Part shown: positions 1 through 64,000 of the stretch, piece by piece
How positions within the stretch are numbered: the stretch's first letter is position 1
Layout of the letters: every line of letters starts with the position of its first letter
NCBI GenBank assembly: GCA_963795085.1
Contig: CAWCFX010000006.1
Span: forward strand, 544,001 to 608,000
DNA from: an uncultured Gemmatimonadales bacterium
Lineage (GTDB): Bacteria; Gemmatimonadota; Gemmatimonadetes; Gemmatimonadales; GWC2-71-9
Direction of reading: 5' to 3'
Length of the DNA: 64,000 nt
The notes under the pieces: generated by a model
What the model was told of the DNA's origin: nothing
The model's database searches: none
What the model saw: only the letters and a program-made list of their open reading frames with translations
Position numbers and translations under genes: made by a program

Positions 1-267
1 CCCTCCCTGGTTGCCCAGCCCGGTGCCGCTGCCCCGCCCCCCGGTGGAAAACCCGGCGGGCGCCGCCAGCGTTCCGTCCGGTGCGCGGGGAAAAGCGAGG
101 ACGGCGTTATCGGTTGGGTCATTGCTGAGGACGTACACGGCGCCCGGTTCATCCGCCGCCGCGGCCGCAATGCCGAAGTCGGGGGAAACGAACGGCTCGG
201 ACGGGCTATCGGAGCAGGCGGCCACCAGCAGCGAGGCGGGAAGCAACGCGAGCAGGATTCTTGGCAT
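1..267 (-). CDS. Secreted/lipoprotein beta-propeller (lactonase-family) protein, N-terminal part; runs off the window start
   Basis: Not in the ORF track. Manual translation from ATG at 267 (AGGAG RBS upstream): MPRILLALLPASLLVAAC-SDSPSEP...GAVYVLSNDPTDNAVLAFPRAPDGTL...TGGRGSGTGLGNQG. Has a lipobox (LVAAC) and an N-terminus typical of lactonase-like propellers. Confidence 0.65.
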   Translation of the reverse strand, partial: MPRILLALLPASLLVAACSDSPSEPFVSPDFGIAAAAADEPGAVYVLSNDPTDNAVLAFPRAPDGTLAAPAGFSTGGRGSGTGLGNQGG

Positions 268-299
268 GAGGCATCTCCTGGGAAAGGTTGGTCTCAGGA

Positions 300-324
300 A
301 ACGCCACCAGGCACCGATCGGATC
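300..324 (-). promoter_or_regulatory. Putative ECF sigma promoter GATCC-N16-CGTT upstream of the lipoprotein gene
   Basis: Minus strand reads AAGATCC gatcggtgcctggtgg CGTTTCC; same elements and 16-nt spacing as the site upstream of the sigma gene (1675-1699). Confidence 0.6.
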
Positions 325-1029
325 TTACAGCTCGAGGTGGGCCAGTTCCTTGCCGCGGGGAACCTCGATGGATCCGCCGGCTGGTTCCATGGTCAGGGCT
401 CCGCCGCGGACGGCGCGGGCGCCGGGCGGCATGTCCAGCATCAGCACCGCCGGATTGCGTTCATCGCAGATGACCTCGGCGCCGTGCACCATGCCGTCCG
501 CGGTGATGAACCAGAAGGTATAGCGCTCGCCGGCGGGCGCCGCGGGGATACCGTGGACCACCACTTTCCACCGGTGCGTCGTCTCGTCCGCGAAGATCAG
601 CATGCCTCCCTGTTTGCCGTCCATGGTGATGGAAGCCTGGAGGATGCGTTCCGCCTGCAGCACCGACAGCGTGTCCCGGGCGGCGGCGAGGTCCCTTTCC
701 AGCCGGTGGAGCTCCCCGCGCTGACGCAGCGCCGCGCCGGCGAGGGCCAGCGCGGCGAGCACGGCGGCGGCAAGCGCGGGAACCAGCCAGCGAGACCGGG
801 CCGGGCGCCGGGTCACCTGGTGCACGACCTCGCTGGTAAACCCGGGGCGCGGGGTCACCGGGGTGACGCCCATGGGAAGCCAGGCCAGGTCGCGTTCGGC
901 AGCGGCGACCGCGTCTCGGCAGTCACCGCAGTGCGCCAGATGCGCGTGGAACAGGCGCTCCTGTGCCGCGTCAAGGACCCGGGCGGCGAATTCGTCGCGG
1001 TGCTCGATATACCAGTCGTGGGTGCTCAT
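325..1029 (-). CDS. Anti-sigma factor (zinc-finger HxxxCxxC N-terminus, one TM helix, RskA-like C-terminal domain)
   Basis: HLAHCGDC motif, hydrophobic segment WLVPALAAAVLAALALAGAAL, C-terminal YTFWFI...ALTMEPAGGS..P; overlaps the sigma gene stop. Confidence 0.85.
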   Translation of the reverse strand: MSTHDWYIEHRDEFAARVLDAAQERLFHAHLAHCGDCRDAVAAAERDLAWLPMGVTPVTPRPGFTSEVVHQVTRRPARSRWLVPALAAAVLAALALAGAALRQRGELHRLERDLAAARDTLSVLQAERILQASITMDGKQGGMLIFADETTHRWKVVVHGIPAAPAGERYTFWFITADGMVHGAEVICDERNPAVLMLDMPPGARAVRGGALTMEPAGGSIEVPRGKELAHLEL

Positions 1030-1661
1030 ACGACCCAGTCCTTGAGTTCCGCCAGGCTGCCACGCAACCGGTCGAGAGCCAGACGCAGGCGGGTCTTCAC
1101 GGTTCCCAGGGGGATCGCCAGCCGCTCCGCCACTTCGGAATGGGAATGCCCCTCGAAGTAGGCCAGCCGGAGCGCCTGCTGCTGCTCCGCCGGCAGCTCG
1201 GCGACCGCCGAGTGGACGGCGGTATGCACGTGCCAGCCGGGAAGCGCGGCCTCGTTGGGTTCCGCCGCCGCCGTGAAGGTTTCCTGGCTGGCGGTCACCC
1301 GCTCCCCCAGCGACCAGCGGCGGCGGCGGGCCCGGAGCCGGTCAATTGCCCGGTTGCGGGCCACCTGCACCAGCCAGGCGAGCAGGCCGCGGGGGCCGTG
1401 GTCCGGCGGCGGCACTTTCTCCCAGGCGATTCGAAAGGTCTCCAGCACGATGTCCTCGGCCTCATCGGCGTCCCCCAGCATGGCCTGCACGATCCCCAGC
1501 AGCCAGGGCGAGAGCAGCTGCACCAGCTCAGCCAGCGCCTGCTCGTCCCGTGCCGCGAGCCGGGCACGTAGATCGTCCTCCCTCGCGTCGGTGATCAGGC
1601 GGGGGGTTCCCCGGCCCGGCGGCGTGCCGGTTCCGGCCTGGGAGTGGCGGGTGGAAGCCAT
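1026..1661 (-). CDS. ECF RNA polymerase sigma-70 factor (SigK/RpoE-like)
   Basis: Region 2 (AEDIVLETF..AW, WLVQVARNRAIDRLR) and region 4 (LPAEQQQALRLAYFEGHSHSEVAERLAIPLGTVKTRLR). Confidence 0.93.
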   Translation of the reverse strand: MASTRHSQAGTGTPPGRGTPRLITDAREDDLRARLAARDEQALAELVQLLSPWLLGIVQAMLGDADEAEDIVLETFRIAWEKVPPPDHGPRGLLAWLVQVARNRAIDRLRARRRRWSLGERVTASQETFTAAAEPNEAALPGWHVHTAVHSAVAELPAEQQQALRLAYFEGHSHSEVAERLAIPLGTVKTRLRLALDRLRGSLAELKDWVV

Positions 1662-1674
1662 GGTCTGGCAAGGT

Positions 1675-1699
1675 AACGCCCCAGCCGGAGAGTTGGATC
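1675..1699 (-). promoter_or_regulatory. Putative autoregulatory ECF promoter GATCC-N16-CGTT
   Basis: Minus strand reads GGGATCC aactctccggctgggg CGTTACC, just upstream of the sigma ATG at 1661. Confidence 0.6.
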
Positions 1700-1733
1700 C
1701 CGGCAGGGGCGAAGCGCGCTGGTGTTGAGGCGG

Positions 1734-3071
1734 CTACGACGCCGCGGTCGGGGCCGGCGGCGCTCCGCGGGCAATCGCGAAGGCCTTCTGCATGTGAGGG
1801 GGCATTTCGTCCGACTCGGGTGGTTCGCCCGCCGCGTCCATGATCTGGGTGAGGTCCACCCGGTCGTACCCGCCCGACAGCAGCACCACGAACCGCTCCC
1901 GGAGCAACGGGATCTGGCGGGCCCGGCTGATGATGTTGTTGGCGTCCTTCCGCTCCAGAATGCCGTACCAGTTGTAGATCATCTTGAAAATCGAATACAT
2001 CGGGTGCTTGATCCGGCGCTCGTAGGGCGCCAGCAGCTCGGCCGAGAACCGGTCCTGGCGGAAGCAGTCGAGAATACACTCCGAGGCGTACACCCCCCCC
2101 CGCATGGCCAGGGTCACCCCGGCCGAGAAGATCGGGTCGATGAACATCGAAGCATCCCCCACCAGGACGAAGCCGTCCCCCACGAACCGCTCGTTCAGGT
2201 AGGAGATGTTGGAAATAGTCTGCATCTCCATGGTCTGCTCCGCGCCGGCGACCCATTCGCGTACCCGGTCGCAGCTGGCGACCGCCTTGTCATAGCGCTC
2301 CTGGGGGGTATCGCCCAGGCTCTTGGCGAACTTGGCATCGAGCACCACGCCGACACTGACCACGTCGTCGGCGAGCGGGATGTACCAGACCCAGCCGCCA
2401 TCAATGGTATGGATGTCGGTGGTGGTCGAGGTGGGCATGATCTCGCCCACCGTCACCACTTCGGCCGGGTCCCGCCGGATGCCGCCCTTCACGTGGGTGA
2501 AATGAGAGATCTTGTTCAGCGTCGGATCCGGCTTGCGCCACCCCATCTTCCGGGCCACGAGGCAGTCCCTGCCGGAGGCATCCACCACCACCCGGGCGTT
2601 GATCCGGTGCGGTTCGGCGCCATTGGGCCCGGCCATCACGCCCACCGCCTGGTCCCCCTCGAAGACGACTTCCTTGACCGACCATTCCTCGCGAACCTCG
2701 GCGCCGCGCTTACGGGCGTGGTTCAGCAGGATCTCGTCAAACCGGGCCCGCTCCACGTGGTAGGTCCAGGGCCGCAGGAAACACTCCGGGTACTCGGCGG
2801 TCAGCAGTTTGACGTCTTCCTTCGCGTTGAACATCCCGAACATGATGCCCTGCTTGATGACAAACCCGGCCTGCTCGAGATCGGCCGAGATGCCGAGGCG
2901 TTCCCAGATTTCCCAGGCGCCGGGCAGCAGCGACTCGCCGATGTGGAAGCGGGGAAATTTCTCCCGCTCCAGCACCAGGACCTTGAGCCCTTCGGGCGCG
3001 AGCATGGCCGCCGTGCTGGAGCCGCCCGGGCCCCCGCCGATGACCACGACATCGAAAGTTTCCTGTTTCAT
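1734..3071 (-). CDS. Flavin-dependent halogenase (PltA/PrnC-like)
   Basis: GGGPGG FAD motif, FPRFHIGESLLP, putative catalytic Lys in GFVIKQG, WVWYIPL (WxWxIP), GDASMFIDPIFSAGV. Confidence 0.85.
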   Translation of the reverse strand: MKQETFDVVVIGGGPGGSSTAAMLAPEGLKVLVLEREKFPRFHIGESLLPGAWEIWERLGISADLEQAGFVIKQGIMFGMFNAKEDVKLLTAEYPECFLRPWTYHVERARFDEILLNHARKRGAEVREEWSVKEVVFEGDQAVGVMAGPNGAEPHRINARVVVDASGRDCLVARKMGWRKPDPTLNKISHFTHVKGGIRRDPAEVVTVGEIMPTSTTTDIHTIDGGWVWYIPLADDVVSVGVVLDAKFAKSLGDTPQERYDKAVASCDRVREWVAGAEQTMEMQTISNISYLNERFVGDGFVLVGDASMFIDPIFSAGVTLAMRGGVYASECILDCFRQDRFSAELLAPYERRIKHPMYSIFKMIYNWYGILERKDANNIISRARQIPLLRERFVVLLSGGYDRVDLTQIMDAAGEPPESDEMPPHMQKAFAIARGAPPAPTAAS

Positions 3072-3120
3072 CTATTCTGCCCTTTGAGCCTTGAGAACCG
3101 GGGAAAACGACGGCGCCGCA

Positions 3121-4476
3121 CTACCCCGCTCTACTGACGGGTTCCACGATCTTGAGCGCGGACAGTGATTCCGACTTGTCCGAGATGAACTCGTCATCGG
3201 TCTCCGGGTTGAGACCGGCCTCCCGCACCATCCGCCGCAGATTATCGGACCGGTTGGTAGTCGCCGCGGCCGTCAGGGCCAGGCCCAGCTCGTTGGGGGG
3301 CATGGACAGGATGAAGTTCCGGACCCCGGCGGCATCGATGCCTTCGCCGCCGAAATCGCCGAAGGCGAGCAGCCGGGAGAACCCGTAGTACTCGAGCAGC
3401 CGGCGGCGGAACATCTCCCGGAAAAACGGTTCCCGGGCCGGCTTTTTCATGGCCTGGTCGATGGCCCAGGTGCAGACCGTGGCGTTGTACATGCCGGTGG
3501 TCACCCCCTGGGAAAAGATCGGGTCCACGAACGAGGCGGCATCGCCGATGCAGAAATAGCCGTCGCCGACCACGTTTTCGGAGTAGTAGGAGTAGTCGGG
3601 CCTGAAGAAGAGCGAATCCGGCACGTAGGTGGCACCGGCCAGCAGGTCCCGCAGATAGGGAATGCCCGTCACGGTCCGGAGGAAGTACTCCTCCTGGGCC
3701 TTCTTGTTCATTCCCTTGGTGGCGTCGGTATTGATCACCAGCCCGATGCTGGTCGTGTCGCGCAGGATAATGTGCCACGCCCACCCGTCCTTGTAGGACA
3801 GGACAAAGGTGACCGGCCGGGCCTGGTAGACCTGGTTGGCCTCATACACCTCGCGGTCGGCGCCCAGGAAGCGGGCGTTCTTGAAATATCCCCACATGCC
3901 CAGGTACTTCCCGTCTGCGCTGACCCGGCGCCGGGCATTGGCCTGGCCCGCGATCACGCCGCTGATCCCGCTGGCGTCCACCACGTAGCGGGCGACGACA
4001 CTGCCCTCCGCGCTGCTCCCTCCGCGCCGATCCTCGTAATGCACCACGGGCGCGTCTCCCCGGCTCAGGTCCACCCGGCGCACCGTAACCTCCTCGTGGA
4101 CCTGGGCGCCCACCGACTCGGCGTGGCGAAGCAGGAGATGGTCGAAGCGGTCCCGCTCCACGTGCAGGGCGGCCCGCTGGACATACCCGAACCGGTCGAA
4201 CCGGATCTGCCGGATCTTGCCGTCCCACACCACGATCCCGCCCGCCTTGGTGACGAATCGCTCGGCATCCACTTTCGCGGTCACCCCCAGTGCTTCGGCG
4301 AACTTCCAGAAATGGGGGATCAGGCTCTCGCCCACCGTGGGGCGGGGATGCCGGGCCTTCTCCAGCAGCAGGGTCTCGTAGCCTGCCCGCGCCAGGAGGT
4401 TGGCCACGCTGCTGCCCGCTGGCCCGCCGCCGATCACGACGACATCGGCCCGGGATGGAATAGTGGTGGTCGTCAC
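3121..4476 (-). CDS. Second flavin-dependent halogenase-like protein
   Basis: Likely GTG start at 4476 (the ORF-track extension overlaps the porin gene). GGGPAG, RPTVGESLIP, FVTKAG Lys, variant WAWHII motif, GDAASFVDPIFSQGV. Confidence 0.8.
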   Translation of the reverse strand: MTTTTIPSRADVVVIGGGPAGSSVANLLARAGYETLLLEKARHPRPTVGESLIPHFWKFAEALGVTAKVDAERFVTKAGGIVVWDGKIRQIRFDRFGYVQRAALHVERDRFDHLLLRHAESVGAQVHEEVTVRRVDLSRGDAPVVHYEDRRGGSSAEGSVVARYVVDASGISGVIAGQANARRRVSADGKYLGMWGYFKNARFLGADREVYEANQVYQARPVTFVLSYKDGWAWHIILRDTTSIGLVINTDATKGMNKKAQEEYFLRTVTGIPYLRDLLAGATYVPDSLFFRPDYSYYSENVVGDGYFCIGDAASFVDPIFSQGVTTGMYNATVCTWAIDQAMKKPAREPFFREMFRRRLLEYYGFSRLLAFGDFGGEGIDAAGVRNFILSMPPNELGLALTAAATTNRSDNLRRMVREAGLNPETDDEFISDKSESLSALKIVEPVSRAG

Positions 4477-4490
4477 GATAGCTCGTCCGT

Positions 4491-5954
4491 TCAGAATTTC
4501 AGGGTGACTTCCGCGTACCCGAACTGCCCGGACCGGTCCGGGTAGATCGCCTGGACGACCTCGCCGGCAAACGCGTGGCCGGCATAGACGTGGAACGTGG
4601 CCAGGGCGCTGGGATCCCAGGTTACCCCGAGATCGACCAGGGTTGCCAACTGGGTTTCGCCGTTGGAGGGCCTGCCGCCGTACCCGAAGTTGCCCCGGCG
4701 GCGGAACGCGCCCGATCCGGCATACCAGAGATCGGCCGCCTCGGCGAGTTCCAGTTTTCGCAGGTCGGTCCGCAGGGATAGCTTGCCGGGCACCGGCCGG
4801 AGGATCGCCTGCAGGAACAGCTCCTTCGTGTTCATGGCATTGAAGAATGGAAACTGGGCATACTGCCGCACCGTGGTGAGCGCAGGGAAAAAGGTCCGGT
4901 GGGTGCCGTCCCCGGCATCGTCGTCGCCGGAGCCCTGGAAGTAGCCGGCGCGGATCCAGGGCCGCCAGGGCGCCCGTGGCTGGTAGCCAGCCTCGGCCGC
5001 GACGGCCCAGGCCCGATGCCGGAGCATACCCCACTCGCCGGTCTGCGCCGTTCCCCAGAGCATCAGGTCGGCGTCGCCACCTCCCAGCTTCATGGCGCGG
5101 GCGATGTGCCCCCCAAACATCGAGATGCCAATATCCTCTCCGTCGGCAGCCCGCGCCGGAGCGGGGCGGTTGTCTACTTTGGTCACCGTGTCCGCGGCAT
5201 TCCGGGAGTCACGGTAGCCGTAGAAGAAGAGGCGAACGTCGGTGCGGTCCAGCAGGGCACCCGGCTTGAGGGTAAGACTGCCGCCGCCGATCGATACTTC
5301 GCCGATCCGGTCCATGCCTTCCAGCTCGAAGCCGCCCTGCCGCGGATAGAGCAGAAGCGCAGTGGCATTAACGGGGCCCCGGGTGACCGAGGCCTGCCCC
5401 CCATCGAAGCTGCGTCCCCCGTGGCTGAAGGCGAAGGTCCCGATCAGCCGCGCGGAGAGCCGGACCCGCTTGAGCCAGTCAATCGTCGGATCCCCGCTCA
5501 TCACCTCGAGGCCGTCCAGGTATTCCATGCGGCCCAGCCGCAGAAACGTCTCGGGCCGGCTGGCGCGCAGCGTCACATACGCCTGGTTGAGAAATACCCG
5601 GCTGATATCCCGCTCCTGGTGCTGCGCGAAGTAGGTGGCCCCGAGTCCCAGGTCGCCGGCGGGCGGTGCAGCGGTCGCGTCATCGGGCAGGCCGAGCAAC
5701 GTGGAGTTCTGGAGATCCACCCGGGCATCCAGCCAGCGGGGCGCCCGGTAATTCAGCACCAGGTTGGTCCGGGCGGCCAGAAACCCGTAGCTGTTGTCAG
5801 CTGCGGACGCGGCGGGCTCGAACCAGTTCCATTGTTCGTACCGGACCCGGGAGGTCGCGTTCAGACGCACTTCATGGCGCGCCGGTGCCGGTGTCTGCGC
5901 CAGAGCCTGTCCGGCCAGGACACCCGCCATGGACAGCAACGCCAGGGTACGCAT
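4491..5954 (-). CDS. Outer-membrane beta-barrel, alginate-export (AlgE-like) family
   Basis: Signal peptide MRTLALLSMAGVLAGQALA, R-x-R-Y-E first strand, LNQAYV, RLGR.E, GRSFDG, GSGDDDAGDG, C-terminal YAEVTLKF; TGATG coupling with the ABC ATPase. Confidence 0.75.
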   Translation of the reverse strand: MRTLALLSMAGVLAGQALAQTPAPARHEVRLNATSRVRYEQWNWFEPAASAADNSYGFLAARTNLVLNYRAPRWLDARVDLQNSTLLGLPDDATAAPPAGDLGLGATYFAQHQERDISRVFLNQAYVTLRASRPETFLRLGRMEYLDGLEVMSGDPTIDWLKRVRLSARLIGTFAFSHGGRSFDGGQASVTRGPVNATALLLYPRQGGFELEGMDRIGEVSIGGGSLTLKPGALLDRTDVRLFFYGYRDSRNAADTVTKVDNRPAPARAADGEDIGISMFGGHIARAMKLGGGDADLMLWGTAQTGEWGMLRHRAWAVAAEAGYQPRAPWRPWIRAGYFQGSGDDDAGDGTHRTFFPALTTVRQYAQFPFFNAMNTKELFLQAILRPVPGKLSLRTDLRKLELAEAADLWYAGSGAFRRRGNFGYGGRPSNGETQLATLVDLGVTWDPSALATFHVYAGHAFAGEVVQAIYPDRSGQFGYAEVTLKF

Positions 5955-6793
5955 CAGCGGGCCCCCGTTGAACCAGGTGGAGCCTTCGGGTGGGTCGCTT
6001 CGTGCTGCTCTTCCAGCCGGTGGACCATGGTTTCCCAGGGGAGGGCCGATGGCGACAGGCCCAGCTCGGTCAGCACCCTCTCCTTGAGAGCCACCAGCAT
6101 GAGGCTGGACATGATCCGGGGCTGCGGAATATTTACTTCGACGACGCACTTGACCCGGCCGGGCCGAGGCGTCATGACATAGATCCGGTCGGCGAGGTGA
6201 AGAGCTTCCTCGACATCGTGGGTCACCAGCAGGCAGGTATGCCGGTCCTGCGCCAGGATGCGGAGGAGCTCGCCGCGCATCTTCATCTTGGTCAGTGCAT
6301 CCAGCGCCCCGAATGGCTCGTCCATGTAGAGCAGGTCAGGCTTGGCCATCAGGGCGCGGGCCACCTCCACCCGCTGCAGCATACCGCCGGAGAGCTCGTG
6401 GGGATAGCGGCCTTCGAAGCCTTCGAGGCCGACCAGTTCGATGTAGTGCCGGGTCAACCGCTGCCGCTCGGCATCCGGACTGCCGTTGAGTGCCAGCTCC
6501 AGGTTGCGGCCCACCGTCATCCACGGAAAGACCGACCCCCGCTGGGTGATCATGATACCCCGGCGGCTGGGCTCCCCCACCGGGCGGCCGCCCACCAGCA
6601 CCTCGCCCCGGTCCGGCTGGTCGAACCCGGCGATCATGTTGAGCAGGGTGGATTTGCCGCAGCCCGATGCGCCGACGATGGCGACGAACTCCCCGTCCGC
6701 CACGGTGAGCGACATGTCCTCGAGAGCGGAGATCTGGCCCTCCGAGGTGGGAAAAGTCTTGTAGACGCCCTGGACAGAAATACTAGCGCCCAT
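5954..6793 (-). CDS. ABC transporter ATP-binding protein, NitT/TauT family
   Basis: Walker A GASGCGKST, signature LSGGMLQR, Walker B YMDEPFGALD, VTHD. Confidence 0.95.
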   Translation of the reverse strand: MGASISVQGVYKTFPTSEGQISALEDMSLTVADGEFVAIVGASGCGKSTLLNMIAGFDQPDRGEVLVGGRPVGEPSRRGIMITQRGSVFPWMTVGRNLELALNGSPDAERQRLTRHYIELVGLEGFEGRYPHELSGGMLQRVEVARALMAKPDLLYMDEPFGALDALTKMKMRGELLRILAQDRHTCLLVTHDVEEALHLADRIYVMTPRPGRVKCVVEVNIPQPRIMSSLMLVALKERVLTELGLSPSALPWETMVHRLEEQHEATHPKAPPGSTGAR

Positions 6794-7529
6794 TGGCGTA
6801 CCTCCAGCGAACTTCTTTCAGGGTCTCCAGTTGGCGCATCAGGATATCCAGCAGGAACCCGATCACGCCGATGATCACCATGCCCGCGACCACGAGGTCA
6901 TAGCGCATCCCGGCATTCCGGGAGTCGATGATCAGGTATCCCAGCCCCGAATTGATGGCGACCATCTCGGCCGCAACCACCACCAGCCAGGCCACACCCA
7001 GCGCCACCCGCATTCCGGTAATGATCTGGGGAAGGGCCCCCGGGAAGATCACGGTGGTGAACAGCTTGAGCCCGGAAATGCCGAAATTCTTGGCGGCCCG
7101 GATGTACTGCCGCTCCACCAGGTGCACACCGGCCGTGGTGGACACCGCGATGGGGAAAAAGGAGGCCAGGAAGATCAGGAAGATGGGCGAGGCATCGCTG
7201 ACGCCGAACCAGAGGATCGCGAGCGGAATCCAGGCGATGGGCGAGATCGGCCGCAGCATCTGGATCAGGGGATTGAGCGCGCTGAAGGCCCGGCCGTACC
7301 AGCCCATGGCGATCCCGATGGGTACCGCGGTCAGCACCGCGAGACCGTAGCCGGCCGTCACCCGGTAGAGCGAGGCGGCGATATGCTGGGTCAGCGTGCC
7401 CTCTTCCCAGAGCGCACGGATCCCGGTCACCACCGCCAGCGGGGTCGGAAAGATGATGCTGCCGCTGGCCGCGATCCACCAGAGACCCAGCAGCGCGGCG
7501 ATGACCAGAACCGGCAGCAGCCGGTTCAT
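6783..7529 (-). CDS. ABC transporter permease, NitT/TauT family
   Basis: LRPISPIAWIPLAILWFG, EAA-like loop YIRAAKNFG, WLVVVAAEM..NSGLGYLI. Confidence 0.95.
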   Translation of the reverse strand: MNRLLPVLVIAALLGLWWIAASGSIIFPTPLAVVTGIRALWEEGTLTQHIAASLYRVTAGYGLAVLTAVPIGIAMGWYGRAFSALNPLIQMLRPISPIAWIPLAILWFGVSDASPIFLIFLASFFPIAVSTTAGVHLVERQYIRAAKNFGISGLKLFTTVIFPGALPQIITGMRVALGVAWLVVVAAEMVAINSGLGYLIIDSRNAGMRYDLVVAGMVIIGVIGFLLDILMRQLETLKEVRWRYANGR

Positions 7530-8695
7530 GGCAGCGACTGGCTGAGATCCACCGGCCTGGCGTTCTTCATGAACGTCTCGTCAATGTAGGTCTGGTAGGG
7601 GATCTCGTGGGTGATGATCCCGGCCTCCAGCGACAGCTTCATCAGTTCCTCGAATTCGGCGTGCACCAGGTTGAGGTCCCCGTAGGTCACCCGGTCCGCG
7701 GGCCGCTCCATCACCCAGCGGATCAGGTCGAAGGCCTGGTTGAACATGGACTTGTCCGACGCAATCCGGGCGGCCGTGACGCGGTTCTCCGGGCTGGTTT
7801 CCAGCCACTGCCCGGCCGCCAGCACGTGATCCACCAGCAACTGCACCGTCTCGGGATCTTCGTCAATCAGTTCCTGCCGCACCGTCAGGACGCAGCAGAT
7901 GTAGGTCGGCCATTCGTTCCGGGTCATGTGCAGGATCCGGGCGTAGCCGTCCATTTCCGAGCGGGCGCCGAACGGCTCCCCCGTGGCGTACGCATCCACC
8001 GCGTTGGCCAGCAGGGCGGCGGGCATGTCGGGCGGGGCGATCTCGACCATTTCGATGTCCGCATCCACCAGCCCGTGCTCACGCATCAGCCGGCGGACGA
8101 AGATATGGTCCACCGCGAACCGGCTGGGAATCGCCACCCGCTTCCCGCGGAGATCCCCGAAGGTGCGGTAGGGCGAGTCCTTCTTGACCATGATCACCGC
8201 GCCGGACCGGTGCCCCAGTGCCACCACCTTGACCGGGACCCCCTTGTCGGCCAGGTCCATTGCCATCGGCGCCAGCATCATGGCCACCTTGAGCCGCCCG
8301 GCCACCAGGGCCTCCTTCAACTCGGGCCACCCGCTGTAGCGGACATAGGTCGCGATCTGGGGCACCCGCGCGGCCAGCGACTCGGCCTGCTCCGCCGTGG
8401 GCATGTCCATCCCGGGCATTCCCGCCATGGGACCGCCCGAAGTGTCCATGCCATCCGCCATGTTGATCGGCTCACCTTCGGTCGTCATCGCCCTACAGGC
8501 GATCGGAATGGTGAGGTTTCAGGTAACCGGTAACGCGCCGATCTCGAGCAACTCGCCCGCGCCTTTGGTCGTCCCGGGGCGGTCCTGTCCCCGCCGGTAG
8601 GCGACCGTGATGAACAGGGCCCAGCCGAGAATTGCCGCGATCACCAGCGGCCTGCGGTACCGCTGCCAGTACCGGGAAATGCTTGCGCTCGCCAT
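7526..8695 (-). CDS. ABC substrate-binding protein (NMT1/NitT-type) with in-frame TGA at codon 59; candidate selenoprotein
   Basis: ORFs 8519-8785 and 7526-8488 share a frame and are separated only by TGA at 8519-8521 (..LEIGALPVT*NLTIPIACRAMTTEG..). The upstream part supplies the TM anchor; the downstream part has GWPELKEAL, DLRGKRVAIPSRF, GEPF and YICCVL. Confidence 0.75.
8487..8503 (-). promoter_or_regulatory. Candidate bacterial SECIS hairpin
   Basis: mRNA reads UGA-aaccucaccauuccg-AUCGCC-UGUAG-GGCGAU: a perfect 6-bp stem starting 15 nt after the UGA, with a G-containing apical loop. Confidence 0.6.
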
Positions 8696-8841
8696 GGGAG
8701 AGAAGCTCCAGTCCGCCGTAGTGTGCCCCCCGGGGAAGCAGGCCGCCATTGGCCCGCCCCAAGTCAAACCCAGATCCGCCGTCAAGGGGAACAGAGAAAG
8801 GGTACTGCCGCTACATGTTGCTTGCCAGCAACACCTTGCAG

Positions 8842-8871
8842 ACTATGGACGCCGGATGCTCGCCCTGTCAA
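8842..8871 (-). promoter_or_regulatory. Putative sigma70 promoter for the ABC/halogenase operon
   Basis: Minus strand TTGACA-N18-CATAGT in the divergent intergenic region. Confidence 0.45.
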
Positions 8872-8957
8872 CCTCGGGCCAGCCTTGCCCTGGGGCTCCG
8901 CACGAGGGGGGAGCGCCCGACCGGCCCGTTCAAAGCACAAAACATGCCTTCCGGGAG

Positions 8958-8986
8958 TTGGCCCGGGGTCGGGAGCGGGTGATATT
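8958..8986 (+). promoter_or_regulatory. Putative sigma70 promoter for the dehydrogenase/MBOAT operon
   Basis: TTGGCC-N17-GATATT about 60 nt upstream of ATG 9049. Confidence 0.35.
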
Positions 8987-9048
8987 TCCGGTACGAACCC
9001 TGCTCCAGCCAGTGTCGGCTTTCTTCTCAATTCTCCCCGAGGCCCTCC

Positions 9049-10197
9049 ATGGATTTCTCCTGGTCGAGCGAACAGCTCGAGTTCAGGCAGACGGTCGTTG
9101 ATTTCGCGCGGAAAGCCCTCCAGGACGACCTGATCGCGCGGGACCGGTCGGCGACGTTTTCCCGCCCGCTCTGGAGCCGTTTGGGGGAGTTCGGCATCCT
9201 GGGCCTGCCCTTTCCCGAAGAATTCGGCGGGGCGGGCAGCGATATCCTGACCACCATCCTGGCGATGGAGGCCCTGGGCTACGGGTGCAAGGACAACGGC
9301 CTGCTCTTCGGCATCGCGGCCCAGATGTGGAGCGTCCAGATGCCGATCTTCAAGTTCGGCACCCCGGAAGCCCGGGCAAAGTACCTGCCCCGCCTCAATT
9401 CGGGAGAATGGATCGGGGCCCACGGGATGAGCGAGCCCGACAGCGGGTCGGACGCATTTGCGCTGCGGACCACCGCCGACCGGCGGGGCGACAGCTATGT
9501 CCTCAACGGCACCAAGACCTTCGTCAGCAACGGTCCCTCGGCGGATCTCTTCCTGGTATTTGCCACCCTGGACCGGACCAAGGGTTTCCTGGGCCTCACC
9601 GGCTTCCTGGTCGAGCGCACGACCCCCGGCCTCAAGGTGAGCAAGGAGATCGAGAAGATGGGGCTGCGCACCTCCCCGATGGCCGAGGTGATCATGGAGG
9701 ATTGCGTCATCCCGGTGGAGAACCGGATCGGGCGGGAGGGGCGCGGAGGGGCGGTCTTCAACGATTCCATGGAATGGGAGCGGGGCTGTATCCTCGCCAG
9801 CTACCTCGGGTCCATGGAACGCCAGCTGGAGTCCTGCGTGCGCCATTCCCAGGAGCGGAAACAGTTCGGCCAGGCGATCGGCCAGTTCCAGTCGGTGGCC
9901 AACAAGATGGTGGACATGAAAGTGCGGCTGGAGACGGCCCGCCTCATCCTGTACAAGGCGGCGTGGAGCAAACAGCAGCAGGGCAAGCATGCCGGTGAGG
10001 ACGCGGCGATTGCCAAGCTCTATCTCAGCGAAGCGTGGGTCAAATCCTGCCTCGATGCCGTCCAGATCCATGGAGGCTATGGATTCACAACCGAGTACGA
10101 GGTCGAGCGGGACCTCCGGGATTCCATCGGCGGTACCCTCTACTCGGGGACATCGGAGATCCAGCGGACCCTGATCGCGCGGCAGCTCGGGTTGTAG
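9049..10197 (+). CDS. L-prolyl-[carrier protein] dehydrogenase (acyl-CoA dehydrogenase family, PltE/RedW/AnaB-like)
   Basis: ACAD fold (SEPDSGSD, LNGTKTFVSNG, KMGLR, RKQFGQAIGQFQ) plus subfamily hallmarks recognised from AnaB/PltE: MDFSW start, LGYGCKDNGL, FNDSMEWER, and YSGTSEIQ instead of YEGT. Confidence 0.82.
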   Translation: MDFSWSSEQLEFRQTVVDFARKALQDDLIARDRSATFSRPLWSRLGEFGILGLPFPEEFGGAGSDILTTILAMEALGYGCKDNGLLFGIAAQMWSVQMPIFKFGTPEARAKYLPRLNSGEWIGAHGMSEPDSGSDAFALRTTADRRGDSYVLNGTKTFVSNGPSADLFLVFATLDRTKGFLGLTGFLVERTTPGLKVSKEIEKMGLRTSPMAEVIMEDCVIPVENRIGREGRGGAVFNDSMEWERGCILASYLGSMERQLESCVRHSQERKQFGQAIGQFQSVANKMVDMKVRLETARLILYKAAWSKQQQGKHAGEDAAIAKLYLSEAWVKSCLDAVQIHGGYGFTTEYEVERDLRDSIGGTLYSGTSEIQRTLIARQLGL

Positions 10198-10397
10198 TGC
10201 GTGTTGGAGTATCGCAACATGCGGGAAACCCCGAGCCCTTGCATGACCTGGCTTTGGTTTCTCAAGTTATTGTCTCAAATCGCTTTACCTCAGATGCCGC
10301 CGGCTGTGGCGAAGTGGCACGGCGGTAGCAGGCAGGTAGAGCTTTCCGGCCCGCGGGCCGCCTCCTGGACGTCAATCGAATGCATCGGAGCAGCAAC

Positions 10398-12902
10398 ATG
10401 ACGGTGGGCAGTCTCACGGCCTCCCTGGGCGACCGGGTACGTACCAGCCCGGAATGGCTGGCCATCCTGCGGCTGGCGGGTTTCACCGTCCAGCTGGGGC
10501 TGGGCATCCTGGTGATCCGGGAATTCTCCCTGGAGGGTCCCACCTTCTACACCATGATCCTGCTGGCGGCAGTCGGGTTCTTCGTGAACGCCGTGCTGCC
10601 CCGGGCCTACCGGCAGGCCTGGTTCATCCTGGTCTCGCTGGTGGCGATCGGGATGGTGTTCGGGGTGGGAGACGGGCTCTGGCTGGTCGCGGTGGGCCTG
10701 GGTCTGATCGGCCTCTGCCACCTGCCGGTCAACTGGTGGCTCCGGGTGGCCATTATTCTGTCGGCGGCGGCGGTGCTGGCGTTCACCCGGATCGGCTGGC
10801 TGGGGGCGCCGTTTTCGATGGGCATCTGGCCCATCCTGGGCTCCATGTTCATGTTCCGGCTGATGGTGTACCTGCACCACATCAAGCACAATCCCAAGGT
10901 CACCGCGGGCCGGTCGCTGGCCTACTTCTTCATGTTGCCGAACATCTCGTTTCCCCTCTTTCCGGTGGTGGATTACAAGACCTTCGACTCGGTCTACTAC
11001 GACCAGGAGCCGAACGCCATCTACCAGGCCGGGCTCCGGTACATCGCCCGGGGCCTGCTGCACCTGGTCACCTACCGGTTCATCTATTACTACGTGGCGC
11101 GGGACCCGGCCGAGGTCACCAATCTCGGGGAGCTGCTGACCTACGTGGTCTCCACCTTCCTGATTTACGTCCGCGTCTCCGGCCAGTTCCATATCATCGT
11201 GGGGGTGCTCCACCTGTTCGGGTGGCGGATGCCCCCGGCCAACAACCTCTACTACCTGGCCACCAGCTTCACCGAGGTCTGGCGGCGGAACAACATCTAC
11301 TGGAAGGACTTCATGATGAAGCTGGCGTACTATCCCAGCTTCTTCAAACTCCGCGGCCGGGGCGGCAGCATCGCGCTCATCGGCGCCACGATCATGGTGT
11401 TCCTGCTGACGTGGCTGCTCCACTCCTACCAGTGGTTCTGGATCCGGGGCGAGTTTCCGCTGACCGCCACCGACGGCCTGTTCTGGGGCCTGATCGGGGG
11501 ATTCATGCTGGTGGAAATGCTGCGCGACACCCGCAAGGGCCCGGCTGCCCGGGTCCCGGTCCGCCGAGGGTGGAGCGCCAGCCGGGCCTTCCGGACGGTC
11601 GGGTTCTTTCTGCTGATGTCAACGCTCTGGGCGCTGTGGGACAGTCAGTCCATCGGTGATTTTATTTCGCTGTGGGCAGTGGCGACGCGATTCGACGGAG
11701 AGACCCTGCTCCGGATCGGCCTGCTCCTGGCGGCGGCCCTCGCCATTACCGGGTGGCCGTGGACGGTGCAAACCCTTCAGAAAGAGGAGGGACAGCAGCC
11801 GCTCTGGCGCCGGCAGGATGTCCAGACCGTCTTCGTGTGCACCGGCCTGCTGGCTATCGCCCAGCCCGGCGTTACCAATCTGGTGGCGCCCTCGGTCACC
11901 GAGTTCGCCCAGTCGCTGCGACAGACCAGGCTCAACGCCCGGGACGCCGCCTCCCAGCACCGGGGCTACTACGAGCAGCTCAACGTGGCGGCCGGCAACC
12001 TGGGCGGCGGCGAACTCCAGGCGGTGAACGAGGAGCGGCCCGCCGACTGGGTCCCGCTGACCGAAACCGCCGTGTACCGGGAACTGGAAGCGTCCTTCCT
12101 TGGCGGCGAGCTGGTGCCCGGATCGAGCACCGAGTTCAAGGGGGAGACCCTGAGCGTGAACCCGGCCGGCCTCCGGGACCGGGACTACGCGGTCCAGAAG
12201 CCGGCGGAGACCTACCGGATCGCCGTGATGGGGCCCTCCGACGTCATGGGCGCCGGCGTCGCCGATTCCCAGACGTTCGAGAATCTGCTGGAAGACCGGC
12301 TCAACCGGGAGCGGGTCGGCGGGCGGCGGTACGAGAGCATCAACTTCGGGGTGGTGTCCTTCAGCATCCTGCAGCAGATGCAGCTGCTGGAAGAGCGGGC
12401 GCTGCGGTACGACCCCGACATGGTGATCATCTCGTATCACGCGATCTCCGAAGCCCGGTTCGCCTTCCAGTACCTGGCCAACCGGGTGCGGTTCGGCCAG
12501 CCGGTGCCCCACCCCGAGCTGCGGGAGATCGCCGAGCGGGCCGGCGTGAAGCAGGGCATGGAGCAGCCGGACGCGTTCCGGAGGCTCAAGCCGTACGGCG
12601 ATGAACTGGTCCGGTGGTCGCTGGACCGGGTGGCCGGCATGGCGAAGGCCCGCGGCATCCAGCTGGTCCTGTTCATTCGGGACATGCCCGGCGAGATCTC
12701 CGACTCCACGCCCCCCGTCCTGGCATACGCGGACAGCCTGGGGTACGCCGTGGCCGATACCCGCGACGCCTTCGCCGGGCGGGATCCCAATACGCTCCTG
12801 CTGGCCGCCTGGGACAAGCATCCCAACGCACTGGGCCACCGGCTCACCGCCGAGCGCCTGTACGAAGAGCTGGTTGTGCGCCAATCCCTCCTCAAGCCCT
12901 GA
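10398..12902 (+). CDS. MBOAT O-acyltransferase fused to C-terminal SGNH domain (copy 1)
   Basis: Multi-TM N-terminus, SFTEVWRRNNIYWKDFMMKLAYYP, catalytic His in LTWLLHSY; C-terminal RIAVMGPSDVMGAGV, NFGV, DPDMVI, DKHPNALGH. GGAG RBS before ATG 10398. Confidence 0.8.
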   Translation: MTVGSLTASLGDRVRTSPEWLAILRLAGFTVQLGLGILVIREFSLEGPTFYTMILLAAVGFFVNAVLPRAYRQAWFILVSLVAIGMVFGVGDGLWLVAVGLGLIGLCHLPVNWWLRVAIILSAAAVLAFTRIGWLGAPFSMGIWPILGSMFMFRLMVYLHHIKHNPKVTAGRSLAYFFMLPNISFPLFPVVDYKTFDSVYYDQEPNAIYQAGLRYIARGLLHLVTYRFIYYYVARDPAEVTNLGELLTYVVSTFLIYVRVSGQFHIIVGVLHLFGWRMPPANNLYYLATSFTEVWRRNNIYWKDFMMKLAYYPSFFKLRGRGGSIALIGATIMVFLLTWLLHSYQWFWIRGEFPLTATDGLFWGLIGGFMLVEMLRDTRKGPAARVPVRRGWSASRAFRTVGFFLLMSTLWALWDSQSIGDFISLWAVATRFDGETLLRIGLLLAAALAITGWPWTVQTLQKEEGQQPLWRRQDVQTVFVCTGLLAIAQPGVTNLVAPSVTEFAQSLRQTRLNARDAASQHRGYYEQLNVAAGNLGGGELQAVNEERPADWVPLTETAVYRELEASFLGGELVPGSSTEFKGETLSVNPAGLRDRDYAVQKPAETYRIAVMGPSDVMGAGVADSQTFENLLEDRLNRERVGGRRYESINFGVVSFSILQQMQLLEERALRYDPDMVIISYHAISEARFAFQYLANRVRFGQPVPHPELREIAERAGVKQGMEQPDAFRRLKPYGDELVRWSLDRVAGMAKARGIQLVLFIRDMPGEISDSTPPVLAYADSLGYAVADTRDAFAGRDPNTLLLAAWDKHPNALGHRLTAERLYEELVVRQSLLKP

Positions 12903-12912
12903 AGGCGCGCCT

Positions 12913-15444
12913 ATGTCAGCCGGTTCGATAGCGATGGCGGAAAACTCCGGGGCAGCCCGGGTCGGGTGGGTGGCGGCCGGGCGGATGCTGGCCGCAGTGG
13001 TGCAGCTCGGCCTCATCGTGCTGGTGATTCGCCAGTTCGAGATTGAAGGGACCGGGTTCTACCGCCTCTCCCTGCTGGCGGCCGGAGGCTTCGCGGTCCA
13101 TGCCCTGCTGCCGCTCCGGCTGCGGCTGCCTTTCTTCCTCGCGCTATCCCTGGCCGGCATCCTGCTGGTGATGGGCATCGTCAACGGGCTCTGGATCCTC
13201 GGCCTGGGCGCGCTGCTCATCGTGCTGAGCCACATTCCGGTCCGCTTCAGCGTGCGGATCGCCATCGTGCTCGCCGCCGCCGTGGTGCTCGGCCTGTTCC
13301 GGTCCCAGCTGCTGCCGGGCGGGATCCCCGGGGCCGTCTGGCCGATCCTGGCCTCGATGTTCATGTTCCGGCTGGCCATCTACCTGTATGATCTCACCCA
13401 CGGGGTGGAGACCGGGCCGCCAGCCCGGGTGCTGGCGTACTTCTTCATGATCCCGAACGTCGCCTTTCCGCTGTTCCCCGTGGTGGATTACAAGACCTTC
13501 GCCCGCACCTATTACAATGACGAGGACTGGCGGATCTACCAGCGGGGCCTCAAGTGGATCGTGCGGGGCCTGACCCACCTGATCGCGTACCGCTTCGTCT
13601 ATCACTACATGGCCATGGATCTGGCCGCGGTCCGGACCGGTCCCGACGTGGCCCAGTACATCTTCAGCTCGTTCATGCTGTACCTGCGGGTCTCCGGCAT
13701 GTACCACCTCTCGATCGGCATGCTCCACCTGTTCGGGTTCCGGCTGCCGGAGACCAACCACTACTGGCTCTTCTGCCAGAGCTTCACCGATCTCTGGCGC
13801 CGGATGAACATCTATTTCAAGGACTTCATGATGAAGCTGGTGTATTATCCCAGCTACTTCAAAGTCCGCAAGCGGGGCATGCGGCAGGGAATCGCCCTGT
13901 CCCTCCTGATGGTATTCTTTGTGACCTGGGCCCTCCACGTGGTCCAGTGGTTCTGGCTCCGGGGCAGCCTCCTCCTCACCTGGCAGGACAGCCTGTTCTA
14001 CGTGGTACTGGGCGCCCTGGTGATCCGGCAGGCCATGAAGGACGCGGCCCCCGGCCGCAAGCGGGCACTGGACACTGGAGAGGCCCGGTGGAGCCCCCGC
14101 CGCGCAGTCAACGGGCTGCTCACGATGGGAATCCTGATGACGGCCTGGTCCTTCTGGACGGCCGACTCGGTGGACCAGTGGCTGGCAATGTTCCAGGGCA
14201 TGGGCGAATGGCCCCGGAACGGCACCCTCGTCCTGGCCAGCGTGCTGGCCGTGTACCTGGCCCTCGCCGGCCTTCCCTGGACGTCGCCCGAACTGGCTGA
14301 CCGGAAAGAGGGCACCCTGGTCGGCCCGGCCCTGCTCACGGTCGGCACCCTGGGCGGCCTGCTGTTCCTCGCCGAGCCGCGGGTGCACGAGCGGTTCACG
14401 CCGCGGGGGGTCGAACTGGTCCGATCGCTCAAGCAGAACAAGCTCAACCAGCGGGACCAGGCCGTGCTGCTGCGCGGGTACTATGAGAAAGTGGATAACA
14501 AGACCACACTGACCAGCCAGGTCTGGGAACTGGGACAGGGAACGCCCGAGGACATCCGGATCACCAGTACCCCGGCCTTCCGGGAACGCGCCGATTTCCT
14601 GGGCGGGGAGCTGGTGCCGTCGTCCCGGATCGTGTTCAAGAACGAGCAATTTGTCGCCAACCGCTGGGGCATGCACGACCAGGAGTACGAACGGGCCAAG
14701 CCGGCCGGCACCCACCGGACGGCGCTGCTGGGCCCTTCCGACGTGATGGGCCCGGGCGTGCTGGCGTCGGAAACCTTCGAGGCCCTGGCCGAGGCCCGTC
14801 TCAACCAGCACGGCGGTAAGTTCCAGCGCTACGAGATTCTCAATTTCGGGGTGGCCGCGTTCACCGTCCTCCAGCAGGCCGCCATGCTGGACGACCGGGG
14901 CCTCGGTTTCGACCCCGACCTGATCGTGATGACGTTCCACCCCGGGTCCGACCCGCCCACGACGCTGCGCTACCTGGTGGACGTCGTCCGGGCCGGCAGA
15001 CCGGTTCCCTACCCCGACCTCGCCGCTATCGTTCGGCGGGCCGGGATCGACAGCGGCATGACCGACGGCGTGGCCAAGCGGAAGACCTGGCCCCACATCC
15101 AGGAAATCATGCGCTGGAGCTTCCGGCATATTGCGGAAGCCGCGAAGTCCCGTAATATCCCGGTCGCGCTGCTGGTGACTGACGCCATCACCGAGCCATC
15201 GGCGCCGGACCAGCCGCTCATCCGCTACGCGGACAGCCTGGGCTTTACGATCCTGGACCTGCGCAGCGCGCACGTCGGGCACGAGCCCAGGACGGTAATC
15301 CTGGCCGAGAATGACCGGCATCCCAACAAGCTGGGCCACCGGCTCCTGGGCGAGGCGCTGTACCGCAAACTGATGGCACTCGGCGACACCCTGGGCCTGG
15401 GACTGGGCCCGCAACCATCGCAACTCAACCAGGAGGGGAAGTGA
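12913..15444 (+). CDS. MBOAT O-acyltransferase fused to C-terminal SGNH domain (copy 2, paralog)
   Basis: SFTDLWRRMNIYFKDFMMKLVYYP, VTWALHVV; LLGPSDVMGPGV, NFGV, DRHPNKLGH; clearly collinear with copy 1. Confidence 0.8.
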   Translation: MSAGSIAMAENSGAARVGWVAAGRMLAAVVQLGLIVLVIRQFEIEGTGFYRLSLLAAGGFAVHALLPLRLRLPFFLALSLAGILLVMGIVNGLWILGLGALLIVLSHIPVRFSVRIAIVLAAAVVLGLFRSQLLPGGIPGAVWPILASMFMFRLAIYLYDLTHGVETGPPARVLAYFFMIPNVAFPLFPVVDYKTFARTYYNDEDWRIYQRGLKWIVRGLTHLIAYRFVYHYMAMDLAAVRTGPDVAQYIFSSFMLYLRVSGMYHLSIGMLHLFGFRLPETNHYWLFCQSFTDLWRRMNIYFKDFMMKLVYYPSYFKVRKRGMRQGIALSLLMVFFVTWALHVVQWFWLRGSLLLTWQDSLFYVVLGALVIRQAMKDAAPGRKRALDTGEARWSPRRAVNGLLTMGILMTAWSFWTADSVDQWLAMFQGMGEWPRNGTLVLASVLAVYLALAGLPWTSPELADRKEGTLVGPALLTVGTLGGLLFLAEPRVHERFTPRGVELVRSLKQNKLNQRDQAVLLRGYYEKVDNKTTLTSQVWELGQGTPEDIRITSTPAFRERADFLGGELVPSSRIVFKNEQFVANRWGMHDQEYERAKPAGTHRTALLGPSDVMGPGVLASETFEALAEARLNQHGGKFQRYEILNFGVAAFTVLQQAAMLDDRGLGFDPDLIVMTFHPGSDPPTTLRYLVDVVRAGRPVPYPDLAAIVRRAGIDSGMTDGVAKRKTWPHIQEIMRWSFRHIAEAAKSRNIPVALLVTDAITEPSAPDQPLIRYADSLGFTILDLRSAHVGHEPRTVILAENDRHPNKLGHRLLGEALYRKLMALGDTLGLGLGPQPSQLNQEGK

Positions 15445-15704
15445 CCAACGAAGAGATCATCCGGACGGTGAAGGAGTACATACTCCAGACCTTCCTTCCG
15501 GGCGAGGATCCCAAGGCGCTGACCGAAAGCACCCAGCTCATCACGGGCGGCGTGCTGGATTCCCTGGCCACGCTCGAGCTGGTGTCCTTCCTGGAACAAA
15601 AGTACGGCATCGAACTGCAGGCCCACGAGGTGGATGCCGCCAACCTCGGCACCCTGACCGCCATCGCCGGGCTGGTGCAGACCAAGGTGGGCGCCGGGAA
15701 GTGA
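15441..15704 (+). CDS. Stand-alone acyl/peptidyl carrier protein (PltL/DltC-like)
   Basis: 87 aa, acidic, GVLDSL phosphopantetheine motif; overlaps both neighbours by 4 nt. Confidence 0.92.
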   Translation: MTNEEIIRTVKEYILQTFLPGEDPKALTESTQLITGGVLDSLATLELVSFLEQKYGIELQAHEVDAANLGTLTAIAGLVQTKVGAGK

Positions 15705-17263
15705 GCGCCGCCACGCTGCACGCCCAGCTCGACGCCACGGTTCGGCGGTTCCCCGCGCGAACCGCGGTGGAGGATCCCGGCAAGGGGCAGTTGACCTATG
15801 CTGAACTGGGTGAGCTGTCGGACCGGCTCCGGGACCGGCTGGCGCTCCTCGGCGTGGAGCCGGGGGACCGGGTCGGACTGTACATGGCCAAGTCGCTGGA
15901 CGCGATCGTCACCATTTTCGGCGCCCTCAAGACGGGGGCGGCCTACGTGCCCGTGGATCCGGGCGCCCCGCCGGCCCGCTGCGCCTACATTCTCAACAAC
16001 TGCTCGGTCCGGGTCATCGTCACGGAGCGGCGGCTGAGCCAGGCTCTCACCGAGGAACTCCAGAAACTGGGAAGCGTCCCGCCCCTCCTGCTGCTGGACG
16101 ACGCGGCCGAGGCAAACCTCCCCGTTGCCGCGATGCTGGACCGGGAAGCCGGGACCCGCCCCGCGCCGGCGGCGGCCACCAGGGACCCCGGCCCCGACGG
16201 GCTGGCCTACATCCTGTACACTTCCGGATCCACCGGCAAACCCAAGGGCGTGATGCTCACGCACCGCTGCGCGGTGAGTTATGTCGACTGGTGTTCGGAC
16301 GTGTTCCAGCCCACGGAGGCAGACCGGTTCTCTTCGCACGCGCCGCTGCACTTCGACCTGTCCATCCTGGACCTCTACGTCCCCCTCAAGCACGGGGCCA
16401 CGCTGGTGCTGATCGGCGAGGAACTGGGCAAGGACCCGCTCAACCTCGCACCGTTGATCGCCGAGAAGCGAATCACCGTCTGGTATTCCACGCCCTCGAT
16501 CCTGAGCCTGCTGGCCCAGTACGGCAAGCTGTCCCGCTACGATTACTCGGCGCTGCGCTTTGTGTTCTTCGCCGGCGAAGTCTTCCCGGTGCCGCAGCTC
16601 CGCGCCCTCAAGGCACTGTGGCCGCATCCCCGGTACTTCAACCTGTACGGGCCCACCGAGACCAACGTGTGCACCTACTACGAGGTGCCCGCCGAGATCC
16701 CGGCCGGCCGCACCGAGCCGTTTCCGATCGGGAAGACGTGCGAGCACCTGGCCTGCCTGGTGATCGACCAGGACGGGAGCGTGGTGCCGAAAGGCGAGGA
16801 AGGCGAGCTGGTGGTGTGGGGACCCGGAGTCATGACCGGCTACTGGAACCTGGCGGAGCAGAACGCCGCCGCCTTCATCGAGATCGGCGGCAAGCGCTGG
16901 TACCACACGGGGGATCTGGTGGTCGAGGAGCCCAGCGGCGACTACATCTTCCACGGCCGCCGGGACCGGATGGTCAAGCGGCGGGGCTACCGGGTGGAAC
17001 TGGGCGAAATCGAAGCGGGCCTCGCCACCCATCCCCAGGCGAAAGAGGTGGCGGTGGTGGCGCTGCCGGACAAGGATGCCGGCGTCAAGATCCGGGCGTT
17101 TCTCTCGATCAAGGACGGCGTCAAGCCCAGCATCATCGAGATGAAGTCGTTCTCGATGGACAAACTGCCCAAGTACATGGTGCCCGATACCTTCTCGTTC
17201 CTCGAGGCGCTGCCCCGGACCTCGACCGACAAGATCGACTACCAGACGCTCAAGACTCTCTGA
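15701..17263 (+). CDS. Stand-alone amino-acid adenylation enzyme, probable L-proline:PCP ligase (PltF/RedM/CloN4-like)
   Basis: YILYTSGSTGKPKG, FDLS, NLYGPTETNVC, YHTGD, GYRVELGEIE, PRTSTDKID. Pocket residues read by eye as D-L-L-Y-F-A-L-V-C-K. Confidence 0.85.
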   Translation: MSAATLHAQLDATVRRFPARTAVEDPGKGQLTYAELGELSDRLRDRLALLGVEPGDRVGLYMAKSLDAIVTIFGALKTGAAYVPVDPGAPPARCAYILNNCSVRVIVTERRLSQALTEELQKLGSVPPLLLLDDAAEANLPVAAMLDREAGTRPAPAAATRDPGPDGLAYILYTSGSTGKPKGVMLTHRCAVSYVDWCSDVFQPTEADRFSSHAPLHFDLSILDLYVPLKHGATLVLIGEELGKDPLNLAPLIAEKRITVWYSTPSILSLLAQYGKLSRYDYSALRFVFFAGEVFPVPQLRALKALWPHPRYFNLYGPTETNVCTYYEVPAEIPAGRTEPFPIGKTCEHLACLVIDQDGSVVPKGEEGELVVWGPGVMTGYWNLAEQNAAAFIEIGGKRWYHTGDLVVEEPSGDYIFHGRRDRMVKRRGYRVELGEIEAGLATHPQAKEVAVVALPDKDAGVKIRAFLSIKDGVKPSIIEMKSFSMDKLPKYMVPDTFSFLEALPRTSTDKIDYQTLKTL

Positions 17264-17282
17264 CCGCCGGGCGGGGGACGGC

Positions 17283-18257
17283 CTACCGGTCGATCCACCG
17301 CTCTTCGCCCGCCAGCGCCCTCGGCCGTATCCAGAAATACCAGAGCCGGGGCGCCTTTTTCATCCGGTCCTTCAGGTCTTCCGCCACCTCGTGCACCCGG
17401 CCCCGAACCCGCAACGCGGCGCCCGCCGCCGGCTCGGCGGGCTGGTACCCGAACTGCTGCATCAGCGGTCCCGCCGTCCATTCCACCAGGCGCACCTGTT
17501 CCGGCGTCAACTGGTTCTTCCAGGATCCCAGCCGGTCCCGGCTCAACGATCCCTGGGCCCGCTCGAACCAGGGCCGGTCGGCCCGGGCCGGCTGCTTCAC
17601 CTCCAGCATGGCCGGGCTGAAAGTCTCGCCGACGAAGCGGCAGACCTCAGCCAGGCGCTGCTCCGGCTGCTCGACCAGGTCCTCGTAGCGAATCCGCATG
17701 AAGCGGGGATCGTCCCGGGAGGCCTCCGCGGCCGCCGTGAGGCTGGCCCAGAGCCGGCCGTTGGCCGCGGCGCTCTTCCGGCCCCACGGCACGTTGAAGA
17801 GCGAGGCCGTCACGTCCCGGGGGTCGCGAAGCAGGTGGATGACCCGGGCGCCCGGGTACCAGGCGAGCAGGTCGGCCGTATTCCAGGCGTGGTGGGGGGT
17901 CTTCTCGCCCGGCCGCACCTTGCCCATCGATTCGGCGTAGAACGCAAGGATCGCCGCGAAAAACGCGGGGTAGCTGGTGCCCTGGGCCATCAACCGGTCC
18001 GCCAGGGCGGGCAGGTCGATCTTCAGCCGCTGCATCCGGGAAGTTGCGGTGTAGCTCGCGACGAGCCGCTTGCGGTTCTCCGGATCGGCCAGGTCGCCGA
18101 ACGCCCGCCGCCGCAGGTGGACGTAATAGAAAAAATAGGTCTCGTCGCAGAGCCCTATGCGGGGGTGCCGGTTGAGCATCGCCCGGAGCAGCGTCGTCCC
18201 GCTCCGGGGAGCGCCCACGATGAAAATGGGCTGGAACGCGGCCAGGTCCATGGTCAC
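17283..18257 (-). CDS. Sulfotransferase (PAPS-dependent)
   Basis: PIFIVGAPRSGTTLL (5'-PSB), GEKTP, HLLRDPRDVTAS (3'-PB), RYEDLV. Confidence 0.9.
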   Translation of the reverse strand: MTMDLAAFQPIFIVGAPRSGTTLLRAMLNRHPRIGLCDETYFFYYVHLRRRAFGDLADPENRKRLVASYTATSRMQRLKIDLPALADRLMAQGTSYPAFFAAILAFYAESMGKVRPGEKTPHHAWNTADLLAWYPGARVIHLLRDPRDVTASLFNVPWGRKSAAANGRLWASLTAAAEASRDDPRFMRIRYEDLVEQPEQRLAEVCRFVGETFSPAMLEVKQPARADRPWFERAQGSLSRDRLGSWKNQLTPEQVRLVEWTAGPLMQQFGYQPAEPAAGAALRVRGRVHEVAEDLKDRMKKAPRLWYFWIRPRALAGEERWIDR

Positions 18258-19162
18258 GGTTTCCCGGTGACGTAGCCGATCATCTCGCCCAGGCTCCAGG
18301 TGGCCAGCAGCAGGAATACCGCCGGGCTGGCGGCCAGGAATTGGCGGGCGGTGCGCTTTTTCCGGGCCTGGTGCGCGGCCAGCCGGTAGAACAGCACCAG
18401 CGGCAGAAGCGGCGCCGTCGCCGCAAGCAGCAGGCGCCTGCCGATCCCGATCTCCCGCGCGCGGGTGTACGCGAACAGCCGGCCCCAGCCGATGCGCTCT
18501 CCCACCAGCCGGCCCACGGTCAGGTCGTCCCGCATCTGGTCCACGGCGAACTGGTCCGAGAGATAGAGAACCTCGCCGGCCCGGGCCAGCGCCCAGTGCA
18601 CGGTGGTCTCATGATAGCGCTCCTTCCAGAGGTCCCGGGTCTGCTCCAGCGCCCCGCGCTTGTAGCCGATGTTGACGTCGGTGACATACTCCCGGGGACC
18701 CGCGGCGTAGGGAAGCTGGTAGCGGCCGAAATCGCAGAAGTACACCGCCCAGTTGAGAAGCCGGTCGCGGCCGTTCTCGACCGCTCCGCCAATCACCGCA
18801 TGAGGCAGCCGCTCGTGGGCCTCCACCAGTGCTTTGGCCCACGCGGGCCGGGGCACCCCGCGGTCCTCCACGATGGCGACGACCTGGCCCCGCGCCCGGG
18901 CCAGCCCGGCGGAACGCCGGCGGTCGAACAGTTCATGCTGGCCCGCGGGACCCTGCCGGGATCGCCGGGTATCCACCTGGCCGATCGGCAGGAAGTGAAA
19001 GGTGGGAAACTTTGCGACGATGGGCCCCATGCCCAGGACGCTCTCGTCGTACGGCACGATGACTTCGAGGCTGGGGCCGCCCTCCTGCCGGGCCAGGGCA
19101 GCCAGGCAGCGCTCGAGCGTATCTCCGCCATCGACCACGGTGACGACCACTGAAAGAAGCAT
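18254..19162 (-). CDS. Glycosyltransferase family 2-like
   Basis: LSVVVTVV..LERCLAAL, RSAGLARARGQVVAIVED, C-terminal TM helices; paralog of 58709-59605. Confidence 0.7.
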   Translation of the reverse strand: MLLSVVVTVVDGGDTLERCLAALARQEGGPSLEVIVPYDESVLGMGPIVAKFPTFHFLPIGQVDTRRSRQGPAGQHELFDRRRSAGLARARGQVVAIVEDRGVPRPAWAKALVEAHERLPHAVIGGAVENGRDRLLNWAVYFCDFGRYQLPYAAGPREYVTDVNIGYKRGALEQTRDLWKERYHETTVHWALARAGEVLYLSDQFAVDQMRDDLTVGRLVGERIGWGRLFAYTRAREIGIGRRLLLAATAPLLPLVLFYRLAAHQARKKRTARQFLAASPAVFLLLATWSLGEMIGYVTGKP

Positions 19163-19186
19163 CAGGAAATCTTCGTGACGGGGAAA

Positions 19187-19247
19187 TCAAGGATCAAGGA
19201 GCCGTCCACTCTGCACTCTGCACGTTGAACTCTACCCTCTGCCCTCA
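19187..19247. repeat. Heptamer tandem repeats in intergenic spacer
   Basis: tcaagga x2, then cactctg cactctg cacgttg aactcta ccctctg. Confidence 0.6.
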
Positions 19248-20846
19248 CACCATCCCCGCCACCCGAACCGCGTTCGCCATCAGCGTGTAGGTCAGGTTCT
19301 TGGCCGGCAGAAACGGAAAGGTCGCGCCGTCGGCCAGGATCAGGTTCTCGAAGTCATGGCTCCGGCAGGCCGGCGAGGCGGTGAGCGGTTTCGCCGAGCG
19401 GGACATGGGGATGGTGCCCGCGTAATGAATGCTGGAGCCCAGGGGGAGAACCTTGGTCATGCCCGGCGGCACGACTGCCCCCAGCCGCCAGAGCGCCCGC
19501 TTCACCGTCTTGAGCGCGCGGCCGACCCGCTCGGCATCGTCCGGCGCCGCCGAGTAGCGGATAACCATCTTCGAGCGGCCTCCCGGTTCCGGCCGGATGG
19601 AGAGCGTGTTGGCTTCGCGCCGCCGGTCGTGCAGCCACACGTTGGCGACGCCGAGGGCGGCATGGGTGGAGCGAAAGATGCCGAGGGCGGCACGCATGTC
19701 CACCGGCATGCTGTGCACGATCGGGTGAATGGACGCGGCCTTCAGGGCGGTCATCTGGCCGTGGACGTACTCGTCGGGCCGTTCGCCTTCGATCCCCAGC
19801 GCCAGCTGGTGGAACTGGTAACTGTGGGTGGAGACCGGCCGCCCCAGCATGCGCAGGGTAAGAAACGGGATCATCAACTGCCGGTTGTCCATCAGCCCCG
19901 TCAGCTCGGCCACCTGGCCGGTGGCCTGGTACAGGGAATCGAGCAGGATGCGGGACGAGCAGAGGGTGCCCGCTGCCAGGACGTAGTGATCGGCGGCGAG
20001 CGGGACCGGGTCGCCCCCGTCCACCGGCCGCGCCACTACTCCGGACACCTTCCCCGCGGTACTGGTGAAATGCTCGACCCACAGTCCGGGGAGGTAGCGG
20101 AACCGGGGATGGCCCCGCAACTGGCGCAGGGTCATCCCGGGCGCGTAGAGCGATTCCCTCGGGCAGCCCCAGAGACAGCGGCCGAGATAGTCACACGCCT
20201 TGCGGCCGTGGAGGTCGCGGCTCAGCACCGCGACCCGGGAGCGTCCGAGGTGAAACCGGAGGCCCTGCTGCAGGCGGCGTCGCTTTCGCCCGTAGCGGTC
20301 CAGCAGGAGTCGGGTGTGCTCGTCGGGGTCCAGCGCCGGCTGGTACTCGGGCGACATCGGCGTGAAGCGGGCCAGGTCATCGTCGGCCGCGCTGATCCCG
20401 ATCCGGCGGTCCACCTCCCGGTAGTGCGGCTCCAGGTCCGCGTAGCTCAGGGGGAAGTCCGCCAGCTCGGCATCGTTCAGGGCATAGACGCCGCCGGTCC
20501 ACGCCTCGGCGAGCCCGCCGGCGGCAAAAGAGGTCACCGGCTCGAAGCCGGTGGTATCGGAGGCGAAGGGGGCGGGGCTTCGGAACACGTAGGACTTACT
20601 GGGGGGAAAGCCATAGAACTTGGCCACCGGGCTGGGATACACCACCGCCTCGCCGCGGGTGCCAAGGAAGTATCCGGCGGGATCGTCGAGCGAGTCTTTC
20701 AGCGCGTCGAAATCGGCGTCGGGCGCGATGGGATCGGGGCGGGGGTGCCCCACGTCCACCATCGTCACCTCGTGGCCCCGCTCCAGCGCGGTCGCCGCGA
20801 AGTGTACGCCCGTGGCCCCGGAACCGACGATCAGCACGCTGCTCAC
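19245..20846 (-). CDS. GMC-family FAD oxidoreductase
   Basis: IVGSGATG, GGLAEAWTGG, C..LGRCLWGCP, VLAAGTL, HYAGT.PM, NLTYTLMANA. Confidence 0.85.
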   Translation of the reverse strand: MSSVLIVGSGATGVHFAATALERGHEVTMVDVGHPRPDPIAPDADFDALKDSLDDPAGYFLGTRGEAVVYPSPVAKFYGFPPSKSYVFRSPAPFASDTTGFEPVTSFAAGGLAEAWTGGVYALNDAELADFPLSYADLEPHYREVDRRIGISAADDDLARFTPMSPEYQPALDPDEHTRLLLDRYGRKRRRLQQGLRFHLGRSRVAVLSRDLHGRKACDYLGRCLWGCPRESLYAPGMTLRQLRGHPRFRYLPGLWVEHFTSTAGKVSGVVARPVDGGDPVPLAADHYVLAAGTLCSSRILLDSLYQATGQVAELTGLMDNRQLMIPFLTLRMLGRPVSTHSYQFHQLALGIEGERPDEYVHGQMTALKAASIHPIVHSMPVDMRAALGIFRSTHAALGVANVWLHDRRREANTLSIRPEPGGRSKMVIRYSAAPDDAERVGRALKTVKRALWRLGAVVPPGMTKVLPLGSSIHYAGTIPMSRSAKPLTASPACRSHDFENLILADGATFPFLPAKNLTYTLMANAVRVAGMV

Positions 20847-21298
20847 GGCACCGCCTGGCCGGGCGCCCGGCGGCCGCGGAGAAACGGATGCATCGGTCCG
20901 AACAGCAGCATCCCGGCGACCAGCGCGGCCCCGAACGCGAGAATTCCTCCGGCAATGGCCAGCAGGGCTTCCGCCAGCCCGCGTCCGCCCCGGGTCAGGG
21001 AGCGATGGGTGCCGGGCGCATTCTCGAGCACGGCGAGCAGGAGGGTCAGCTTCTGGCGCAGCACGCCGTGAGGCCGGAAGAAGCGCGCGTAGGCATCCGC
21101 CATCCGGGCCCGGCGGGGGCCCTTCGAAGCGACCAGGGTGAGCATGATATCCAGGGCATCGTATCCCGACCGGCGGTAGGGAATGGCGTGATGCCCTTCC
21201 CGGTAGCGGCTTCGCACGTACTCGCTCGGATCGTGGCCGGTGAGATAGCGGGAGAAGACCCGGGACTCGATGTCGAGGCGGTCAGCGGGCGTGGACAA
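20843..21298 (-). CDS. Hypothetical membrane-anchored protein
   Basis: Fills the gap between GMC oxidoreductase and epimerase with overlapping start/stop; C-terminal TM helix. Confidence 0.6.
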   Translation of the reverse strand: MSTPADRLDIESRVFSRYLTGHDPSEYVRSRYREGHHAIPYRRSGYDALDIMLTLVASKGPRRARMADAYARFFRPHGVLRQKLTLLLAVLENAPGTHRSLTRGGRGLAEALLAIAGGILAFGAALVAGMLLFGPMHPFLRGRRAPGQAVP

Positions 21299-22205
21299 GC
21301 GACTTCAACAGGGTATCGAGAGGCGGCATACCAGGCCGCAACGCGAGCGCGAGGTCATTGGGCGAGGCCACGCCGTCCTGGGTGAACGGTACCAGCTGCC
21401 CCGGGCCCACCGGGAATCGGGATCCCAGTAGCCGGCCCGCGGCCACGAGCGAGAGGCGGAGGGGTGCCATCGGGACCTTCACCAGCGGAGTCTGGCTCTT
21501 TCCGTGGGCCGCCCGGATCCGCCGGATCAACTGTTCGAAGCTGAGCTCTTCGGGGCCGCCCAACTCGAGGATCTCGCCGGAGAACCGGCTCCGCTCCACC
21601 AGCATGGCCATGCCGCGGACGACGTCCTGCACGTCCACCGGCTGGACGCGGGCGCGGCCGTTCCCCAGCACGACCGGCAGGGGAAGCGTGGCCATCGCCC
21701 GGAGCCGCTGCCAGACCGGACTGCCGGGACCCAGGACGATCGTGGGGCGCAGGATGGTGTAATCCATCCGGCCGGCCCGCACGAGTTCCTCCGCCTGCCG
21801 CTTGGAACGGCCGTAGGGATATCCGGAAAGATCGGGATACCCGGCCGCAATGGAGCTGATGTACAGGATGCGATTGACTCCCTGCCGTTCGCACTCCCCG
21901 AGCAGGCGGCCGGTCGCGTCAACGTTGATGCGGGTGAGATCGGCGGGTGAAGCATTTCCGGTGGCGGCGGCCAGATGGACCACGATGTCGGCCTGGGCCA
22001 GCAAATCGGCGTAGGAGGCCGGGGAAGCCAGGTCGCCTTCTCGGTGGCTCCAGCCGGGAAGTCCGGCCGGCCCGGCGGGCGGAGTGCGGCTGAGACAGGT
22101 GACCCGCTCGAAGCCGCGGGCCCGCAACTCGGCCAGGAAGCGCCGGCCGATGAACCCGCTTCCGCCGGTCACGAAGATGGAGGCGGAGAGGGCGGAGGGT
22201 GCCAT
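21282..22205 (-). CDS. NAD-dependent epimerase/dehydratase (extended SDR)
   Basis: IFVTGGSGFIG, HLAA, YISS, YGRSK (YxxxK), ILRP; start placed at ATG 22205. Confidence 0.85.
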   Translation of the reverse strand: MAPSALSASIFVTGGSGFIGRRFLAELRARGFERVTCLSRTPPAGPAGLPGWSHREGDLASPASYADLLAQADIVVHLAAATGNASPADLTRINVDATGRLLGECERQGVNRILYISSIAAGYPDLSGYPYGRSKRQAEELVRAGRMDYTILRPTIVLGPGSPVWQRLRAMATLPLPVVLGNGRARVQPVDVQDVVRGMAMLVERSRFSGEILELGGPEELSFEQLIRRIRAAHGKSQTPLVKVPMAPLRLSLVAAGRLLGSRFPVGPGQLVPFTQDGVASPNDLALALRPGMPPLDTLLKSLVHAR

Positions 22206-22240
22206 CGCGCCGGGCGCCGGGTCGAGCGCGGGGGGGGCGG

Positions 22241-23047
22241 TTACGACGCGGCCCGGTTCACCGGCGCGCGCTGCGCCGCCGGTGTCACCATGTCGCGCCA
22301 GAGCTTCCACCGGAGCCGGAACACGCCCTTGATGTCCTCCCAGGCCGTTTTGACGATCCTGACCCGGCTGTCCGCGTCGTCGATCCATGTCACTGGGATG
22401 TCCTTGATGCGGTATCCCTGCTTCTCGGCGAGCACCAGCAACTCGGTATCGAAGAACCAGGATTGATCCTTGATCTGGGGCACCAGTTCCAGGACGGCGC
22501 GATGACTCACCGCCTTGAAGCCGCACTGGGCGTCGCTGAACGAGGTGAAGAGGACGATCTTGATGAGGTAATTATAACTCCGGGAAATGAACTCGCGCTT
22601 GAGGCCGCGGGTCGTCCGGGATTCCCGCATGAGGCGGGAACCAGTAGAGATATCGTAGCCGTCGTGGAGGATGGCGTGGACCATCTTGGGCAGGGCGGCC
22701 AGCTCGGTCGAGAGGTCCACGTCGGTATAACACATGACGTCGGCTTCGCTCTGGGTCCAGGCGTGCCGCAGCGCGCGCCCCCGGCCCCGCTGGGGCAACT
22801 GTACGAAACGCACATCGCTGAATCGTTCGACCAGTTCCCGGGCGACCCGGTCGGTGCCGTCGGTGGAGCCGTTGTCCACCACCACTACCCGCCAGCGCCA
22901 CTGGGGATGCCCGGCGAGAAACCCCCGGACCGCGGTCACGCTCTTTTCCAGAACGTGGGCCTCGTTGAGCACCGGGATGACCAGGTCCACCAACGGCATC
23001 GCCGCGGGCTTCCTGGGCGCCGTTTCCGACGAATTGATCGTGGCCAA
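22241..23047 (-). CDS. GT2 polyprenyl-phosphate glycosyltransferase (DPM/DPG-synthase-like)
   Basis: VIPVLNE, VDNGSTDGT, GRGRAL, YTDVDLS, GSR, FSDAQCGFKA, WFFDTELL; TTG start after GGGGAGAG. Confidence 0.9.
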   Translation of the reverse strand: MATINSSETAPRKPAAMPLVDLVIPVLNEAHVLEKSVTAVRGFLAGHPQWRWRVVVVDNGSTDGTDRVARELVERFSDVRFVQLPQRGRGRALRHAWTQSEADVMCYTDVDLSTELAALPKMVHAILHDGYDISTGSRLMRESRTTRGLKREFISRSYNYLIKIVLFTSFSDAQCGFKAVSHRAVLELVPQIKDQSWFFDTELLVLAEKQGYRIKDIPVTWIDDADSRVRIVKTAWEDIKGVFRLRWKLWRDMVTPAAQRAPVNRAAS

Positions 23048-23218
23048 TCTCTCCCCCGGGTGATGGTAGGCTGCCCCCCGACCGATGCAGGGACGCAACA
23101 GTTCGGCCTCCTGCGGGACGCCGGGGATGACCCCGACGCGGCACAAACTGCTAAGTTGTTGTATAACGATTAGTTAGATGGCTCTTTCCGAGCATAAGTT
23201 GGCAAGTTTGATACCAAC

Positions 23219-24751
23219 CTACCCTCTCGGAAGATCGGTCATAGCGCCTTTTTCCAGCGGCTTCCATGGCTCCCGGACCCGCCAGACCAGGGCCACCACC
23301 GCGCCGGTCACCAGCATGATAAACATGGGAGAGACGGCGCCGAGCCAGGGCGCATACTGGGACGCCGTTTTCCCCAGCACGGTGAGCCACGGCAACTGGG
23401 GTCCTTCCAGCACCACCCGCTGGACATTTTCCGCCACGGTTCCCTGGCTCCGCACCATGGCCAGCGACCAGTTGACGATAACGGTGACCAGCACGATTCC
23501 CCAGGCGAGAATCCGGGGGAGCCGGACCAGCACCGCGATCGAGGCCAGGAACACGAAGGGAAAGATGGCGGCGAGGTACCGGATGCCGGTGACCCACTGG
23601 AGCCGGGTGTACTGGACGGTACTGAAAAAGAGCACGAACATCAGCGTCATGCCGAGGCAGAGCCAGGCTTCCCGGGCCGGCAGGAAACTTTTCCCCCGTC
23701 GAACGACAAAGGGCGCGGCAAGAGCCAGCAGGAAGAGGGGCGTCGTGACGAAGAGGCCGAAGCGGGTGTCGAAGAGCAGCATCTGGAACAGGTCCGCCCC
23801 GAATCCTCCCACGCCCTGGTAGCCGATGTCCACCCACTCGACTGGCGGCATCCAGTGCTGGGGGGGGCGCCAGAACGATCCGAAACTGGCCCACTGATAC
23901 CACCAGAGCGCGAGCACCCCGGGGAGCACGCCGAGGCAGTACCAGAGCGTATCCTGCAGGGCCTGTCCCCAGCCTGGCACATCGTCCCGCCGGCGGACCA
24001 GTGCGTAGAGCCCGAGCAGGGCGGCCACCAGGGCGCCGCTGTAATCGTACAGGAAGCAGAGCCCGGCCATGACCCCCGCCAGGACATAGCGGGCCCGGAA
24101 CCGGGTCCGGCTCAGCCGGGCCGGATCCCACAGCAGTACGAAAGAGAAGAACGCGAAGATGCCCAGGCCCAGGTTCTGGTTCAGGTACCCGGTGCGGAAG
24201 AAGACGGGCGTCCCGAAGGCGTAGAGCAGCGCCAGTCCCAGCGCCGCGCGCTGGGTCAGTCCGAGGGAGAGCAGCAGGCTCAGCATCACCACGGCGCTCA
24301 CGGCGCTCATCGGGGCCTGGAACAGCGATTGGGTGATGGCCCCCACCAGCCCGAACTTGATGTCGAGTCCCCGCTCCCGGACTTTCTTGTAAAACTCCAC
24401 CCGGCGCCAGCGAGGATCGTCATACCTGACGGCGGTATCCGGCTTCTGTTGCCGGCCGGCCAGCACGCGCTGATTGACCCGGTCGACCGCCGGCCGCAGC
24501 AGCGTGTAGGGAATCGCCGCCAGCATGGACACGCCCGGGTTGGCCCCGTGGTGGGCGCCCCGGACCGGGGCGCTGTCCGGATTCCAGAACAGGTCCACGT
24601 GCAGGTCGGCGTATGGATCCAGCCGGAAGGTGGCGTCCTCCGCGATGCTCACGACCAGGTAGTGCTCCCGGACGAAATCGGTCGCGAAGTGGATCACGTA
24701 GATGATCCAGCAGGTGAAGAAGAGGCGCCACTTGAGAGAAACCGGGGTCAT
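23219..24751 (-). CDS. Polytopic membrane protein, probable GT-C glycosyltransferase
   Basis: About 10 TM helices, acidic first loop, PGVSMLA, AFGTPVF, FGLF..TP, RYL in last loop. Confidence 0.55.
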   Translation of the reverse strand: MTPVSLKWRLFFTCWIIYVIHFATDFVREHYLVVSIAEDATFRLDPYADLHVDLFWNPDSAPVRGAHHGANPGVSMLAAIPYTLLRPAVDRVNQRVLAGRQQKPDTAVRYDDPRWRRVEFYKKVRERGLDIKFGLVGAITQSLFQAPMSAVSAVVMLSLLLSLGLTQRAALGLALLYAFGTPVFFRTGYLNQNLGLGIFAFFSFVLLWDPARLSRTRFRARYVLAGVMAGLCFLYDYSGALVAALLGLYALVRRRDDVPGWGQALQDTLWYCLGVLPGVLALWWYQWASFGSFWRPPQHWMPPVEWVDIGYQGVGGFGADLFQMLLFDTRFGLFVTTPLFLLALAAPFVVRRGKSFLPAREAWLCLGMTLMFVLFFSTVQYTRLQWVTGIRYLAAIFPFVFLASIAVLVRLPRILAWGIVLVTVIVNWSLAMVRSQGTVAENVQRVVLEGPQLPWLTVLGKTASQYAPWLGAVSPMFIMLVTGAVVALVWRVREPWKPLEKGAMTDLPRG

Positions 24752-24838
24752 GGACAATCCGGGCGATTGGATGATCAACGATTGGCCATTCACCAGTGGG
24801 ATGTACCGGTCCATGGCGGATGGCCGATGCCGAATGGA

Positions 24839-25882
24839 TCAGATCTGGCTGAGCTTCACCGGCTCCCCGCGGGCCGCGCTCTGGTACACCGCGTGGGCGA
24901 TCTCCACCGCCCGGAACCCCGCCACGCCATCCGCGAGGGCGGTGCGCTCTCCCCGGGTCATCCGCAGGAAATCCGCCAGCTCCTCTTCGAACGAGAGCAG
25001 CGCGGTGGAGGTCCAGCTCTTGAGCTTCTCCCGGACCATGATCTCGGGATACAGCTTCCGCACCTTGCGGCGGGGGCCGCCCGGCTTGTCCTGGGTGATC
25101 AGCAGGTTCTGCATCGGGGCGTAGTACCCGCGTACCATCCCCTTCTCGCCGTACACTTCGACGAAGAACCGGTAGCCTTTCCATTCGGTCCAGGTGGCGT
25201 GATACACTGCCGGGATGCCGGTGGGACTCTTGAAGATGGCGAGGGCATTGTCTTCCGAGCCCGGCACCTGCCACACCCGGTTGCTCGCGATGCCGTACAC
25301 CGACTCGACCTCGCCCAGGATGTAGCGGCCCAGGTCGGTCATATGGATGCCCACGTCCATCATGGCCCCGCCGCCGGACACCGGGGACTTGTACTGCCAG
25401 TCGGCCCGGAAGTTGTGGAGGCCATCGTGGCCGCCGAAGATGCGCACGTGGTCCACCGCCCCGATCCGCCCCTCGTCCACCGCCTGCTTGAGGAACTTCA
25501 TGGATGGGTAGTAACGGTGGTTAAAGCCGGTCGCCAGCGTCTTGCCTGCCTTGCGGGAGGCCTCCACCATGCGGCGGCAGGCCTCGACCGTATTGGCCAG
25601 CGGCTTCTCGCAGAGCACATGCAGCCCTGCGTCCAGCGCGGCAACCACCGCCTCCTCGTGGAACTGGATCGGCGAGGACACCATGACCGCCTCGAGTCCG
25701 GGCAGGTCGAACAGGCCGCGCCAGTCGGACAGGGCGCGCCCTCCGCTCCCCTGCACCGCCCGTTCCGCGCTGGCCACCGCCGGATCCGCCACGCCGAGCA
25801 GCTCGGTGCCGGGATTGGTCTTGATGGTCTGGGCCCTGAGCTGGCCGATGGTGCCCGCCCCGATCACGCCGAATTTCATCAC
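24839..25882 (-). CDS. Gfo/Idh/MocA family oxidoreductase
   Basis: GVIGAGTIG, HVLCEKP, GFNHRY, GGGAMMDVGIH. Confidence 0.92.
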   Translation of the reverse strand: MMKFGVIGAGTIGQLRAQTIKTNPGTELLGVADPAVASAERAVQGSGGRALSDWRGLFDLPGLEAVMVSSPIQFHEEAVVAALDAGLHVLCEKPLANTVEACRRMVEASRKAGKTLATGFNHRYYPSMKFLKQAVDEGRIGAVDHVRIFGGHDGLHNFRADWQYKSPVSGGGAMMDVGIHMTDLGRYILGEVESVYGIASNRVWQVPGSEDNALAIFKSPTGIPAVYHATWTEWKGYRFFVEVYGEKGMVRGYYAPMQNLLITQDKPGGPRRKVRKLYPEIMVREKLKSWTSTALLSFEEELADFLRMTRGERTALADGVAGFRAVEIAHAVYQSAARGEPVKLSQI

Positions 25883-25903
25883 GTCTCCTTATCCGAGTGA
25901 CAC

Positions 25904-27328
25904 CTAGTCTTCGACCACGTGGGTCGCGAAAATTTTCCGGTAATTCTCCCATTTGGCCTGATCGAACCTCCCGTTCTCCAGGCAGTCCACCGCGCTGTAG
26001 GCCATGAACAGCGCATGATGGGTGTTGTCATGCGCGAAGAGCCCCTGCCGCCCATAGCTCAGCAGCCGGGGCAGTCCTTCCACCCAGGCATCCAGCGTAT
26101 TGAACGGGACTTCGTAGCCCTGGGTATAAATGGGGTAGGCCTGGCGAAGCCGGCGGGTGTGGACCCGGACCGGAGGGCGCGACAGCGGGATACCGGCGCG
26201 CGCCAGGTCCTCGGCCACCACCCGGCCCAGCCCTTCGTCGTCCAGGCTCCACCAGGGATCGTCGGGGGAGCAGGGCAGTTCCGCGCACAGCGTGGTGCGG
26301 CCCCGGGGTTCCGCCAGGGCCGCGTAGTTCTTGGGCTCCGACAGCCGGGTAATCCGGATGTTCGCGGCCGGGAAGTAATGCGCGTCGTACTCGGTGAACT
26401 GGTCCACGTCCAGCTCAAGGTAGACCAGCAGCATGGAGCGATACTCGATGGCCCCGCTGGCCGCCTTGACGTCCGCCGGCACTCCGTTCGCCATGGCCCG
26501 GGCCAGCACCGTGATGGGAATGGTGGACCAGACGTAGTCGGCCTCCAGCACCCGGCTCGACCCGTCTTTCTCCACGTGCACCTTCCAGGCGTCGTCGGTT
26601 CCCGGCGGCGGCTCCAGCCGGACCACTTTCCACCCCATCATGAACTCGGCCCCCGCCCCCTCGGCGGCCCCGGCGAACGCTTCACTGATCTGCCCGAATC
26701 CCTTCCGGGGGTAGAAGAATCGCCCCTGCCCCGGCGGCTTGAGGCCCGGGACGGCGGAGAGCACCTTCTTGATCAGCTTGCCGAAGGAGCCGGCGGACAC
26801 CCGGCGGCGGGCCTGGATGCCCGACAGCGTCTCCGGATCGCGGCCCCAGATCTTCCAGGCGTAGGGGAAATAGAACTCGCGGCAGATGGTGGGGCCGAGG
26901 TTGGCCATCAGCACCGACGCGAAGCTGTGCCCCTCGTCAGGGGCCTTACCCGCGGCCTTCGCCGCCATGTCTTTCAGGGTGCCGGCGGCGAATCCCTTGT
27001 CCAGCCGGAGCAGCAGGTCCACCGGCTTGAGCGGAAAGTGAATCAGCTTGCCGCGCAGGTGAATGCGGCCGTGTCGGGGCCGGTCCAGCAGGTCGTCGCC
27101 CAGCAGGTTTCTGATTTCGGCCATGAGGTGCGGTTCGGTCGCGGGGTGCAGCCGGTGGCTGCCGTAGTCCAGCCGTTGGCCCCCGGCCTCGAAACTCCCG
27201 GCGTTGCCTCCCACGACCTGGTTCTGCTCGATCACGGTAACCCGGGCCTTATGCTGGCGCCGCAGCTGGTAGGCGGCGCCGACGCCGGCGGGTCCGGCTC
27301 CGAGGATGACGATACGGGGTTCAGACAT
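25904..27328 (-). CDS. FAD-dependent oxidoreductase (protoporphyrinogen-oxidase/UDP-galactopyranose-mutase-like)
   Basis: ILGAGPAG, VGG..GS, DYGSHR, FFYPRKGFGQ, AYP.Y, GRQGLF.HDN.HH. Confidence 0.85.
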   Translation of the reverse strand: MSEPRIVILGAGPAGVGAAYQLRRQHKARVTVIEQNQVVGGNAGSFEAGGQRLDYGSHRLHPATEPHLMAEIRNLLGDDLLDRPRHGRIHLRGKLIHFPLKPVDLLLRLDKGFAAGTLKDMAAKAAGKAPDEGHSFASVLMANLGPTICREFYFPYAWKIWGRDPETLSGIQARRRVSAGSFGKLIKKVLSAVPGLKPPGQGRFFYPRKGFGQISEAFAGAAEGAGAEFMMGWKVVRLEPPPGTDDAWKVHVEKDGSSRVLEADYVWSTIPITVLARAMANGVPADVKAASGAIEYRSMLLVYLELDVDQFTEYDAHYFPAANIRITRLSEPKNYAALAEPRGRTTLCAELPCSPDDPWWSLDDEGLGRVVAEDLARAGIPLSRPPVRVHTRRLRQAYPIYTQGYEVPFNTLDAWVEGLPRLLSYGRQGLFAHDNTHHALFMAYSAVDCLENGRFDQAKWENYRKIFATHVVED

Positions 27329-28295
27329 GGGCAGTCGAGGTGCGGGCGGTTTTGGCGATGTCCAGGGCATCCCGGATCCGGAGACCCCGGCGCCGGCTCA
27401 GGGCCAGCCAGAGCAGGCCGCCGAGCAGGCCCCCGGCGATCAGGACGCTTTGCCAGAGCAGGGACGTGAGCACTCCGAGGGCCAGCGGCACCCCGAACGG
27501 CGCGAGGAGGGCGGCGAGACTGGCCTCCCGCACGGCGAGGCCGCCCAGACTGATCGGCATCAGGCCGGCGACCTTGGCCAGCGGCCAGGCGAGGAACCAG
27601 ACGGCGAGGGGGACCCGGACGCCGATGTGATGACCCAGCCAGGCATTCAGGAGCACGAATCCGCCCTGGATGGTGAGCGAAAGCGCGAGCCCGCCGATCG
27701 CGGTCCGGGGGCGGCGCGCCAGCCGCCGCAATGCGACCAGGCTGCGGCCCACCGGCCGGCGGATTCTGCGGGGCCAGCGGGCCAGTGGGCGGCGGAGGAC
27801 GAAGGGCAACAGGATGACGCCCAGCACCATGGTGAGCACCAGCGCGACCGTGAGCAGCTGGGCTCCCCACCCCGGCAGCGCATCCCGGGCAAAGAATCCG
27901 CCCACTGCCACCAGGATGGCCAGCGCGGTCACGTCGGTCAGCCGGTCCAGGACGCCCCCCCAGAGCGCGGCCTCCGGCCGCCGGGTGAACTTCCCCGCCA
28001 TGGCCATCCGGAGGAAGTCGCCGCCGATGATGCTGGGCAGGCAGAGATTGGCGAAGAGGCCGGCGGCGTAACACTGGGCCGCGTCGATTGCGCGAAGCCC
28101 GCCCCGGCCGGCATTCACGAAGAGCCGCCACTTGAAGATGCCCAGGACGTGTCCCAGCACGAACCCGCCCCAGACGCCGAGCCACACGGTGGAGGGAAGC
28201 TGGGTCAGCGCCTCCCACACCTTACCCCACGGCAGGAGAACGAAGATCAGGCCGAGCAGGACGCCACTGACGGCGACCTTGATCCAGAGCTTCAC
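27321..28295 (-). CDS. Lysylphosphatidylglycerol-synthase TM / flippase-like membrane protein
   Basis: KWR, FANLCLPSIIGGD..R, DRLTD, PISLGGLAVRE. Confidence 0.85.
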   Translation of the reverse strand: MKLWIKVAVSGVLLGLIFVLLPWGKVWEALTQLPSTVWLGVWGGFVLGHVLGIFKWRLFVNAGRGGLRAIDAAQCYAAGLFANLCLPSIIGGDFLRMAMAGKFTRRPEAALWGGVLDRLTDVTALAILVAVGGFFARDALPGWGAQLLTVALVLTMVLGVILLPFVLRRPLARWPRRIRRPVGRSLVALRRLARRPRTAIGGLALSLTIQGGFVLLNAWLGHHIGVRVPLAVWFLAWPLAKVAGLMPISLGGLAVREASLAALLAPFGVPLALGVLTSLLWQSVLIAGGLLGGLLWLALSRRRGLRIRDALDIAKTARTSTAHV

Positions 28296-29233
28296 CGTTT
28301 CATCGCCATGCGGGCGTTCTGGTCGGCCAGCAGCCCGACGGCGAACACGATCAGCGCCCCCAGAAAGAGCAGCACGGCGCTCTCCGACAGGTTGTCCCTG
28401 GTAACGTCATAGGCAAACTTGGCCAGCCCCCCCAGGGTGAGCAGCCCGGCGATCGGGATGAACACCTTGAGCGGGTTGAAGAACACAATGGTCCGCAGGA
28501 TCAGCAGGGTGAAATCGTAGGCGTGGCGGGGCCGGATCTTCGATTGCCCCAGCCGCGCGTGATAGTTGATCGGGATGTACTCCACCGGGTGGGCGTTGAC
28601 CGCGGATGAGAGCGTGATGGTCGTGGTGAACGAGAATCCCTCAGGAAGCAGGTGCTCGTATTTCTGCACCAGGTCCCGCCGCATCAGCCGGAGCCCCGAG
28701 TTGATGTCGGGCAGGTGCTGGCCGGCGAGATAACTGGCCAGCCACCGGAGAAAGGCCTTGGCCGGTCTCCGCACCAGGGGCACCTGCACGGTCTGGCCGG
28801 TCCGGGCGCCCACCACCATCGCGTTGTATTCGCTGGCGGCCAGCAGCGCGGGAATCGACTCGGTGGGGTAGGTGCCGTCCGCGTCCGTGATCAGGATCCA
28901 GGGGTGGCGGGCGGAGCGCACACCCAGCTTGAGCGCGGCGCCGTAGCCCCGGTTCTTGCGCCGCCTGAGCACCCGAACGCCGGTCGTGGCGGCCTGTTCG
29001 GCGGTGTCATCCCCGCTGCCATCGTCCACGACGATGATCTCGTATTCCCAGCCGGAGCCGCGCATGACGGCGTCCACGGCGCGGACCTGGTCCGCCACGT
29101 GAGCCGCTTCGTTGTAGGCGGGGATCACCACGGTTACCGCCCGCGGGAGGGTGCCGGACTGGTCGTCGACAACCTCCTCGATCCGGGACCGGGACGCCGG
29201 GGTCGCCGGCCGGGGTTCAACGCTGATGCTCAT
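28292..29233 (-). CDS. GT2 polyprenyl-phosphate glycosyltransferase with two C-terminal TMs
   Basis: VVIPAYNE, VDDGSGD, NRGYGAALKLG, TDADGTY, DINSGLR, FSFTTTIT. Confidence 0.9.
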   Translation of the reverse strand: MSISVEPRPATPASRSRIEEVVDDQSGTLPRAVTVVIPAYNEAAHVADQVRAVDAVMRGSGWEYEIIVVDDGSGDDTAEQAATTGVRVLRRRKNRGYGAALKLGVRSARHPWILITDADGTYPTESIPALLAASEYNAMVVGARTGQTVQVPLVRRPAKAFLRWLASYLAGQHLPDINSGLRLMRRDLVQKYEHLLPEGFSFTTTITLSSAVNAHPVEYIPINYHARLGQSKIRPRHAYDFTLLILRTIVFFNPLKVFIPIAGLLTLGGLAKFAYDVTRDNLSESAVLLFLGALIVFAVGLLADQNARMAMKR

Positions 29234-29249
29234 GCCGCGACATGACCTT

Positions 29250-30920
29250 TCATGGGTTCCTCGATTTCATGACCACGATGGCGCCGCCCCCGATGGTGCC
29301 GGGGAACCGGGCGGCCTCGGTGTACCCGGACTCCAGGCGCTGCCAGATCTGGGGCTGCACCACGGCCAGCCGGATGGGGAAGGTATAGAGCACCCAGGTC
29401 AGCCGGTCGGCGGCCTCGATGCGGGTGAGTTGAGCCAGACTGTCCACCGGGATGTAGTCCCTGCGGTAATAGGCCTGGTAGGGAAACCGGGTCAGGTCCA
29501 CGGTGACGATGGAGTCTCCCGGCCGCACCGAGGTGTCGAGGAACTCGCTGGCCCGGGTAAAGTCCTGCTTGGGATACCAGGCCCGGGGCACGGTGGTGGC
29601 GCTGGCCGCGATGACCAGGGCCGTGACTGCCGGCGCCACCAGCGCCAGCCGCCCCGGCAGGATCCGCTCCACCAGGGCGTACCCGCCCCGGATCACGATC
29701 AGGATGCCGAAGCCGGCGCTGAAGAAGAAGAACCGGGGCCACAGGTTGTGCTGCAGCGCCAGCAAGGCCGCGGCGCTCACCGCGGCCGGCAGCAGCATGA
29801 CGGCGAGGATGGCCCGGCCGCGCCGCCAGTAGCTGGCCAGCCCGGCCGCAACCACCAGTCCGCCCAGGCCCAGGGTCAGCCAGCCACCCGGAATCCCCTG
29901 CCGCAGGCCCCGGAGTGACTCCGTCAGAAACCAGAGCGGGCTCTGCCACTCGGTGGCGGCGGCGCCCCTCGGCGGGTTGAGCACGGTACCGAAGACCTGG
30001 GGCAGCACCAGCGCATAGAGCTGCAGCGTCAGCGTTGCGGCGAAGGCCATGCCGAAAAACGGGATCCATCCGTCCAGCCCCCGCGGAGAGGGCGCCCGGA
30101 AAAACAGCACCAGCCAGGTGATGAAATGCGCCACCACCACCAGCACCGCGGTGATGTGGGTGTAGGCGGCCAGCGCCATGCAGGCGGCGTAGAGCATCGC
30201 CAGCAGCCAGGGCCGCTGGTAGCGGCCGGTTATCAGCCGGAGAAAGCAGGCACTGCCGAGCAACGTCCACAGCAGAAGCCCGGTGTACCCCCGGGCGTTC
30301 TGGCTGAACCAGACGTGGTGGTACGAGAACGCCAGGAACGCGGCGGCCAGCACCGACTCGGTGCGGCCGGTGACCAGCCGGGCGAAGAGATACACCGCCC
30401 ACAGCGAGAGAATCCCCATGGCGGCCGCCGGGAGCCGGAGCGCCAGGGCGCTCTCCCCGAACAGGTCAAAGGCCAGGCGGGCGAGCACCGAGTAGAACAG
30501 GTGCTGGTTCTGGCTGTCGTACGTGGTGAGGATCTGGCCCATCGGCCGGCGGACGTACTCGACCAGGGTCTGGATCTCGTCAAACCAGAGCCCGTTGGGC
30601 AGCTGGTACAGCCGGAGAAGTGCCCCCACCAGCAGGATGGCCGCCACCAGGGCCCACTCGTAGCGGGGGGCCCGCGCGGTCGGCTCCTGGGTCATCGGCG
30701 AGAGGGCGGCCGACCGCACCCGGAGCATGGGAATGGCGGGGATTGCCGCAATCAGCACCGCGTGCAGCACCAGGCCGGCCTTGAAGCACCAGACCCCCGC
30801 CCGGACGGTCGCCAGCATGGGCGAGCCTGCCCCGGCCAGACCGATGGCAACGGCGTCGGTCGGCAGCAGGATCCCAAGCAGGGCCAGCCCAGCGGCAAGG
30901 ACGATGCTAGTTCGTGACAT
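29250..30920 (-). CDS. GT-C glycosyltransferase (ArnT/PMT, GT39/83-like)
   Basis: LRLYQL..GLWFDE, ALRLPAA, FSQNARGY, multi-TM with C-terminal periplasmic domain. Confidence 0.85.
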   Translation of the reverse strand: MSRTSIVLAAGLALLGILLPTDAVAIGLAGAGSPMLATVRAGVWCFKAGLVLHAVLIAAIPAIPMLRVRSAALSPMTQEPTARAPRYEWALVAAILLVGALLRLYQLPNGLWFDEIQTLVEYVRRPMGQILTTYDSQNQHLFYSVLARLAFDLFGESALALRLPAAAMGILSLWAVYLFARLVTGRTESVLAAAFLAFSYHHVWFSQNARGYTGLLLWTLLGSACFLRLITGRYQRPWLLAMLYAACMALAAYTHITAVLVVVAHFITWLVLFFRAPSPRGLDGWIPFFGMAFAATLTLQLYALVLPQVFGTVLNPPRGAAATEWQSPLWFLTESLRGLRQGIPGGWLTLGLGGLVVAAGLASYWRRGRAILAVMLLPAAVSAAALLALQHNLWPRFFFFSAGFGILIVIRGGYALVERILPGRLALVAPAVTALVIAASATTVPRAWYPKQDFTRASEFLDTSVRPGDSIVTVDLTRFPYQAYYRRDYIPVDSLAQLTRIEAADRLTWVLYTFPIRLAVVQPQIWQRLESGYTEAARFPGTIGGGAIVVMKSRNP

Positions 30921-31220
30921 TCAATGGGTTAGGTAAGCACAGTGCGGCCAAATCGCGCCCCCTTAAGAGCAATGTCCGTTCCAGCAACCCACTTGGGGAC
31001 GCGGGCGCGATGCACTAAGATGTGTGGCAGGCGTGCAACAAACAAGCCGGTTGAATATCCGTGGCGCTAGCATCCAACGTGCAGCGCCGGAAGAACCCGT
31101 CCGGCAGGAACGGCCGATTTACGGTCCCGGGCGCCGCCCGGTTGGCTGGATGAACCGGCTCGGTAGTTCGCCTGCCGGCGGCCGTCGGCCGCCGACTCAC
31201 TTCCGTTTATAGCGACCAGG

Positions 31221-33008
31221 ATGATCACAGCCGACGCCGGGAAGACAGCGCCGACAGGGGGTTCGGGCCGGACCGGCATGCGGCTGACCCCGGCCGGCGC
31301 CATCCTGTTGGGGGTCGCGGGCTGGCTGGCCTACGTGCTCGCCCTCGAGATCCGCAACCCTCGCCTGGTCGCGTCCTGGCACGGCTTCCTCCACACCGCG
31401 ATTGCGAACCGGCCGGCCTCGGGGGGCATGATTCCCGAGAATCCGTTTTTCGCCGGGGAGCCACTTCCCTATTACTGGTTCTTTCACCGGATCGCGGGTA
31501 CGCTGGCCGGCGGGTTCGGCATCGACCCCCTCAGCGCGCTCCGCCTGCTGACGCTGGCCGGCCTCGTCCTCCTGGTGATCACCGCGGTGATGGTGGGTTG
31601 GAAAGTGCTTCGGTCCGCCGAAGCCGGCCTGGTCATCGGCCTGCTGGCCCTGACGGGACTCAATCCGCTGGGCCCGGGGATCGCCGCCGCGCGACACTAC
31701 ACCCAGGGCGCGGAACTCTTCGAACGGGATTCCGGCGGAGCGGCGGTGGAGACGGCGTTCGTCTCCAACGAGGCCGCCGACCAGCTGATGAGCCGGAACC
31801 TCCTGGGCCGCATGTATTTCTCGACCGACTGGCGGCACGGGGAGAACATCACCTGGTTCCTCGACATCTCGTCGCGGGGCCTGGCGCTGGCGCTGATCAT
31901 GCTGCTGGTTGCGCTGACCCTGCGGGAGCGGCCGACAGCCGGCCGCCTGGCCTACACCGGGCTCACCGCCGCGATGCTCGCGGCGCTCAATCCGATCGTG
32001 GGGCTGGCCGTCGCCGGCTTCCTGGGTTTCTCGCTCCTGCTCGTGGGCGGCCGGTCCTTCCGGATCAGCGTCGCCGCGCTGGCGGCAGGCGTTTTGCTCT
32101 CAGTCCCGACGTTCTATCACCTCTTCACCCAGGGCGGCCAGGGCGCCTCGATCAACGCGCCGGGGCTGATCGGGCTGAAGCTGGTCAACATGGCGGTCAA
32201 TTTCGTCGTCCTCCTCCCGCTGGCGCTGCTGGCGTTCCGGCGCCGCTTCGGCGCGTTGGGGGGCCCGATGCGGGCGATCGTCCTCACCGGTATCCTGCTG
32301 ATCCTGGCGATGGTGACGGTGCACCTGGAAGAGGGCAACGAGCACAACCTCACCAACGCGGCGCAGGTGATCCTGGCGGCGCCGGCCGTGGCGGCCATGC
32401 TGGTGCGGAGAGATGGAACCTTCCAGGACCGTCCCGGCCGAAGGCTGGCCCTGCTGGCCCTGGTCTTCCTCCCGGTTGCCGCGGGCACCTGGGTGGCGTT
32501 CGATGGCCGGCCGCCCCTGCCCTTCCGGGCCGCCCACGGCGTCCTGGTCCGGACCCCGGAGACCGACCCGCTGCCGATGCTCTACACCTGGCTCAAGGAG
32601 AACACCGCCGAGAATGCGATCATTGTCGTGGATCCCGAAACCCCGGTGAAAATGTCCGGCAACGTCTCCGAGCTGCCGGCGTTCACCGCCCGCACGCTGT
32701 TCGTGGATCATCCCAGCTACCTCACCACCCCCTACCCGGACCGGGACCGCCGCGTCGCGATTGCGCGGAGCCTGATCGCGGGAGCGGTGCCGGGCAGCGA
32801 AGACCAGGCCTACCTCTGGCGGGTCCGCCGGAGCGGGAACCCCGGCGGGGGACGCCCCCGCCCGCTCTACCTGGTGAGCCATGCGGCGGACCGGCCCGGG
32901 GTGCTGGCCCGGCTCACCGCGGCCAACGGGACACCGCTGTTTCACCGGGAGTTCGTGGCTGTCTTCCAGGTACCGGAGCGCTCCGTCCTTCCGGCGAGGG
33001 CCCCATGA
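31221..33008 (+). CDS. Polytopic membrane protein, candidate GT-C (possible arabinofuranosyltransferase)
   Basis: PENPFFAGEPLPYYWFFH loop, many TMs, C-terminal WLKENT.ENA domain; overlaps the ubiA start. Function inferred from context only. Confidence 0.5.
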   Translation: MITADAGKTAPTGGSGRTGMRLTPAGAILLGVAGWLAYVLALEIRNPRLVASWHGFLHTAIANRPASGGMIPENPFFAGEPLPYYWFFHRIAGTLAGGFGIDPLSALRLLTLAGLVLLVITAVMVGWKVLRSAEAGLVIGLLALTGLNPLGPGIAAARHYTQGAELFERDSGGAAVETAFVSNEAADQLMSRNLLGRMYFSTDWRHGENITWFLDISSRGLALALIMLLVALTLRERPTAGRLAYTGLTAAMLAALNPIVGLAVAGFLGFSLLLVGGRSFRISVAALAAGVLLSVPTFYHLFTQGGQGASINAPGLIGLKLVNMAVNFVVLLPLALLAFRRRFGALGGPMRAIVLTGILLILAMVTVHLEEGNEHNLTNAAQVILAAPAVAAMLVRRDGTFQDRPGRRLALLALVFLPVAAGTWVAFDGRPPLPFRAAHGVLVRTPETDPLPMLYTWLKENTAENAIIVVDPETPVKMSGNVSELPAFTARTLFVDHPSYLTTPYPDRDRRVAIARSLIAGAVPGSEDQAYLWRVRRSGNPGGGRPRPLYLVSHAADRPGVLARLTAANGTPLFHREFVAVFQVPERSVLPARAP

Positions 33009-33883
33009 CCATCGTTCGCGCCTGGATCCGGGAGATCCGCCCGCACCAGTGGGCCAAGAACCTGCTCATTTTCGTGCCGGCCATGGCGGCCCACCTGGAA
33101 TGGAACCGGGGCCAGGTCATCAGCCTGCTCGCCGGGTTCGCCGCATTCTCCCTGCTCGCCTCGTCGGTCTACGTAGTGAACGACCTGGTGGATATCGCCA
33201 ACGACCGGCAGCATGCCACCAAGAAGAACCGGCCCATCGCGGCCGGCGCCATCAGCCCGGCGGCGGCGGTCGCCGGCGCCGCGCTGCTGGTGATCCTCGC
33301 GGCCTTGATTACCTGGCGGCTTCCCCGCGAGTTCCAGTTCACGCTCGCGACCTACCTGGTCATCACCACCGCCTATTCGTTCCTGCTCAAGCGGCGGGTG
33401 CTGCTGGACGTGATCTGCCTCGCCAGCCTGTACACCATTCGGGTGGTCGCCGGCTCCACGCTGGTGGAGGCGCCCCTCTCCCAATGGTTCCTGGCCTTCT
33501 CGATCTTTTTCTTCTTCTCCCTGGCCCTGGTCAAGCGGGTCGCCGAGTTGCGGCCGCTGGTGGCGAAGGAAGAAAAGGCGGTCGCGGGACGCGGCTACCT
33601 GGCGCCCGACCTGCCGGCTCTCACCTCGCTCGGCACCGCCGCCTCAATGGCGAGTTCGCTGGTGTTCTGCCTGTACATTACCAGCGACGAAGTGACCCGG
33701 CTCTACTCCCACCCGACCCTGCTCTGGGTGGGCCTCCCGCTCTTCCTCTACTGGCAGGCACGGGTGTGGCTGCTGACCTCCCGCGGCCGGATGAACGAAG
33801 ACCCGGTAGTCTTCGCGCTCAAGGACCAGATGAGCTATCTCATCGCCCTCGGCTTCCTGGTGACCATCTGGCTGGCGACATGA
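33005..33883 (+). CDS. ubiA: Polyprenyl-phosphate 5-phosphoribosyltransferase (UbiA family)
   Basis: RPHQWAKNLLIFVP, YVVNDLVDIANDRQHATKKNRPIAAG, KRVAEL, EDPVVFALKD. Confidence 0.9.
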   Translation: MTIVRAWIREIRPHQWAKNLLIFVPAMAAHLEWNRGQVISLLAGFAAFSLLASSVYVVNDLVDIANDRQHATKKNRPIAAGAISPAAAVAGAALLVILAALITWRLPREFQFTLATYLVITTAYSFLLKRRVLLDVICLASLYTIRVVAGSTLVEAPLSQWFLAFSIFFFFSLALVKRVAELRPLVAKEEKAVAGRGYLAPDLPALTSLGTAASMASSLVFCLYITSDEVTRLYSHPTLLWVGLPLFLYWQARVWLLTSRGRMNEDPVVFALKDQMSYLIALGFLVTIWLAT

Positions 33884-35244
33884 CCGGGAACCTCCCCGCG
33901 GCGACGCTCTCCGGGTGGGGGCGGTTTCCGTCGGCCGACACCCGCCTGGCCCGGCCGGAGCAGATGCAGGGGCTGGGGGAGGAGATCCGGTCCCATGCCC
34001 AGATGATTCCCCGCGGGCTGGGCCGCAGCTACGGCGATGCCGCGGTCAGCCCCGGCGGCGTCACCCTGCTGGTGGAGCGGCTCAACCGCTTCCTCGGGTT
34101 CGACCCGGCCAGCGGCGAGCTCCGCTGCGAAGCGGGCGTGACCATCGAAGACCTCCTGGTCCACCTGCTTCCGCAGGGATTTTTTCCCCCGGTGACACCG
34201 GGGACCAGGTACGTCACCCTGGGCGGGGCGCTGGCCGCCGACGTGCACGGCAAGAGCCACCACAAGGACGGCGCCTTCTCCCGGCACGTGAACTGGTTCA
34301 ACCTGGTGACCGCGGACGGCGAAACCCGCCGCTGCAGCCGGGACGAGCAGCCGGACCTGTTCTGGGCCACCCTGGGCGGGATGGGACTCACCGGCGTCAT
34401 CACCGATGTGAGCTTCCGGATGAAACGGGTGGAAAGCGCCTACCTGTCCGTGGACTACGAGAAAGCCCGGAACATCGACGCCGCCCTGGAGTTGTTCGAA
34501 ACCACCGACCAGCGCTACACCGACTCCGTCGCCTGGATCGACTGTCTCACCCGCGGCCCGGCGCTGGGACGGAGCGTGTTGATGCGGGGCAACTGGGCGC
34601 CGGCGAGCGCCCTGCCGCCCCGCCTCGCCGAAGCGCCCCTGCTCGTGAAGTCCGCCGGCCGGAAATCGATTCCCTTCGATGCGCCCGGTTTCGCGCTCAA
34701 TCCGCTCAGCGTCAAGCTCTTCAACGCGGTGTTCTATCACCGCCACCCGATCGGCCGGAATATCCTGGTCCCCTACGAGCCATTCTTCTATCCGCTCGAC
34801 CGGATCCGGCACTGGAACCGGCTCTATGGCAAGCGAGGTTTCCTGCAGTACCAGTGCGTGCTCCCCTTCGCGGGGGGGCGGGAGGGGTTGATCCGGATAC
34901 TGGAACTGCTCTCGTCCGAGGGGCACGCCTCTTTTCTTGCCGTTCTCAAGCGGTTCGGCGAAAACGAGCCAGGCCAACTGCTGTCCTTTCCCCGCCCCGG
35001 GTACACCCTGGCGGTGGACCTGCCCCGGGATGGGGAGCGCCAGGACCGCCTGCTGGCGGACCTGGACCGGGTGGTCCTGGAACGGGGCGGCCGGGTCTAC
35101 CTCGCCAAGGACGCGCGGCTCAGCGCCGAGACGTTCCTGGCCATGTACCCGGAGACCGGCCGCTGGCTCGAGATCAAGCGGCGGATCGATCCGGAGCGCC
35201 GCTTCTCTTCCTCGCTCTCCCGCCGGCTGGGGCTGGACGGATGA
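33880..35244 (+). CDS. dprE1: Decaprenylphosphoryl-beta-D-ribose oxidase-like FAD protein
   Basis: LSGWGR, RGLGRSYGDAA, PVTPGTRYVTLGGALAADVHGKSHH, FFYPLD...WNRLYG..GFLQYQ, SFLAVLKRFG, GGRVYLAKD, RRLGL. Confidence 0.88.
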   Translation: MTGNLPAATLSGWGRFPSADTRLARPEQMQGLGEEIRSHAQMIPRGLGRSYGDAAVSPGGVTLLVERLNRFLGFDPASGELRCEAGVTIEDLLVHLLPQGFFPPVTPGTRYVTLGGALAADVHGKSHHKDGAFSRHVNWFNLVTADGETRRCSRDEQPDLFWATLGGMGLTGVITDVSFRMKRVESAYLSVDYEKARNIDAALELFETTDQRYTDSVAWIDCLTRGPALGRSVLMRGNWAPASALPPRLAEAPLLVKSAGRKSIPFDAPGFALNPLSVKLFNAVFYHRHPIGRNILVPYEPFFYPLDRIRHWNRLYGKRGFLQYQCVLPFAGGREGLIRILELLSSEGHASFLAVLKRFGENEPGQLLSFPRPGYTLAVDLPRDGERQDRLLADLDRVVLERGGRVYLAKDARLSAETFLAMYPETGRWLEIKRRIDPERRFSSSLSRRLGLDG

Positions 35245-36005
35245 TCGTGCTACCCAGGAGCCACCGGGGCACCGTCCTGGTGCTGGGCGCCACCTCCACC
35301 ATCACCCGGCACGCCGCGGCGGCCTTCGCCCGCCGTGGCTACGACCTGTGCCTCGCCGCGCGCCAGGCCGACGAAGTGGGGCGCATCGCCAGCGATCTGC
35401 GCCTGCGCTACGGCATCAACGTCGAACCAGTGACCTTCGACGCGGCCGACAGCGCCTCGGCGGAACGAATGCTGACCCTGGTGATGGACGAATCCTTCGG
35501 GGATCTCTCCGGCGTGGTGCTGGGCTTCGGCATCCTGGGCGAACAGGCCAACGCCCAGGACGACCCCGCGGCGGCCCACCGGATCATCGCGGTCAACTTC
35601 AGCGCCGCGGTGAGCCTGCTGACGCCGCTGGCCAACTTCTTCGAGGAGCGGGGCCGCGGGTTCATCGGGGTGATCGGATCGGTGGCGGGCGACCGGGGGC
35701 GGCAGAGCAACTACGTCTATGGGTCCGCCAAAGGCGGGCTGGCGATCTATCTCCAGGGCCTGCGCCAGCGGCTGGCCAAGGGCGGGGTCTCGGTCACCAC
35801 CATCAAGCCCGGGTTCGTGGATACCAGGATGACCTACGGGCTGCCCGGGATGTTCCTGGTCGCCGATCCGGCCGACGTCGGCGAGGCGATCGCCCGGGCG
35901 ATCGAGAAAAAGAAGGCGGTCGCCTATATCCCGTGGTTCTGGCGCTGGATCATGCTGATCATCAAGCTGATCCCGGAGCCGGTGTTCGTGCGGATGAAAA
36001 TCTAG
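35241..36005 (+). CDS. dprE2: Decaprenylphosphoryl-2-keto-ribose reductase-like SDR
   Basis: VLGATS, SVAGDRGRQSNYVYGSAK, KPGFVDTRMT; directly follows dprE1. Confidence 0.85.
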   Translation: MIVLPRSHRGTVLVLGATSTITRHAAAAFARRGYDLCLAARQADEVGRIASDLRLRYGINVEPVTFDAADSASAERMLTLVMDESFGDLSGVVLGFGILGEQANAQDDPAAAHRIIAVNFSAAVSLLTPLANFFEERGRGFIGVIGSVAGDRGRQSNYVYGSAKGGLAIYLQGLRQRLAKGGVSVTTIKPGFVDTRMTYGLPGMFLVADPADVGEAIARAIEKKKAVAYIPWFWRWIMLIIKLIPEPVFVRMKI

Positions 36006-36029
36006 CGCGCCAGGGAACAGCCGATACGA

Positions 36030-36084
36030 CAAAACACGAAAACCGAGAAATTTACAATACCACTGTCTTGGTTTCGTATTTTTG
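36030..36084. terminator. AT-rich imperfect hairpin between convergent genes (possible bidirectional terminator or degenerate repeat)
   Basis: caaaacacgaaaaccgaga ... tcttggtttcgtatttttg. Confidence 0.4.
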
Positions 36085-36138
36085 GTACTTGTTCTCTTGT
36101 AGTACCGGCAGTGTCGAGTGTGCTCACGTCTCTTCAGG

Positions 36139-36870
36139 TCAGGAACCCCGCCGGTACCGGGCAAAGGTCCGGGTCCCGATAAACCAGTCTTTCATGCCGA
36201 TCTTCTTCCCCTCTGCCTTGGTGCGGGGGAAATACTTGATGGGCACCTCCCGGATGACGCAGCCCCGCGCGAGGACCCGCGCCGTAATCTCGTGATCCAG
36301 CTCGAAGCCCGAGGTCTCCAGCGGCAGCGACTGGATCAGCGCCGTGCGAAACAGCTTGAGGGCGGTCACCGTGTCCGAGATGTACGAACCGGTACACAGG
36401 AGGGCCACGAAGCTCAGGCTCTGCCCGCCGGCATAGGCCAGCAACCCCTGGTTGGGGTGCTTGCCGGTCAGCAGGTTCTTGAGCCGGCTCCCGTCAGGAT
36501 ACTTCATGTAGCGGCTGCCGTACACCGCGTCCACCCCCGGCTCCATGAGCTTTCGGAACATCGGGATGTAGTCCGCCGGGTCGTACTCCAGGTCGGCGTC
36601 CTGGATGATCAGGTAGGCGCCGGTCGCCAGCCCGATCCCCGCCCGCACCGCCGCACCTTTGCCCGCGTTTGCCGGCTGGTTGTGCAGACGAACCCCTGCA
36701 AACCCGGCGACGATCTCCGCCGTGCGGTCTCGGGAGCAGTCGTTGACGACGATAATTTCCTTCTCCAGCCCCAGGGATGACAGGTCGAGGGCAAGAATCC
36801 GTTCCAGCAGGGTGCCGATGAACCGCTCCTCGTTATAGGCAGGAATCACGATGGATAACGTTTCACTCAT
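36139..36870 (-). CDS. GT2 (DPM-synthase-like)
   Basis: LSIVIPAYNE, VNDCSRD, NAGKGAAVRAG, IQDADLEYDP, VYGSR, GFELDHEIT, GKKI..KD. Confidence 0.92.
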   Translation of the reverse strand: MSETLSIVIPAYNEERFIGTLLERILALDLSSLGLEKEIIVVNDCSRDRTAEIVAGFAGVRLHNQPANAGKGAAVRAGIGLATGAYLIIQDADLEYDPADYIPMFRKLMEPGVDAVYGSRYMKYPDGSRLKNLLTGKHPNQGLLAYAGGQSLSFVALLCTGSYISDTVTALKLFRTALIQSLPLETSGFELDHEITARVLARGCVIREVPIKYFPRTKAEGKKIGMKDWFIGTRTFARYRRGS

Positions 36871-37613
36871 GGATTTCCGCCCAGGTGCGAGGCCACGCGG
36901 GCCAGTTCGTCCGGAGTGTTGATACCGACCGCCTCCATCGCCCCGGTTGCCGGCACGGTGCAGACCCGGCCCTGGCGCGCCAGCCATGGAATGAAGGGCA
37001 GGAAATTCCGTTCGCCGGTGGCCCGGCCCCGCGGGGCAACGGCGGCGTAGGCGGGCAGGCCGGTCAGGTATATCTCCCGGGTGAGCGCGAACAGCCCGAT
37101 ATCCCCTTCCCCCTCGGGGGGCATGCGATCGCCCTCCCGCCGGTGCAGCACGCCATTGATGGACCCGGCGCCGTCCCGGGAAAAATGGATATAGGGTTCC
37201 GCACCGACGAGGGTCGGAAAGGCCAGCCCGGGACGGGGGTCCGCCTCCATGGCGGCCGCGAGGCGAGCCGCCGTCTCTTCCGCTACGGCGACCTGGTCGC
37301 ACCAGGTGATCCAGACCTCGTCCGGCATGATCTCTCCCACTCGAAGCCGGGGAATCAGGACCGCGTCCAGCATGCCGGTGGGCGACTCCTGGACCAGCAA
37401 CTCGATCCGCTCGGGCCGCCCGGCGCAATGCCGCCCGGCGAGGGGAGCGCCGGCCGGGCTTACCACGACCAGGAAACGGTCCACCCGGTCCCGGTACCGT
37501 GCGAACAGCCAGTCAATCATCGGCCGGCCATGCACCGGCACCAGCAGCTTGGGCAGCTCAGATCCCAGGCGGGACCCCCGGCCGGCAGCCGGAACGATCA
37601 GCACGCGGCTCAC
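36867..37613 (-). CDS. NTP-transferase (GlmU N-terminal / MobA-like nucleotidyltransferase)
   Basis: VPAAGRGSRLGSELPKLLVPV, QESPTGM, WCDQ, GINTPDEL. Confidence 0.85.
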   Translation of the reverse strand: MSRVLIVPAAGRGSRLGSELPKLLVPVHGRPMIDWLFARYRDRVDRFLVVVSPAGAPLAGRHCAGRPERIELLVQESPTGMLDAVLIPRLRVGEIMPDEVWITWCDQVAVAEETAARLAAAMEADPRPGLAFPTLVGAEPYIHFSRDGAGSINGVLHRREGDRMPPEGEGDIGLFALTREIYLTGLPAYAAVAPRGRATGERNFLPFIPWLARQGRVCTVPATGAMEAVGINTPDELARVASHLGGNP

Positions 37614-38266
37614 GCCACCGGCTCCAGGATGACGGGAACCAGCTCGGCCAGGTCTGGAAAACTCCCCAGGAAACGAACGTGGGCCAGGGCCTCTCCGGAC
37701 CGTACCGAGGCGACCCAGGCGCCGGCGGCGATGCCGGCCAGGATCCCGGCCCGGCTGTCTTCCACGACCAGGGTCGCGGAGGGATCGCCGCCCGCCAGCC
37801 GGATAGCGGCGGCGAAGGTATCCGGTGCCGGCTTGCCTTCACGGACATCCTCCGCGGTCACCACCACGGGGAAGAACTGGTCCAGCCCGGCCCGCTCCAG
37901 CAGCATCCGGGTCGTGGCCCGGGAGGCGCCGGTGCCCAGGGCCAGGGACAGTCCGGCCTGCGCCAGCCGGGACACGGCGGGTCGCGCGTCGGCGAATCCG
38001 CCGGTAGCGCCAAGGTACTCCCGGGCCCGCTCCTGCTTGAAGGTCACCCACCGCCGGATATCCGCCTCCGCCGGGGCCGCGGGACCCGTAACCTCCCGCA
38101 CCACGCTTTCGGTGGTGCGGCCGGCGATGGCGGGATAGGGCGGCGGGGCCGTCACCCCCACGCGGGCCCAGAGATCGGCAAAGGCGCGCGCATGGCAGGC
38201 GCTGCTGTCGGTGAGCACGCCATCCATGTCGAAGACGATCAGTTCAAACCGGGGGGGCGGGCTCAC
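37610..38266 (-). CDS. HAD-superfamily phosphatase
   Basis: IVFDMDGVL (DxD), GKPAPD, VVEDSRAGILAG; GTG start overlaps the previous stop. Confidence 0.88.
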   Translation of the reverse strand: MSPPPRFELIVFDMDGVLTDSSACHARAFADLWARVGVTAPPPYPAIAGRTTESVVREVTGPAAPAEADIRRWVTFKQERAREYLGATGGFADARPAVSRLAQAGLSLALGTGASRATTRMLLERAGLDQFFPVVVTAEDVREGKPAPDTFAAAIRLAGGDPSATLVVEDSRAGILAGIAAGAWVASVRSGEALAHVRFLGSFPDLAELVPVILEPVA

Positions 38267-40344
38267 TTGGAGAGCGAGGCGGTTTCCGGGAAGAGGTTCT
38301 CCACTGGCGTCTCTTCGACCATGACGTCGACCGAGGACGGCGTGGGCGAGGGCGCCACCGGCCGCCAGCGGCCCCGGAGTATGCTGGCCAGGGAGCCCAG
38401 CCCTTCCGCCACGGTGGTCCGCCGAATCTTCTCGGGTGAGAGCGGAAAGTAGTACACCGGGGTCTCGAACAACTCGGCCCGGCGTCTGAGCAGGCGACCC
38501 AGCACCACCTGATTGAAGTCGCGGCGCTGGTAATCCAGCGGCCCCTCCCGGAGAAACGTGGACCGCACCACGCGGACCCCCGAGAGCGTGTCCGAGATGT
38601 ACCGGCCGTACAGGAGCAGGTAGCTCGCGCTGAGCAGGTGGCTGCCGATATAGCTGATGGCCGCCTTGACGCTCCGGTGCCGGTACACCAGCCGGTATGC
38701 CGCGCTGATATCGTTCACCGACAGGCGGCGGCTTCCCCACACCGCGTCCAGCCTGCCGCCGGCGAGGTGCATCGCCAGGCTGACCATGTCCTCCCCCCGG
38801 TACATCCCGCTCGATTCGAACAGCATGACGTAGTCGAAGGAGGTATCCGCGGCGATCTGCGAGAAGGCCGCCGCGCTGCTGGCGCCCCGGGTCGCGAGGT
38901 TCCGCACCGGGAACGGCAGCGACTCGAGAAATTCCGGCGCGAGGTTCTCGTGGCATTCGTAGAAGACGGTGGCCGTGACGGGCAGGTCGCCGATGCCGGA
39001 CCGGACCATCTCCACGATCGACTCGGCGATCTTGTTGAGCGACTCGGCCTGGACCAGGAGGATGGCCACCCGCTGCCGCTCGCCCCGGCGAAGCAGCGAC
39101 CGGATGAAGGGCGTCAGCACCTTGGAGGCATCGTGGCGGCCGCTCACCCCTTCCTCGTAGTTGCCGATCCGCACCAGCCGGGGATCCTCCAGGCTCTCCA
39201 GGTGGCCGAGCGGAACGTAGGCGCCCGATTCCCGCCGGCCGGGCTCGTTCAGCAGGTAGTGGGTGATCAGCGCCGGGGTCGGCACCGCCAGCTGGTTCTT
39301 CCCCCGCAGGTAGAACAGCGCCTTGTTGATGAGGTCCACCGCGCTGTTGCCGAAGATCTCCGCGTCCTCGTGCAGGTTGGTGATCAGCACCTTGACCGCC
39401 GTGAGGTTCCGCGCGATGGCCCAGCCGATCCCGGGCGTCAGGTAGGACGGGAACAGGCTGGAATGCTGGGTACCCGGCGCATAGACGATGAGGTCGGCGG
39501 CGGCGATCTTTTCGAGCAGGCGCGGGTTGGGCTCCGGGATGACGCTCCGCTCGGCGAGGTACCGCTCCAGCGCGCCGGGGCCGGCATCCGCCAGCCGGGC
39601 CGCTTCCTCCTCCGTGGGCACCCGGTCCAGCAGGTAGATATCCCGCAGGTGCTGTGCGGTGTCCGAGGTGACGATGGCCTCCTCGGTCGCCAGCAGCCGG
39701 CCGTGCTGGTCCACCGCGACCAGGCAGGCATTGCGCCCATCGGTCACGTTCTCCACCAGGCCGGGCTCGAGGTTGAGCAGGGCGCAGTAGTCGTCCACCG
39801 CCGCATTGAAGTTCCGGGCCCGGTGGAGGAAACACCCGGCGAACACCAGGTTGCCGATGCTGCAGTCGCCGAAGCTGAACGGCCGGGACCGGGCCTCCAA
39901 CTCGAACCGGTCCAGCCGGGACGCCACCGCCTCCCGCACCGCGGGGTCCAGGCCCGCGGCGAGGCCGGCCATCGTGGCCTGGAAATCGTCGGACGGGGGC
40001 AGCGGCACCCGCAGCAGCTGGAAGCAGGCAATGGCCTCGGCGAGGCGGTAGCCGGATGGAAACCGGAGGTCGAGGATGGCGACCAGCCCGGGCGCGCAGG
40101 TCCTGAGCTTGACGGCGAGGCGGGAGGCGTTCTTCCGGAAGTCCGACGGACCCAGGGCGTCGCCCAGGAAACGGCGGACCTCCCCCGTGGACAGTCCGTC
40201 GTCGTAGCCGTTGATGGCCAGGGTCAGCGCTATTCGCGGGCTCTTGATCAGCTCGGAGGAGAGGACGCTGGATCCCCGCCCCCCGGTAAAGAGCACCACG
40301 CGAACCATGTCGTCGGCGGCAGTCACGGGGTCAGGCCGGGGCAC
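38263..40344 (-). CDS. CofD/YvcK (2-phospho-L-lactate transferase/UPF0052)-family domain fused to a GT2-like C-terminal domain
   Basis: VVLFTGGRGS, NGYDDGLSTG..R, GPSDFRK, SIGNLVFAG, ADLIVYAPG...SLFPS; C-terminus DAVWGSR, ISDTLSG, E.PV.Y. True start may be ATG 40308. Confidence 0.75.
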   Translation of the reverse strand: MPRPDPVTAADDMVRVVLFTGGRGSSVLSSELIKSPRIALTLAINGYDDGLSTGEVRRFLGDALGPSDFRKNASRLAVKLRTCAPGLVAILDLRFPSGYRLAEAIACFQLLRVPLPPSDDFQATMAGLAAGLDPAVREAVASRLDRFELEARSRPFSFGDCSIGNLVFAGCFLHRARNFNAAVDDYCALLNLEPGLVENVTDGRNACLVAVDQHGRLLATEEAIVTSDTAQHLRDIYLLDRVPTEEEAARLADAGPGALERYLAERSVIPEPNPRLLEKIAAADLIVYAPGTQHSSLFPSYLTPGIGWAIARNLTAVKVLITNLHEDAEIFGNSAVDLINKALFYLRGKNQLAVPTPALITHYLLNEPGRRESGAYVPLGHLESLEDPRLVRIGNYEEGVSGRHDASKVLTPFIRSLLRRGERQRVAILLVQAESLNKIAESIVEMVRSGIGDLPVTATVFYECHENLAPEFLESLPFPVRNLATRGASSAAAFSQIAADTSFDYVMLFESSGMYRGEDMVSLAMHLAGGRLDAVWGSRRLSVNDISAAYRLVYRHRSVKAAISYIGSHLLSASYLLLYGRYISDTLSGVRVVRSTFLREGPLDYQRRDFNQVVLGRLLRRRAELFETPVYYFPLSPEKIRRTTVAEGLGSLASILRGRWRPVAPSPTPSSVDVMVEETPVENLFPETASLSK

Positions 40345-41653
40345 CGGCGATGACCGGCGCGGGTATCGAAACGGCCGTTTGTCCCGGCCGGCGGGCGACC
40401 AGTCCGAAGAAGGCGGACTCGTGGAACCAGAGAAAGAGGAGGAACGCCAGGAGCGGCCCCGCCTTGACGATGCTCACCGCCAGGAGGGCCGCCGTAGAGG
40501 TCACCGGGACCAGGTCCCGAAACAACAGCACCAGCACCAGGTTCTGCAACCCTGCCAGCACGAAGATGGTCATGAGGTGGAGCCGGGCGGCCCCCGAGAG
40601 CCGGGAGCTGCCGGAGAGCAGAAAGGCAAGAGGGATAAAGAGCACCGCGAGGTAGTGCTCCCAGACCACCTGGGAAATCAGCAGGCAGAACGCAATCGCC
40701 GCCAGGTAGATAAACAGGCGCCGGGCGGCGGGGGCCCAGGCTTCCGCCCGGCTGCGCCACAGCAACCGCCCGACGGTTCCCACCACCACCACCTTGATCG
40801 CCAGCCGCAGCGCATCCGGAAACCAGCCGCCCGCCCGGGGAACCGGGATGGAGTCGGTGATGGGGCGGAAGGCGTCGGCAATGATGTACAGGGAACTGTT
40901 GAACGGCCACGGTGACGGCTTCCGGCTGCCGCGGCGCAACAGGTCGAGGAACTGCAGATGCAGGTCCAGACCGAACAGCGCCAGCGACAGCAGGCCGGCA
41001 ACCCCGGCCAGGGCTACCAGCGACACGAGGTAGCGCCGCCCCGAGAACAGGGCGAGGAACGCCGGAACGAAAACAAAGGCCGGCTTGACCAGGACAGCCA
41101 GCACCATGCAGAGAGCGGCCAGGACCATTCGCTCCCGCACGTAGGCCATCAGGCCCAGCACCAGGAGCAGGAAGACCACCGGAGTGGTCTGGCCGCCCAC
41201 CCGGTAGATCGTCCAGAAGGGCTGATAGAGCAGCACCAGGCCGGCAAAGACCACCAGGAACCACGAGGTCTCCGCCGGTGACTTCGCCGGAGGCTTGAAT
41301 TCGCGGTACAGGAGCACCAGGGCCGCGGCGTAGGCGAGGGTCCCGGCCAGCTTGAGGACGATCAGGGCGATGCCCGGCGGGAAAAGCGCCAGGGGCGCAT
41401 AGAACAGGGCCGAAATGGGCGCACCCCAGAACGCCATCTTGCCTTGCGGGGCGCTGCCGGCGATCGGGGTGTCGGGATTGTAAATATCGAGCAACTGGCC
41501 GTGGGCCGCCCGCCGCCCGGTATCGTAGAAGTTGGCGAAATCCCAGCCATGCCCTGCAGGCACCAGAATGGCCGCGGTCGCCATGACGAGCGCCGCGGCC
41601 AGGATCAGTCGAAACAGGGTTTGCTGCTTGGGGGCAGAGTCTGACAATGTCAC
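40331..41653 (-). CDS. GT87 (DUF2029) GT-C glycosyltransferase
   Basis: WDFANFY, P..ALFYAPLA, GQ, VKP, N.SL, VWEHY. Confidence 0.8.
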   Translation of the reverse strand: MTLSDSAPKQQTLFRLILAAALVMATAAILVPAGHGWDFANFYDTGRRAAHGQLLDIYNPDTPIAGSAPQGKMAFWGAPISALFYAPLALFPPGIALIVLKLAGTLAYAAALVLLYREFKPPAKSPAETSWFLVVFAGLVLLYQPFWTIYRVGGQTTPVVFLLLVLGLMAYVRERMVLAALCMVLAVLVKPAFVFVPAFLALFSGRRYLVSLVALAGVAGLLSLALFGLDLHLQFLDLLRRGSRKPSPWPFNSSLYIIADAFRPITDSIPVPRAGGWFPDALRLAIKVVVVGTVGRLLWRSRAEAWAPAARRLFIYLAAIAFCLLISQVVWEHYLAVLFIPLAFLLSGSSRLSGAARLHLMTIFVLAGLQNLVLVLLFRDLVPVTSTAALLAVSIVKAGPLLAFLLFLWFHESAFFGLVARRPGQTAVSIPAPVIAGAPA

Positions 41654-41683
41654 GTTGACGGCCCTTGATCAGCAGCCGGCGGG

Positions 41684-41851
41684 TCAGACTCCGTCAGCCG
41701 GCTTCCGCTTGAAAAGAGACCCGATCTTCCGGAAGAATCCCACGACGTGCCGCCAGAAAATGAGCAGCGCACCGCCGATCGCGCCGAGGATCGACGTCAG
41801 GGGGAGAATCTGGTCGGGACCAACGTACAGGAGATTGAGGAGGAGCAGCAT
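41684..41851 (-). CDS. Small single-TM protein (55 aa)
   Basis: MLLLLNLLYVGPDQILPLTSILGAIGGALLIFWRHVVGFFRKIGSLFKRKPADGV; GAAAGG upstream of ATG; hydrophobic segment followed by basic tail. Confidence 0.55.
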   Translation of the reverse strand: MLLLLNLLYVGPDQILPLTSILGAIGGALLIFWRHVVGFFRKIGSLFKRKPADGV

Positions 41852-42075
41852 CGGTAACCTTTCTGGGCGAAATGCCTGACGGACGGCGGTCTTCCAGTGC
41901 CGGACGCGGCGGTGATACAATCCTGATTCGTGACCGGTATTCCGGATGAAGAACCCTGCGGCAAAGCTCGGGAGCCCGCATGGGGAGGAGCAACCGGTAT
42001 GCCACCAATAACATAGCGGGAGGAGCAGCCCTCCCATCGACTGTTGCGATGATCCTACAGTTTCTGGGCTGACCC

Positions 42076-43488
42076 CTACACTGTCAGGGTGGGGGGACCG
42101 CCGCGCCGGAAGCGGATCCCCCCCGCCAGGGTCAGCAGACCAAGATACACCAGTCCTCCCACGGCCACTCCGGTCCAGAGACCGGTGAACCCCGATACGT
42201 AGAGTACCACCGCCATACCCGATCCCGCCAGCAAGGTCCGCCAGAGCCGGGAGAAGTGCGGGAACCCGAAGCCCTCAGCGCGGGCAAAGGCCAGCGCCAG
42301 GAGGGTCCGGAAGGACTCGGTTCCGAGGGTCGCCAGGGCCGCGCCCACCATACCGTAGCGGGGGATGACGAGGATATTGAGCAGGAGGTTGAGCATCGCG
42401 GACACGAAGGTGATCCGGAGCACCCGGTCCTGGCGGCCCGCCGCGATCAGGGCCATCTGCGGGACGTTGCGGTAAAAGGCGACCGGGACCGTCCAGATGA
42501 GAACCTGCAGCGCGGTGGTGGATGGATCATATCCCGGGCCGAAGACAAACCGGATGATGCCAGGGGCCAGGAGAAAGCCGCCTGCGGCGACCGGGAACGC
42601 CGCGGCGAAGACCTGGGCCATCGAGGTCTGGTACAGGGCCTTCTGCCGGACCGGCTCCGGGGCCAGCCGGGTCAGGGTAGGCAGCAGGCTCTGGCTGTAG
42701 GCAATGCCGAGGTTGAGCAGGAAGCTGATGAGGGTGTATGCTGCGACGTACTGTCCGACGTCGGCCGGGGTCCAGAACGCCCGCAGAAAGATCAGGTCGG
42801 AATTGTAGATCATCAGGCCCAGCAGCGCATGCAGGACCAGTGGAAAGGCCCGGCGCAGGACCGGCCCGGCGGCCGCCCGGTCCCAGCGGAGCGGAAGCGG
42901 AATGCCCCGCTGCCGGAGCCAGAAGGCCAGCAGCAGGACCATCAGCATGTCGCCGGTGAACTGGGCCAGCGGCACCCGGGCCAGGTCGCCGGCCGACCGG
43001 ACCATGAGGATGACCAGCAGCACCATGGTCGACTCGCCGGCGATGCGGGCCATGGCGACCCGGGGCGCGTCCTCGAGGCCGAGGTGGATCCACCGCGTGT
43101 TGGCGCCGACCCCGAGCAGCGTGAGGCCGTACACGGCCAGGACGGCGCCGTCGGGCTGGGGCAGGAACAGCAGGCCGGCGCCCGCGAGGAGCAGGACCAG
43201 CGCGGCGGCCACGCCGAGCCGCAGCGCCAGCACCGCGGGCGCGACGGTGCCGGCCCGGGTGTGGTCGGCGGCAATCTCCCGGACCCCCAGGGTCTCGATG
43301 CCGCAGTCGGCCATGTAGGTGAAGTAGAGCAGGACGGCGGTGGCCAGGCCGATAATCCCGTAGGCGCCCGGCCCCAGCGTCCGGGCCAGGTACACGGTGG
43401 CCGCGAACGCGATCAGCCGGGCGATGGCCTCGCCGGCGCCCAGCGCAAAGAAGTTCCGTTGAACAGTTTGTTCGTGACGATCGGTCAC
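42076..43488 (-). CDS. Wzx-type oligosaccharide flippase
   Basis: RNF, YLARTLGPGAYG, D.G....VREIA, VGQY.AA, LIPRYG-like VIPRYGMVGAALAT; about 12 TMs. Confidence 0.9.
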   Translation of the reverse strand: MTDRHEQTVQRNFFALGAGEAIARLIAFAATVYLARTLGPGAYGIIGLATAVLLYFTYMADCGIETLGVREIAADHTRAGTVAPAVLALRLGVAAALVLLLAGAGLLFLPQPDGAVLAVYGLTLLGVGANTRWIHLGLEDAPRVAMARIAGESTMVLLVILMVRSAGDLARVPLAQFTGDMLMVLLLAFWLRQRGIPLPLRWDRAAAGPVLRRAFPLVLHALLGLMIYNSDLIFLRAFWTPADVGQYVAAYTLISFLLNLGIAYSQSLLPTLTRLAPEPVRQKALYQTSMAQVFAAAFPVAAGGFLLAPGIIRFVFGPGYDPSTTALQVLIWTVPVAFYRNVPQMALIAAGRQDRVLRITFVSAMLNLLLNILVIPRYGMVGAALATLGTESFRTLLALAFARAEGFGFPHFSRLWRTLLAGSGMAVVLYVSGFTGLWTGVAVGGLVYLGLLTLAGGIRFRRGGPPTLTV

Positions 43489-43524
43489 GCGTCAGGATTC
43501 CGGTGGGGTCGGGGAAAGAATAAC

Positions 43525-44838
43525 ATGCCCAGGACAATCTTCCGAACTCTGTGGCTCGCCGCCACGGCCGGATGTTCGGCCGCCGGTCCGGCTGTCATCG
43601 CCGTGGACTCGGCCGTCACCTACCAGACGATCTCGGGTTGGGAGGCCTCCGAGTCGTTTGGGTGGACCCTGCCACCCGCGGCCATGGATTCGCTGATGGA
43701 CATGGCCGTGACCGACCTGGGGATCAACCGGCTCCGCCTGAGCATCCCGGGCAACATGATCGAATCGCTCGACTCGCTGACGGTGCCCGAAGAAACCAGC
43801 ATCGGCAGCAACGACAACGATGACCCCGCCGTGCTCAACCCGGACGGCTTCCGCTGGACCCTGTTCGACTACCTGGTACGGACCTTTGCCCTTCCCCTGC
43901 GGCAACGGGTGGAGGCCCGGGGAGAACCGTTCACCCTGGTCGCCTGCTACGTCGGGTTCCGCCCTACCTCTGAGTACCAGCAGCGGGACCCCCGCGAATA
44001 CGTAGAGCTGATGCTGGCGGTGCTCAACCACCTGCGGGACGAGTTCGGGCTGGTGCCCGATGTGTGGGAAGTGCGGCTGGAGCCGGACCATGGACGGACC
44101 CGGCTTACCGGCCGGGAGCAGGGAGAACTGCTGATCGCCGCGGCCACCGCGGCCCGGGCAGCGGGATATGACAGCCTGATGTTCCTGGTCCCGTCCACGG
44201 TGGTGCCCCACCGCGCGGTGCAATACCTCGACGGTATTCTCTCGGTGCCGGGGACCGCGCCGCTCATCCGGGAGGTGACGTACCACCGCTACTCGGATCC
44301 GCCCCGGGAGGTGCTCAACCAGATTCGCGACCGGGCCGCCGCGCTCGGCGCGCCCACTGCGATGCTGGAGTTCCTGCGCGGCACCGAGCATGATCTGTTC
44401 GAAGACCTCACCGAGGCCGACGTCACCGCATGGTCCCGGTTCTCGCTGGCGGGACCGTTCGGCGGCCCCGACCGCGGCGGCCAGTATTTCTTCGCGGATA
44501 CCGCGGCGGGGACTTTCCGCTACCGGTCCACTACCTGGCCCCTGCGGCAGTTTTTCCATTACATCAGGCCCGGCGCGGTGCGGCTGGGCGCGCGGGCCGG
44601 GAGGCGGGGAATCGAGCCGGTCGCATTTCGACGCCCCGATGGACGGATGGTCGTCGTCGCCAACCTGGACCGGGGGGGCCCGCTCCGGGTAACCGGCCTC
44701 CGACCCGATCGCTACCGGCTGAGCTACTCGACCGCCGGCGAGCCCGGGGCGCGGGGGGCCCTGGTCGCCGTAGCCGCGGGAGGAGTCGCGGACATCGCGC
44801 TCCCGGCCGCCGGTACGCTGACTCTCTCGCCGGAGTGA
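43525..44838 (+). CDS. Putative GH30-like glycoside hydrolase lipoprotein
   Basis: Lipobox-like ATAGC, YQTISGWEAS, LGINRLRL, LEPD (NEP position), YHRY, MLE, QFFHYIRPGAVR, AF.RPDG.VVV.N. Confidence 0.65.
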   Translation: MPRTIFRTLWLAATAGCSAAGPAVIAVDSAVTYQTISGWEASESFGWTLPPAAMDSLMDMAVTDLGINRLRLSIPGNMIESLDSLTVPEETSIGSNDNDDPAVLNPDGFRWTLFDYLVRTFALPLRQRVEARGEPFTLVACYVGFRPTSEYQQRDPREYVELMLAVLNHLRDEFGLVPDVWEVRLEPDHGRTRLTGREQGELLIAAATAARAAGYDSLMFLVPSTVVPHRAVQYLDGILSVPGTAPLIREVTYHRYSDPPREVLNQIRDRAAALGAPTAMLEFLRGTEHDLFEDLTEADVTAWSRFSLAGPFGGPDRGGQYFFADTAAGTFRYRSTTWPLRQFFHYIRPGAVRLGARAGRRGIEPVAFRRPDGRMVVVANLDRGGPLRVTGLRPDRYRLSYSTAGEPGARGALVAVAAGGVADIALPAAGTLTLSPE

Positions 44839-45944
44839 ACCACCGGGAGCGGCGAGGCCGCGAGGATCCCGGCGATCAGCTCGGCCACCCGGGCATTGGC
44901 CGCTTCGGTGATGTGGGAATCCCGGTCCACGAAAACGGTCTGGGTATCGCTGTCAAACAGGTCATAGGCCCTGAAGTAGGTGGCGCCCTCGTGGTGGGTC
45001 ATGACCGAGTCAATCGCGACGTAGCAGCGTCCGAAAATCTCCCCCTTCCCCAGCGTTTGTTCCCAGGGGGTGAGCCGCTTCCGGGTCGCGGCGTGGTGCG
45101 GCTGAAGCAGCCGGACGATTCGAACCCCGAAGGCCGCGCCCATTCCCTCCACCGCCTGGTGGGTGCGCCGGTAGTACTGCGCGATCGCGTCGCAGGCGGC
45201 GGCATCGTCACGGGCGGCTGGCTCCCGCGGGCGGGACGGGAGCAGCCGCTGCACCAGCTTCGAGTGCCGCCCCAGCCCGGCCAACTCACCCCAGAAGCCA
45301 CGTTTCCCCAGATCCAGCCGTCGCTGGGCAATCTCCTCCGCAAACGTATGGCCGGGCTCCCGGAAGCGAAGACCGGTGGCAATGTCGTTGTACCCGTCCA
45401 GGAAAACCGCCACATGAGGCACATTGCCATGGGCCAGCTCGACCAGGAGCCCGGTGGCCCCCTGTGTGGCGTTGTGTCCCGCCTGGGCGAGGTTGACGAC
45501 CTCGACATTCTGAATGCCGCGTTGCGCCAGTTGGCTGGCCAGCAGCGACGGGATCGTGAACGAGTCGCGCGCCGCGAAGCCCCACATGCTGCTGCCGCCC
45601 AGCATGAAGACCCGGAGCGCGGTGGCCCGGTCTTGCACAGTCGAAATCGTCAACCGGCGTCCGGCGGAGTCGATGTTGACGTAGGGGGATGTCAGCGGGG
45701 CCGGCCAGTGGCCGCGGTAACTGTCGAGGCGATAATCCACCCGCGCGACCCGGGCATCCAGTTCCGGGAACCACCGAAACCCGGCATATGGGTGCTGGGT
45801 GCTATCCCGTTCGGCGGCCGGCGACGGGCCGCCGCGGATGCCGGCCTGCAGCCGGTAGATTCCCTCCAGGGCGAGGAACAGCAGAATGGTGATCCCCACC
45901 ATCAACCATCCATCGCGGAAACCGTGGGCCACCTTGCGAAGCAT
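44724..45944 (-). CDS. SGNH/GDSL-family protein with N-terminal TM anchor
   Basis: ITILLFLALE, RVFMLGGSSMWG, VVNLAQAG, FLDGYND, LQP, FVDRDSH...N. Confidence 0.8.
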   Translation of the reverse strand: MLRKVAHGFRDGWLMVGITILLFLALEGIYRLQAGIRGGPSPAAERDSTQHPYAGFRWFPELDARVARVDYRLDSYRGHWPAPLTSPYVNIDSAGRRLTISTVQDRATALRVFMLGGSSMWGFAARDSFTIPSLLASQLAQRGIQNVEVVNLAQAGHNATQGATGLLVELAHGNVPHVAVFLDGYNDIATGLRFREPGHTFAEEIAQRRLDLGKRGFWGELAGLGRHSKLVQRLLPSRPREPAARDDAAACDAIAQYYRRTHQAVEGMGAAFGVRIVRLLQPHHAATRKRLTPWEQTLGKGEIFGRCYVAIDSVMTHHEGATYFRAYDLFDSDTQTVFVDRDSHITEAANARVAELIAGILAASPLPVVHSGERVSVPAAGSAMSATPPAATATRAPRAPGSPAVE

Positions 45945-46169
45945 TCTTCCCCCAGGTCTTGGCCGCCCTAAAGGGCAGCCAGAAGGCGATTCCCGCAAGG
46001 GTCCTCCGTAAGTGGGAGAGAGGTCGGGAACGGCCTGACCCTTGCAATAATTCCGCCGTCTGGACACACCCGATCGAACAAGCTATTGCCGTCACATAAC
46101 TTACCCCTGGGTTGAAATGCAACCGTGGGGTGCGTGCCACACCCGACCAACCGGGCGGGAAAGGAACCA

Positions 46170-47999
46170 TTGGCTGCCGACTCGCATTACCTGGGGATTT
46201 CGGCGTTCTACCACGACAGCGCCGCATGTCTCCTGACCAACGGCCGGATCGTGGCCGCGGCCCAGGAAGAACGGTTTACCCGCATCAAGGGTGATTCCGC
46301 CTTCCCGGCGCGGGCCGTCGAGTATTGCCTGGGCCAGGCCGGGATCGGCACCGCCGACCTGGCCTGCGTCGGATTCTACGACAAACCGCTGCTCAAGTTT
46401 GAGCGGATCCTGGAGACCTACCTGGGCGTCGCACCGCGCGGATTCGCATCCTTCCTCAAGGCGGGGCCGCTCTGGATGAAGGACAAGCTGTACATCGAGC
46501 GGCAGCTGCGCGACGCTCTGGACTACGAGGGCCTCCTGCTCTACGCCGAGCACCACGAGTCCCACGCCGCCAGCGCCTTCTTCCCGTCGCCCTTCCAGGA
46601 GGCGGCGATCCTCACCCTCGACGGGGTGGGCGAATGGGCGACCACCTCGCTCTGCCACGGCCGGGATCACGACATCGAAGTGCTCAAGGAGATTCACTGG
46701 CCCGACTCGCTGGGACTGCTCTACTCGGCATTCACCTATTACACCGGCTTCAAGGTGAACTCGGGGGAATACAAGGTCATGGGCCTGGCGCCGTACGGCG
46801 AGCCCCGCTACGTGGACCTGATCTTCCGGGAGCTGGTGGACCTCCGCGAGGACGGCTCCTTCGCGCTCAACCAGAAGTACTTCAACTACCTGAGCGGCCT
46901 CACCATGACCAACAGTGCGTTCGACGAACTGTTCGGCGGGCCGCCCCGGGAACCGGAGACCAATCTCACCCAGAAAGAGATGGACCTGGCCCGGTCGGTC
47001 CAGGCGGTGTGCGAGGAGATCATGCTGCGCCTGGCCCGTACCGCCCACCGGGAGACCGGGTCCGACAATCTCTGCCTGGCGGGCGGGGTGGCGCTCAACT
47101 GCGTGGGCAACGGCCGGATCCTGCGGGAGGGTCCGTTCAAGCGGATCTGGATCCAGCCGGCCGCCGGGGATGCCGGCGGCGCCCTGGGCGTGGCCCAGCT
47201 CGCCTGGCACCGCCATGCGGGCAAACCCCGCCTGCCCCACCCGGGCCGGGACGGCATGCAGGGCGCCTACCTCGGCCCCGCGTTCACGCCCGAGCAGATC
47301 CAGCGCTTCCTCGACTCCATCGGCGCCGGCTACCGCCGGCTGGACCGGCCCGCCCTCCTCCAGGAAACCGCGGCCCTGCTGGCCGACGAGAAGATCGTCG
47401 GCTGGTTCGACGGCCGCATGGAGTTCGGGCCCCGGGCCCTGGGCAGCCGCAGCATCCTGGGCGACCCGCGAAGCCCGCGGATGCAGGCCCAGATGAACAT
47501 CAAGATCAAGTTCCGCGAGGGCTTCCGGCCCTTCGCGCCCAGCGTCCTGGAAGACCGGGTGGGCGAGTACTTCGATCTCCACGCCGAGTCGCCGTACATG
47601 CTGCTGGTGGCCCCCATCTGCCGGGAGCGCCAGATTCCCATGACCGACCAGCACCGCAATCTCTGGGGCATCGAACAGCTCAACGTGGTCCGCTCCGACA
47701 TCCCCGCGGTGACCCATATCGATTATTCGGCCCGGGTCCAGACGGTGAGCCGGGAAACCAACCCCAATTACTACGACCTGATCGCCGAGTTCGACCGGCT
47801 GACCGGGTGCCCGGTGGTGGTGAACACCTCGTTTAACGTTCGCGGCGAACCGATCGTGTGTACCCCCGCCGACGCGTACCGCTGCTTCATGCGGACCCAT
47901 ATCGACAGCCTGGTGCTGTACCCGTTCCTGCTCGAAAAGAGCGCCCAACCCGAGTGGAAGGAGAGTGAGGATTGGCGCAGCCAGTTCCAGCTCGATTGA
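46170..47999 (+). CDS. O-carbamoyltransferase (NodU/CmcH/SxtI family)
   Basis: LGISAFYHDSAA, AQEERFTRIK, HHESHAASAF, DGVGE, GEYKVMGLAPYG, AGGVALNC, EFGPRALG.RS, KFREGFRPFAP, NTSFNVRGEPIV; TTG start after AAGGA. Confidence 0.95.
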   Translation: MAADSHYLGISAFYHDSAACLLTNGRIVAAAQEERFTRIKGDSAFPARAVEYCLGQAGIGTADLACVGFYDKPLLKFERILETYLGVAPRGFASFLKAGPLWMKDKLYIERQLRDALDYEGLLLYAEHHESHAASAFFPSPFQEAAILTLDGVGEWATTSLCHGRDHDIEVLKEIHWPDSLGLLYSAFTYYTGFKVNSGEYKVMGLAPYGEPRYVDLIFRELVDLREDGSFALNQKYFNYLSGLTMTNSAFDELFGGPPREPETNLTQKEMDLARSVQAVCEEIMLRLARTAHRETGSDNLCLAGGVALNCVGNGRILREGPFKRIWIQPAAGDAGGALGVAQLAWHRHAGKPRLPHPGRDGMQGAYLGPAFTPEQIQRFLDSIGAGYRRLDRPALLQETAALLADEKIVGWFDGRMEFGPRALGSRSILGDPRSPRMQAQMNIKIKFREGFRPFAPSVLEDRVGEYFDLHAESPYMLLVAPICRERQIPMTDQHRNLWGIEQLNVVRSDIPAVTHIDYSARVQTVSRETNPNYYDLIAEFDRLTGCPVVVNTSFNVRGEPIVCTPADAYRCFMRTHIDSLVLYPFLLEKSAQPEWKESEDWRSQFQLD

Positions 48000-48376
48000 C
48001 CGCGGCGGAGCTGCGGAAGTTCGGCCTCCTGGTCGGCGGGGTCTTTGTCGCGCTCGGCGGCCTGTTCTGGTGGCGGGACTCGGGCCGCGCGGCCGCCATC
48101 CTCTGGGGGGTCGGGGGGCCGCTGATGGCGCTGGGACTGGCGGCACCGGCCCTGCTCCGCCCCGTGTACCGGGCCTGGATGGGGCTGGCGCTCCTGATCT
48201 CCAGGGTAACCACGCCGGTGATCATGGCCGTGCTCTACTTCGTGGTGATGACGCCGGTGGGCTTGCTGGCCCGGGCCTTCGGACACCGCCCGCTGGAGCG
48301 GGGCGGGAAGGACCGGGAACTATGGCTGGTGCGCCAGCCGGCCGACCGGAAGAGCGACATGGAACGGCAGTTCTGA
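47972..48376 (+). CDS. SxtJ-family membrane protein
   Basis: LRKFG, P.LLRPVYRAWM, YFVVMTPVG, DMERQF; follows the carbamoyltransferase. Confidence 0.85.
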   Translation: MAQPVPARLTAAELRKFGLLVGGVFVALGGLFWWRDSGRAAAILWGVGGPLMALGLAAPALLRPVYRAWMGLALLISRVTTPVIMAVLYFVVMTPVGLLARAFGHRPLERGGKDRELWLVRQPADRKSDMERQF

Positions 48377-48448
48377 CACTTGCAGCCGGGGACCTTAAAC
48401 TCTCAGCAGGGGCGGGACCGAAGGCTTCCGATAATCCGGAGTGATCAC

Positions 48449-48610
48449 ATGACCAGGCGAACGGGACTGCTCGGGGAACTATGGCTGTTCCTCAAGGTGC
48501 GCAAGAAGTGGTGGCTGGTACCCCTGATCCTTCTCATGGTGATGATCGGCGGGTTGCTGGTCTTCGCCCAGGGGTCGGTCCTGGCGCCGTTCATCTATAC
48601 CATCTTCTAG
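48449..48610 (+). CDS. SxtK/DUF5989-family small membrane protein
   Basis: ELWLFLKVRKKWWLVP...GSVLAPFIYTIF. Confidence 0.85.
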   Translation: MTRRTGLLGELWLFLKVRKKWWLVPLILLMVMIGGLLVFAQGSVLAPFIYTIF

Positions 48611-48835
48611 TGGACGGTCTCACATGTTTCGAAAGACGCTGTCGGAACAGCTCACCACGGAGCCACGAAGCAGACGGAGGTAGCACGGAGCACCCACCGT
48701 AGCGGGCTCAAGAGCCGCAATCCCAATACCTTGGCGGCAGCATGAAGGTTCTTCGTGCTGCCTTCGTGGACTTCGTGGCTCCGTGGTGAATCAGTCCTTG
48801 CCCACCTGATCGGAACTTTGGATACAGTCCACTAG
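48607..48835. mobile_element. MITE-like element with CTAG ends, 26-bp imperfect terminal inverted repeats and an internal 39-bp inverted repeat
   Basis: CTAGTGGACggtctcacatgtttcga ... tcggaactttggatacaGTCCACTAG (20/26 match); internal tcaccacggagccacgaag ... cttcgtggctccgtggtga. Confidence 0.6.
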
Positions 48836-48842
48836 GCACCCG

Positions 48843-50699
48843 TCATTCCGAGTCAGCCGGCCACTGGTCTTCCCCGGTGGCCCCGAGGAGGCTGTCCATG
48901 GTGGTCCGGAGTCCGGCCAGCCTGGACGCCGCAATCGGGTTCCCGGCCAGGTTGGTCAACTCCCCCGGGTCGGTTTGCAGGTCGTACAGCTCTTCGGCCC
49001 CATCCTCGTGCCGGATATAATGGGCGCTTCCCACCGTCAACGCACGAAGTTCTTCCACTTTGCCGGATGGCTTCCCGGAAGTGATCACCTCGGTGAGAAC
49101 CGGTTCCGCGGGCGTGGAATCGGCGGGGTCCCAGAACCGCCGCAGAGTGCGGCCGGGAAACAGGTCCGCCTCCTCGCTGCCGGTGAGGTCGAGCACCGTG
49201 CGGGCCAGGTCGCGCAGGTTGAGCGGTTCGGAGACTCGCATCCCTTCCGGCACTTCGCCGGGCAGCGCCATGATGAGGGGCACGTTGATGACCGGCTGGT
49301 AGAGACTGTTGCCGTGCACGAACATGCCGTGCTCGCCGAACTGCTCCCCATGGTCCGACGTCACCACGACGAGGGTGTTCCCCAGGACGCCCCGGCTCTC
49401 CAGCGAGTCGAGCAGCTTCCCGATCTCGTCGTCCAGGTAGGCCAGCGACGCCGCGTACGCCTCGTGCTCCCGCTGGATCTCGGCCCGGGTCATCCGCAGC
49501 TTGACCACCCGGCGCGCGCCCCGGATGCTCTGGTCGGTGAGATACGGCTTGCGCGGCGTGGCCGAGGCAAACCTCCGGTCGAATTCCTCCGGCGGCAGGT
49601 ACGGCTCGTGCGCATCGTAATAATTGACGAATGCGAAGAAGGGACGTGACGCGTCCCGTTCCCCCAGCCAGTCCAGCAGGTCGCCGTTCAGCTTCGCCGC
49701 GTTCTTGCGGCCCAGGATATCGTAGTACCCAACCATGCGCCGGACACCTGGCCGCACGGATAGATAGCGCCCCACCGAAGAATTGAGCAGCAGTTCGCCA
49801 AACGTGATGGCATAGTCCTCGTAGTGGGCAAAGCCCCGGTCGAGCCCGAAGTCCCGGCTGACATAGTGAAGGTTGGCGACGAAGCCGGCGGTGTGGTATC
49901 CCTCCCGGCCCAGCGCCTCGGCCAGCGTCGGGTGGGTGGAGTCCAGGGGCGCCCGGAAACCGGTGCTCAGGCGGTGCGGAAGCTCCCCGGTGAACATGCT
50001 GGCGTGGGACGGCAAGGTCCAGCTGGAGGGTGCCTTGGCCTCCAGAAAGTTCACGCCCCGCCGGGCCAGGTCTTCCAGCTCAGGCGTGGTCGGCCGGGCA
50101 TACCCGTTGACGCTCATGCTGAGAGAGCGGGCGGTGTCGAGAATCAGCAGCAGGACGTTGGGCGCACCCGGCTTCGGCTGAGGCAGGGTGGCGAGGACCT
50201 TCCGCTCCGACCACCGGTCAAGCCCAAAGGCGATCCCGGCCCCCAGCGCGGTCAGGAGCAGCAGCACCGGCGTGGTCCATTGCACCATGCGGACGAACGA
50301 CCGGAGCCGGCGGCTCGCCAGCGCAGAGACCTGGACCGCCACGCCCAGCGCGATAAGCAGCAGGGCGTAGGTGTGCAGCTCGGTGATCGCCAGAAAGGCC
50401 ACCGCGATCGAAGCGGGCAGCGCGAGGCCGAAGAGCATGAACCGGGTCGCGCGGGGCGTCCGCCAGAAGGTGGCCAGAACGGCAAGGCCCAGCGCCGGGA
50501 TGAGCACCCAGAGCGCATCCATGACCGGCGCCAGCCACACGACATGGGGGCCCAGGGCGGTCGGCGTGCCGAAGACATACTTGCGAAGCGCCATCCCGGC
50601 GCCCTCGATCAGTCCGGCCAGCAGTCCGAACCAGAGGCCGGCGAGCAGGATAGTCCCGGGACGGACCCCGGCATCCGCGTCGTGGGAAGCTTTCGACAT
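48843..50699 (-). CDS. Membrane-anchored sulfatase-like hydrolase/transferase (alkaline phosphatase superfamily)
   Basis: Five N-terminal TMs, PNVLLLILDTAR, WTLPSHASMFTG, PFFAFVNYYDAHEPY, TSDHGEQFGEHG, ELYDLQTDPGE. Confidence 0.88.
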   Translation of the reverse strand: MSKASHDADAGVRPGTILLAGLWFGLLAGLIEGAGMALRKYVFGTPTALGPHVVWLAPVMDALWVLIPALGLAVLATFWRTPRATRFMLFGLALPASIAVAFLAITELHTYALLLIALGVAVQVSALASRRLRSFVRMVQWTTPVLLLLTALGAGIAFGLDRWSERKVLATLPQPKPGAPNVLLLILDTARSLSMSVNGYARPTTPELEDLARRGVNFLEAKAPSSWTLPSHASMFTGELPHRLSTGFRAPLDSTHPTLAEALGREGYHTAGFVANLHYVSRDFGLDRGFAHYEDYAITFGELLLNSSVGRYLSVRPGVRRMVGYYDILGRKNAAKLNGDLLDWLGERDASRPFFAFVNYYDAHEPYLPPEEFDRRFASATPRKPYLTDQSIRGARRVVKLRMTRAEIQREHEAYAASLAYLDDEIGKLLDSLESRGVLGNTLVVVTSDHGEQFGEHGMFVHGNSLYQPVINVPLIMALPGEVPEGMRVSEPLNLRDLARTVLDLTGSEEADLFPGRTLRRFWDPADSTPAEPVLTEVITSGKPSGKVEELRALTVGSAHYIRHEDGAEELYDLQTDPGELTNLAGNPIAASRLAGLRTTMDSLLGATGEDQWPADSE

Positions 50700-50788
50700 C
50701 GAACGTCTCGTTGTGGAAGTGGGCCGAACAGGGCGGGCGGGAAAAGCACCCGCCCCAAAATGGAAGGCAATGGCCTAGCGCCGGGACG

Positions 50789-51109
50789 TCAGCGGCGCCC
50801 GCCCCAGCGAACCAGGGTGTTGTACACCGAGCCCACCAGCCGGCCCAGGGCATAGCCGAACACGAAGAAGTAGATGAAGCCGATCATGCTGCCGAGGAAG
50901 CTGACCTTGTAGCCGGGGAGAAAAACCCGGAGCAGGCTCAGGTGCTGCCCCACCCGGTCTCCTCCCTTCAGGACCAGCACGTTGGTCGCGATGAAGATCC
51001 CGAGGCCCAGCAGCAGGCCAAAGGCGATGCCCCAGGCGCGCCCGTTGAGCTGGAGCATGGTGGTGCGAAGTTCGGCTTCCTGCTCCCGGACCAGGGTGCG
51101 TTCAGACAT
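50789..51109 (-). CDS. Small two-TM hypothetical protein
   Basis: AWGIAFG...LLRVFLPGYKVSFLGSMIG...YN; paralog of the adjacent gene. Confidence 0.7.
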   Translation of the reverse strand: MSERTLVREQEAELRTTMLQLNGRAWGIAFGLLLGLGIFIATNVLVLKGGDRVGQHLSLLRVFLPGYKVSFLGSMIGFIYFFVFGYALGRLVGSVYNTLVRWGGRR

Positions 51110-51199
51110 GAATCGGCTTTCTCGAGTGAAGGACGGGGAGATGTCAGCTTTGCGGATTTGGGTTTCTCAGCCAGATTCAGCCATCCGCGTCGGCATCCG

Positions 51200-51577
51200 C
51201 TATATGTGATCCAGAAAATCTCTGGTCTGGTTCAGTTCTGACTTGGCACGAATGACAAAAATCGAAACCGCGATCACCAGGTTGCGGCAGAAGGCAAGAA
51301 ACCAGCCGCCGACAAACCCGGCTACGAAGCCCCAGAAAAGCCCGACGAAGGCCCCGCCCCAGGTGACCGTGTACCCTTTGAAGTATTGCGCCAGGAGCGC
51401 CAGGCCGACTCCCTGCCCCGGGCTGCGGAGCAGGAAGACGGCCGTGGCCAGGAAGATGGTCAGGCCGAACGCCAGACCGATGGCGATGCCAAACGCGCGC
51501 TTGTGCAGCGGGGCGAAGGCCAGCGCGACGGCGGGCGGCAGTTCTTCTTCCTGCTCGGGATGGACGGCAGCGGTCAT
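51200..51577 (-). CDS. Small two-TM hypothetical protein (paralog of 50789-51109)
   Basis: AFGIAIG...LLAQYFKGYTVTWGGAFVG...RN. Confidence 0.7.
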   Translation of the reverse strand: MTAAVHPEQEEELPPAVALAFAPLHKRAFGIAIGLAFGLTIFLATAVFLLRSPGQGVGLALLAQYFKGYTVTWGGAFVGLFWGFVAGFVGGWFLAFCRNLVIAVSIFVIRAKSELNQTRDFLDHI

Positions 51578-51651
51578 GTCGGGTCCTGCCCTTCGCTGTC
51601 AATAGAGAATCGGTGAAATATGGGACTCCGCCGCGACGGCGGCAATGCTTT

Positions 51652-52788
51652 TCAGCTCGTGCCGGCGGCCGGGCCGGCCGGCTGCTGCCACGGCCCCCGC
51701 GGAGTCTTGCTCGGCACCGGCGGCCAGGTCTCCACCCCGACTTCGGCAAAGGCCTGCACGTAGGCGGGCGGTTTGGGCTCACCAATGGTATGGTGCAGGA
51801 AGGTGCCCCAGAGCGCCGAGACCCCGTTCAGGAAGTAGTACAACAGGTGCACCGGCACCACCCGCGCCGCGAACCATCCGCCCCGGCAGCGGTTGAAGAA
51901 CCCGTACATCTTCCGGTTGCCGAACAACACGGGCAGGGTCAACGCCAGCGACACCGCGAGCCAGCGGGCGTCTCTCGTGACGGCGGCCAGCGCCAGGCCG
52001 GCGAGGGCCAGCCAGATCAGCGCCACGAAGATCTTCTCCCTCCGCGCGACGTTGAGCACGCTGGTGTTGCTGTTGCCGCCCTGTTCGACGATCAGCCGCA
52101 TCCAGGGAACGCCCCGGTCGTGCAGGTCGGTGGCGATCACGTTCCTGAGCGTCCACTCCTTCAGGTGGGTGCCCTGGATTTCGGGCCGCAGCAGGATGGG
52201 ATGGCCGTGAGCCCGGATCCGGTGGCCCAGTTCGATGTCCTCGATCTGGGGCCGCACATAGTGCCACTCGTCGTACATCCCGCACTCGATGAACACCGAA
52301 CTCCGCACCGCGCCGCACCCGGCCCAGAAGGTCTCCGCCGGACCCGCATTCTGGTGATGCACGTAGTGATGCATCAGGTTCCGGTACTGGGAAATGAAAC
52401 CGGGCGCCGGCGGCCGGTCGCAATAGGAGCCGAACACCGCCCCGAGGTCCGGGTCGTCGGCGAACAGCCAGGCGAAGCGTCGGAGCGTGTCGGGCCGGAC
52501 GCAGACGTCGGCGTCGATGAACACCGCCACCGCTCCCCGGGCCGCCTCGAATCCGCGGTTCCGTGCGTAGGCGGGCCCGTGGGGTTTGCCGGGGAGGCGG
52601 ACCACCGCGTCCGCATAGCGGGCGGCGATGGACGCGGTATCGTCGGAGCTGGCGTCGTCCACCACGACCAGTTCCCAGCACGCGCGGGGCAGGTCGCTCG
52701 CGGCCAGCGCGTCCAGCGCCCGGGGCAGCACCCGGTGGCCGTTGTACGCCGGGACGATCACCGAGAGAAACGGAAGCGGGGGGTTCAC
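51652..52788 (-). CDS. Glycosyltransferase family 2
   Basis: LSVIVPAYN, VVDDASSD, GPAYARNRG, FIDADV, IEDIELG; GTG start overlapping the previous stop. Confidence 0.9.
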   Translation of the reverse strand: MNPPLPFLSVIVPAYNGHRVLPRALDALAASDLPRACWELVVVDDASSDDTASIAARYADAVVRLPGKPHGPAYARNRGFEAARGAVAVFIDADVCVRPDTLRRFAWLFADDPDLGAVFGSYCDRPPAPGFISQYRNLMHHYVHHQNAGPAETFWAGCGAVRSSVFIECGMYDEWHYVRPQIEDIELGHRIRAHGHPILLRPEIQGTHLKEWTLRNVIATDLHDRGVPWMRLIVEQGGNSNTSVLNVARREKIFVALIWLALAGLALAAVTRDARWLAVSLALTLPVLFGNRKMYGFFNRCRGGWFAARVVPVHLLYYFLNGVSALWGTFLHHTIGEPKPPAYVQAFAEVGVETWPPVPSKTPRGPWQQPAGPAAGTS

Positions 52789-53537
52789 GGGCGACCCTTC
52801 CAGGCCGGGCGCACGGCCTGCCGCAGGCTCCGGGCGTGTGCCCGGAAGCGGAGTCTCCAGCGAAACGACGGTGTCCCCCATGCTTCTAACCTCCCTGGAC
52901 GCTGGAAATAGTACATGTCGAGCCGGGGCAGGAGCTGTAGCGGTTCGCCATTCTCCAGGATCCGCAACTCGGTCGTACAGGCCACCTGGTAATGGCGCCG
53001 GGCTACCCCGGCCGCGCGCTCGTCCACGGACCCGTAGGGATAGGCGAACGCCCCCGGCCGGACTCCGCACGTGGCCTCGATGTCCGCCGCCGAGCCGGCG
53101 ATCTCGTCCTCCAGCGCCGCGGGATCGAGGCCGGCCAGCGGGGGATGCGTCCGGGTGTGCCCCCCCAGCGTCACCCCCGACTCAGCCAGCCGGGCCAGGG
53201 CATCCCAGCCGAGCAGCGGCAGGGTGGGAATACCCGGCGCCTCGTATCCGCCCCAGGCGTTGGTTCCGCCGGCTTGTCCCGACACCACGAACAGGGTGAC
53301 CGGGAATCCCGCATCCAGGAGCCGGGGCGCTGCCTCAGTCCCGAAACTGGCGAACGCATCGTCGAAGGTCAGCGCCACCGCGTCCTTCGCCGGATCGCCC
53401 TGGAGCAGCGTGTCCAGTGGAACCACCGGCACCGTGCCCCGCGCCAGCCAGCGCAGGTGCGCCTGGAACGCGTCCCGGCCCACCGAGATCGGCGACCCGC
53501 TCTCGTCGATCGAGTGGTACATCAGGATCGCGCGCAC
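52785..53537 (-). CDS. Polysaccharide deacetylase (CE4)
   Basis: ILMYHSI, LTFDDA, GHTRTH, FAYPYG, LPR. Confidence 0.9.
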   Translation of the reverse strand: MRAILMYHSIDESGSPISVGRDAFQAHLRWLARGTVPVVPLDTLLQGDPAKDAVALTFDDAFASFGTEAAPRLLDAGFPVTLFVVSGQAGGTNAWGGYEAPGIPTLPLLGWDALARLAESGVTLGGHTRTHPPLAGLDPAALEDEIAGSAADIEATCGVRPGAFAYPYGSVDERAAGVARRHYQVACTTELRILENGEPLQLLPRLDMYYFQRPGRLEAWGTPSFRWRLRFRAHARSLRQAVRPAWKGRP

Positions 53538-53543
53538 GGCCGG

Positions 53544-54518
53544 TCAGCGAATCGCGAGCCGGGAGCGCTGTTCCGCCACGACGTCCGCCACGATCTGCTC
53601 CAGCGAGCGGCTGAACTTGTACCCGGTCACCCGTTCCAGCTTCCGGGTATCCGGAACCCGCCGCTCCAGGTCCTCGAAACCCGCCGCGTAGGCCTCGCTG
53701 TAGGGAATGTGCTCGATGGGCGACTGGCTGCCCGCGGCCTCCCGCACCATTTCGGCCAGCTGGTTGATGCTCACTTCCCGGTCGGTGCCGACGTTGAACA
53801 CCTGGCCCACGGTCTCCGGCGTGTCGATCAGCCGGAGCACGGCTTCCACCGCGTCGTACACGTGGCCGAAGCAGCGGCTCTGCTCGCCCGAGCCGAACAC
53901 CTTGATCGGTTCGCCGCTCAGGGCCTGGCTCACGAAGTTGGGCAGCACCATGCCGTAGCGGCCGGTCTGCCGGGGGCCCACGGTATTGAAGAACCGGGCC
54001 ACGATGACCGGCACCTTGCGCTCGTGCCAGTAGGCCAGCGCGAGCCATTCATCCAGCGCCTTGGAGCAGGCGTAGGCCCAGCGGGAATGGAGCGTCGGCC
54101 CCAGCTTGAGATCGTCGTCCTCCGAGAAGGGAATCTTGACGCCCTTGCCGTAAACCTCCGAGGTCGAGGCCAGCACCACCAGCTTCTGCTTCCGGGCCGC
54201 CGCGCCGAGGACCACCTCGGTCCCCCGGACGTTGGTCTCGATGGTGTGGACCGGCTTCTCGACGATCAGCCGGACACCCACCGCGGCCGCCAGGTGGACG
54301 GTTACGTCACACCGGTCCACCAGCTCCCCCACCAGCGCCGGGTCGATCGCCGAGCCGACCCGGTGCTCGAAGCCGGGGCGCCCCACCAGGTGGGCAATGT
54401 TATCCATCTGCCCGGTTGACAGGTCATCCAGGATGATGACCTTGTCGCCCCGCTCCAGGAGCTTGTCGGACAGGTGGGAACCGATGAACCCGGCACCGCC
54501 GGTGATGAAGACTTTCAT
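53544..54518 (-). CDS. NAD-dependent nucleotide-sugar epimerase/dehydratase
   Basis: ITGGAGFIGSHL, HLAAAVG, STSEVYG, YACSK, RFFNTVGPRQ, RRVPD. Confidence 0.92.
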   Translation of the reverse strand: MKVFITGGAGFIGSHLSDKLLERGDKVIILDDLSTGQMDNIAHLVGRPGFEHRVGSAIDPALVGELVDRCDVTVHLAAAVGVRLIVEKPVHTIETNVRGTEVVLGAAARKQKLVVLASTSEVYGKGVKIPFSEDDDLKLGPTLHSRWAYACSKALDEWLALAYWHERKVPVIVARFFNTVGPRQTGRYGMVLPNFVSQALSGEPIKVFGSGEQSRCFGHVYDAVEAVLRLIDTPETVGQVFNVGTDREVSINQLAEMVREAAGSQSPIEHIPYSEAYAAGFEDLERRVPDTRKLERVTGYKFSRSLEQIVADVVAEQRSRLAIR

Positions 54519-54542
54519 GGATTTCTGCGCTCCGTGTGATGT

Positions 54543-54676
54543 CGGACGGGCGGACCGCCGGATGGTCGACCCAGGAACCCTCTTTCCCTGCTTACACCCT
54601 TTCGAGCGGATCACCGGGAGCCGGAACCCCCATCCCGCGGTCCGCCCTTCCCACCGTCCCACCGTCCGCCCGCCAC
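54543..54676. repeat. Inverted arrays of 8-bp GC-rich repeats
   Basis: cggacggg cggaccgc cggatggt ... gcggtccg cccttccc accgtccc accgtccg. Confidence 0.5.
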
Positions 54677-55924
54677 CCCAGCTTCTCGGTCAGCCCGGCC
54701 CGGCCGGTGCGCGCCGCGGCCCGCTCCGCGATGTCCAGGTATCGGGGCACCACCGCGGTCTCGGTGTAGTGCCGGGCGTAGGCCTCGTACCCCGCCGCCG
54801 CCAGCTTCTGCCGGTACCCGGGATCGGACTGCAGCCGCCGCATGGCGGCCACCAGTTCCTCGCCGGTGGTGAACAGTTCCCCGCCTCCGGCCCCCTCGAC
54901 GATCTCGGGGAAAGGCCCGATTCGCCGCGCAATGACCGGCGTCGATTGCTTGAACGACTCGATCAGGATGATCCCGAAGGTCTCGTAGCAGACCGACGGC
55001 ACGATCAGGGCCACCGCGTGCTGGTAATAGCGCCGCAATTCATCGGGGGGCACCCGCCCGAGGAAGTGCACGTTGTCGATCCCCCCGGCCAGTTCCCGGA
55101 GCGGCCCCGCGTACTCCCCGTCGCCCGCGATCAGGAGATCGGCGTCGGGGTACTCCCGGAACCGGGGGATCACGTCGTCCAGGCCCTTGATCTTCTCCAG
55201 CCGCCCGACGAAGAGGAAATAGGGGCGGGCCCGGGGCCGTTCGCCGCCGACCGCAGCCCCCCCGGCTTCCGGATCGGGCAGGAAGTAGGGCAGCACCTCC
55301 ATCGGCTTCTTCAGTCCGAACTCGGCATGCTTCCGCCGGCTGAATTCGCTCATCGCGATCACGGCGTCCACATGGCGGAGCTCCCGCGCCAGGTAGCCGG
55401 TCCAGCGCCAGAGCTGGGGCGGCCGCCGGTAGCTCAGGGTGCAGCGGAAACATTCCCGGCCGGTGCACAGCTCCCGGCCGTGGCGCCACAGCACGTGCAT
55501 GGGGCAGACCAGCCAATGCTCGTGCGCCATGTACAGCTTGAGCGCGTCGCCGTACTTGAAGATCCCCGGCCCGCCCACCAGGGAGACGTTGTGATAGTTA
55601 ATCACGTCGTACCCCCCCCGGGCCAGCAGGCGGCGGATCTTGCCGCCGTTCGCCACCGGCCGCCCGAACTGCTGGGTCAGGAGCGGCGAGACGGCACCGC
55701 AGCCCGCTTCGGAGCGACACCACCTCGACGCCGGGCACTTCGGGGGCCGGCGCCGGCTCGGCGCCCTGGCGCAGGGTGTTGTAGGCGTCCACGTCATGCA
55801 CCACGGTCACGTGGTGGCCGAACCGGGCCAGGCCACGCGCCAGCCGCTGAATACCGATGCCGTCGCCCCCGAAGTTGTACGGGGGATAGAACGTCGTGAT
55901 GAAACAGAAGCGGAGCCCGCTCAC
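54592..55924 (-). pseudogene. GT4 glycosyltransferase with a +1 frameshift near 55699 (pseudogene or sequencing error)
   Basis: N-terminus (FCFITTFYPPYNFGGDG..) and the rest (GAVSPLLTQQ..FVGRLEKIKG..YETFGIILIES) lie in different frames; the minus strand reads ggg ctg C ggt gcc. Confidence 0.8.
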
Positions 55925-57096
55925 GCCGCCGCCTCGGCCAGGGCGTCCAGCGCGGCCCGGGCGGTCACCGGCCAGGCCAGCGCAGTCGCCCGGGCCAGCG
56001 CGGTGCGCGCCATCCTGGCCCGCGCCGGTTCGTCGTGGAGCATGGTCCCCATGGCGCGCTCCAGGCCCGCCGCGTCCCCCGGGTTCACGAAGAGGCCGCC
56101 GCCCGCGAGCAGCTCGGGCAGCGGGCTTTCGGTGGTCGCCACCACCGGCGTGCCGCAGGCCGCCGCCTCGACCGCCGGCAACCCGAACCCCTCGCAGGAG
56201 GACGGAAGCACCAGCGCCACCGCGCCGGCGTGCAGGTGTCGCAGGTCCTCGTCGGCCACGAACCCGGTCCACTTCACCAGGGACTCGGTGCCCGCCTCGG
56301 CGATGGCCCGCCGGATCTGGGCCTGGCTTCCGTGGAACACGTCGCTGTCGATGCTCCCCACCAGCAGCAGGTAGGGCGGGCGTTGGGCCTGTTTCGCGAG
56401 GCGGCCATGGGCCCGGACAATGTCCTCCACCCGCTTGTGCGGGTTGAACCCGCCCACATAGATGAACCAGCGGGCATCCCGGGGCAGGCCCAGCCGGCCG
56501 GTCACCTCGTCCAGCCGGGCCGCGTCATGGCCCGGAACAAAGGCGGGTGCCGGGGCCTCCACCGCCACCCGGATCCGGCCCGGCGCGATGCCGAGAAACC
56601 GGGTCAGGTCCCGGGACGAAAACTCGGAGACAGTGAGCACCAGCCGGGCCTGCCGGACCGCGAGGCCGACTTTGAGCTTCCAGAGCAACCGGGCCCGCCG
56701 GGAAGGCAGCGTCAGCTCGGGAAACCGTTCCGCGATCGCGTCGTGGACCGTCACCACCGCCCGAAGCAACGGCGGCAGCGGGAAGTAGGTGTACACCGAC
56801 GGCGAAAAGAACACGTCGAGGCCGTCGCGCCAGACTGCCCGGGTAAGCCGCAGCATGTCGGCTGGCGACCGGTTGCCGTTGGCGGCCGCCGCCTCGGTGG
56901 GCGATCGCGACTGGCTGACGACCACCGGCCGCACGTTGGGTCCGGCCAGGTCGAACGACTCCGCCGCCTTCCGGTCCAGGTAGCAGAAGAACTCGTGCTC
57001 CGGCGCCAGCTCCACCATGGCGGGCAGCAGGTGGCGGGTGTACCGCCCGTAGCCCCGCCCGTTGGCCCAGCAGGTGGCATCAACGCCGATTCTCAC
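55921..57096 (-). CDS. Glycosyltransferase family 4
   Basis: MRIGVDA, GYGRY, VTVHD, YVGG.NPHK, EGFGLPAVEAAACGTPV. Confidence 0.92.
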   Translation of the reverse strand: MRIGVDATCWANGRGYGRYTRHLLPAMVELAPEHEFFCYLDRKAAESFDLAGPNVRPVVVSQSRSPTEAAAANGNRSPADMLRLTRAVWRDGLDVFFSPSVYTYFPLPPLLRAVVTVHDAIAERFPELTLPSRRARLLWKLKVGLAVRQARLVLTVSEFSSRDLTRFLGIAPGRIRVAVEAPAPAFVPGHDAARLDEVTGRLGLPRDARWFIYVGGFNPHKRVEDIVRAHGRLAKQAQRPPYLLLVGSIDSDVFHGSQAQIRRAIAEAGTESLVKWTGFVADEDLRHLHAGAVALVLPSSCEGFGLPAVEAAACGTPVVATTESPLPELLAGGGLFVNPGDAAGLERAMGTMLHDEPARARMARTALARATALAWPVTARAALDALAEAAA

Positions 57097-57124
57097 GGGG
57101 CGGGCGGGCGGACCTTGAATGATT

Positions 57125-58621
57125 TCACTTGACGCCCACCGGCGTCGCGCTGCTCGCCGTCTCTTCCAGCTTCTGCTCTTCGTGGTACTCGAAATCCGTA
57201 TTCACGGCCCACAGGTCGTGGGAGGCACCCTGCATGTTCCACAGCGCCATCATCGCCGTGAGCATCGAGTGGTCCTGGTTGTTGTACTTGTGCATGCCGT
57301 TGCGGCCGACGGTATGCAGGTTGGAGATCGTGTCGATGTATTCGCGCACCACGTCCAGGTGGCCGCGGTACTGCGAATCGTAGATCGGGTAGGCCTTGGG
57401 CATCCGGATCACGGCGCCATCCTTCACCAGCGACGCGCTCGCCAGGCCCAGGCTCTCCAGCTCGCGGGCGGCCTGGGCGATCAGGTCCGCGTCCTTCGAT
57501 TCCCAGAGGCCGTCGCCCTTGAAGCAGAAGTACTCCATCCCGATGCAGGTCATCCCCGGCACCGGCACCATGGCCTGGCTCCAGTTGTTGAAGTTCTGGA
57601 TCCGCCCCACCTGCACGCCCGGCGTGTGGATGTAGATCCAGTTGTCGGGGAAGAGATCCTGTTTGTCGAGCATCAGCGCCACCACCAGGAAGTCCCGGTA
57701 CTTGAGCCCCTCGGCGGCCTGCCGCACCGGCTCCGGCACCGCGGGCGAGAGGGAGCGCACCAGGTTCCGCACCGGCATGGTATTGATGACGTGCTCGGCG
57801 GGGAAATGCTTCTCCCCTTCCGGTGTGCTGGCCCAGACCCCGGTCACCTTGCCGTTTTCCAGGTCGATCCGGGTGGCGTAGTGCTGCATGTGCACGTCGT
57901 TGCCCATCTCGATGATCCGGTCGCGGCACATCTCCCACATCTGGCCGGGGCCGAGCCGGGGATACTGGAACTCGTTGATCAGGGTCTTGATCTTGGTGGA
58001 GCGCTTGTTGAGCTGCGCCGCCGAAAGAATCGCCTTGGCCAGGGACAGCCCCTGGATCCGCTGGGCCGCCCACTCGGCCCGGATCTCGGTGCAGGGAATG
58101 CCCCAGACTTTTTCCGTGTAGGTCTTGAAGAAGATCCGGTAGAGGCGGGTGCCGAACCGGTTGGAGACCCACTGCTCGAAGTTCTCCTCCACCTTGCTGG
58201 GGCGGAGCCGGGCCTTGAAATAGCTGAGGACGATGAGAATGGCGTTCCAGATGCCCAGGCCGGACAGCGCGTTGGCGGCCTTGAGCGGATAGTCGAAGTA
58301 CTTCCCGCCGTAGTGGATGCGCGACATCCGGGGCACCGAGATGAACTCTTTCCCCAGGATCTCGTGCCAGAGCGCTTCGACCGGCGCGATCTTGGTGAAG
58401 AACCGGTGCCCGCCGATGTCGAAGCGGAACCCCTTGTACTGCGCCGTCCGGGAAATCCCGCCCACGATGTCGTCGCCCTCGAGCACGGTCACCGCATGGC
58501 CCTGCTTGGAGAGCAGGTACGCCGCGGTCAGCCCCGCCGGTCCGGCGCCGATCACCACGGTGCGATCGCCGGGAGCCAACTGGTCCACCGTCCTGCCACC
58601 CGGTATTTCCGAAGACGTCAT
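57125..58621 (-). CDS. NAD(P)/FAD-dependent oxidoreductase (protoporphyrinogen-oxidase-like, glycan-locus type)
   Basis: IGAGPAGLTAAY, VGGISRT, FDIGGHRFFTK, YTEKVWG, GRNGMHKYNNQDHSMLTA. Confidence 0.9.
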   Translation of the reverse strand: MTSSEIPGGRTVDQLAPGDRTVVIGAGPAGLTAAYLLSKQGHAVTVLEGDDIVGGISRTAQYKGFRFDIGGHRFFTKIAPVEALWHEILGKEFISVPRMSRIHYGGKYFDYPLKAANALSGLGIWNAILIVLSYFKARLRPSKVEENFEQWVSNRFGTRLYRIFFKTYTEKVWGIPCTEIRAEWAAQRIQGLSLAKAILSAAQLNKRSTKIKTLINEFQYPRLGPGQMWEMCRDRIIEMGNDVHMQHYATRIDLENGKVTGVWASTPEGEKHFPAEHVINTMPVRNLVRSLSPAVPEPVRQAAEGLKYRDFLVVALMLDKQDLFPDNWIYIHTPGVQVGRIQNFNNWSQAMVPVPGMTCIGMEYFCFKGDGLWESKDADLIAQAARELESLGLASASLVKDGAVIRMPKAYPIYDSQYRGHLDVVREYIDTISNLHTVGRNGMHKYNNQDHSMLTAMMALWNMQGASHDLWAVNTDFEYHEEQKLEETASSATPVGVK

Positions 58622-58708
58622 TACAGAACTCCAGTAAAGAGAACTGACCGCCGGAATGGATGGAACCTGCTACCCTGTCAGCATCCTCCGCCTCTTACTT
58701 CTCACCCG

Positions 58709-59605
58709 TCACGTCACCCGGCTCAGCGCATCGCCCGGCCCGAACCAGGCACCGACGGCCTCGCCGGCGGCCCACCCGGTCACGAACAGGGCCAGCAGGG
58801 GGAGCGACCGCACCAGTTCGGCGCGATGGGTCCCCTTTTTCCAGATCCGGCTCACCGTGCGGTAAAACAGCACCGGCGGCAGCGCGCAGGCGGCCAGGCC
58901 ATAGGCGAGCCGGCGAGACAGCGGGGCATCCGCCACCCGGGCCCCGGCGTAGGAGCGGGAATAGAGATAGCGCTGGGAAAAGTATTCCCAGATGGTATAG
59001 TGCTTCTTGTGGCCGACCTTGATGCCCGGCCGGCAGAACAGGGTCACCCCGTCCTCCCGGAGCCGGTCGTGCAGGTGATTCTCCCAACGGCCCTGTTCGG
59101 TCACCGCCCGGTACCGCTCCAGCAGGGACCGGCGATACACGGTGTTGTTCCCGGTGAGCCACTCCGACGGCCCCTCGGGCAGGGGGGGCAGCAGGTGGCT
59201 GTATTCGCAGAGAAACGCGGCCCAGTCCACCGTCCGCTGGGTGGCGGCATTCTCGACCGATCCACCCACCACCTCTTCGCCCCGCTCCTGGGCTTCCAGC
59301 AACTGGCGGGCCCAACCGGGGGGAACCAGGACGTGGTCTTCGATCACGGCCACCGAGCGGCCGGTGGCGACGCCAAACGCCAGGGCGCGGAGATCCGGAA
59401 TCGTAGTACCGGCGGGGGCCTCCAGCAGGCGGGTATCGGGGAAGCGGTTTCTCACCTGGTCCCGGACCGCCTCGCCCACCCGGTCCGCCACCAGGATTTC
59501 CAGGACCGCGTCGGCCCGCTGGTGCTCCAGTGCCGCCAGGCACCCCTCCAGATCACTCCAACCGTTAACCGACGGAACGACGACGGAAAGATCTATGGCC
59601 GTCAT
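58709..59605 (-). CDS. Glycosyltransferase family 2-like
   Basis: LSVVVPSVN, VAVIEDH, VGGSVEN, WAAFLCEY; paralog of 18254-19162. Confidence 0.75.
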   Translation of the reverse strand: MTAIDLSVVVPSVNGWSDLEGCLAALEHQRADAVLEILVADRVGEAVRDQVRNRFPDTRLLEAPAGTTIPDLRALAFGVATGRSVAVIEDHVLVPPGWARQLLEAQERGEEVVGGSVENAATQRTVDWAAFLCEYSHLLPPLPEGPSEWLTGNNTVYRRSLLERYRAVTEQGRWENHLHDRLREDGVTLFCRPGIKVGHKKHYTIWEYFSQRYLYSRSYAGARVADAPLSRRLAYGLAACALPPVLFYRTVSRIWKKGTHRAELVRSLPLLALFVTGWAAGEAVGAWFGPGDALSRVT

Positions 59606-60093
59606 GATGGGGTGGTCGGATCGGGCCGGGGGATCCCCATTGCTGCCAGCCGGTCCCGCCACTCCAGGGGATCGCCGTTCCGGCTGATTCCGGGACCGGG
59701 CCGCAGAATGCCGCCCCGATGCGCCAGTACCTCGGCCCAATCCTGCCCCACCGCCTGCTCATCGTCGGTCAGCGCCACCACGTGGCCCGAGGCTTCACTC
59801 ATGCCAAGCGCAAATAGATCTGCAATCGCAGCCCCCGGAGCAGCCATGACGAACCGGACCCCGCTGAAGGTCCGGGCCAGGTCCGACAACTGTGAAGGTG
59901 TATCCGACCGGGCGACCAGGACCTCGGCTCCAGCGCTCTGCGCCGGGCCCACCATGGCGCGAAGCGCGGCCTCCAGCGCCGCTCGCCCTCCCTTGGAGGC
60001 CACCAGGACCGAGAGCGACGGCGCCGAAACCTTCCGCAGACTGCGGCCGGAAAAGGGGGTCTCGTTGGCCATCGGAACAAATATGACGCTCAT
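59602..60093 (-). CDS. Short, degenerate GT2-like protein
   Basis: LSVLVAS, EVLVA, GMSEASGHVVALTDD; only the N-terminal GT-A half; start uncertain. Confidence 0.5.
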   Translation of the reverse strand: MSVIFVPMANETPFSGRSLRKVSAPSLSVLVASKGGRAALEAALRAMVGPAQSAGAEVLVARSDTPSQLSDLARTFSGVRFVMAAPGAAIADLFALGMSEASGHVVALTDDEQAVGQDWAEVLAHRGGILRPGPGISRNGDPLEWRDRLAAMGIPRPDPTTPS

Positions 60094-60251
60094 CAGGGGC
60101 TCCCCCAAGAATCCAGCCGGAAGTTGCTGGGACACCGTGAATTGCAAGGCAGGTGCCAGTAACCCATCGGTCAGTGTCCCGATGGTGGCGGCCTACCCCA
60201 ATGGCCTGCCGGTGGTGTGGCGTGGATACCACAGTAGGAAGGATCCGGATG

Positions 60252-61889
60252 CTACAGTGAGGCGTCGTTCTGGCGCTCCGCCTCCTCCTGGGCCAGGCTC
60301 TTCTGGATGTTTGTAAGGTTCTGGCAGGCGTTGTGGGCGATTCCCTCGGGCCGGGCGTGGATGCGGAGCAGGATGGTGCGATAACCAAAATCTTTCACTA
60401 ATTCGAGCCTCGAACACGCGGGCAGCAGGGGCCGGACGATCTCCGCGCCGCCCACGAAGGGAGTCACCAGGATGTACTCGATGCCCTGCCCCTGCACGAA
60501 GCCCAGGACGTCGTCCTTGCCCTTCTGCATGGCCAGGTCCGGATGGAGGACCCGGTGGCCGGTGTAGTAGTAGAAGGTCGCTTCCTTGATCGTCAGAACC
60601 GCTGCCGAGGCGGGGAGCGTGGCCTTGGCGAACCGGGTCGCTTCGAAGAAAGCCAGTCGGTCTTCCTTGAAGCACGCCTTGCTGACCAGGGCCTGGGTCC
60701 GGTCGCATTCCCGCAGTGCGCCGGCAAACTCCCATGCACGGGGAGCGGCGTTCACCGCCAAAGTAAGGGACAGAGCCACGGTCAGAGCCAGCGCCACCCG
60801 GCGTCCCCAGCGAAGGAACATTACCACAAGGCCGAGCATGACGGCCAGGAGCAGCAGCGGCTCCACCGGCATGATGAACCGGGTCATTTTGTACGGGTAC
60901 AGCAGCAGCAGGCCACAATAGGAAAGGAAATAGAACGGCAGGGCGGGCCCTCGACGGCGCAGGGCCCAGAACCCTATGCCTCCGAAAACGAGAAACAGCC
61001 CGAGCCAGAAGGCGTTGTCGACCACGGTGGTATCGATGGTAGGCACCTGGAGCCCGGCCGCAAACGACTTGCCCAGGTACACCTTGACGAAGTTGATGGC
61101 GCGGGTCAGCAGCAACCCGGCTGGCCCCGAGAAGTGCTGCGCGGTGCTGGTGGCGACCGCGGCATAGGACCGCTCCGTGAACTGAAACGGCGCCACCGTG
61201 GTCCAGTAGAGCCACCCCCCGACCGTCAGCGCCGAGACCCCGGCCAGCAGCATGGCCGGCTTGAACCTCCTCTGAAATAGCCAGAGCAGCAGGACTCCTC
61301 CGAGCAACGCGACACCGACGCTCCGAGTGAGCGCGGCGATGATGGCCAGCCCCCCGGCCAGGACGTATTGCCGGGTTCCCGGTGAGAGGCAGGTCAGCAC
61401 CCAGATCGTCGCGATGGAGAAGAACATGTAGGGCGGCTCGGTGGAAATCCGCCCGGCATAGATGAGGAGCGACCGGTTGAGCACGAGCGGCAACAGGACC
61501 AGCACCCCGATCACCGGGCCGGCGAAGCGCCGGGCCAGGTCGAACACCAGCAGCAGTGCCAGCGTCGAGAACAGGATGGTCAGCCCCTGGGCCACATTGA
61601 GGCTGGGGCCCATGACCGCGGCCCCGAGTGCCAGCGCCGCCGGATAGGCCGGCGGGTATTGGGCATGCACCGGGGATCCGATGACATGGAGGTCGAGGTA
61701 CCGGAGGGAGCCCAGCGAACGGGCCAGCAGGAGATACAGGGCATCGTCGTTGGCGGCGGGCGTCACGGCGGGAAGCCGTCCCAGCCAGGCCAGCAGGGCG
61801 TGGGTCAGGAGCAACATGGCGGCGATGACCCAGCAGAGCCGCCGGATCAGCGCATCGGATTCAACCATTACCGGCTCGGATGGAGCCAT
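60252..61889 (-). CDS. GT-C glycosyltransferase (GT39/83-like)
   Basis: NDDALYLLLARSL, YPPAYP, STEP, LTRSVG, RFIMP; multi-TM with C-terminal periplasmic domain. Confidence 0.8.
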   Translation of the reverse strand: MAPSEPVMVESDALIRRLCWVIAAMLLLTHALLAWLGRLPAVTPAANDDALYLLLARSLGSLRYLDLHVIGSPVHAQYPPAYPAALALGAAVMGPSLNVAQGLTILFSTLALLLVFDLARRFAGPVIGVLVLLPLVLNRSLLIYAGRISTEPPYMFFSIATIWVLTCLSPGTRQYVLAGGLAIIAALTRSVGVALLGGVLLLWLFQRRFKPAMLLAGVSALTVGGWLYWTTVAPFQFTERSYAAVATSTAQHFSGPAGLLLTRAINFVKVYLGKSFAAGLQVPTIDTTVVDNAFWLGLFLVFGGIGFWALRRRGPALPFYFLSYCGLLLLYPYKMTRFIMPVEPLLLLAVMLGLVVMFLRWGRRVALALTVALSLTLAVNAAPRAWEFAGALRECDRTQALVSKACFKEDRLAFFEATRFAKATLPASAAVLTIKEATFYYYTGHRVLHPDLAMQKGKDDVLGFVQGQGIEYILVTPFVGGAEIVRPLLPACSRLELVKDFGYRTILLRIHARPEGIAHNACQNLTNIQKSLAQEEAERQNDASL

Positions 61890-62047
61890 GGTGCCCCCGT
61901 GGAGGTATGCCCGGCGCTCAAAACGCTGTGGAGGAGACGAACCTGCATCGATATGCAACAGCCGCGCCATGGCCCCCGTCTTGCGACTAGTCCGCTGCGG
62001 GGAAACCTTCTACACTCGCCCTCCCCCGGCCCTCGAACCCTGGCGGC

Positions 62048-63790
62048 ATGACGACCCAGATCCTACCCCCGGCGCGCCACCTGCTCACGATCGGCCTGGA
62101 AGACTACTACCAGGTCGGGGCCTTCGACGCGCTGATCCATCCGGAGCAGTGGTACCGCTTCGAGGACCGGCTGGAGCGGAGCACCCGCCGGACGCTGGAT
62201 CTGCTGGACGAGTTCGGCCTGAGGGCCACCTTCTTCGTGCTGGGCTGGACCGCTGAGAAGCTTCCGGATCTGGTGCGGGAGGTGGCCGAGCGGGGCCACG
62301 AGATCGCCTGCCGGGGGTACTACCATCGCGGTATACGAACCATGGCGCCGGCCGAGTTCCGGGAGGACGTGCTGCGCGCCCGGGATACGCTGGAGCGGGC
62401 TGCCGGAACGCGTGTGCTGGGATACCGGGTCGCGAACGGCTGGTTCGACCGATCCGATCTCTGGGCCCTCGACGTGCTGGCCAGCGAGGGGTTCGAGTAC
62501 GATTCCAGCCTGGCGCCGTTCGGGCGCCAGTACGCCGCCGAGCCGTGGCGCCGCTTCGTGCACTCCCATCATTTTGGAGACCGGGTATTGTGGGAGTTCC
62601 CCATCTCCACCGCCCAGCTGCTGGGACAGATGATCCCGGTGGCCGGAGGCAATTACCTCCGCCAGCTGCCCCACTGGTTCGTGGCCGGGGCCATCGCCCG
62701 GTGGGACCGGCAGTTCACGGCCCCCCTCGTCTTCTACTTCCACACCTGGGAACTGGATCCCGGCCAGCCCCGGATCAGCGCGGCACCCTGGCTGGCCCGG
62801 CTGCGCCACTACCGCCATCTCGACCGGATGGAGCAGCTGCTTCGGTACTACTTCGCCCGCTACCGGATGACCGGGGTGGCCGAGCACCTGGGGTTGAGCA
62901 CTGCCCTGGCCCGCACCCCCAGCGTGTCGGATCCCGCGGCGCGGAAGCCGGCGGTTCCGGCGCCCATCCTCGTGCCGGAGGACCGGCAGCGCATCCCGGT
63001 CACCGTGGTCATTCCCTGCTACAACGAGGAGCTGGTCCTCCCCTACCTCGCCAACACCCTGGCACGGGTGCAGGGCGTGCTCGGGGACCGCTACGAGTTG
63101 CGATTCACGTTCGTGGACGACCGGAGCACCGATACCACCTGGCCGGCCCTGCACCAGGTCTTCGGGGACGCGGCCAACGTCACCATCCTCCGCCACGAGC
63201 GGAACCAGGGCGTCGCCGCCGCCATCATGACCGGCCTCGACCATGCCACCACCGAAATCGTCTGTTCGATGGACTGCGACTGCACCTACGATCCGCACCT
63301 GCTGGGAGAGATGATTCCGCTGCTGGACGAGGCGGAACTGGTGACCGCCTCCCCGTATCATCCCCAGGGAGCCGTGCGTAACGTCCCCGAATGGCGGCTG
63401 CTGTTGTCCCGCCAACTCTCCCGTCTGTACCGGCTGGTCCTGGGGCGGAAGCTTCATACCTGGACCAGTTGTTTCCGGGTGTACCGCCGGAGTTCCGCCG
63501 TTGGCCTCCGGCTCACCCGGAGCGGTTTTCTGGGCGTGGCCGAAACGATGGCCATCCTGGTGCTGCGCGGTTCCCGGGTGGTGGAGTATCCCGCCACGCT
63601 CGACGTGCGCATCCTGGGACGCTCCAAGATGAAGATCTTCCGCACCGTGCTGGGACACCTCCGGCTGCTCGCCGGCCTGGCGGTGCGGCGTCTCGCCGGG
63701 CGGACCGGGGTCGTTGCTGCGGCGCCGGGAGTCCGGCCCGCACCGGACCGGCAGGAGACGCCGGCGCCATATACCGACACCCTCCGTTAG
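62048..63790 (+). CDS. Polysaccharide deacetylase (DUF3473/XrtA-system type) fused to GT2
   Basis: EDYYQV, ATFFVLGW, YDSS, PVAGGNYLR, YFHTWELDPGQPR; then VVIPCYNEE, VDDRSTD, MDCDCTYDP, TSCFRVYRR, G.SKM. Confidence 0.85.
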   Translation: MTTQILPPARHLLTIGLEDYYQVGAFDALIHPEQWYRFEDRLERSTRRTLDLLDEFGLRATFFVLGWTAEKLPDLVREVAERGHEIACRGYYHRGIRTMAPAEFREDVLRARDTLERAAGTRVLGYRVANGWFDRSDLWALDVLASEGFEYDSSLAPFGRQYAAEPWRRFVHSHHFGDRVLWEFPISTAQLLGQMIPVAGGNYLRQLPHWFVAGAIARWDRQFTAPLVFYFHTWELDPGQPRISAAPWLARLRHYRHLDRMEQLLRYYFARYRMTGVAEHLGLSTALARTPSVSDPAARKPAVPAPILVPEDRQRIPVTVVIPCYNEELVLPYLANTLARVQGVLGDRYELRFTFVDDRSTDTTWPALHQVFGDAANVTILRHERNQGVAAAIMTGLDHATTEIVCSMDCDCTYDPHLLGEMIPLLDEAELVTASPYHPQGAVRNVPEWRLLLSRQLSRLYRLVLGRKLHTWTSCFRVYRRSSAVGLRLTRSGFLGVAETMAILVLRGSRVVEYPATLDVRILGRSKMKIFRTVLGHLRLLAGLAVRRLAGRTGVVAAAPGVRPAPDRQETPAPYTDTLR

Positions 63791-63793
63791 CCG

Positions 63794-64000
63794 ATGGGCA
63801 CCATCGGGATCGTCGGCGGCGGAATGCTGGGCATGGCCCTGGCCCTCCGGCTTACCCGCCAGGGCCGCCAGGTCACCATCCTCGAGGCCGGCAATGCCCC
63901 GGGCGGTTTGGCCGCTCCGGCCCGCATCGGTGCATTCACCTGGGACCGCTTCTACCATGTGACCCTGCTCTCGGACCACGCGCTCCGGGAGTTGCTGCGC
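63794..64000 (+). CDS. FAD-dependent oxidoreductase, N-terminal part (runs off window end)
   Basis: Manual translation: MGTIGIVGGGMLGMALALRL...ILEAGNAPGGLA...WDRFYHV. Confidence 0.8.
   Translation, partial: MGTIGIVGGGMLGMALALRLTRQGRQVTILEAGNAPGGLAAPARIGAFTWDRFYHVTLLSDHALRELLR

Follow-up and report, generated by a model that had tools for sequence, protein, structure and literature searches.

Does the in-frame TGA that interrupts the gene of an ABC-transporter binding protein in an uncultured Gemmatimonadales bacterium encode selenocysteine (Sec), and what would such a protein capture? The gene lies in a 64,000-nucleotide stretch of contig CAWCFX010000006.1 (hereafter the window), whose initial annotation, made from the letters alone, had joined two open reading frames (ORFs) across the TGA and proposed a Sec-containing solute-binding protein. 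Here, the locus was examined through its relatives, its RNA, its predicted structure and its gene neighborhood.

A binding-protein gene in one frame, split by one TGA

Translation of the minus strand with TGA read as Sec (U) gives a single frame from the ATG at 8695 to the stop at 7528-7526, split by one TGA at codon 59, just as the initial annotation had described. The full-length gene (7526..8695, minus strand) encodes a 389-residue substrate-binding protein of the NMT1_2/SsuA fold, assigned from the frame and from PF13379, and the TGA/Cys column in relatives marks the in-frame TGA (8519..8521, minus strand) as the predicted Sec codon of residue 59. The residue stands in the context LEIGALPVT-U-NLTIPIAC, and the gene's own terminator is also TGA.

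A hydrophobic helix near the N terminus (about residues 17-37; 8585..8647, minus strand; LVIAAILGWALFITVAY) is likely a signal-anchor; the AF2 model places a long helix at residues 5-37 (pLDDT 92-95) within the first 58 residues, which would fit a membrane anchor, and anchors or lipobox-like leaders occupy the same place in relatives. This helix is joined to the binding domain only if the TGA is read through. The 320-residue ORF that starts after the TGA, at the ATG of codon 70 (7526..8488), begins MTTEGEP and has no hydrophobic leader, in agreement with the earlier statement that the protein lacks an export or anchor signal without read-through. Both partner genes are intact, as had been noted: the ABC permease (BPD_transp_1; 6783..7529, minus strand), whose start overlaps the stop of the binding gene (ATGA), and the ABC ATPase (ABC_tran; 5954..6793, minus strand).

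TGA or cysteine codons at the same column in relatives

The comparison of homologous loci, taken one per species (n = 79), reveals only two states at the residue-59 column: TGA in 22 loci (21 genomes) and Cys (TGC or TGT) in 57 loci (58 gene copies). By record title, the TGA loci come from several phyla (Gemmatimonadota, Rokuibacteriota, Binatia, a deltaproteobacterial MAG, Verrucomicrobiia, and Thermodesulfobacteriota). Trp, Arg or another non-Cys residue at this column had been named beforehand as the outcome that would speak against Sec; none was seen, and Cys occupies the column in 58/58 non-TGA copies and in 23/23 of the database proteins that cover it, among 46 aligned homologs chosen from 119 matches listed. 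The protein is conserved on both sides of the TGA, with a constant G-[AG]-LPVT-x-NLT-x-P-[IV]-A, and variation is found at third codon positions upstream. Among 301 genomes sampled from the phylum, 3 carry the gene, each with one TGA inside it. Only three Sec/Cys changes are needed on a quick tree, and most TGA forms sit in one part of that tree, so that counts across TGA forms are not independent.

The database entries carry a trace of the same codon. Among the 23 aligned homologs that do not cover the column, 21 begin exactly at the first ATG past the TGA, which is the signature of gene callers halting at a conserved TGA. With 21 of the 46 aligned homologs shortened to one ATG, the database records of a whole transporter family lack both the export signal and the first ligand loop, an example of the systematic mis-annotation of selenoproteins.

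A SECIS-type hairpin confined to TGA forms

The perfect stem AUCGCC/GGCGAU with loop UGUAG that had been reported to begin 15 nt past the TGA was found at that place: ATCGCC (8503-8498) faces GGCGAT (8492-8487) across TGTAG (8497-8493), giving a SECIS-type hairpin (8487..8503, minus strand) with a 6-bp stem, a 5-nt loop, and G and U at loop positions 2-3. At this fixed register, all six pairs form in 23/23 TGA forms versus 1/58 Cys copies (Fisher p = 2.5e-19, uncorrected for relatedness). The GU loop is likewise present in 23/23 TGA forms, and the full hairpin with a GU loop occurs in 0/58 Cys copies, the sole Cys copy with six pairs (L021) having the loop TGCAT, which has no GU. This observation is further strengthened by the RNAalifold consensus, which shows A-U/G-U variation and one compensatory change from C-G to U-A, belonging to locus L080 (ATTGCC/GGCAAT).

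Synonymous sites are frozen in TGA forms only. In the 15-nt spacer between TGA and hairpin (AACCTCACCATTCCG; 8504..8518, minus strand), the first eight to nine bases are nearly invariant in TGA forms alone, with the Asn codon AAC in 23/23 TGA forms versus 25/58 Cys copies and the Leu codon CTC in 22/23 versus 26/58. The identical peptide P[IV]ACMAM is written GCC-TGT-ATG-GCG in 6/6 Sec forms and GCC-TGC-ATG-GCC in 3/3 Cys forms. By codon comparison, the codon of Cys67, the second Cys of a U-x7-C motif (8495..8497, minus strand), doubles as loop bases 1-3; it is TGT in 20/20 TGA forms having Cys there, and three further Sec forms (L058, L074, and L075) replace it with AGT (Ser) and keep the loop GU. 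These comparisons indicate that the hairpin behaves like a selected RNA element, and does so in TGA forms alone. Folding energy is unremarkable for the 81-nt region taken from the window (z = -0.74), and the mean MFE over 66 nt fails to separate the groups (-20.6 for TGA forms, -22.5 for Cys forms); the specific hairpin was scored for this reason, and its significance, as judged from the alignments, is seen only through the comparison of TGA forms with Cys copies. An Rfam search with E up to 10 returned chance-level matches only and none to a SECIS family.

In classical bacterial SECIS elements of the E. coli fdhF type, the hairpin sits within the coding sequence, a short and constant number of nucleotides 3' of the UGA, and its apical loop contains G-U. 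The window's hairpin resembles them in these respects and differs in its shorter stem (6 bp) and in lacking a conserved bulge; in its family, 26-27 nt separate the loop GU from the U of UGA, roughly one codon more than in fdhF, and no extended lower stem conserved across the family was found. The clean split between Sec and Cys forms, with matched peptides on both sides, makes the family well suited to testing what a minimal bacterial SECIS requires.

Selenocysteine machinery and the reading of the codon

A search for selA, selB, selC, and selD, suggested at the outset, found all four in the genome. Its tRNA-SeC carries the anticodon TCA, and its selD has an in-frame TGA of its own (Sec-containing SelD). 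Across relatives, SelA is present in 18/21 TGA-form genomes versus 8/24 Cys-form genomes, the latter sampled at 24 of the 57 Cys loci, and with the window's genome added (19/22 versus 8/24) the co-occurrence gives Fisher p = 3.3e-4.

The Sec/Cys column, the hairpin and the sel genes support the 389-residue Sec-containing solute-binding protein that had initially been inferred. On this evidence, the codon-59 TGA is very probably decoded as Sec, and the binding protein is almost certainly a member of an undescribed selenoprotein family. We propose that the gene would yield one 389-residue, membrane-anchored binding protein of a NitT/TauT-type ABC importer, with UGA decoding directed by the in-CDS hairpin through its 6-bp stem and the G-U of its 5-nt loop, presumably bound by SelB-GTP-Sec-tRNA(Sec).

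Were the TGA a true stop, the locus would instead make a 58-residue membrane peptide and a leaderless 320-residue protein, as a split gene or a decaying pseudogene. Gene callers annotate it in this way, with the codon-70 ATG as the start of the 21 shortened homologs, and TGA does terminate the gene itself. Yet 22 loci from several phyla share the TGA at this column, with both flanks conserved and Cys in all other homologs; the binding domain would lose its first beta-strand and the LPVT-x-NLT-P-AC motif; the 320-residue product would have no export signal; and the hairpin and frozen synonymous sites are confined to TGA forms, which themselves co-occur with SelA. Termination at codon 59 is, with this weight of comparison against it, highly improbable. 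Still less credence is due to a sequencing or assembly error, or to an alternative code that gives TGA a sense meaning (such as Trp or Gly). A single-base change from TGC or TGT to TGA could arise in any one assembly, but the occurrence of TGA at the identical column in 22 loci of other species (21 other genomes) and several phyla excludes an error. A reassigned code is opposed by the homologs, which have Cys rather than Trp or Gly, by the TGA that ends this very gene, and by the dedicated tRNA-SeC. Four soil-metagenome runs were also compared with the locus; one of them (X1) gave a covering contig and the other three gave none. The public X1 contig matches 8328-8551 with zero differences, which agrees with the assembly, although X1 is possibly the source sample and the match is therefore not independent support.

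Fold, conserved residues, and a predicted metal site

With Sec decoding as the preferred reading, the full-length protein was placed among known folds. It scores 111 bits against PF13379 (NMT1_2; gathering threshold 24.7) and 117 bits against TIGR01728 (SsuA_fam), under that model's cut-off of 163.5, so that it is not a sulfonate-binding equivalog. The NMT1_2 score, the type II fold, and the adjacent BPD_transp_1 permease and ABC ATPase place it among the binding proteins of NitT/TauT-family ABC importers. The AF2 model has a pLDDT of 86.9, and its Foldseek matches include 3UN6, SsuA, and NrtA. The closest solved structure is 3UN6 (Foldseek E 6.5e-26; TM 0.90 on target), the ligand-binding component of an S. 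aureus ABC import system, which was deposited with zinc, not copper, and has no Sec. Sequence alignment to 3UN6 (139 bits, 23% identity) recovers the CCVL, ALGH, and EPFGA motifs common to both and misses the N-terminal motif of U59, by profile as well as by an insert-less homolog.

The Sec lies just after the first beta-strand, which the AF2 model puts at residues 50-54; the initial annotation had located it there, and by analogy with the fold family residue 59 would face the ligand cleft. The Cys267-Cys268 pair (YICCVL; 7892..7897, minus strand) is invariant in sets of 18 and of 47 sequences and is present also in zinc-bound 3UN6. In passages of PMC6344411 and PMC13592312, NitT/TauT binding proteins like 3UN6 are regarded as binding metal through two Cys and one or two His. 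By this analogy, the selenolate, Cys67, Cys267-Cys268, and probably His162 may form a soft-metal site in the cleft; the three Sec forms with Ser in the position of Cys67 speak against this. A Sec-containing binding protein with a metal-type site, the two taken jointly, is likely, and its cargo for import is most probably copper or a different soft metal. A further feature of the protein is its Met-rich insert, which spans about residues 70-110 (e.g., MADGMD...GMPGMDMP; 8366..8488, minus strand) and is poorly ordered (pLDDT below 50 for residues 78-99).

Relation to described selenoprotein transport systems

To our knowledge, Sec in extracytoplasmic binding proteins was unknown before the SAO system. 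As described in its paper (Haft & Gwadz, bioRxiv 10.1101/2022.07.06.499078), SaoX (NF040735) is an NMT1/SsuA-like extra binding lipoprotein of the same fold class as the window protein, with conserved Cys (a CC pair included) that are proposed as a metal site, and with a few Sec-containing members. The likeness extends to the partner genes, which give best or near-best NCBIfam matches to SaoP for the permease (183 bits, cut-off 295) and SaoA for the ATPase (198 bits, cut-off 360, behind ntrCD at 218 bits). Nevertheless, the window protein reaches 61 bits against an equivalog cut-off of 300 and falls outside SaoX. The Sec reported for SaoX falls within a TU motif (residues 191-192, one species), whereas in the window's family it directly follows the first strand (U-x7-C) and is common. 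The nine-gene SAO neighborhood was not seen in the window, as judged from the family matches of its neighbors rather than from the models of SaoL, SaoE, SaoC, SaoT, and SaoD, and SAO organisms are presented in the paper as strict anaerobes, unlike the soil-type MAGs of this family. SaoB (NF040727), described there as an ABC substrate-binding selenoprotein with Sec as a proposed metal ligand, is comparable in kind but has its relatives among amino-acid-type binding proteins (PDB 3VVE and 4ZV2), belongs to another fold subfamily, and carries an adjacent CU dipeptide; no SaoB match appeared among the NCBIfam matches listed for the window protein.

A Sec-containing NMT1-type binding protein was not found in the main texts of the literature searched, nor by term searches within those of a 2026 review of selenoproteomes (PMC13188914) and of the BSepDB paper (PMC13326102). 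The window's family would represent a second, independent case of Sec binding proteins, in soil-type bacteria rather than SAO anaerobes.

Gene context and the probable cargo

The neighborhoods of the related loci were compared on the gene's own strand. Of the 79 loci, 59 have SCO1/SenC on that strand, 55 have a cupredoxin-like ORF (C-x2-H-x4-M), and 8 have PCuAC. These are the dominant neighbors of the family and speak against a cargo other than copper; the presence of Sco and PCuAC genes inside the transporter operon in most relatives ties the family to copper handling. The remaining Sco-less clade, which includes the window, has the Met-rich insert instead, with a median of 9 Met in the 65-residue insert stretch of loci without a Sco neighbor versus 3 in loci with one. 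MxM-rich loops are typical Cu(I) motifs, which likewise argues against other cargoes. From these neighbors and the insert, copper uptake is the best functional guess, and by analogy of gene context we lean toward copper as the most likely cargo; the Met-rich loop of the Gemmatimonadota clade may then do the capture job performed elsewhere by SCO1/SenC, PCuAC, and cupredoxin-like proteins.

The usual role of Sco and PCuAC is to assemble periplasmic copper sites and not to import the metal, which weighs against copper as the cargo. Passages of the 2020 review PMC7558416 assign SCO1/SenC and PCuAC to periplasmic copper delivery, e.g., to CuA sites, name CcoA (MFS) and CopD/YcnJ as the known inner-membrane copper importers, and state that copper import across this membrane has been analyzed in few cases only; the passages from its copper-import section (12 of 26 matching places) describe no binding-protein-dependent ABC copper importer. 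No ABC copper importer with Sco or PCuAC was found in the main texts of the literature searched, and the beta-proteobacterial copper proteome paper PMC6769254 contains no word beginning with "ABC". If the copper link is true, the family is a concrete candidate for carrying copper across the inner membrane with high affinity. A bolder proposal, to which we attach more doubt than confidence, is that this is the first copper-dedicated, binding-protein-dependent ABC importer, in which a periplasm-exposed selenolate and Cys cluster would capture Cu(I); Sec would predate Cys in the family, with Cys taking its place on several occasions (in Longimicrobium, in an Armatimonadota-like group, and in the large Pseudomonadota clade), and the Met-rich loop would have arisen within the protein to stand in for the Sco, PCuAC, and cupredoxin helpers.

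A genuine selenoprotein with another cargo is possible, though we give it rather less credence still. Candidates are a different soft metal (zinc, nickel, cadmium, mercury, or an organometal, which has been suggested for SAO) and an anion or small molecule tied to the halogenase-like neighbors, e.g., a halide. Zinc is the metal deposited in 3UN6, passages of PMC6344411 and PMC13592312 propose nickel or zinc for relatives linked to CODH, and the NitT/TauT relatives among the Foldseek matches carry anions. The best permease match, SaoP, and the ATPase match to SaoA point toward an SAO-type cargo, but all SAO matches are far under their cut-offs and the permease contains no Cys and no Sec, and hence no gate residue of either kind. 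Next to the transporter, halogenase-like genes occur in the window and in 9/79 related loci, and locus L011 has the ATPase and a halogenase-like domain within one ORF; a Sec/Cys-lined pocket is, however, an unlikely halide site.

Further observations on the window itself and its solved relative stand against copper. Neither Sco nor PCuAC is encoded in the window's own operon, and 3UN6 holds zinc. The window's neighbors comprise an AlgE-like porin, two halogenase-like flavoenzymes, and an ECF sigma factor, and copper leaves the porin and the halogenase-like genes unexplained. A 429-residue ORF (8782..10071) was rejected as a gene of its own, being the shadow of a plus-strand acyl-CoA dehydrogenase gene (9049..10197) and having no family match.

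Reading frame, TGA codon and hairpin

The binding-protein gene on the minus strand (ATG at 8695 to the stop at 7528-7526) is a single frame interrupted solely by a TGA at codon 59 (8521-8519, context LEIGALPVT-U-NLTIPIAC), exactly as the initial annotation had read it, and the ORF list splits it in two (8519..8785 and 7526..8488). A hairpin begins 15 nt past the TGA on the same strand, its arms ATCGCC (8503-8498) and GGCGAT (8492-8487) closing a 6-bp stem around the loop TGTAG (8497-8493), and these coordinates match the perfect stem AUCGCC/GGCGAU with loop UGUAG described from the sequence. The half before the TGA carries a long hydrophobic helix (residues 5-37, pLDDT 92-95 in the AlphaFold2 model) and the half after it starts MTTEGEP without a leader, which bears out the view that the protein would have no export or anchor signal without readthrough. 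The ABC permease gene (7529..6783, minus strand), starting within the ATGA that ends the binding-protein gene, and the ABC ATPase gene (6793..5954, minus strand) follow it, as had also been noted. The folding energy of the hairpin region is ordinary (z = -0.74; 47 of 200 shuffles fold equally well); the case rests on comparison with homologs.

Sec and Cys forms across homologs

A protein search yielded 5239 relatives; from the top 120 among them, 46 of the 119 non-self matches were aligned (all with ≥85% query coverage and a spread of shorter ones). Column 59 is Cys in 23/23 aligned homologs that reach it; the 23 others start past it, and in 21 the first residue is precisely the Met of codon 70, whose ATG is the first one downstream of the TGA. 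From a one-genome-per-species scan with at least 587 relatives, 79 loci (L-numbered) were kept. The column is TGA in 22 of them (L007-L019, L022, L023, L025, L026, L037, L058, L074, L075 and L080), representing 21 genomes (L018 and L019 are on one contig), and TGC/TGT in the remaining 57, representing 58 copies because L024 has two; Cys and TGA are thus what occupies the position after LPVT, the pattern for which the Sec proposal had looked. Leaving out L008 and L016, whose genomes are flagged unpublished, TGA stands in 20/77 loci. The L018 and L019 binding proteins are paralogs about 6 kb apart, both Sec, and the L024 copies (3830-4939 and 6028-7416) are paralogs within one operon, both Cys.

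The TGA forms are labelled Gemmatimonadota, Rokuibacteriota, Binatia, Verrucomicrobiia and Thermodesulfobacteriota, together with a deltaproteobacterial, a Vicinamibacterales-labelled and an unclassified MAG. Before the TGA, third codon positions vary but the peptide [AG]-L-P-V-T does not, which argues that both halves are under protein-level selection as one frame. In a quick IQ-TREE tree with a midpoint root only, at least three Sec/Cys changes are required, the Sec forms lie in the deep, multi-phylum part, and 52 Pseudomonadota-type copies form a pure Cys clade whose sister is the Sec form L080. The gene is single-copy in the window's genome and rare in its phylum, being carried by 3/301 genomes of an even sample (E ≤ 1e-60, window's genome included), each with one TGA inside the gene.

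A conserved RNA element in the TGA forms

When six pairs were scored at a fixed register, all six formed in 23/23 TGA forms (22 loci plus the window) vs 1/58 Cys copies, the exception being L021 with loop TGCAT, and the loop was N-G-T-N-N in 23/23 TGA forms. The RNAalifold consensus of 18 of the 23 is exactly the 6-bp hairpin, its first pair varying between A-U and G-U (12 and 6), and L080 carries a double change from C-G to U-A in the stem; no extended lower stem is conserved. Codon choice, counted like the hairpins over phylogenetically non-independent sequences, differs at Asn60 (AAC in 23/23 TGA forms vs 25/58 Cys copies), Leu61 (CTC, 22/23 vs 26/58) and Cys67 (TGT, 20/20 of the TGA forms with Cys there vs 19/58). 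The cleanest control for the RNA element is the identical peptide P[IV]ACMAM, encoded as GCC-TGT-ATG-GCG in 6/6 Sec forms, giving a perfect stem and GU loop, and as GCC-TGC-ATG-GCC in 3/3 Cys forms. Three TGA forms replace Cys67 by Ser (AGT) and keep the loop GU (L058 4127, L074 689, L075 1360); either Cys67 is dispensable beside Sec or the RNA constraint outweighs it.

Selenocysteine machinery

The window's genome, 93% complete, contains SelA (432 bits), SelB, one tRNA-SeC with anticodon TCA, and SelD, so that the full set of sel genes named in the initial annotation is present. SelD has its own in-frame TGA (SHGAG-U-ACK; contig G000:C4 of this genome, locus L003 position 1531). Two hairpins come after this TGA, and the loop of the second is of GGUCC type and contains GU. 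SelA was found in 18/21 TGA-form genomes vs 8/24 Cys-form genomes (24 of 57 sampled), with Fisher p = 3.3e-4 when the window's genome is counted among the TGA forms (19/22 vs 8/24), although the compared genomes are MAGs and SelA absences are therefore soft. The Sec/Cys column, the RNA element and the sel genes support the prediction, already made in the initial annotation, of a Sec-containing ABC substrate-binding protein; no published description of such a family was found in the literature searched.

Fold, family and known selenoprotein transporters

In Pfam the binding protein falls into NMT1_2 (111 bits), while NMT1 and a phosphonate-binding family match it less strongly, and its top NCBIfam model is SsuA_fam (117 bits, under the cut-off of 163.5). 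The AlphaFold2 model (47-sequence alignment, mean pLDDT 86.9; residues 78-99 disordered) sets residue 59 directly past the first strand (50-54) and ahead of helix 62-69, where the initial annotation had placed it. The top Foldseek match is PDB 3UN6 (E 6.5e-26, TM 0.90 on target), an S. aureus ABC-import binding protein with zinc in the deposited structure, followed by NrtA, CmpA, SsuA and TauA; in the profile search 3UN6 scores 139 bits and has the WP-L--AL-SGR, ALGH, EPFGA and CCVL motifs in common. Passages of two 3UN6-citing papers (PMC6344411, PMC13592312) consider it probable that related NitT/TauT binding proteins located beside clade B CO dehydrogenases bind metal, and one of the two specifies one or two His together with two Cys. 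Invariant in our family alignments are H162 (ALGHRSG), the C267-C268 pair and the motif U/C59-x7-C67. A putative thiolate/selenolate metal site is suggested by kinship with 3UN6, by where residue 59 sits and by where loops of this kind generally lie in the fold, and metal binding is likely.

Sec was first described in ABC subunits in a preprint by Haft and Gwadz (bioRxiv 10.1101/2022.07.06.499078), which names SaoB, with a CU motif and an amino-acid-type fold, SaoP, whose Sec is at the gate, and the SsuA-like SaoX, which in one species has Sec at TU 191-192. As in SaoX and SaoB so described, Sec is here a presumed metal ligand within the binding protein; however, the SaoX model scores 61 bits against its cut-off of 300 and Sec is placed elsewhere, and the window's permease is without any Cys, unlike SaoP with its gate Sec. 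The protein is a member of neither the SaoX nor the SaoB family. A 2026 review tabulates SaoX, SaoB and a BtuF selenoprotein, and its main text has no mention of NMT1, sulfonate, PF13379, PF09084 or TIGR01728 (PMC13188914); that of the BSepDB paper has none of ABC transporters.

Gene neighborhood and the candidate cargo

The leading hypothesis for the cargo is copper, a putative assignment suggested by the genes that surround the transporter in relatives. SCO1/SenC is encoded in the operon on the gene's strand in 59/79 loci (6/22 Sec loci), PCuAC likewise in 8/79, and a cupredoxin-like small ORF with a C-x2-H-x4-M tail in 55/79 (for example L066 5520-5978, L033 5525-5974, L046 5622-6131 and L026 6227-6718). 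The latter protein is small, exported and encoded between Sco and the permease; its tail reads FAC-x-x-H-x-SG-x-M/L-T-[IV]-VV, and weak, sub-threshold matches to Copper-bind (plastocyanin/azurin) occur in 2/4 copies tested. Against copper, the window, its transporter operon included, encodes neither Sco nor PCuAC, an AlgE-like porin and two halogenase-like flavoenzymes are what lies downstream of the transporter, halogenase-like genes recur beside the transporter in 9/79 related loci, and the nearest relative was crystallised with zinc. Of the 20 Sco-less loci, 18 are the Gemmatimonadota-type clade (L007-L023, L028), the other two (L062, L074) being too short to tell, and in the Gemmatimonadota-type copies a Met-rich insert follows the motif (median 9 Met/65 residues vs 3 in Sco-linked copies). 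Passages from the part of a 2020 review that deals with copper import cover CcoA-type MFS proteins, CopD/YcnJ and chalkophore routes and contain no binding-protein-dependent ABC copper importer (PMC7558416).

Directly past the ATPase lies the AlgE/Alginate_exp-like outer-membrane barrel gene (4491-about 5950, minus strand, 68 bits), whose listed ORF overlaps the ATPase by ~200 nt, so translation probably begins further inside it; only 1/79 loci (L072) has a relative. The halogenase-like genes (1734-3071 and 3121-about 4470, minus strand) match Trp_halogenase with 127 and 86 bits, the former with the WxWxIP-type motif GWVWYIP and the latter with GWAWHII only. In L011 a 710-aa ORF (5900-8029, plus strand) encodes an ABC ATPase domain and then a halogenase-like FAD domain, which reflects either a fusion or a stop or frameshift that went unrecognised; in L012-L014 the corresponding position is occupied by long open frames with halogenase-like matches. 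Upstream, an acyl-CoA dehydrogenase gene (9049-10197, plus strand) diverges from the transporter operon, and a 429-aa minus-strand ORF over it was rejected as a shadow ORF. The same-strand gene run ends with an ECF sigma factor and an RskA-type anti-sigma factor (325-1661, minus strand), which might regulate the transporter cluster.

Follow-up and report, generated by a model that had tools for sequence, protein, structure and literature searches.

A conserved cassette of proline-type carrier-protein enzymes and MBOAT-SGNH fusions suggests a proline-derived surface modification in Gemmatimonadota and other bacteria

Introduction

What becomes of a proline-derived group built on a carrier protein when the genes beside that carrier encode membrane acyltransferases? 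The question is raised by a 64,000-nucleotide stretch (the window) of contig CAWCFX010000006.1 from an uncultured Gemmatimonadales bacterium. A first-pass annotation had described a same-strand run of five genes in this window, with overlapping stop and start codons in the last three, about 47 kb of adjoining glycan genes and no ketosynthase, condensation or thioesterase gene, and had proposed that a pyrrole is passed across the membrane onto a glycan. The cassette's host is a soil-type bacterium.

Results

Organization of the locus

All five genes were present on the plus strand, and two flavin-dependent halogenase genes that the first-pass annotation had not reported lay just upstream on the minus strand:

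1734-3071, minus strand: flavin-dependent halogenase 1 (445 aa), carrier-tethered-substrate type (Pfam Trp_halogenase, PDB matches, motifs)
3121-4476, minus strand: divergent flavin-dependent halogenase 2, 451 aa with GTG 4476 as start (PDB matches, motifs)
9049-10197, plus strand: dehydrogenase of the acyl-CoA dehydrogenase family (382 aa), assigned as a prolyl-carrier-protein dehydrogenase (Pfam, NCBIfam, PDB comparison)
10380-12902, plus strand: predicted MBOAT-SGNH fusion 1 (840 aa with the first ATG as start; structure model, fold match, invariant residues)
12913-15444, plus strand: predicted MBOAT-SGNH fusion 2, paralogue of fusion 1 (BLASTP, shared invariant columns)
15441-15704, plus strand: carrier protein, 87 aa, phosphopantetheine Ser in LDSL (PF00550, conservation)
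15701-17263, plus strand: stand-alone adenylation enzyme, predicted L-proline specific (TIGR01733, pocket code)

The overlapping codons of the last three genes were recovered as GTGA overlaps, most of the region from 17.3 to 64 kb consisted of glycan genes by Pfam, and a Pfam scan of 56 window ORFs revealed no ketosynthase, condensation or thioesterase domain. Fusion 1 starts at 10398 in the database gene call, giving 834 aa. The ORF list placed the start of fusion 2 at 12601; ATG 12913 is likelier, because the former would overlap fusion 1 by 302 nt, and it leaves a gap of 10 nt between the two fusions. No RNA family was found in the window with Rfam, and promoter-like and terminator-like sites there did not exceed the shuffled expectation.

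A proline-type ligase and its carrier protein

The adenylation enzyme scored 378.8 bits against TIGR01733 (cut-off 317.4). Its best full-length PDB match was LgrA (402 bits; PltF 335), and its pocket region was closest to PltF 6o6e (133 bits, compared with 63-69 for DltA chains). When the code was re-derived by alignment to 6o6e, with its positions placed by GrsA numbering, the pocket read DLLYFALVCK, as the first-pass annotation had it, and shared nine of ten residues with the PltF proline code (DLLYLALVCK). Among 52 relatives, 28 carried DLLYLALVCK and 12 DLLYFALVCK; the remaining 12 comprised eight ligases differing at one or two code positions and four unrelated second ligases. The enzyme is thus predicted from its pocket to be specific for L-proline, and the pocket gave no sign of D-Ala or another non-proline substrate, which had been named as fatal to the proposal.

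The carrier protein matched PF00550 at 21.1 bits (cut-off 20.8). Its D40 and S41 were invariant in 34 orthologues, its gene adjoined the fusion gene in most loci, and the family is specific to cassette loci. The best NCBIfam match was an ornithine-lipid ACP model, at 98.7 against a cut-off of 130. A lipid pathway was considered from this match and dropped: no enzyme of the OlsH or OlsI type (a GH3-like enzyme and an alpha/beta hydrolase in the sections consulted of PMC12493201) was present in the window, and those sections include no MBOAT.

A plain Dlt-type D-alanylation system would account for DltA models matching the ligase at 273-284 bits and for an MBOAT domain whose fold is closest to DltB. 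However, the NCBIfam DltA equivalog scores of the ligase lay far below their cut-offs (284.4 against 476; 273 against 559.85), and the carrier likewise failed the DltC equivalog model (24.5 bits against 68). The ligase pocket resembled that of PltF and not that of DltA, and D-alanylation would leave the conserved prolyl-carrier dehydrogenase without a role. We regard this explanation as extremely improbable.

The dehydrogenase and its likely product

Three Acyl-CoA_dh domains were found in the dehydrogenase with Pfam. The two best NCBIfam models were PigA (454.9 bits) and RedW (421.9), more than 110 bits above the next family (310.7); both scores were below the equivalog cut-offs (500 and 650, respectively), so the protein was filed as neither. 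In comparison with PDB chains, AnaB 4irn gave 469 bits, 6cxt 340 and PigA 5zw0 330, and ordinary acyl-CoA dehydrogenases gave at most 297, showing that the enzyme does not group with the latter. The hallmark strings that the first-pass annotation had picked out (LGYGCKDNGL, SMEWER and YSGTSEIQ) were all present and identical in AnaB. The enzyme was far from the other paralogues of its genome, both in a quick tree without characterised members and in RedW model scores (422 bits, compared with 237 for the next-best paralogue). Its best 120 homologues were environmental proteins with 57-100% identity, and no family member above the cut-off was found in 14 control genomes. The enzyme is therefore assigned by its sequence to the prolyl-carrier-protein dehydrogenase type, the group of PigA, RedW, PltE, Bmp3 and AnaB.

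Sequence does not predict whether enzymes of this kind carry out two- or four-electron oxidation, and AnaB, the closest solved relative, stops at the two-electron product, a pyrroline. The cargo could on these grounds be dehydroprolyl (pyrroline-carboxyl) instead of an aromatic pyrrole: the 469 bits of AnaB exceed the 330-340 of the enzymes that form pyrrole, and AnaB has identical hallmark strings. The halogenases linked to the cassette, however, belong to the class whose substrates are carrier-tethered aromatics, including pyrrolyl-S-carrier (PltA, Bmp2, Mpy16), and a reactive cyclic imine would probably not make a stable surface ester. A pyrroline cargo is accordingly judged unlikely.

Two halogenases upstream of the cassette

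Flavin-dependent halogenases with carrier-bound substrates carry the motifs GxGxxG, WxWxIP and FxxPxxSxG. Halogenase 1 had all three (GGGPGG, WVWYIP and FIDPIFSAG) and matched 8zop (221 bits), CndH (204), ChlB4 (183), PltA (181), Bmp2 (165-167) and Mpy16 (166) in the PDB; no paper on PDB entry 8ZOP came up in a literature search. Halogenase 2, with 34% identity to halogenase 1, matched CndH (160 bits), CmlS (158), Mpy16 (133) and PltA (123); it retained GGGPAG and FVDPIFSQG, and WAWHII replaced WxWxIP. Orthologues of halogenase 1 (about 70% identity) adjoined the cassette in related loci. At E ≤ 1e-40, halogenases were found in 8 of 13 cassette-positive genomes of the phylum compared with 2 of 188 cassette-negative ones, and in six genomes no more than about 4 kb separated a halogenase from the dehydrogenase. 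The presence of two halogenases upstream strengthens the pyrrole reading.

Fold and conserved residues of the fusion proteins

No MBOAT family was matched by either fusion in Pfam, even at E ≤ 10, or in NCBIfam, and Pfam gave only a sub-threshold Lipase_GDSL_2 match (22.6 against a cut-off of 32.9). The MBOAT-SGNH identity claimed in the first-pass annotation thus went without a Pfam MBOAT profile and drew its support from predicted fold and from conservation. In the structure model of fusion 1 (pLDDT 83.2), residues 47-427 matched DltB (Z 21.0, rmsd 4.3, 358 aligned; Foldseek E 1.4e-7), with PORCN (Z 18.6) and HHAT (Z 18.0) as other MBOAT matches, and residues 605-833 matched SGNH esterases, for example TesA (Z 15.8), and CgnD (Z 21.0). 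Each fusion is accordingly predicted to consist of an N-terminal MBOAT fold followed by a C-terminal SGNH domain. A hydropathy and positive-inside scan gave no informative topology signal for such a fold.

Across 25 fusion sequences, both paralogues included, H265, H342, Y524, Y525, S614, D806 and H808 were invariant, and H342 is the candidate catalytic histidine of the MBOAT domain. The SGNH hallmarks (Ser of block I, Asn of block III, Asp-x-x-His of block V) were found as S614 within GPS, N649 and D806/H808, all of them invariant. An invariant G-Y-Y-E, followed by any residue and then L, I or V, lay in a low-confidence loop after the last membrane helix (residues 517-542); it shared the tyrosine and the spacing of the published FXYXXF motif and lacked its flanking Phe residues. 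Fusion 2 was 42.6% identical to fusion 1 over 810 residues (BLASTP) and retained all invariant catalytic columns of the alignment, and orthologous second copies were present in three related loci (L001-L003).

When residues 1-560 of the fusion were modelled with the carrier, the predicted complex scored 0.57 and the best of three controls 0.00; at least 92% of contacts agreed among runs, and partner pLDDT was at least 82. Of 157 solved complexes, 116 reached the pass mark, as did 2 of 215 mismatched pairs; only 18 of those solved complexes, but both of the passing mismatches, did so with a score no higher than 0.60. The prediction hints that the carrier may dock on the fusion, although the pass may reflect likeness only, because a DltB-DltC complex has already been solved.

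Because the structures closest to the SGNH domain are hydrolases (esterases and thioesterases, TesA among them), simple release has to be weighed: the domain would hydrolyse the acyl intermediate, and (halo)pyrrole-2-carboxylic acid, as such or derivatised, would be set free outside the cytoplasm as a small molecule. A cassette with no thioesterase of its own, occurring as a self-contained unit of four genes in varied contexts, would suit such a role. All characterised bacterial MBOAT/SGNH pairs in the consulted part of PMC12148441, however, transfer to polymers; glycan genes are frequent neighbours, and the duplicated fusions are easier to explain with two acceptors. We consider release improbable and retain transfer to an acceptor as the preferred function.

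Conservation and neighbourhood of the cassette

The fusion family gave 409 matching stretches in a one-genome-per-species collection; its proteins, of about 850 aa, are annotated as "hypothetical" or "DltB". The cassette was conserved across phyla. Among 40 well-flanked loci (5 kb or more on each side), carrier, ligase and dehydrogenase accompanied the fusion in 29 under strict cut-offs, five more had fragmented matches to them, and in six the ligase and dehydrogenase were not near the fusion. The only gene clusters common to many loci were the fusion, carrier, ligase and dehydrogenase. The search of 201 genomes from this phylum found 13 with the fusion, each of which had the dehydrogenase within a few kb, and the fusion was absent from 5 of 18 dehydrogenase-positive genomes. 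Of the four exceptions examined, only one (L099) adjoined an NRPS: a carrier and a condensation-adenylation protein are encoded beside its trio. Homologous cassettes thus did not routinely lack the MBOAT genes and lie beside PKS or NRPS genes, the remaining outcome that had been named as counting against the proposal; most kept an MBOAT-SGNH gene.

The L099 genome, which has no fusion, is what would be expected if the trio were an ordinary supplier of starter units to an NRPS or PKS encoded elsewhere, with the MBOAT-SGNH genes as unrelated neighbours. The tight linkage of the trio to the fusion across phyla, the restriction of the carrier family to cassette loci and the lack of ketosynthase, condensation and thioesterase domains in the window ORFs all argue against it, leaving this explanation very improbable.

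By our count, an immediate neighbour of clear glycan type was present in 22 of 70 loci and absent from 48, in a scan that covered ORFs of up to 640 aa and so excluded 20 larger ones. Phyla were interleaved in the quick tree. The same chemistry and relay might accordingly serve not the glycan of the neighbouring locus but some general component of the envelope (peptidoglycan, LPS or a membrane lipid): no acceptor-related gene was conserved with the cassette across phyla, and the interleaving suggests a transferred module working in many hosts. Against this stand sulfotransferase, GT2 and GMC genes syntenic with the cassette in this family-level clade (L001-L003, L034), and fusion and carrier pairs inside glycan loci elsewhere (L058). 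We consider a general acceptor rather unlikely, and keep the locus-encoded glycan as the preferred acceptor here.

Discussion

We consider it somewhat probable that the cassette encodes a Dlt-like, carrier-protein-dependent acylation route with a proline-derived cargo. The adenylation enzyme would activate L-proline and load the 87-aa carrier protein, and the flavoprotein dehydrogenase would oxidise the prolyl-S-carrier, most likely to pyrrole-2-carboxyl-S-carrier. In the host lineage, the carrier-tethered ring would probably then be halogenated by one of the two flavin halogenases encoded upstream, or by both. The loaded carrier would dock at the cytoplasmic face of the MBOAT domain, where the invariant histidine may hand the acyl group to a tyrosine of the conserved RGYYE loop after the last membrane helix, a step modelled on the tyrosine shuttle of bacterial MBOAT systems with its FXYXXF motif (described in the part of PMC12148441 consulted). 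The fused SGNH domain, through Ser, Asp and His, would then accept the acyl group and esterify an extracytoplasmic acceptor, in this host most likely a glycan that the adjoining locus produces; the two paralogous fusions may serve two acceptors or positions. The analysis shows the genes themselves, their family and fold assignments, a pocket of proline type, linkage kept across loci and an association with halogenases; the substrate, oxidation state, direction of transfer, membrane topology and acceptor of this route are what we infer from them. The ligase, dehydrogenase and neighbourhood findings were all compatible with the first-pass proposal, which is supported in part, and its choice of pyrrole over pyrroline, the membrane crossing, the glycan acceptor and the encoding of that acceptor by the 47 kb are carried forward as predictions.

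The Dlt pathway of Firmicutes (DltA, DltC, DltB, DltX, DltD) shares with the cassette a ligase and a small carrier as cytoplasmic donor; its MBOAT moves the acyl group across the membrane and its SGNH protein is the final transferase, as predicted for the cassette. The Dlt cargo is D-alanine, whereas that of the cassette is predicted to be oxidised proline, and the cassette adds a dehydrogenase and, here, halogenases. Unlike in Dlt, MBOAT and SGNH form one polypeptide, the hosts are diderm bacteria and no DltX is evident at the cassette; the in-chain RGYYE loop may replace it. The polymer O-acetyltransferases PatA/PatB and AlgI/AlgJ/AlgX use acetyl-CoA and separate MBOAT and SGNH proteins, in contrast to the dedicated carrier and fused domains of the cassette, and the MBOAT/SGNH pathways other than Dlt in the consulted sections of PMC12148441 have no carrier protein and keep the two as separate proteins. 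OatA/OafA-type fusions, as far as the source consulted goes, resemble the cassette fusion in joining a membrane acyltransferase and an extracytoplasmic SGNH domain in one chain with a tyrosine intermediate; their membrane domain, however, is AT3, with acetyl-CoA as donor, and not MBOAT.

The thiotemplated pyrrole systems (PltF/PltL/PltE with PltA, Bmp1-4, PigI/G/A, RedM/O/W) have the same kind of stand-alone proline ligase with a PltF-type pocket, stand-alone carrier, oxidase of the acyl-CoA dehydrogenase family and carrier-substrate halogenases. There, the pyrrole is received by a PKS, NRPS, thioesterase or cytoplasmic acyltransferase, whereas none of these is present here and the only conserved partner in the cassette is the membrane MBOAT-SGNH protein. 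Likewise, in AnaB/AnaC/AnaD (anatoxin-a), AnaB feeds a polyketide synthase, and no PKS is present at the cassette.

A more specific version can be offered tentatively. In Gemmatimonadota, a halogenated pyrrole-2-carboxyl group might be esterified onto a sulfated surface glycan, and many bacteria from soil and water, in six or more phyla, might use a non-halogenated form; the group would be assembled on a carrier protein in the manner of an antibiotic precursor and installed by a single-chain MBOAT, tyrosine-shuttle and SGNH enzyme. In the literature searches run, no paper on a proline-derived carrier-to-MBOAT surface modification was found, and the modification predicted here is, on that basis, previously undescribed.

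If true, an MBOAT route fed by a carrier protein would for the first time be known outside the Dlt system, extending such relays beyond Gram-positive teichoic acids, and a bacterial envelope polymer would carry the first acyl decoration of natural-product type. An aromatic, possibly halogenated heterocycle would join the short list of surface-polymer acyl groups (acetyl, D-alanyl, succinyl and others), and a large family of fusion proteins would gain a function. The idea is directly testable, as the cassette occurs in the cultured Steroidobacter flavus CGMCC 1.10759 (L073). Such a modification could change surface hydrophobicity, recognition by phages and predators, and the reactivity of soil organic matter.

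Cassette genes

The host genome (3.89 Mb in 6 contigs, 93% complete, with a high GC content of 65-70%) has Gemmatimonadota MAGs as its nearest relatives. The five + strand cassette genes claimed by the first-pass annotation were all real in the window. The described overlap of stop and start codons was also found, with the fusion 2, carrier and adenylation genes joined via GTGA. The two large membrane proteins are paralogues with 43% identity.

Genes of the cassette
9049-10197, + strand, acyl-CoA-dehydrogenase-family gene
10380-12902, + strand, MBOAT-SGNH fusion 1, large membrane protein
12913-15444, + strand, MBOAT-SGNH fusion 2, large membrane protein
15441-15704, + strand, carrier protein of 87 aa
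15701-17263, + strand, stand-alone adenylation enzyme

The adenylation enzyme scored 378.8 against the amino-acid adenylation model TIGR01733, above the cut-off of 317.4. At full length, LgrA was the top solved relative (402 bits), scoring above PltF (335). When the pocket-forming stretch was compared, PltF was by far the nearest (133 bits), followed by a second proline ligase (82.5), DltA chains (63-69) and LgrA (52). With pocket positions placed by GrsA numbering, the ten-position code DLLYFALVCK was re-derived as annotated; PltF read DLLYLALVCK in the PltF alignment. The window enzyme was aligned with 51 ligase ORFs (480-620 aa) of related loci; among the 52 sequences, 28 carried the exact PltF code, 12 the window variant and 8 a code differing at one or two positions, and the other 4 were unrelated second ligases.

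The top models for the dehydrogenase were PigA (455 bits) and RedW (422), with the next family at 311, and it fell below both equivalog cut-offs. Among PDB entries, AnaB scored 469 bits, 6cxt 340 and PigA 330, and ordinary acyl-CoA dehydrogenases reached 297 at most; the hallmark strings picked out at first pass are the same in AnaB. On the RedW model, the next paralogue of the host genome scored no more than 237 bits. A long, fully supported branch set the cassette dehydrogenases apart from the genome's own paralogues in a quick tree, which held no characterised reference sequences and included the row of G057, an unpublished same-phylum genome. Members from fusion-less loci were nested within the family, and phyla were interleaved. 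The carrier protein barely passed PF00550; its D40-S41 was invariant in 34 orthologues.

Fold and conserved residues of the fusions

Pfam recognised no MBOAT in fusion 1 or fusion 2. However, the annotated MBOAT-SGNH identity was upheld by predicted fold. In the AlphaFold model of fusion 1 (25-sequence alignment, mean pLDDT 83.2, pTM 0.75), residues 47-427 matched DltB best (Z 21.0, rmsd 4.3 Å over 358 residues), ahead of PORCN, HHAT and LPCAT3. Residues 605-833 have an SGNH fold (TesA, Z 15.8), and residues 545-825 matched CgnD with Z 21.0. Invariant in the 25 fusion sequences, fusion 2 included, were H265, H342 (within TWLLHSYQWFW), G523-Y524-Y525-E526, S614 (GPS), N649 and D806/H808. The RGYYE stretch forms a low-confidence loop (517-542) directly after the last membrane helix (473-493) in the model of fusion 1.

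As reported in PMC12148441, bacterial MBOAT/SGNH systems relay the acyl group via the tyrosine of an FXYXXF motif, which lies on DltX in the Dlt system and at the MBOAT C-terminus in others; the in-chain RGYYE loop of the fusions would be related to this motif, not identical. According to the same paper, MBOAT and SGNH are separate proteins, and pathways except Dlt have no carrier protein; the family found here is therefore a fused, carrier-paired form. When fusion residues 1-560 and the carrier were modelled together, the predicted complex scored 0.57 and the best of three controls 0.00, tentatively suggesting that the carrier may dock on this part, although the DltB-DltC complex is already solved and the prediction may reflect likeness to it.

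Conservation and linkage

A pattern scan with one genome per species gave 409 stretches encoding fusion relatives, and 77 loci were retained, 12 of them with two fusion copies. By record titles, the hosts were Gemmatimonadota, Acidobacteriota, Pseudomonadota (Burkholderiales, Steroidobacter, Rhodoferax, Accumulibacter and others), Myxococcota, Rhodothermales, Methylomirabilota, Binatia and Anaerolineales. One of the loci, L073, belongs to a cultured, non-pathogenic host, Steroidobacter flavus CGMCC 1.10759. Among the 40 fusion loci flanked by 5 kb or more on each side, carrier, ligase and dehydrogenase were all present at strict cut-offs in 29. Weaker or fragmented matches were seen in 5 of the 40; the other 6 (L044, L045, L049, L051, L058 and L070) gave no dehydrogenase match and no ligase match above 141 bits within reach. 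When all flanking ORFs were clustered, only fusion, ligase, dehydrogenase and carrier were widely common to the loci; the remaining recurrent clusters were short ORFs, mostly antisense within these four genes.

In the reverse test on 201 same-phylum genomes, the dehydrogenase (E<=1e-90) was found in 18 and the fusion (E<=1e-50) in 13, counts that rest partly on an unpublished genome since G057 is among the 18. All 13 fusion-positive genomes also had the dehydrogenase, on the same contig and a few kb away. G057 is one of the five without a fusion. Only one of the four other exceptions, the fusion-less trio L099, sits beside an NRPS, a condensation-adenylation protein adjoining it; two had no clear partner gene.

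The fourth, L098 (genome G010), has a dehydrogenase-ligase-carrier trio followed by an Acetyltransf_6 (FemAB-like GNAT-type) acetyltransferase gene in a glycan context, with a hexapeptide acetyltransferase, a polysaccharide deacetylase and a GDSL protein in its flanks. Such a gene set may attach the same acyl group by a cytoplasmic route instead.

Halogenases and the upstream array

Upstream of the cassette lies one tight - strand array, in which the porin and ABC transporter genes stand between the halogenases and the cassette.

Genes of the upstream array
8488-5954, - strand, ABC transporter, NitT/TauT type (sulfonate/taurine/nitrate-like importer)
6149-4491, - strand, Alginate_exp-family outer-membrane porin
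4476-3121, - strand, flavin-dependent halogenase 2
3071-1734, - strand, flavin-dependent halogenase 1

Halogenase 1 carries GGGPGG, WVWYIP and FIDPIFSAG, and its solved relatives (CndH, ChlB4, PltA, Bmp2 and Mpy16) belong to the class using carrier-tethered substrates; halogenase 2 is divergent, with WAWHII. Such halogenases (E<=1e-40) were found in 10 of the 201 genomes, namely 8 of 13 cassette-positive and 2 of 188 cassette-negative ones, an association and not a statistic because related genomes are not independent. In six genomes, halogenase and dehydrogenase were no more than about 4 kb apart. The association speaks for an aromatic pyrrole on the carrier, in this lineage at least.

The porin likewise lies between halogenases and dehydrogenase in L003, and the ABC transporter genes had no matches in L001-L003. 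A Na+/H+-exchanger-family gene adjoins the halogenase instead in L008 and L060. That such genes help to supply halide or sulfur is speculative. The halogenase genes are followed directly, on the same strand, by an ECF sigma factor and an RskA-type anti-sigma factor (325-1661, - strand), which may regulate the array. Small-molecule-type O-methyltransferases (Methyltransf_2 and/or its Dimerisation domain) were seen among or beside the cassette genes of L012, L044 and L057, a hint that some lineages may tailor the tethered ring further.

Acceptor and glycan context

The acceptor is the weakest link of the relay reading. The 130 immediate-neighbour ORFs scanned in 70 loci, all of 640 aa or less with 20 longer ones set aside, contained no ketosynthase or condensation domain; a thioesterase-carrier fragment was the neighbour at one locus (L053). 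At 22 of the 70 loci, by our count, a neighbour was clearly of glycan type (sulfotransferase, carbamoyltransferase, Bac_transf, DegT, UDP-glucose dehydrogenase, GT2/GT4, Polysacc_synt, pyruvyl transferase, WbqC or PL14). Downstream of the cassette, synteny in this clade extends to the sulfotransferase, GT2 and GMC genes (L001-L003, L034), and L058 has fusion and carrier inside a glycan locus with the loader genes not nearby.

Glycan-related genes in the window
17283-18257, - strand, sulfotransferase, convergent with the adenylation gene and 19 nt from it
29250-30920, PMT_2, GT-C-type glycosyltransferase
31221-33008, DUF2298, GT-C-type glycosyltransferase
32881-36005, + strand, FAD_binding_4/ALO oxidase and short-chain dehydrogenase, overlapping long ORFs
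40331-41653, GT87, GT-C-type glycosyltransferase
48843-50699, - strand, membrane-anchored Sulfatase-domain protein, domain starting at about residue 180

The oxidase/short-chain dehydrogenase pair, which resembles a DprE1/DprE2-type epimerase pair, lies amid GT-C genes, suggesting periplasmic glycan assembly from polyprenyl-phospho-sugars. Sulfotransferases also adjoin the fusion in L058 and L070, and L012 and L060 have PAPS-related genes on the flanks of the cassette; the target glycan possibly carries sulfate. The Sulfatase-domain protein resembles the LtaS/EptA type. Proteins of this kind also stand beside the fusion in L044 and L045, as does a shorter Sulfatase ORF in L064. Within the glycan locus (36867-40344, - strand), a 693-aa CofD (2-phospho-L-lactate transferase) protein adjoins a MobA-like nucleotidyltransferase, a pairing that is unusual for a polysaccharide cluster.

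Overall reading

In the literature searched, subscription-only papers aside, there was no relevant report of a carrier/adenylation-fed MBOAT-SGNH relay, of pyrrole-2-carboxyl or prolyl-carrier chemistry tied to an MBOAT, or of pyrrole-2-carboxyl acylation of lipopolysaccharide. Sequence, predicted fold and conserved linkage support well the reading of the cassette as a proline-to-pyrrole module wired to a Dlt-like fused acyltransferase.
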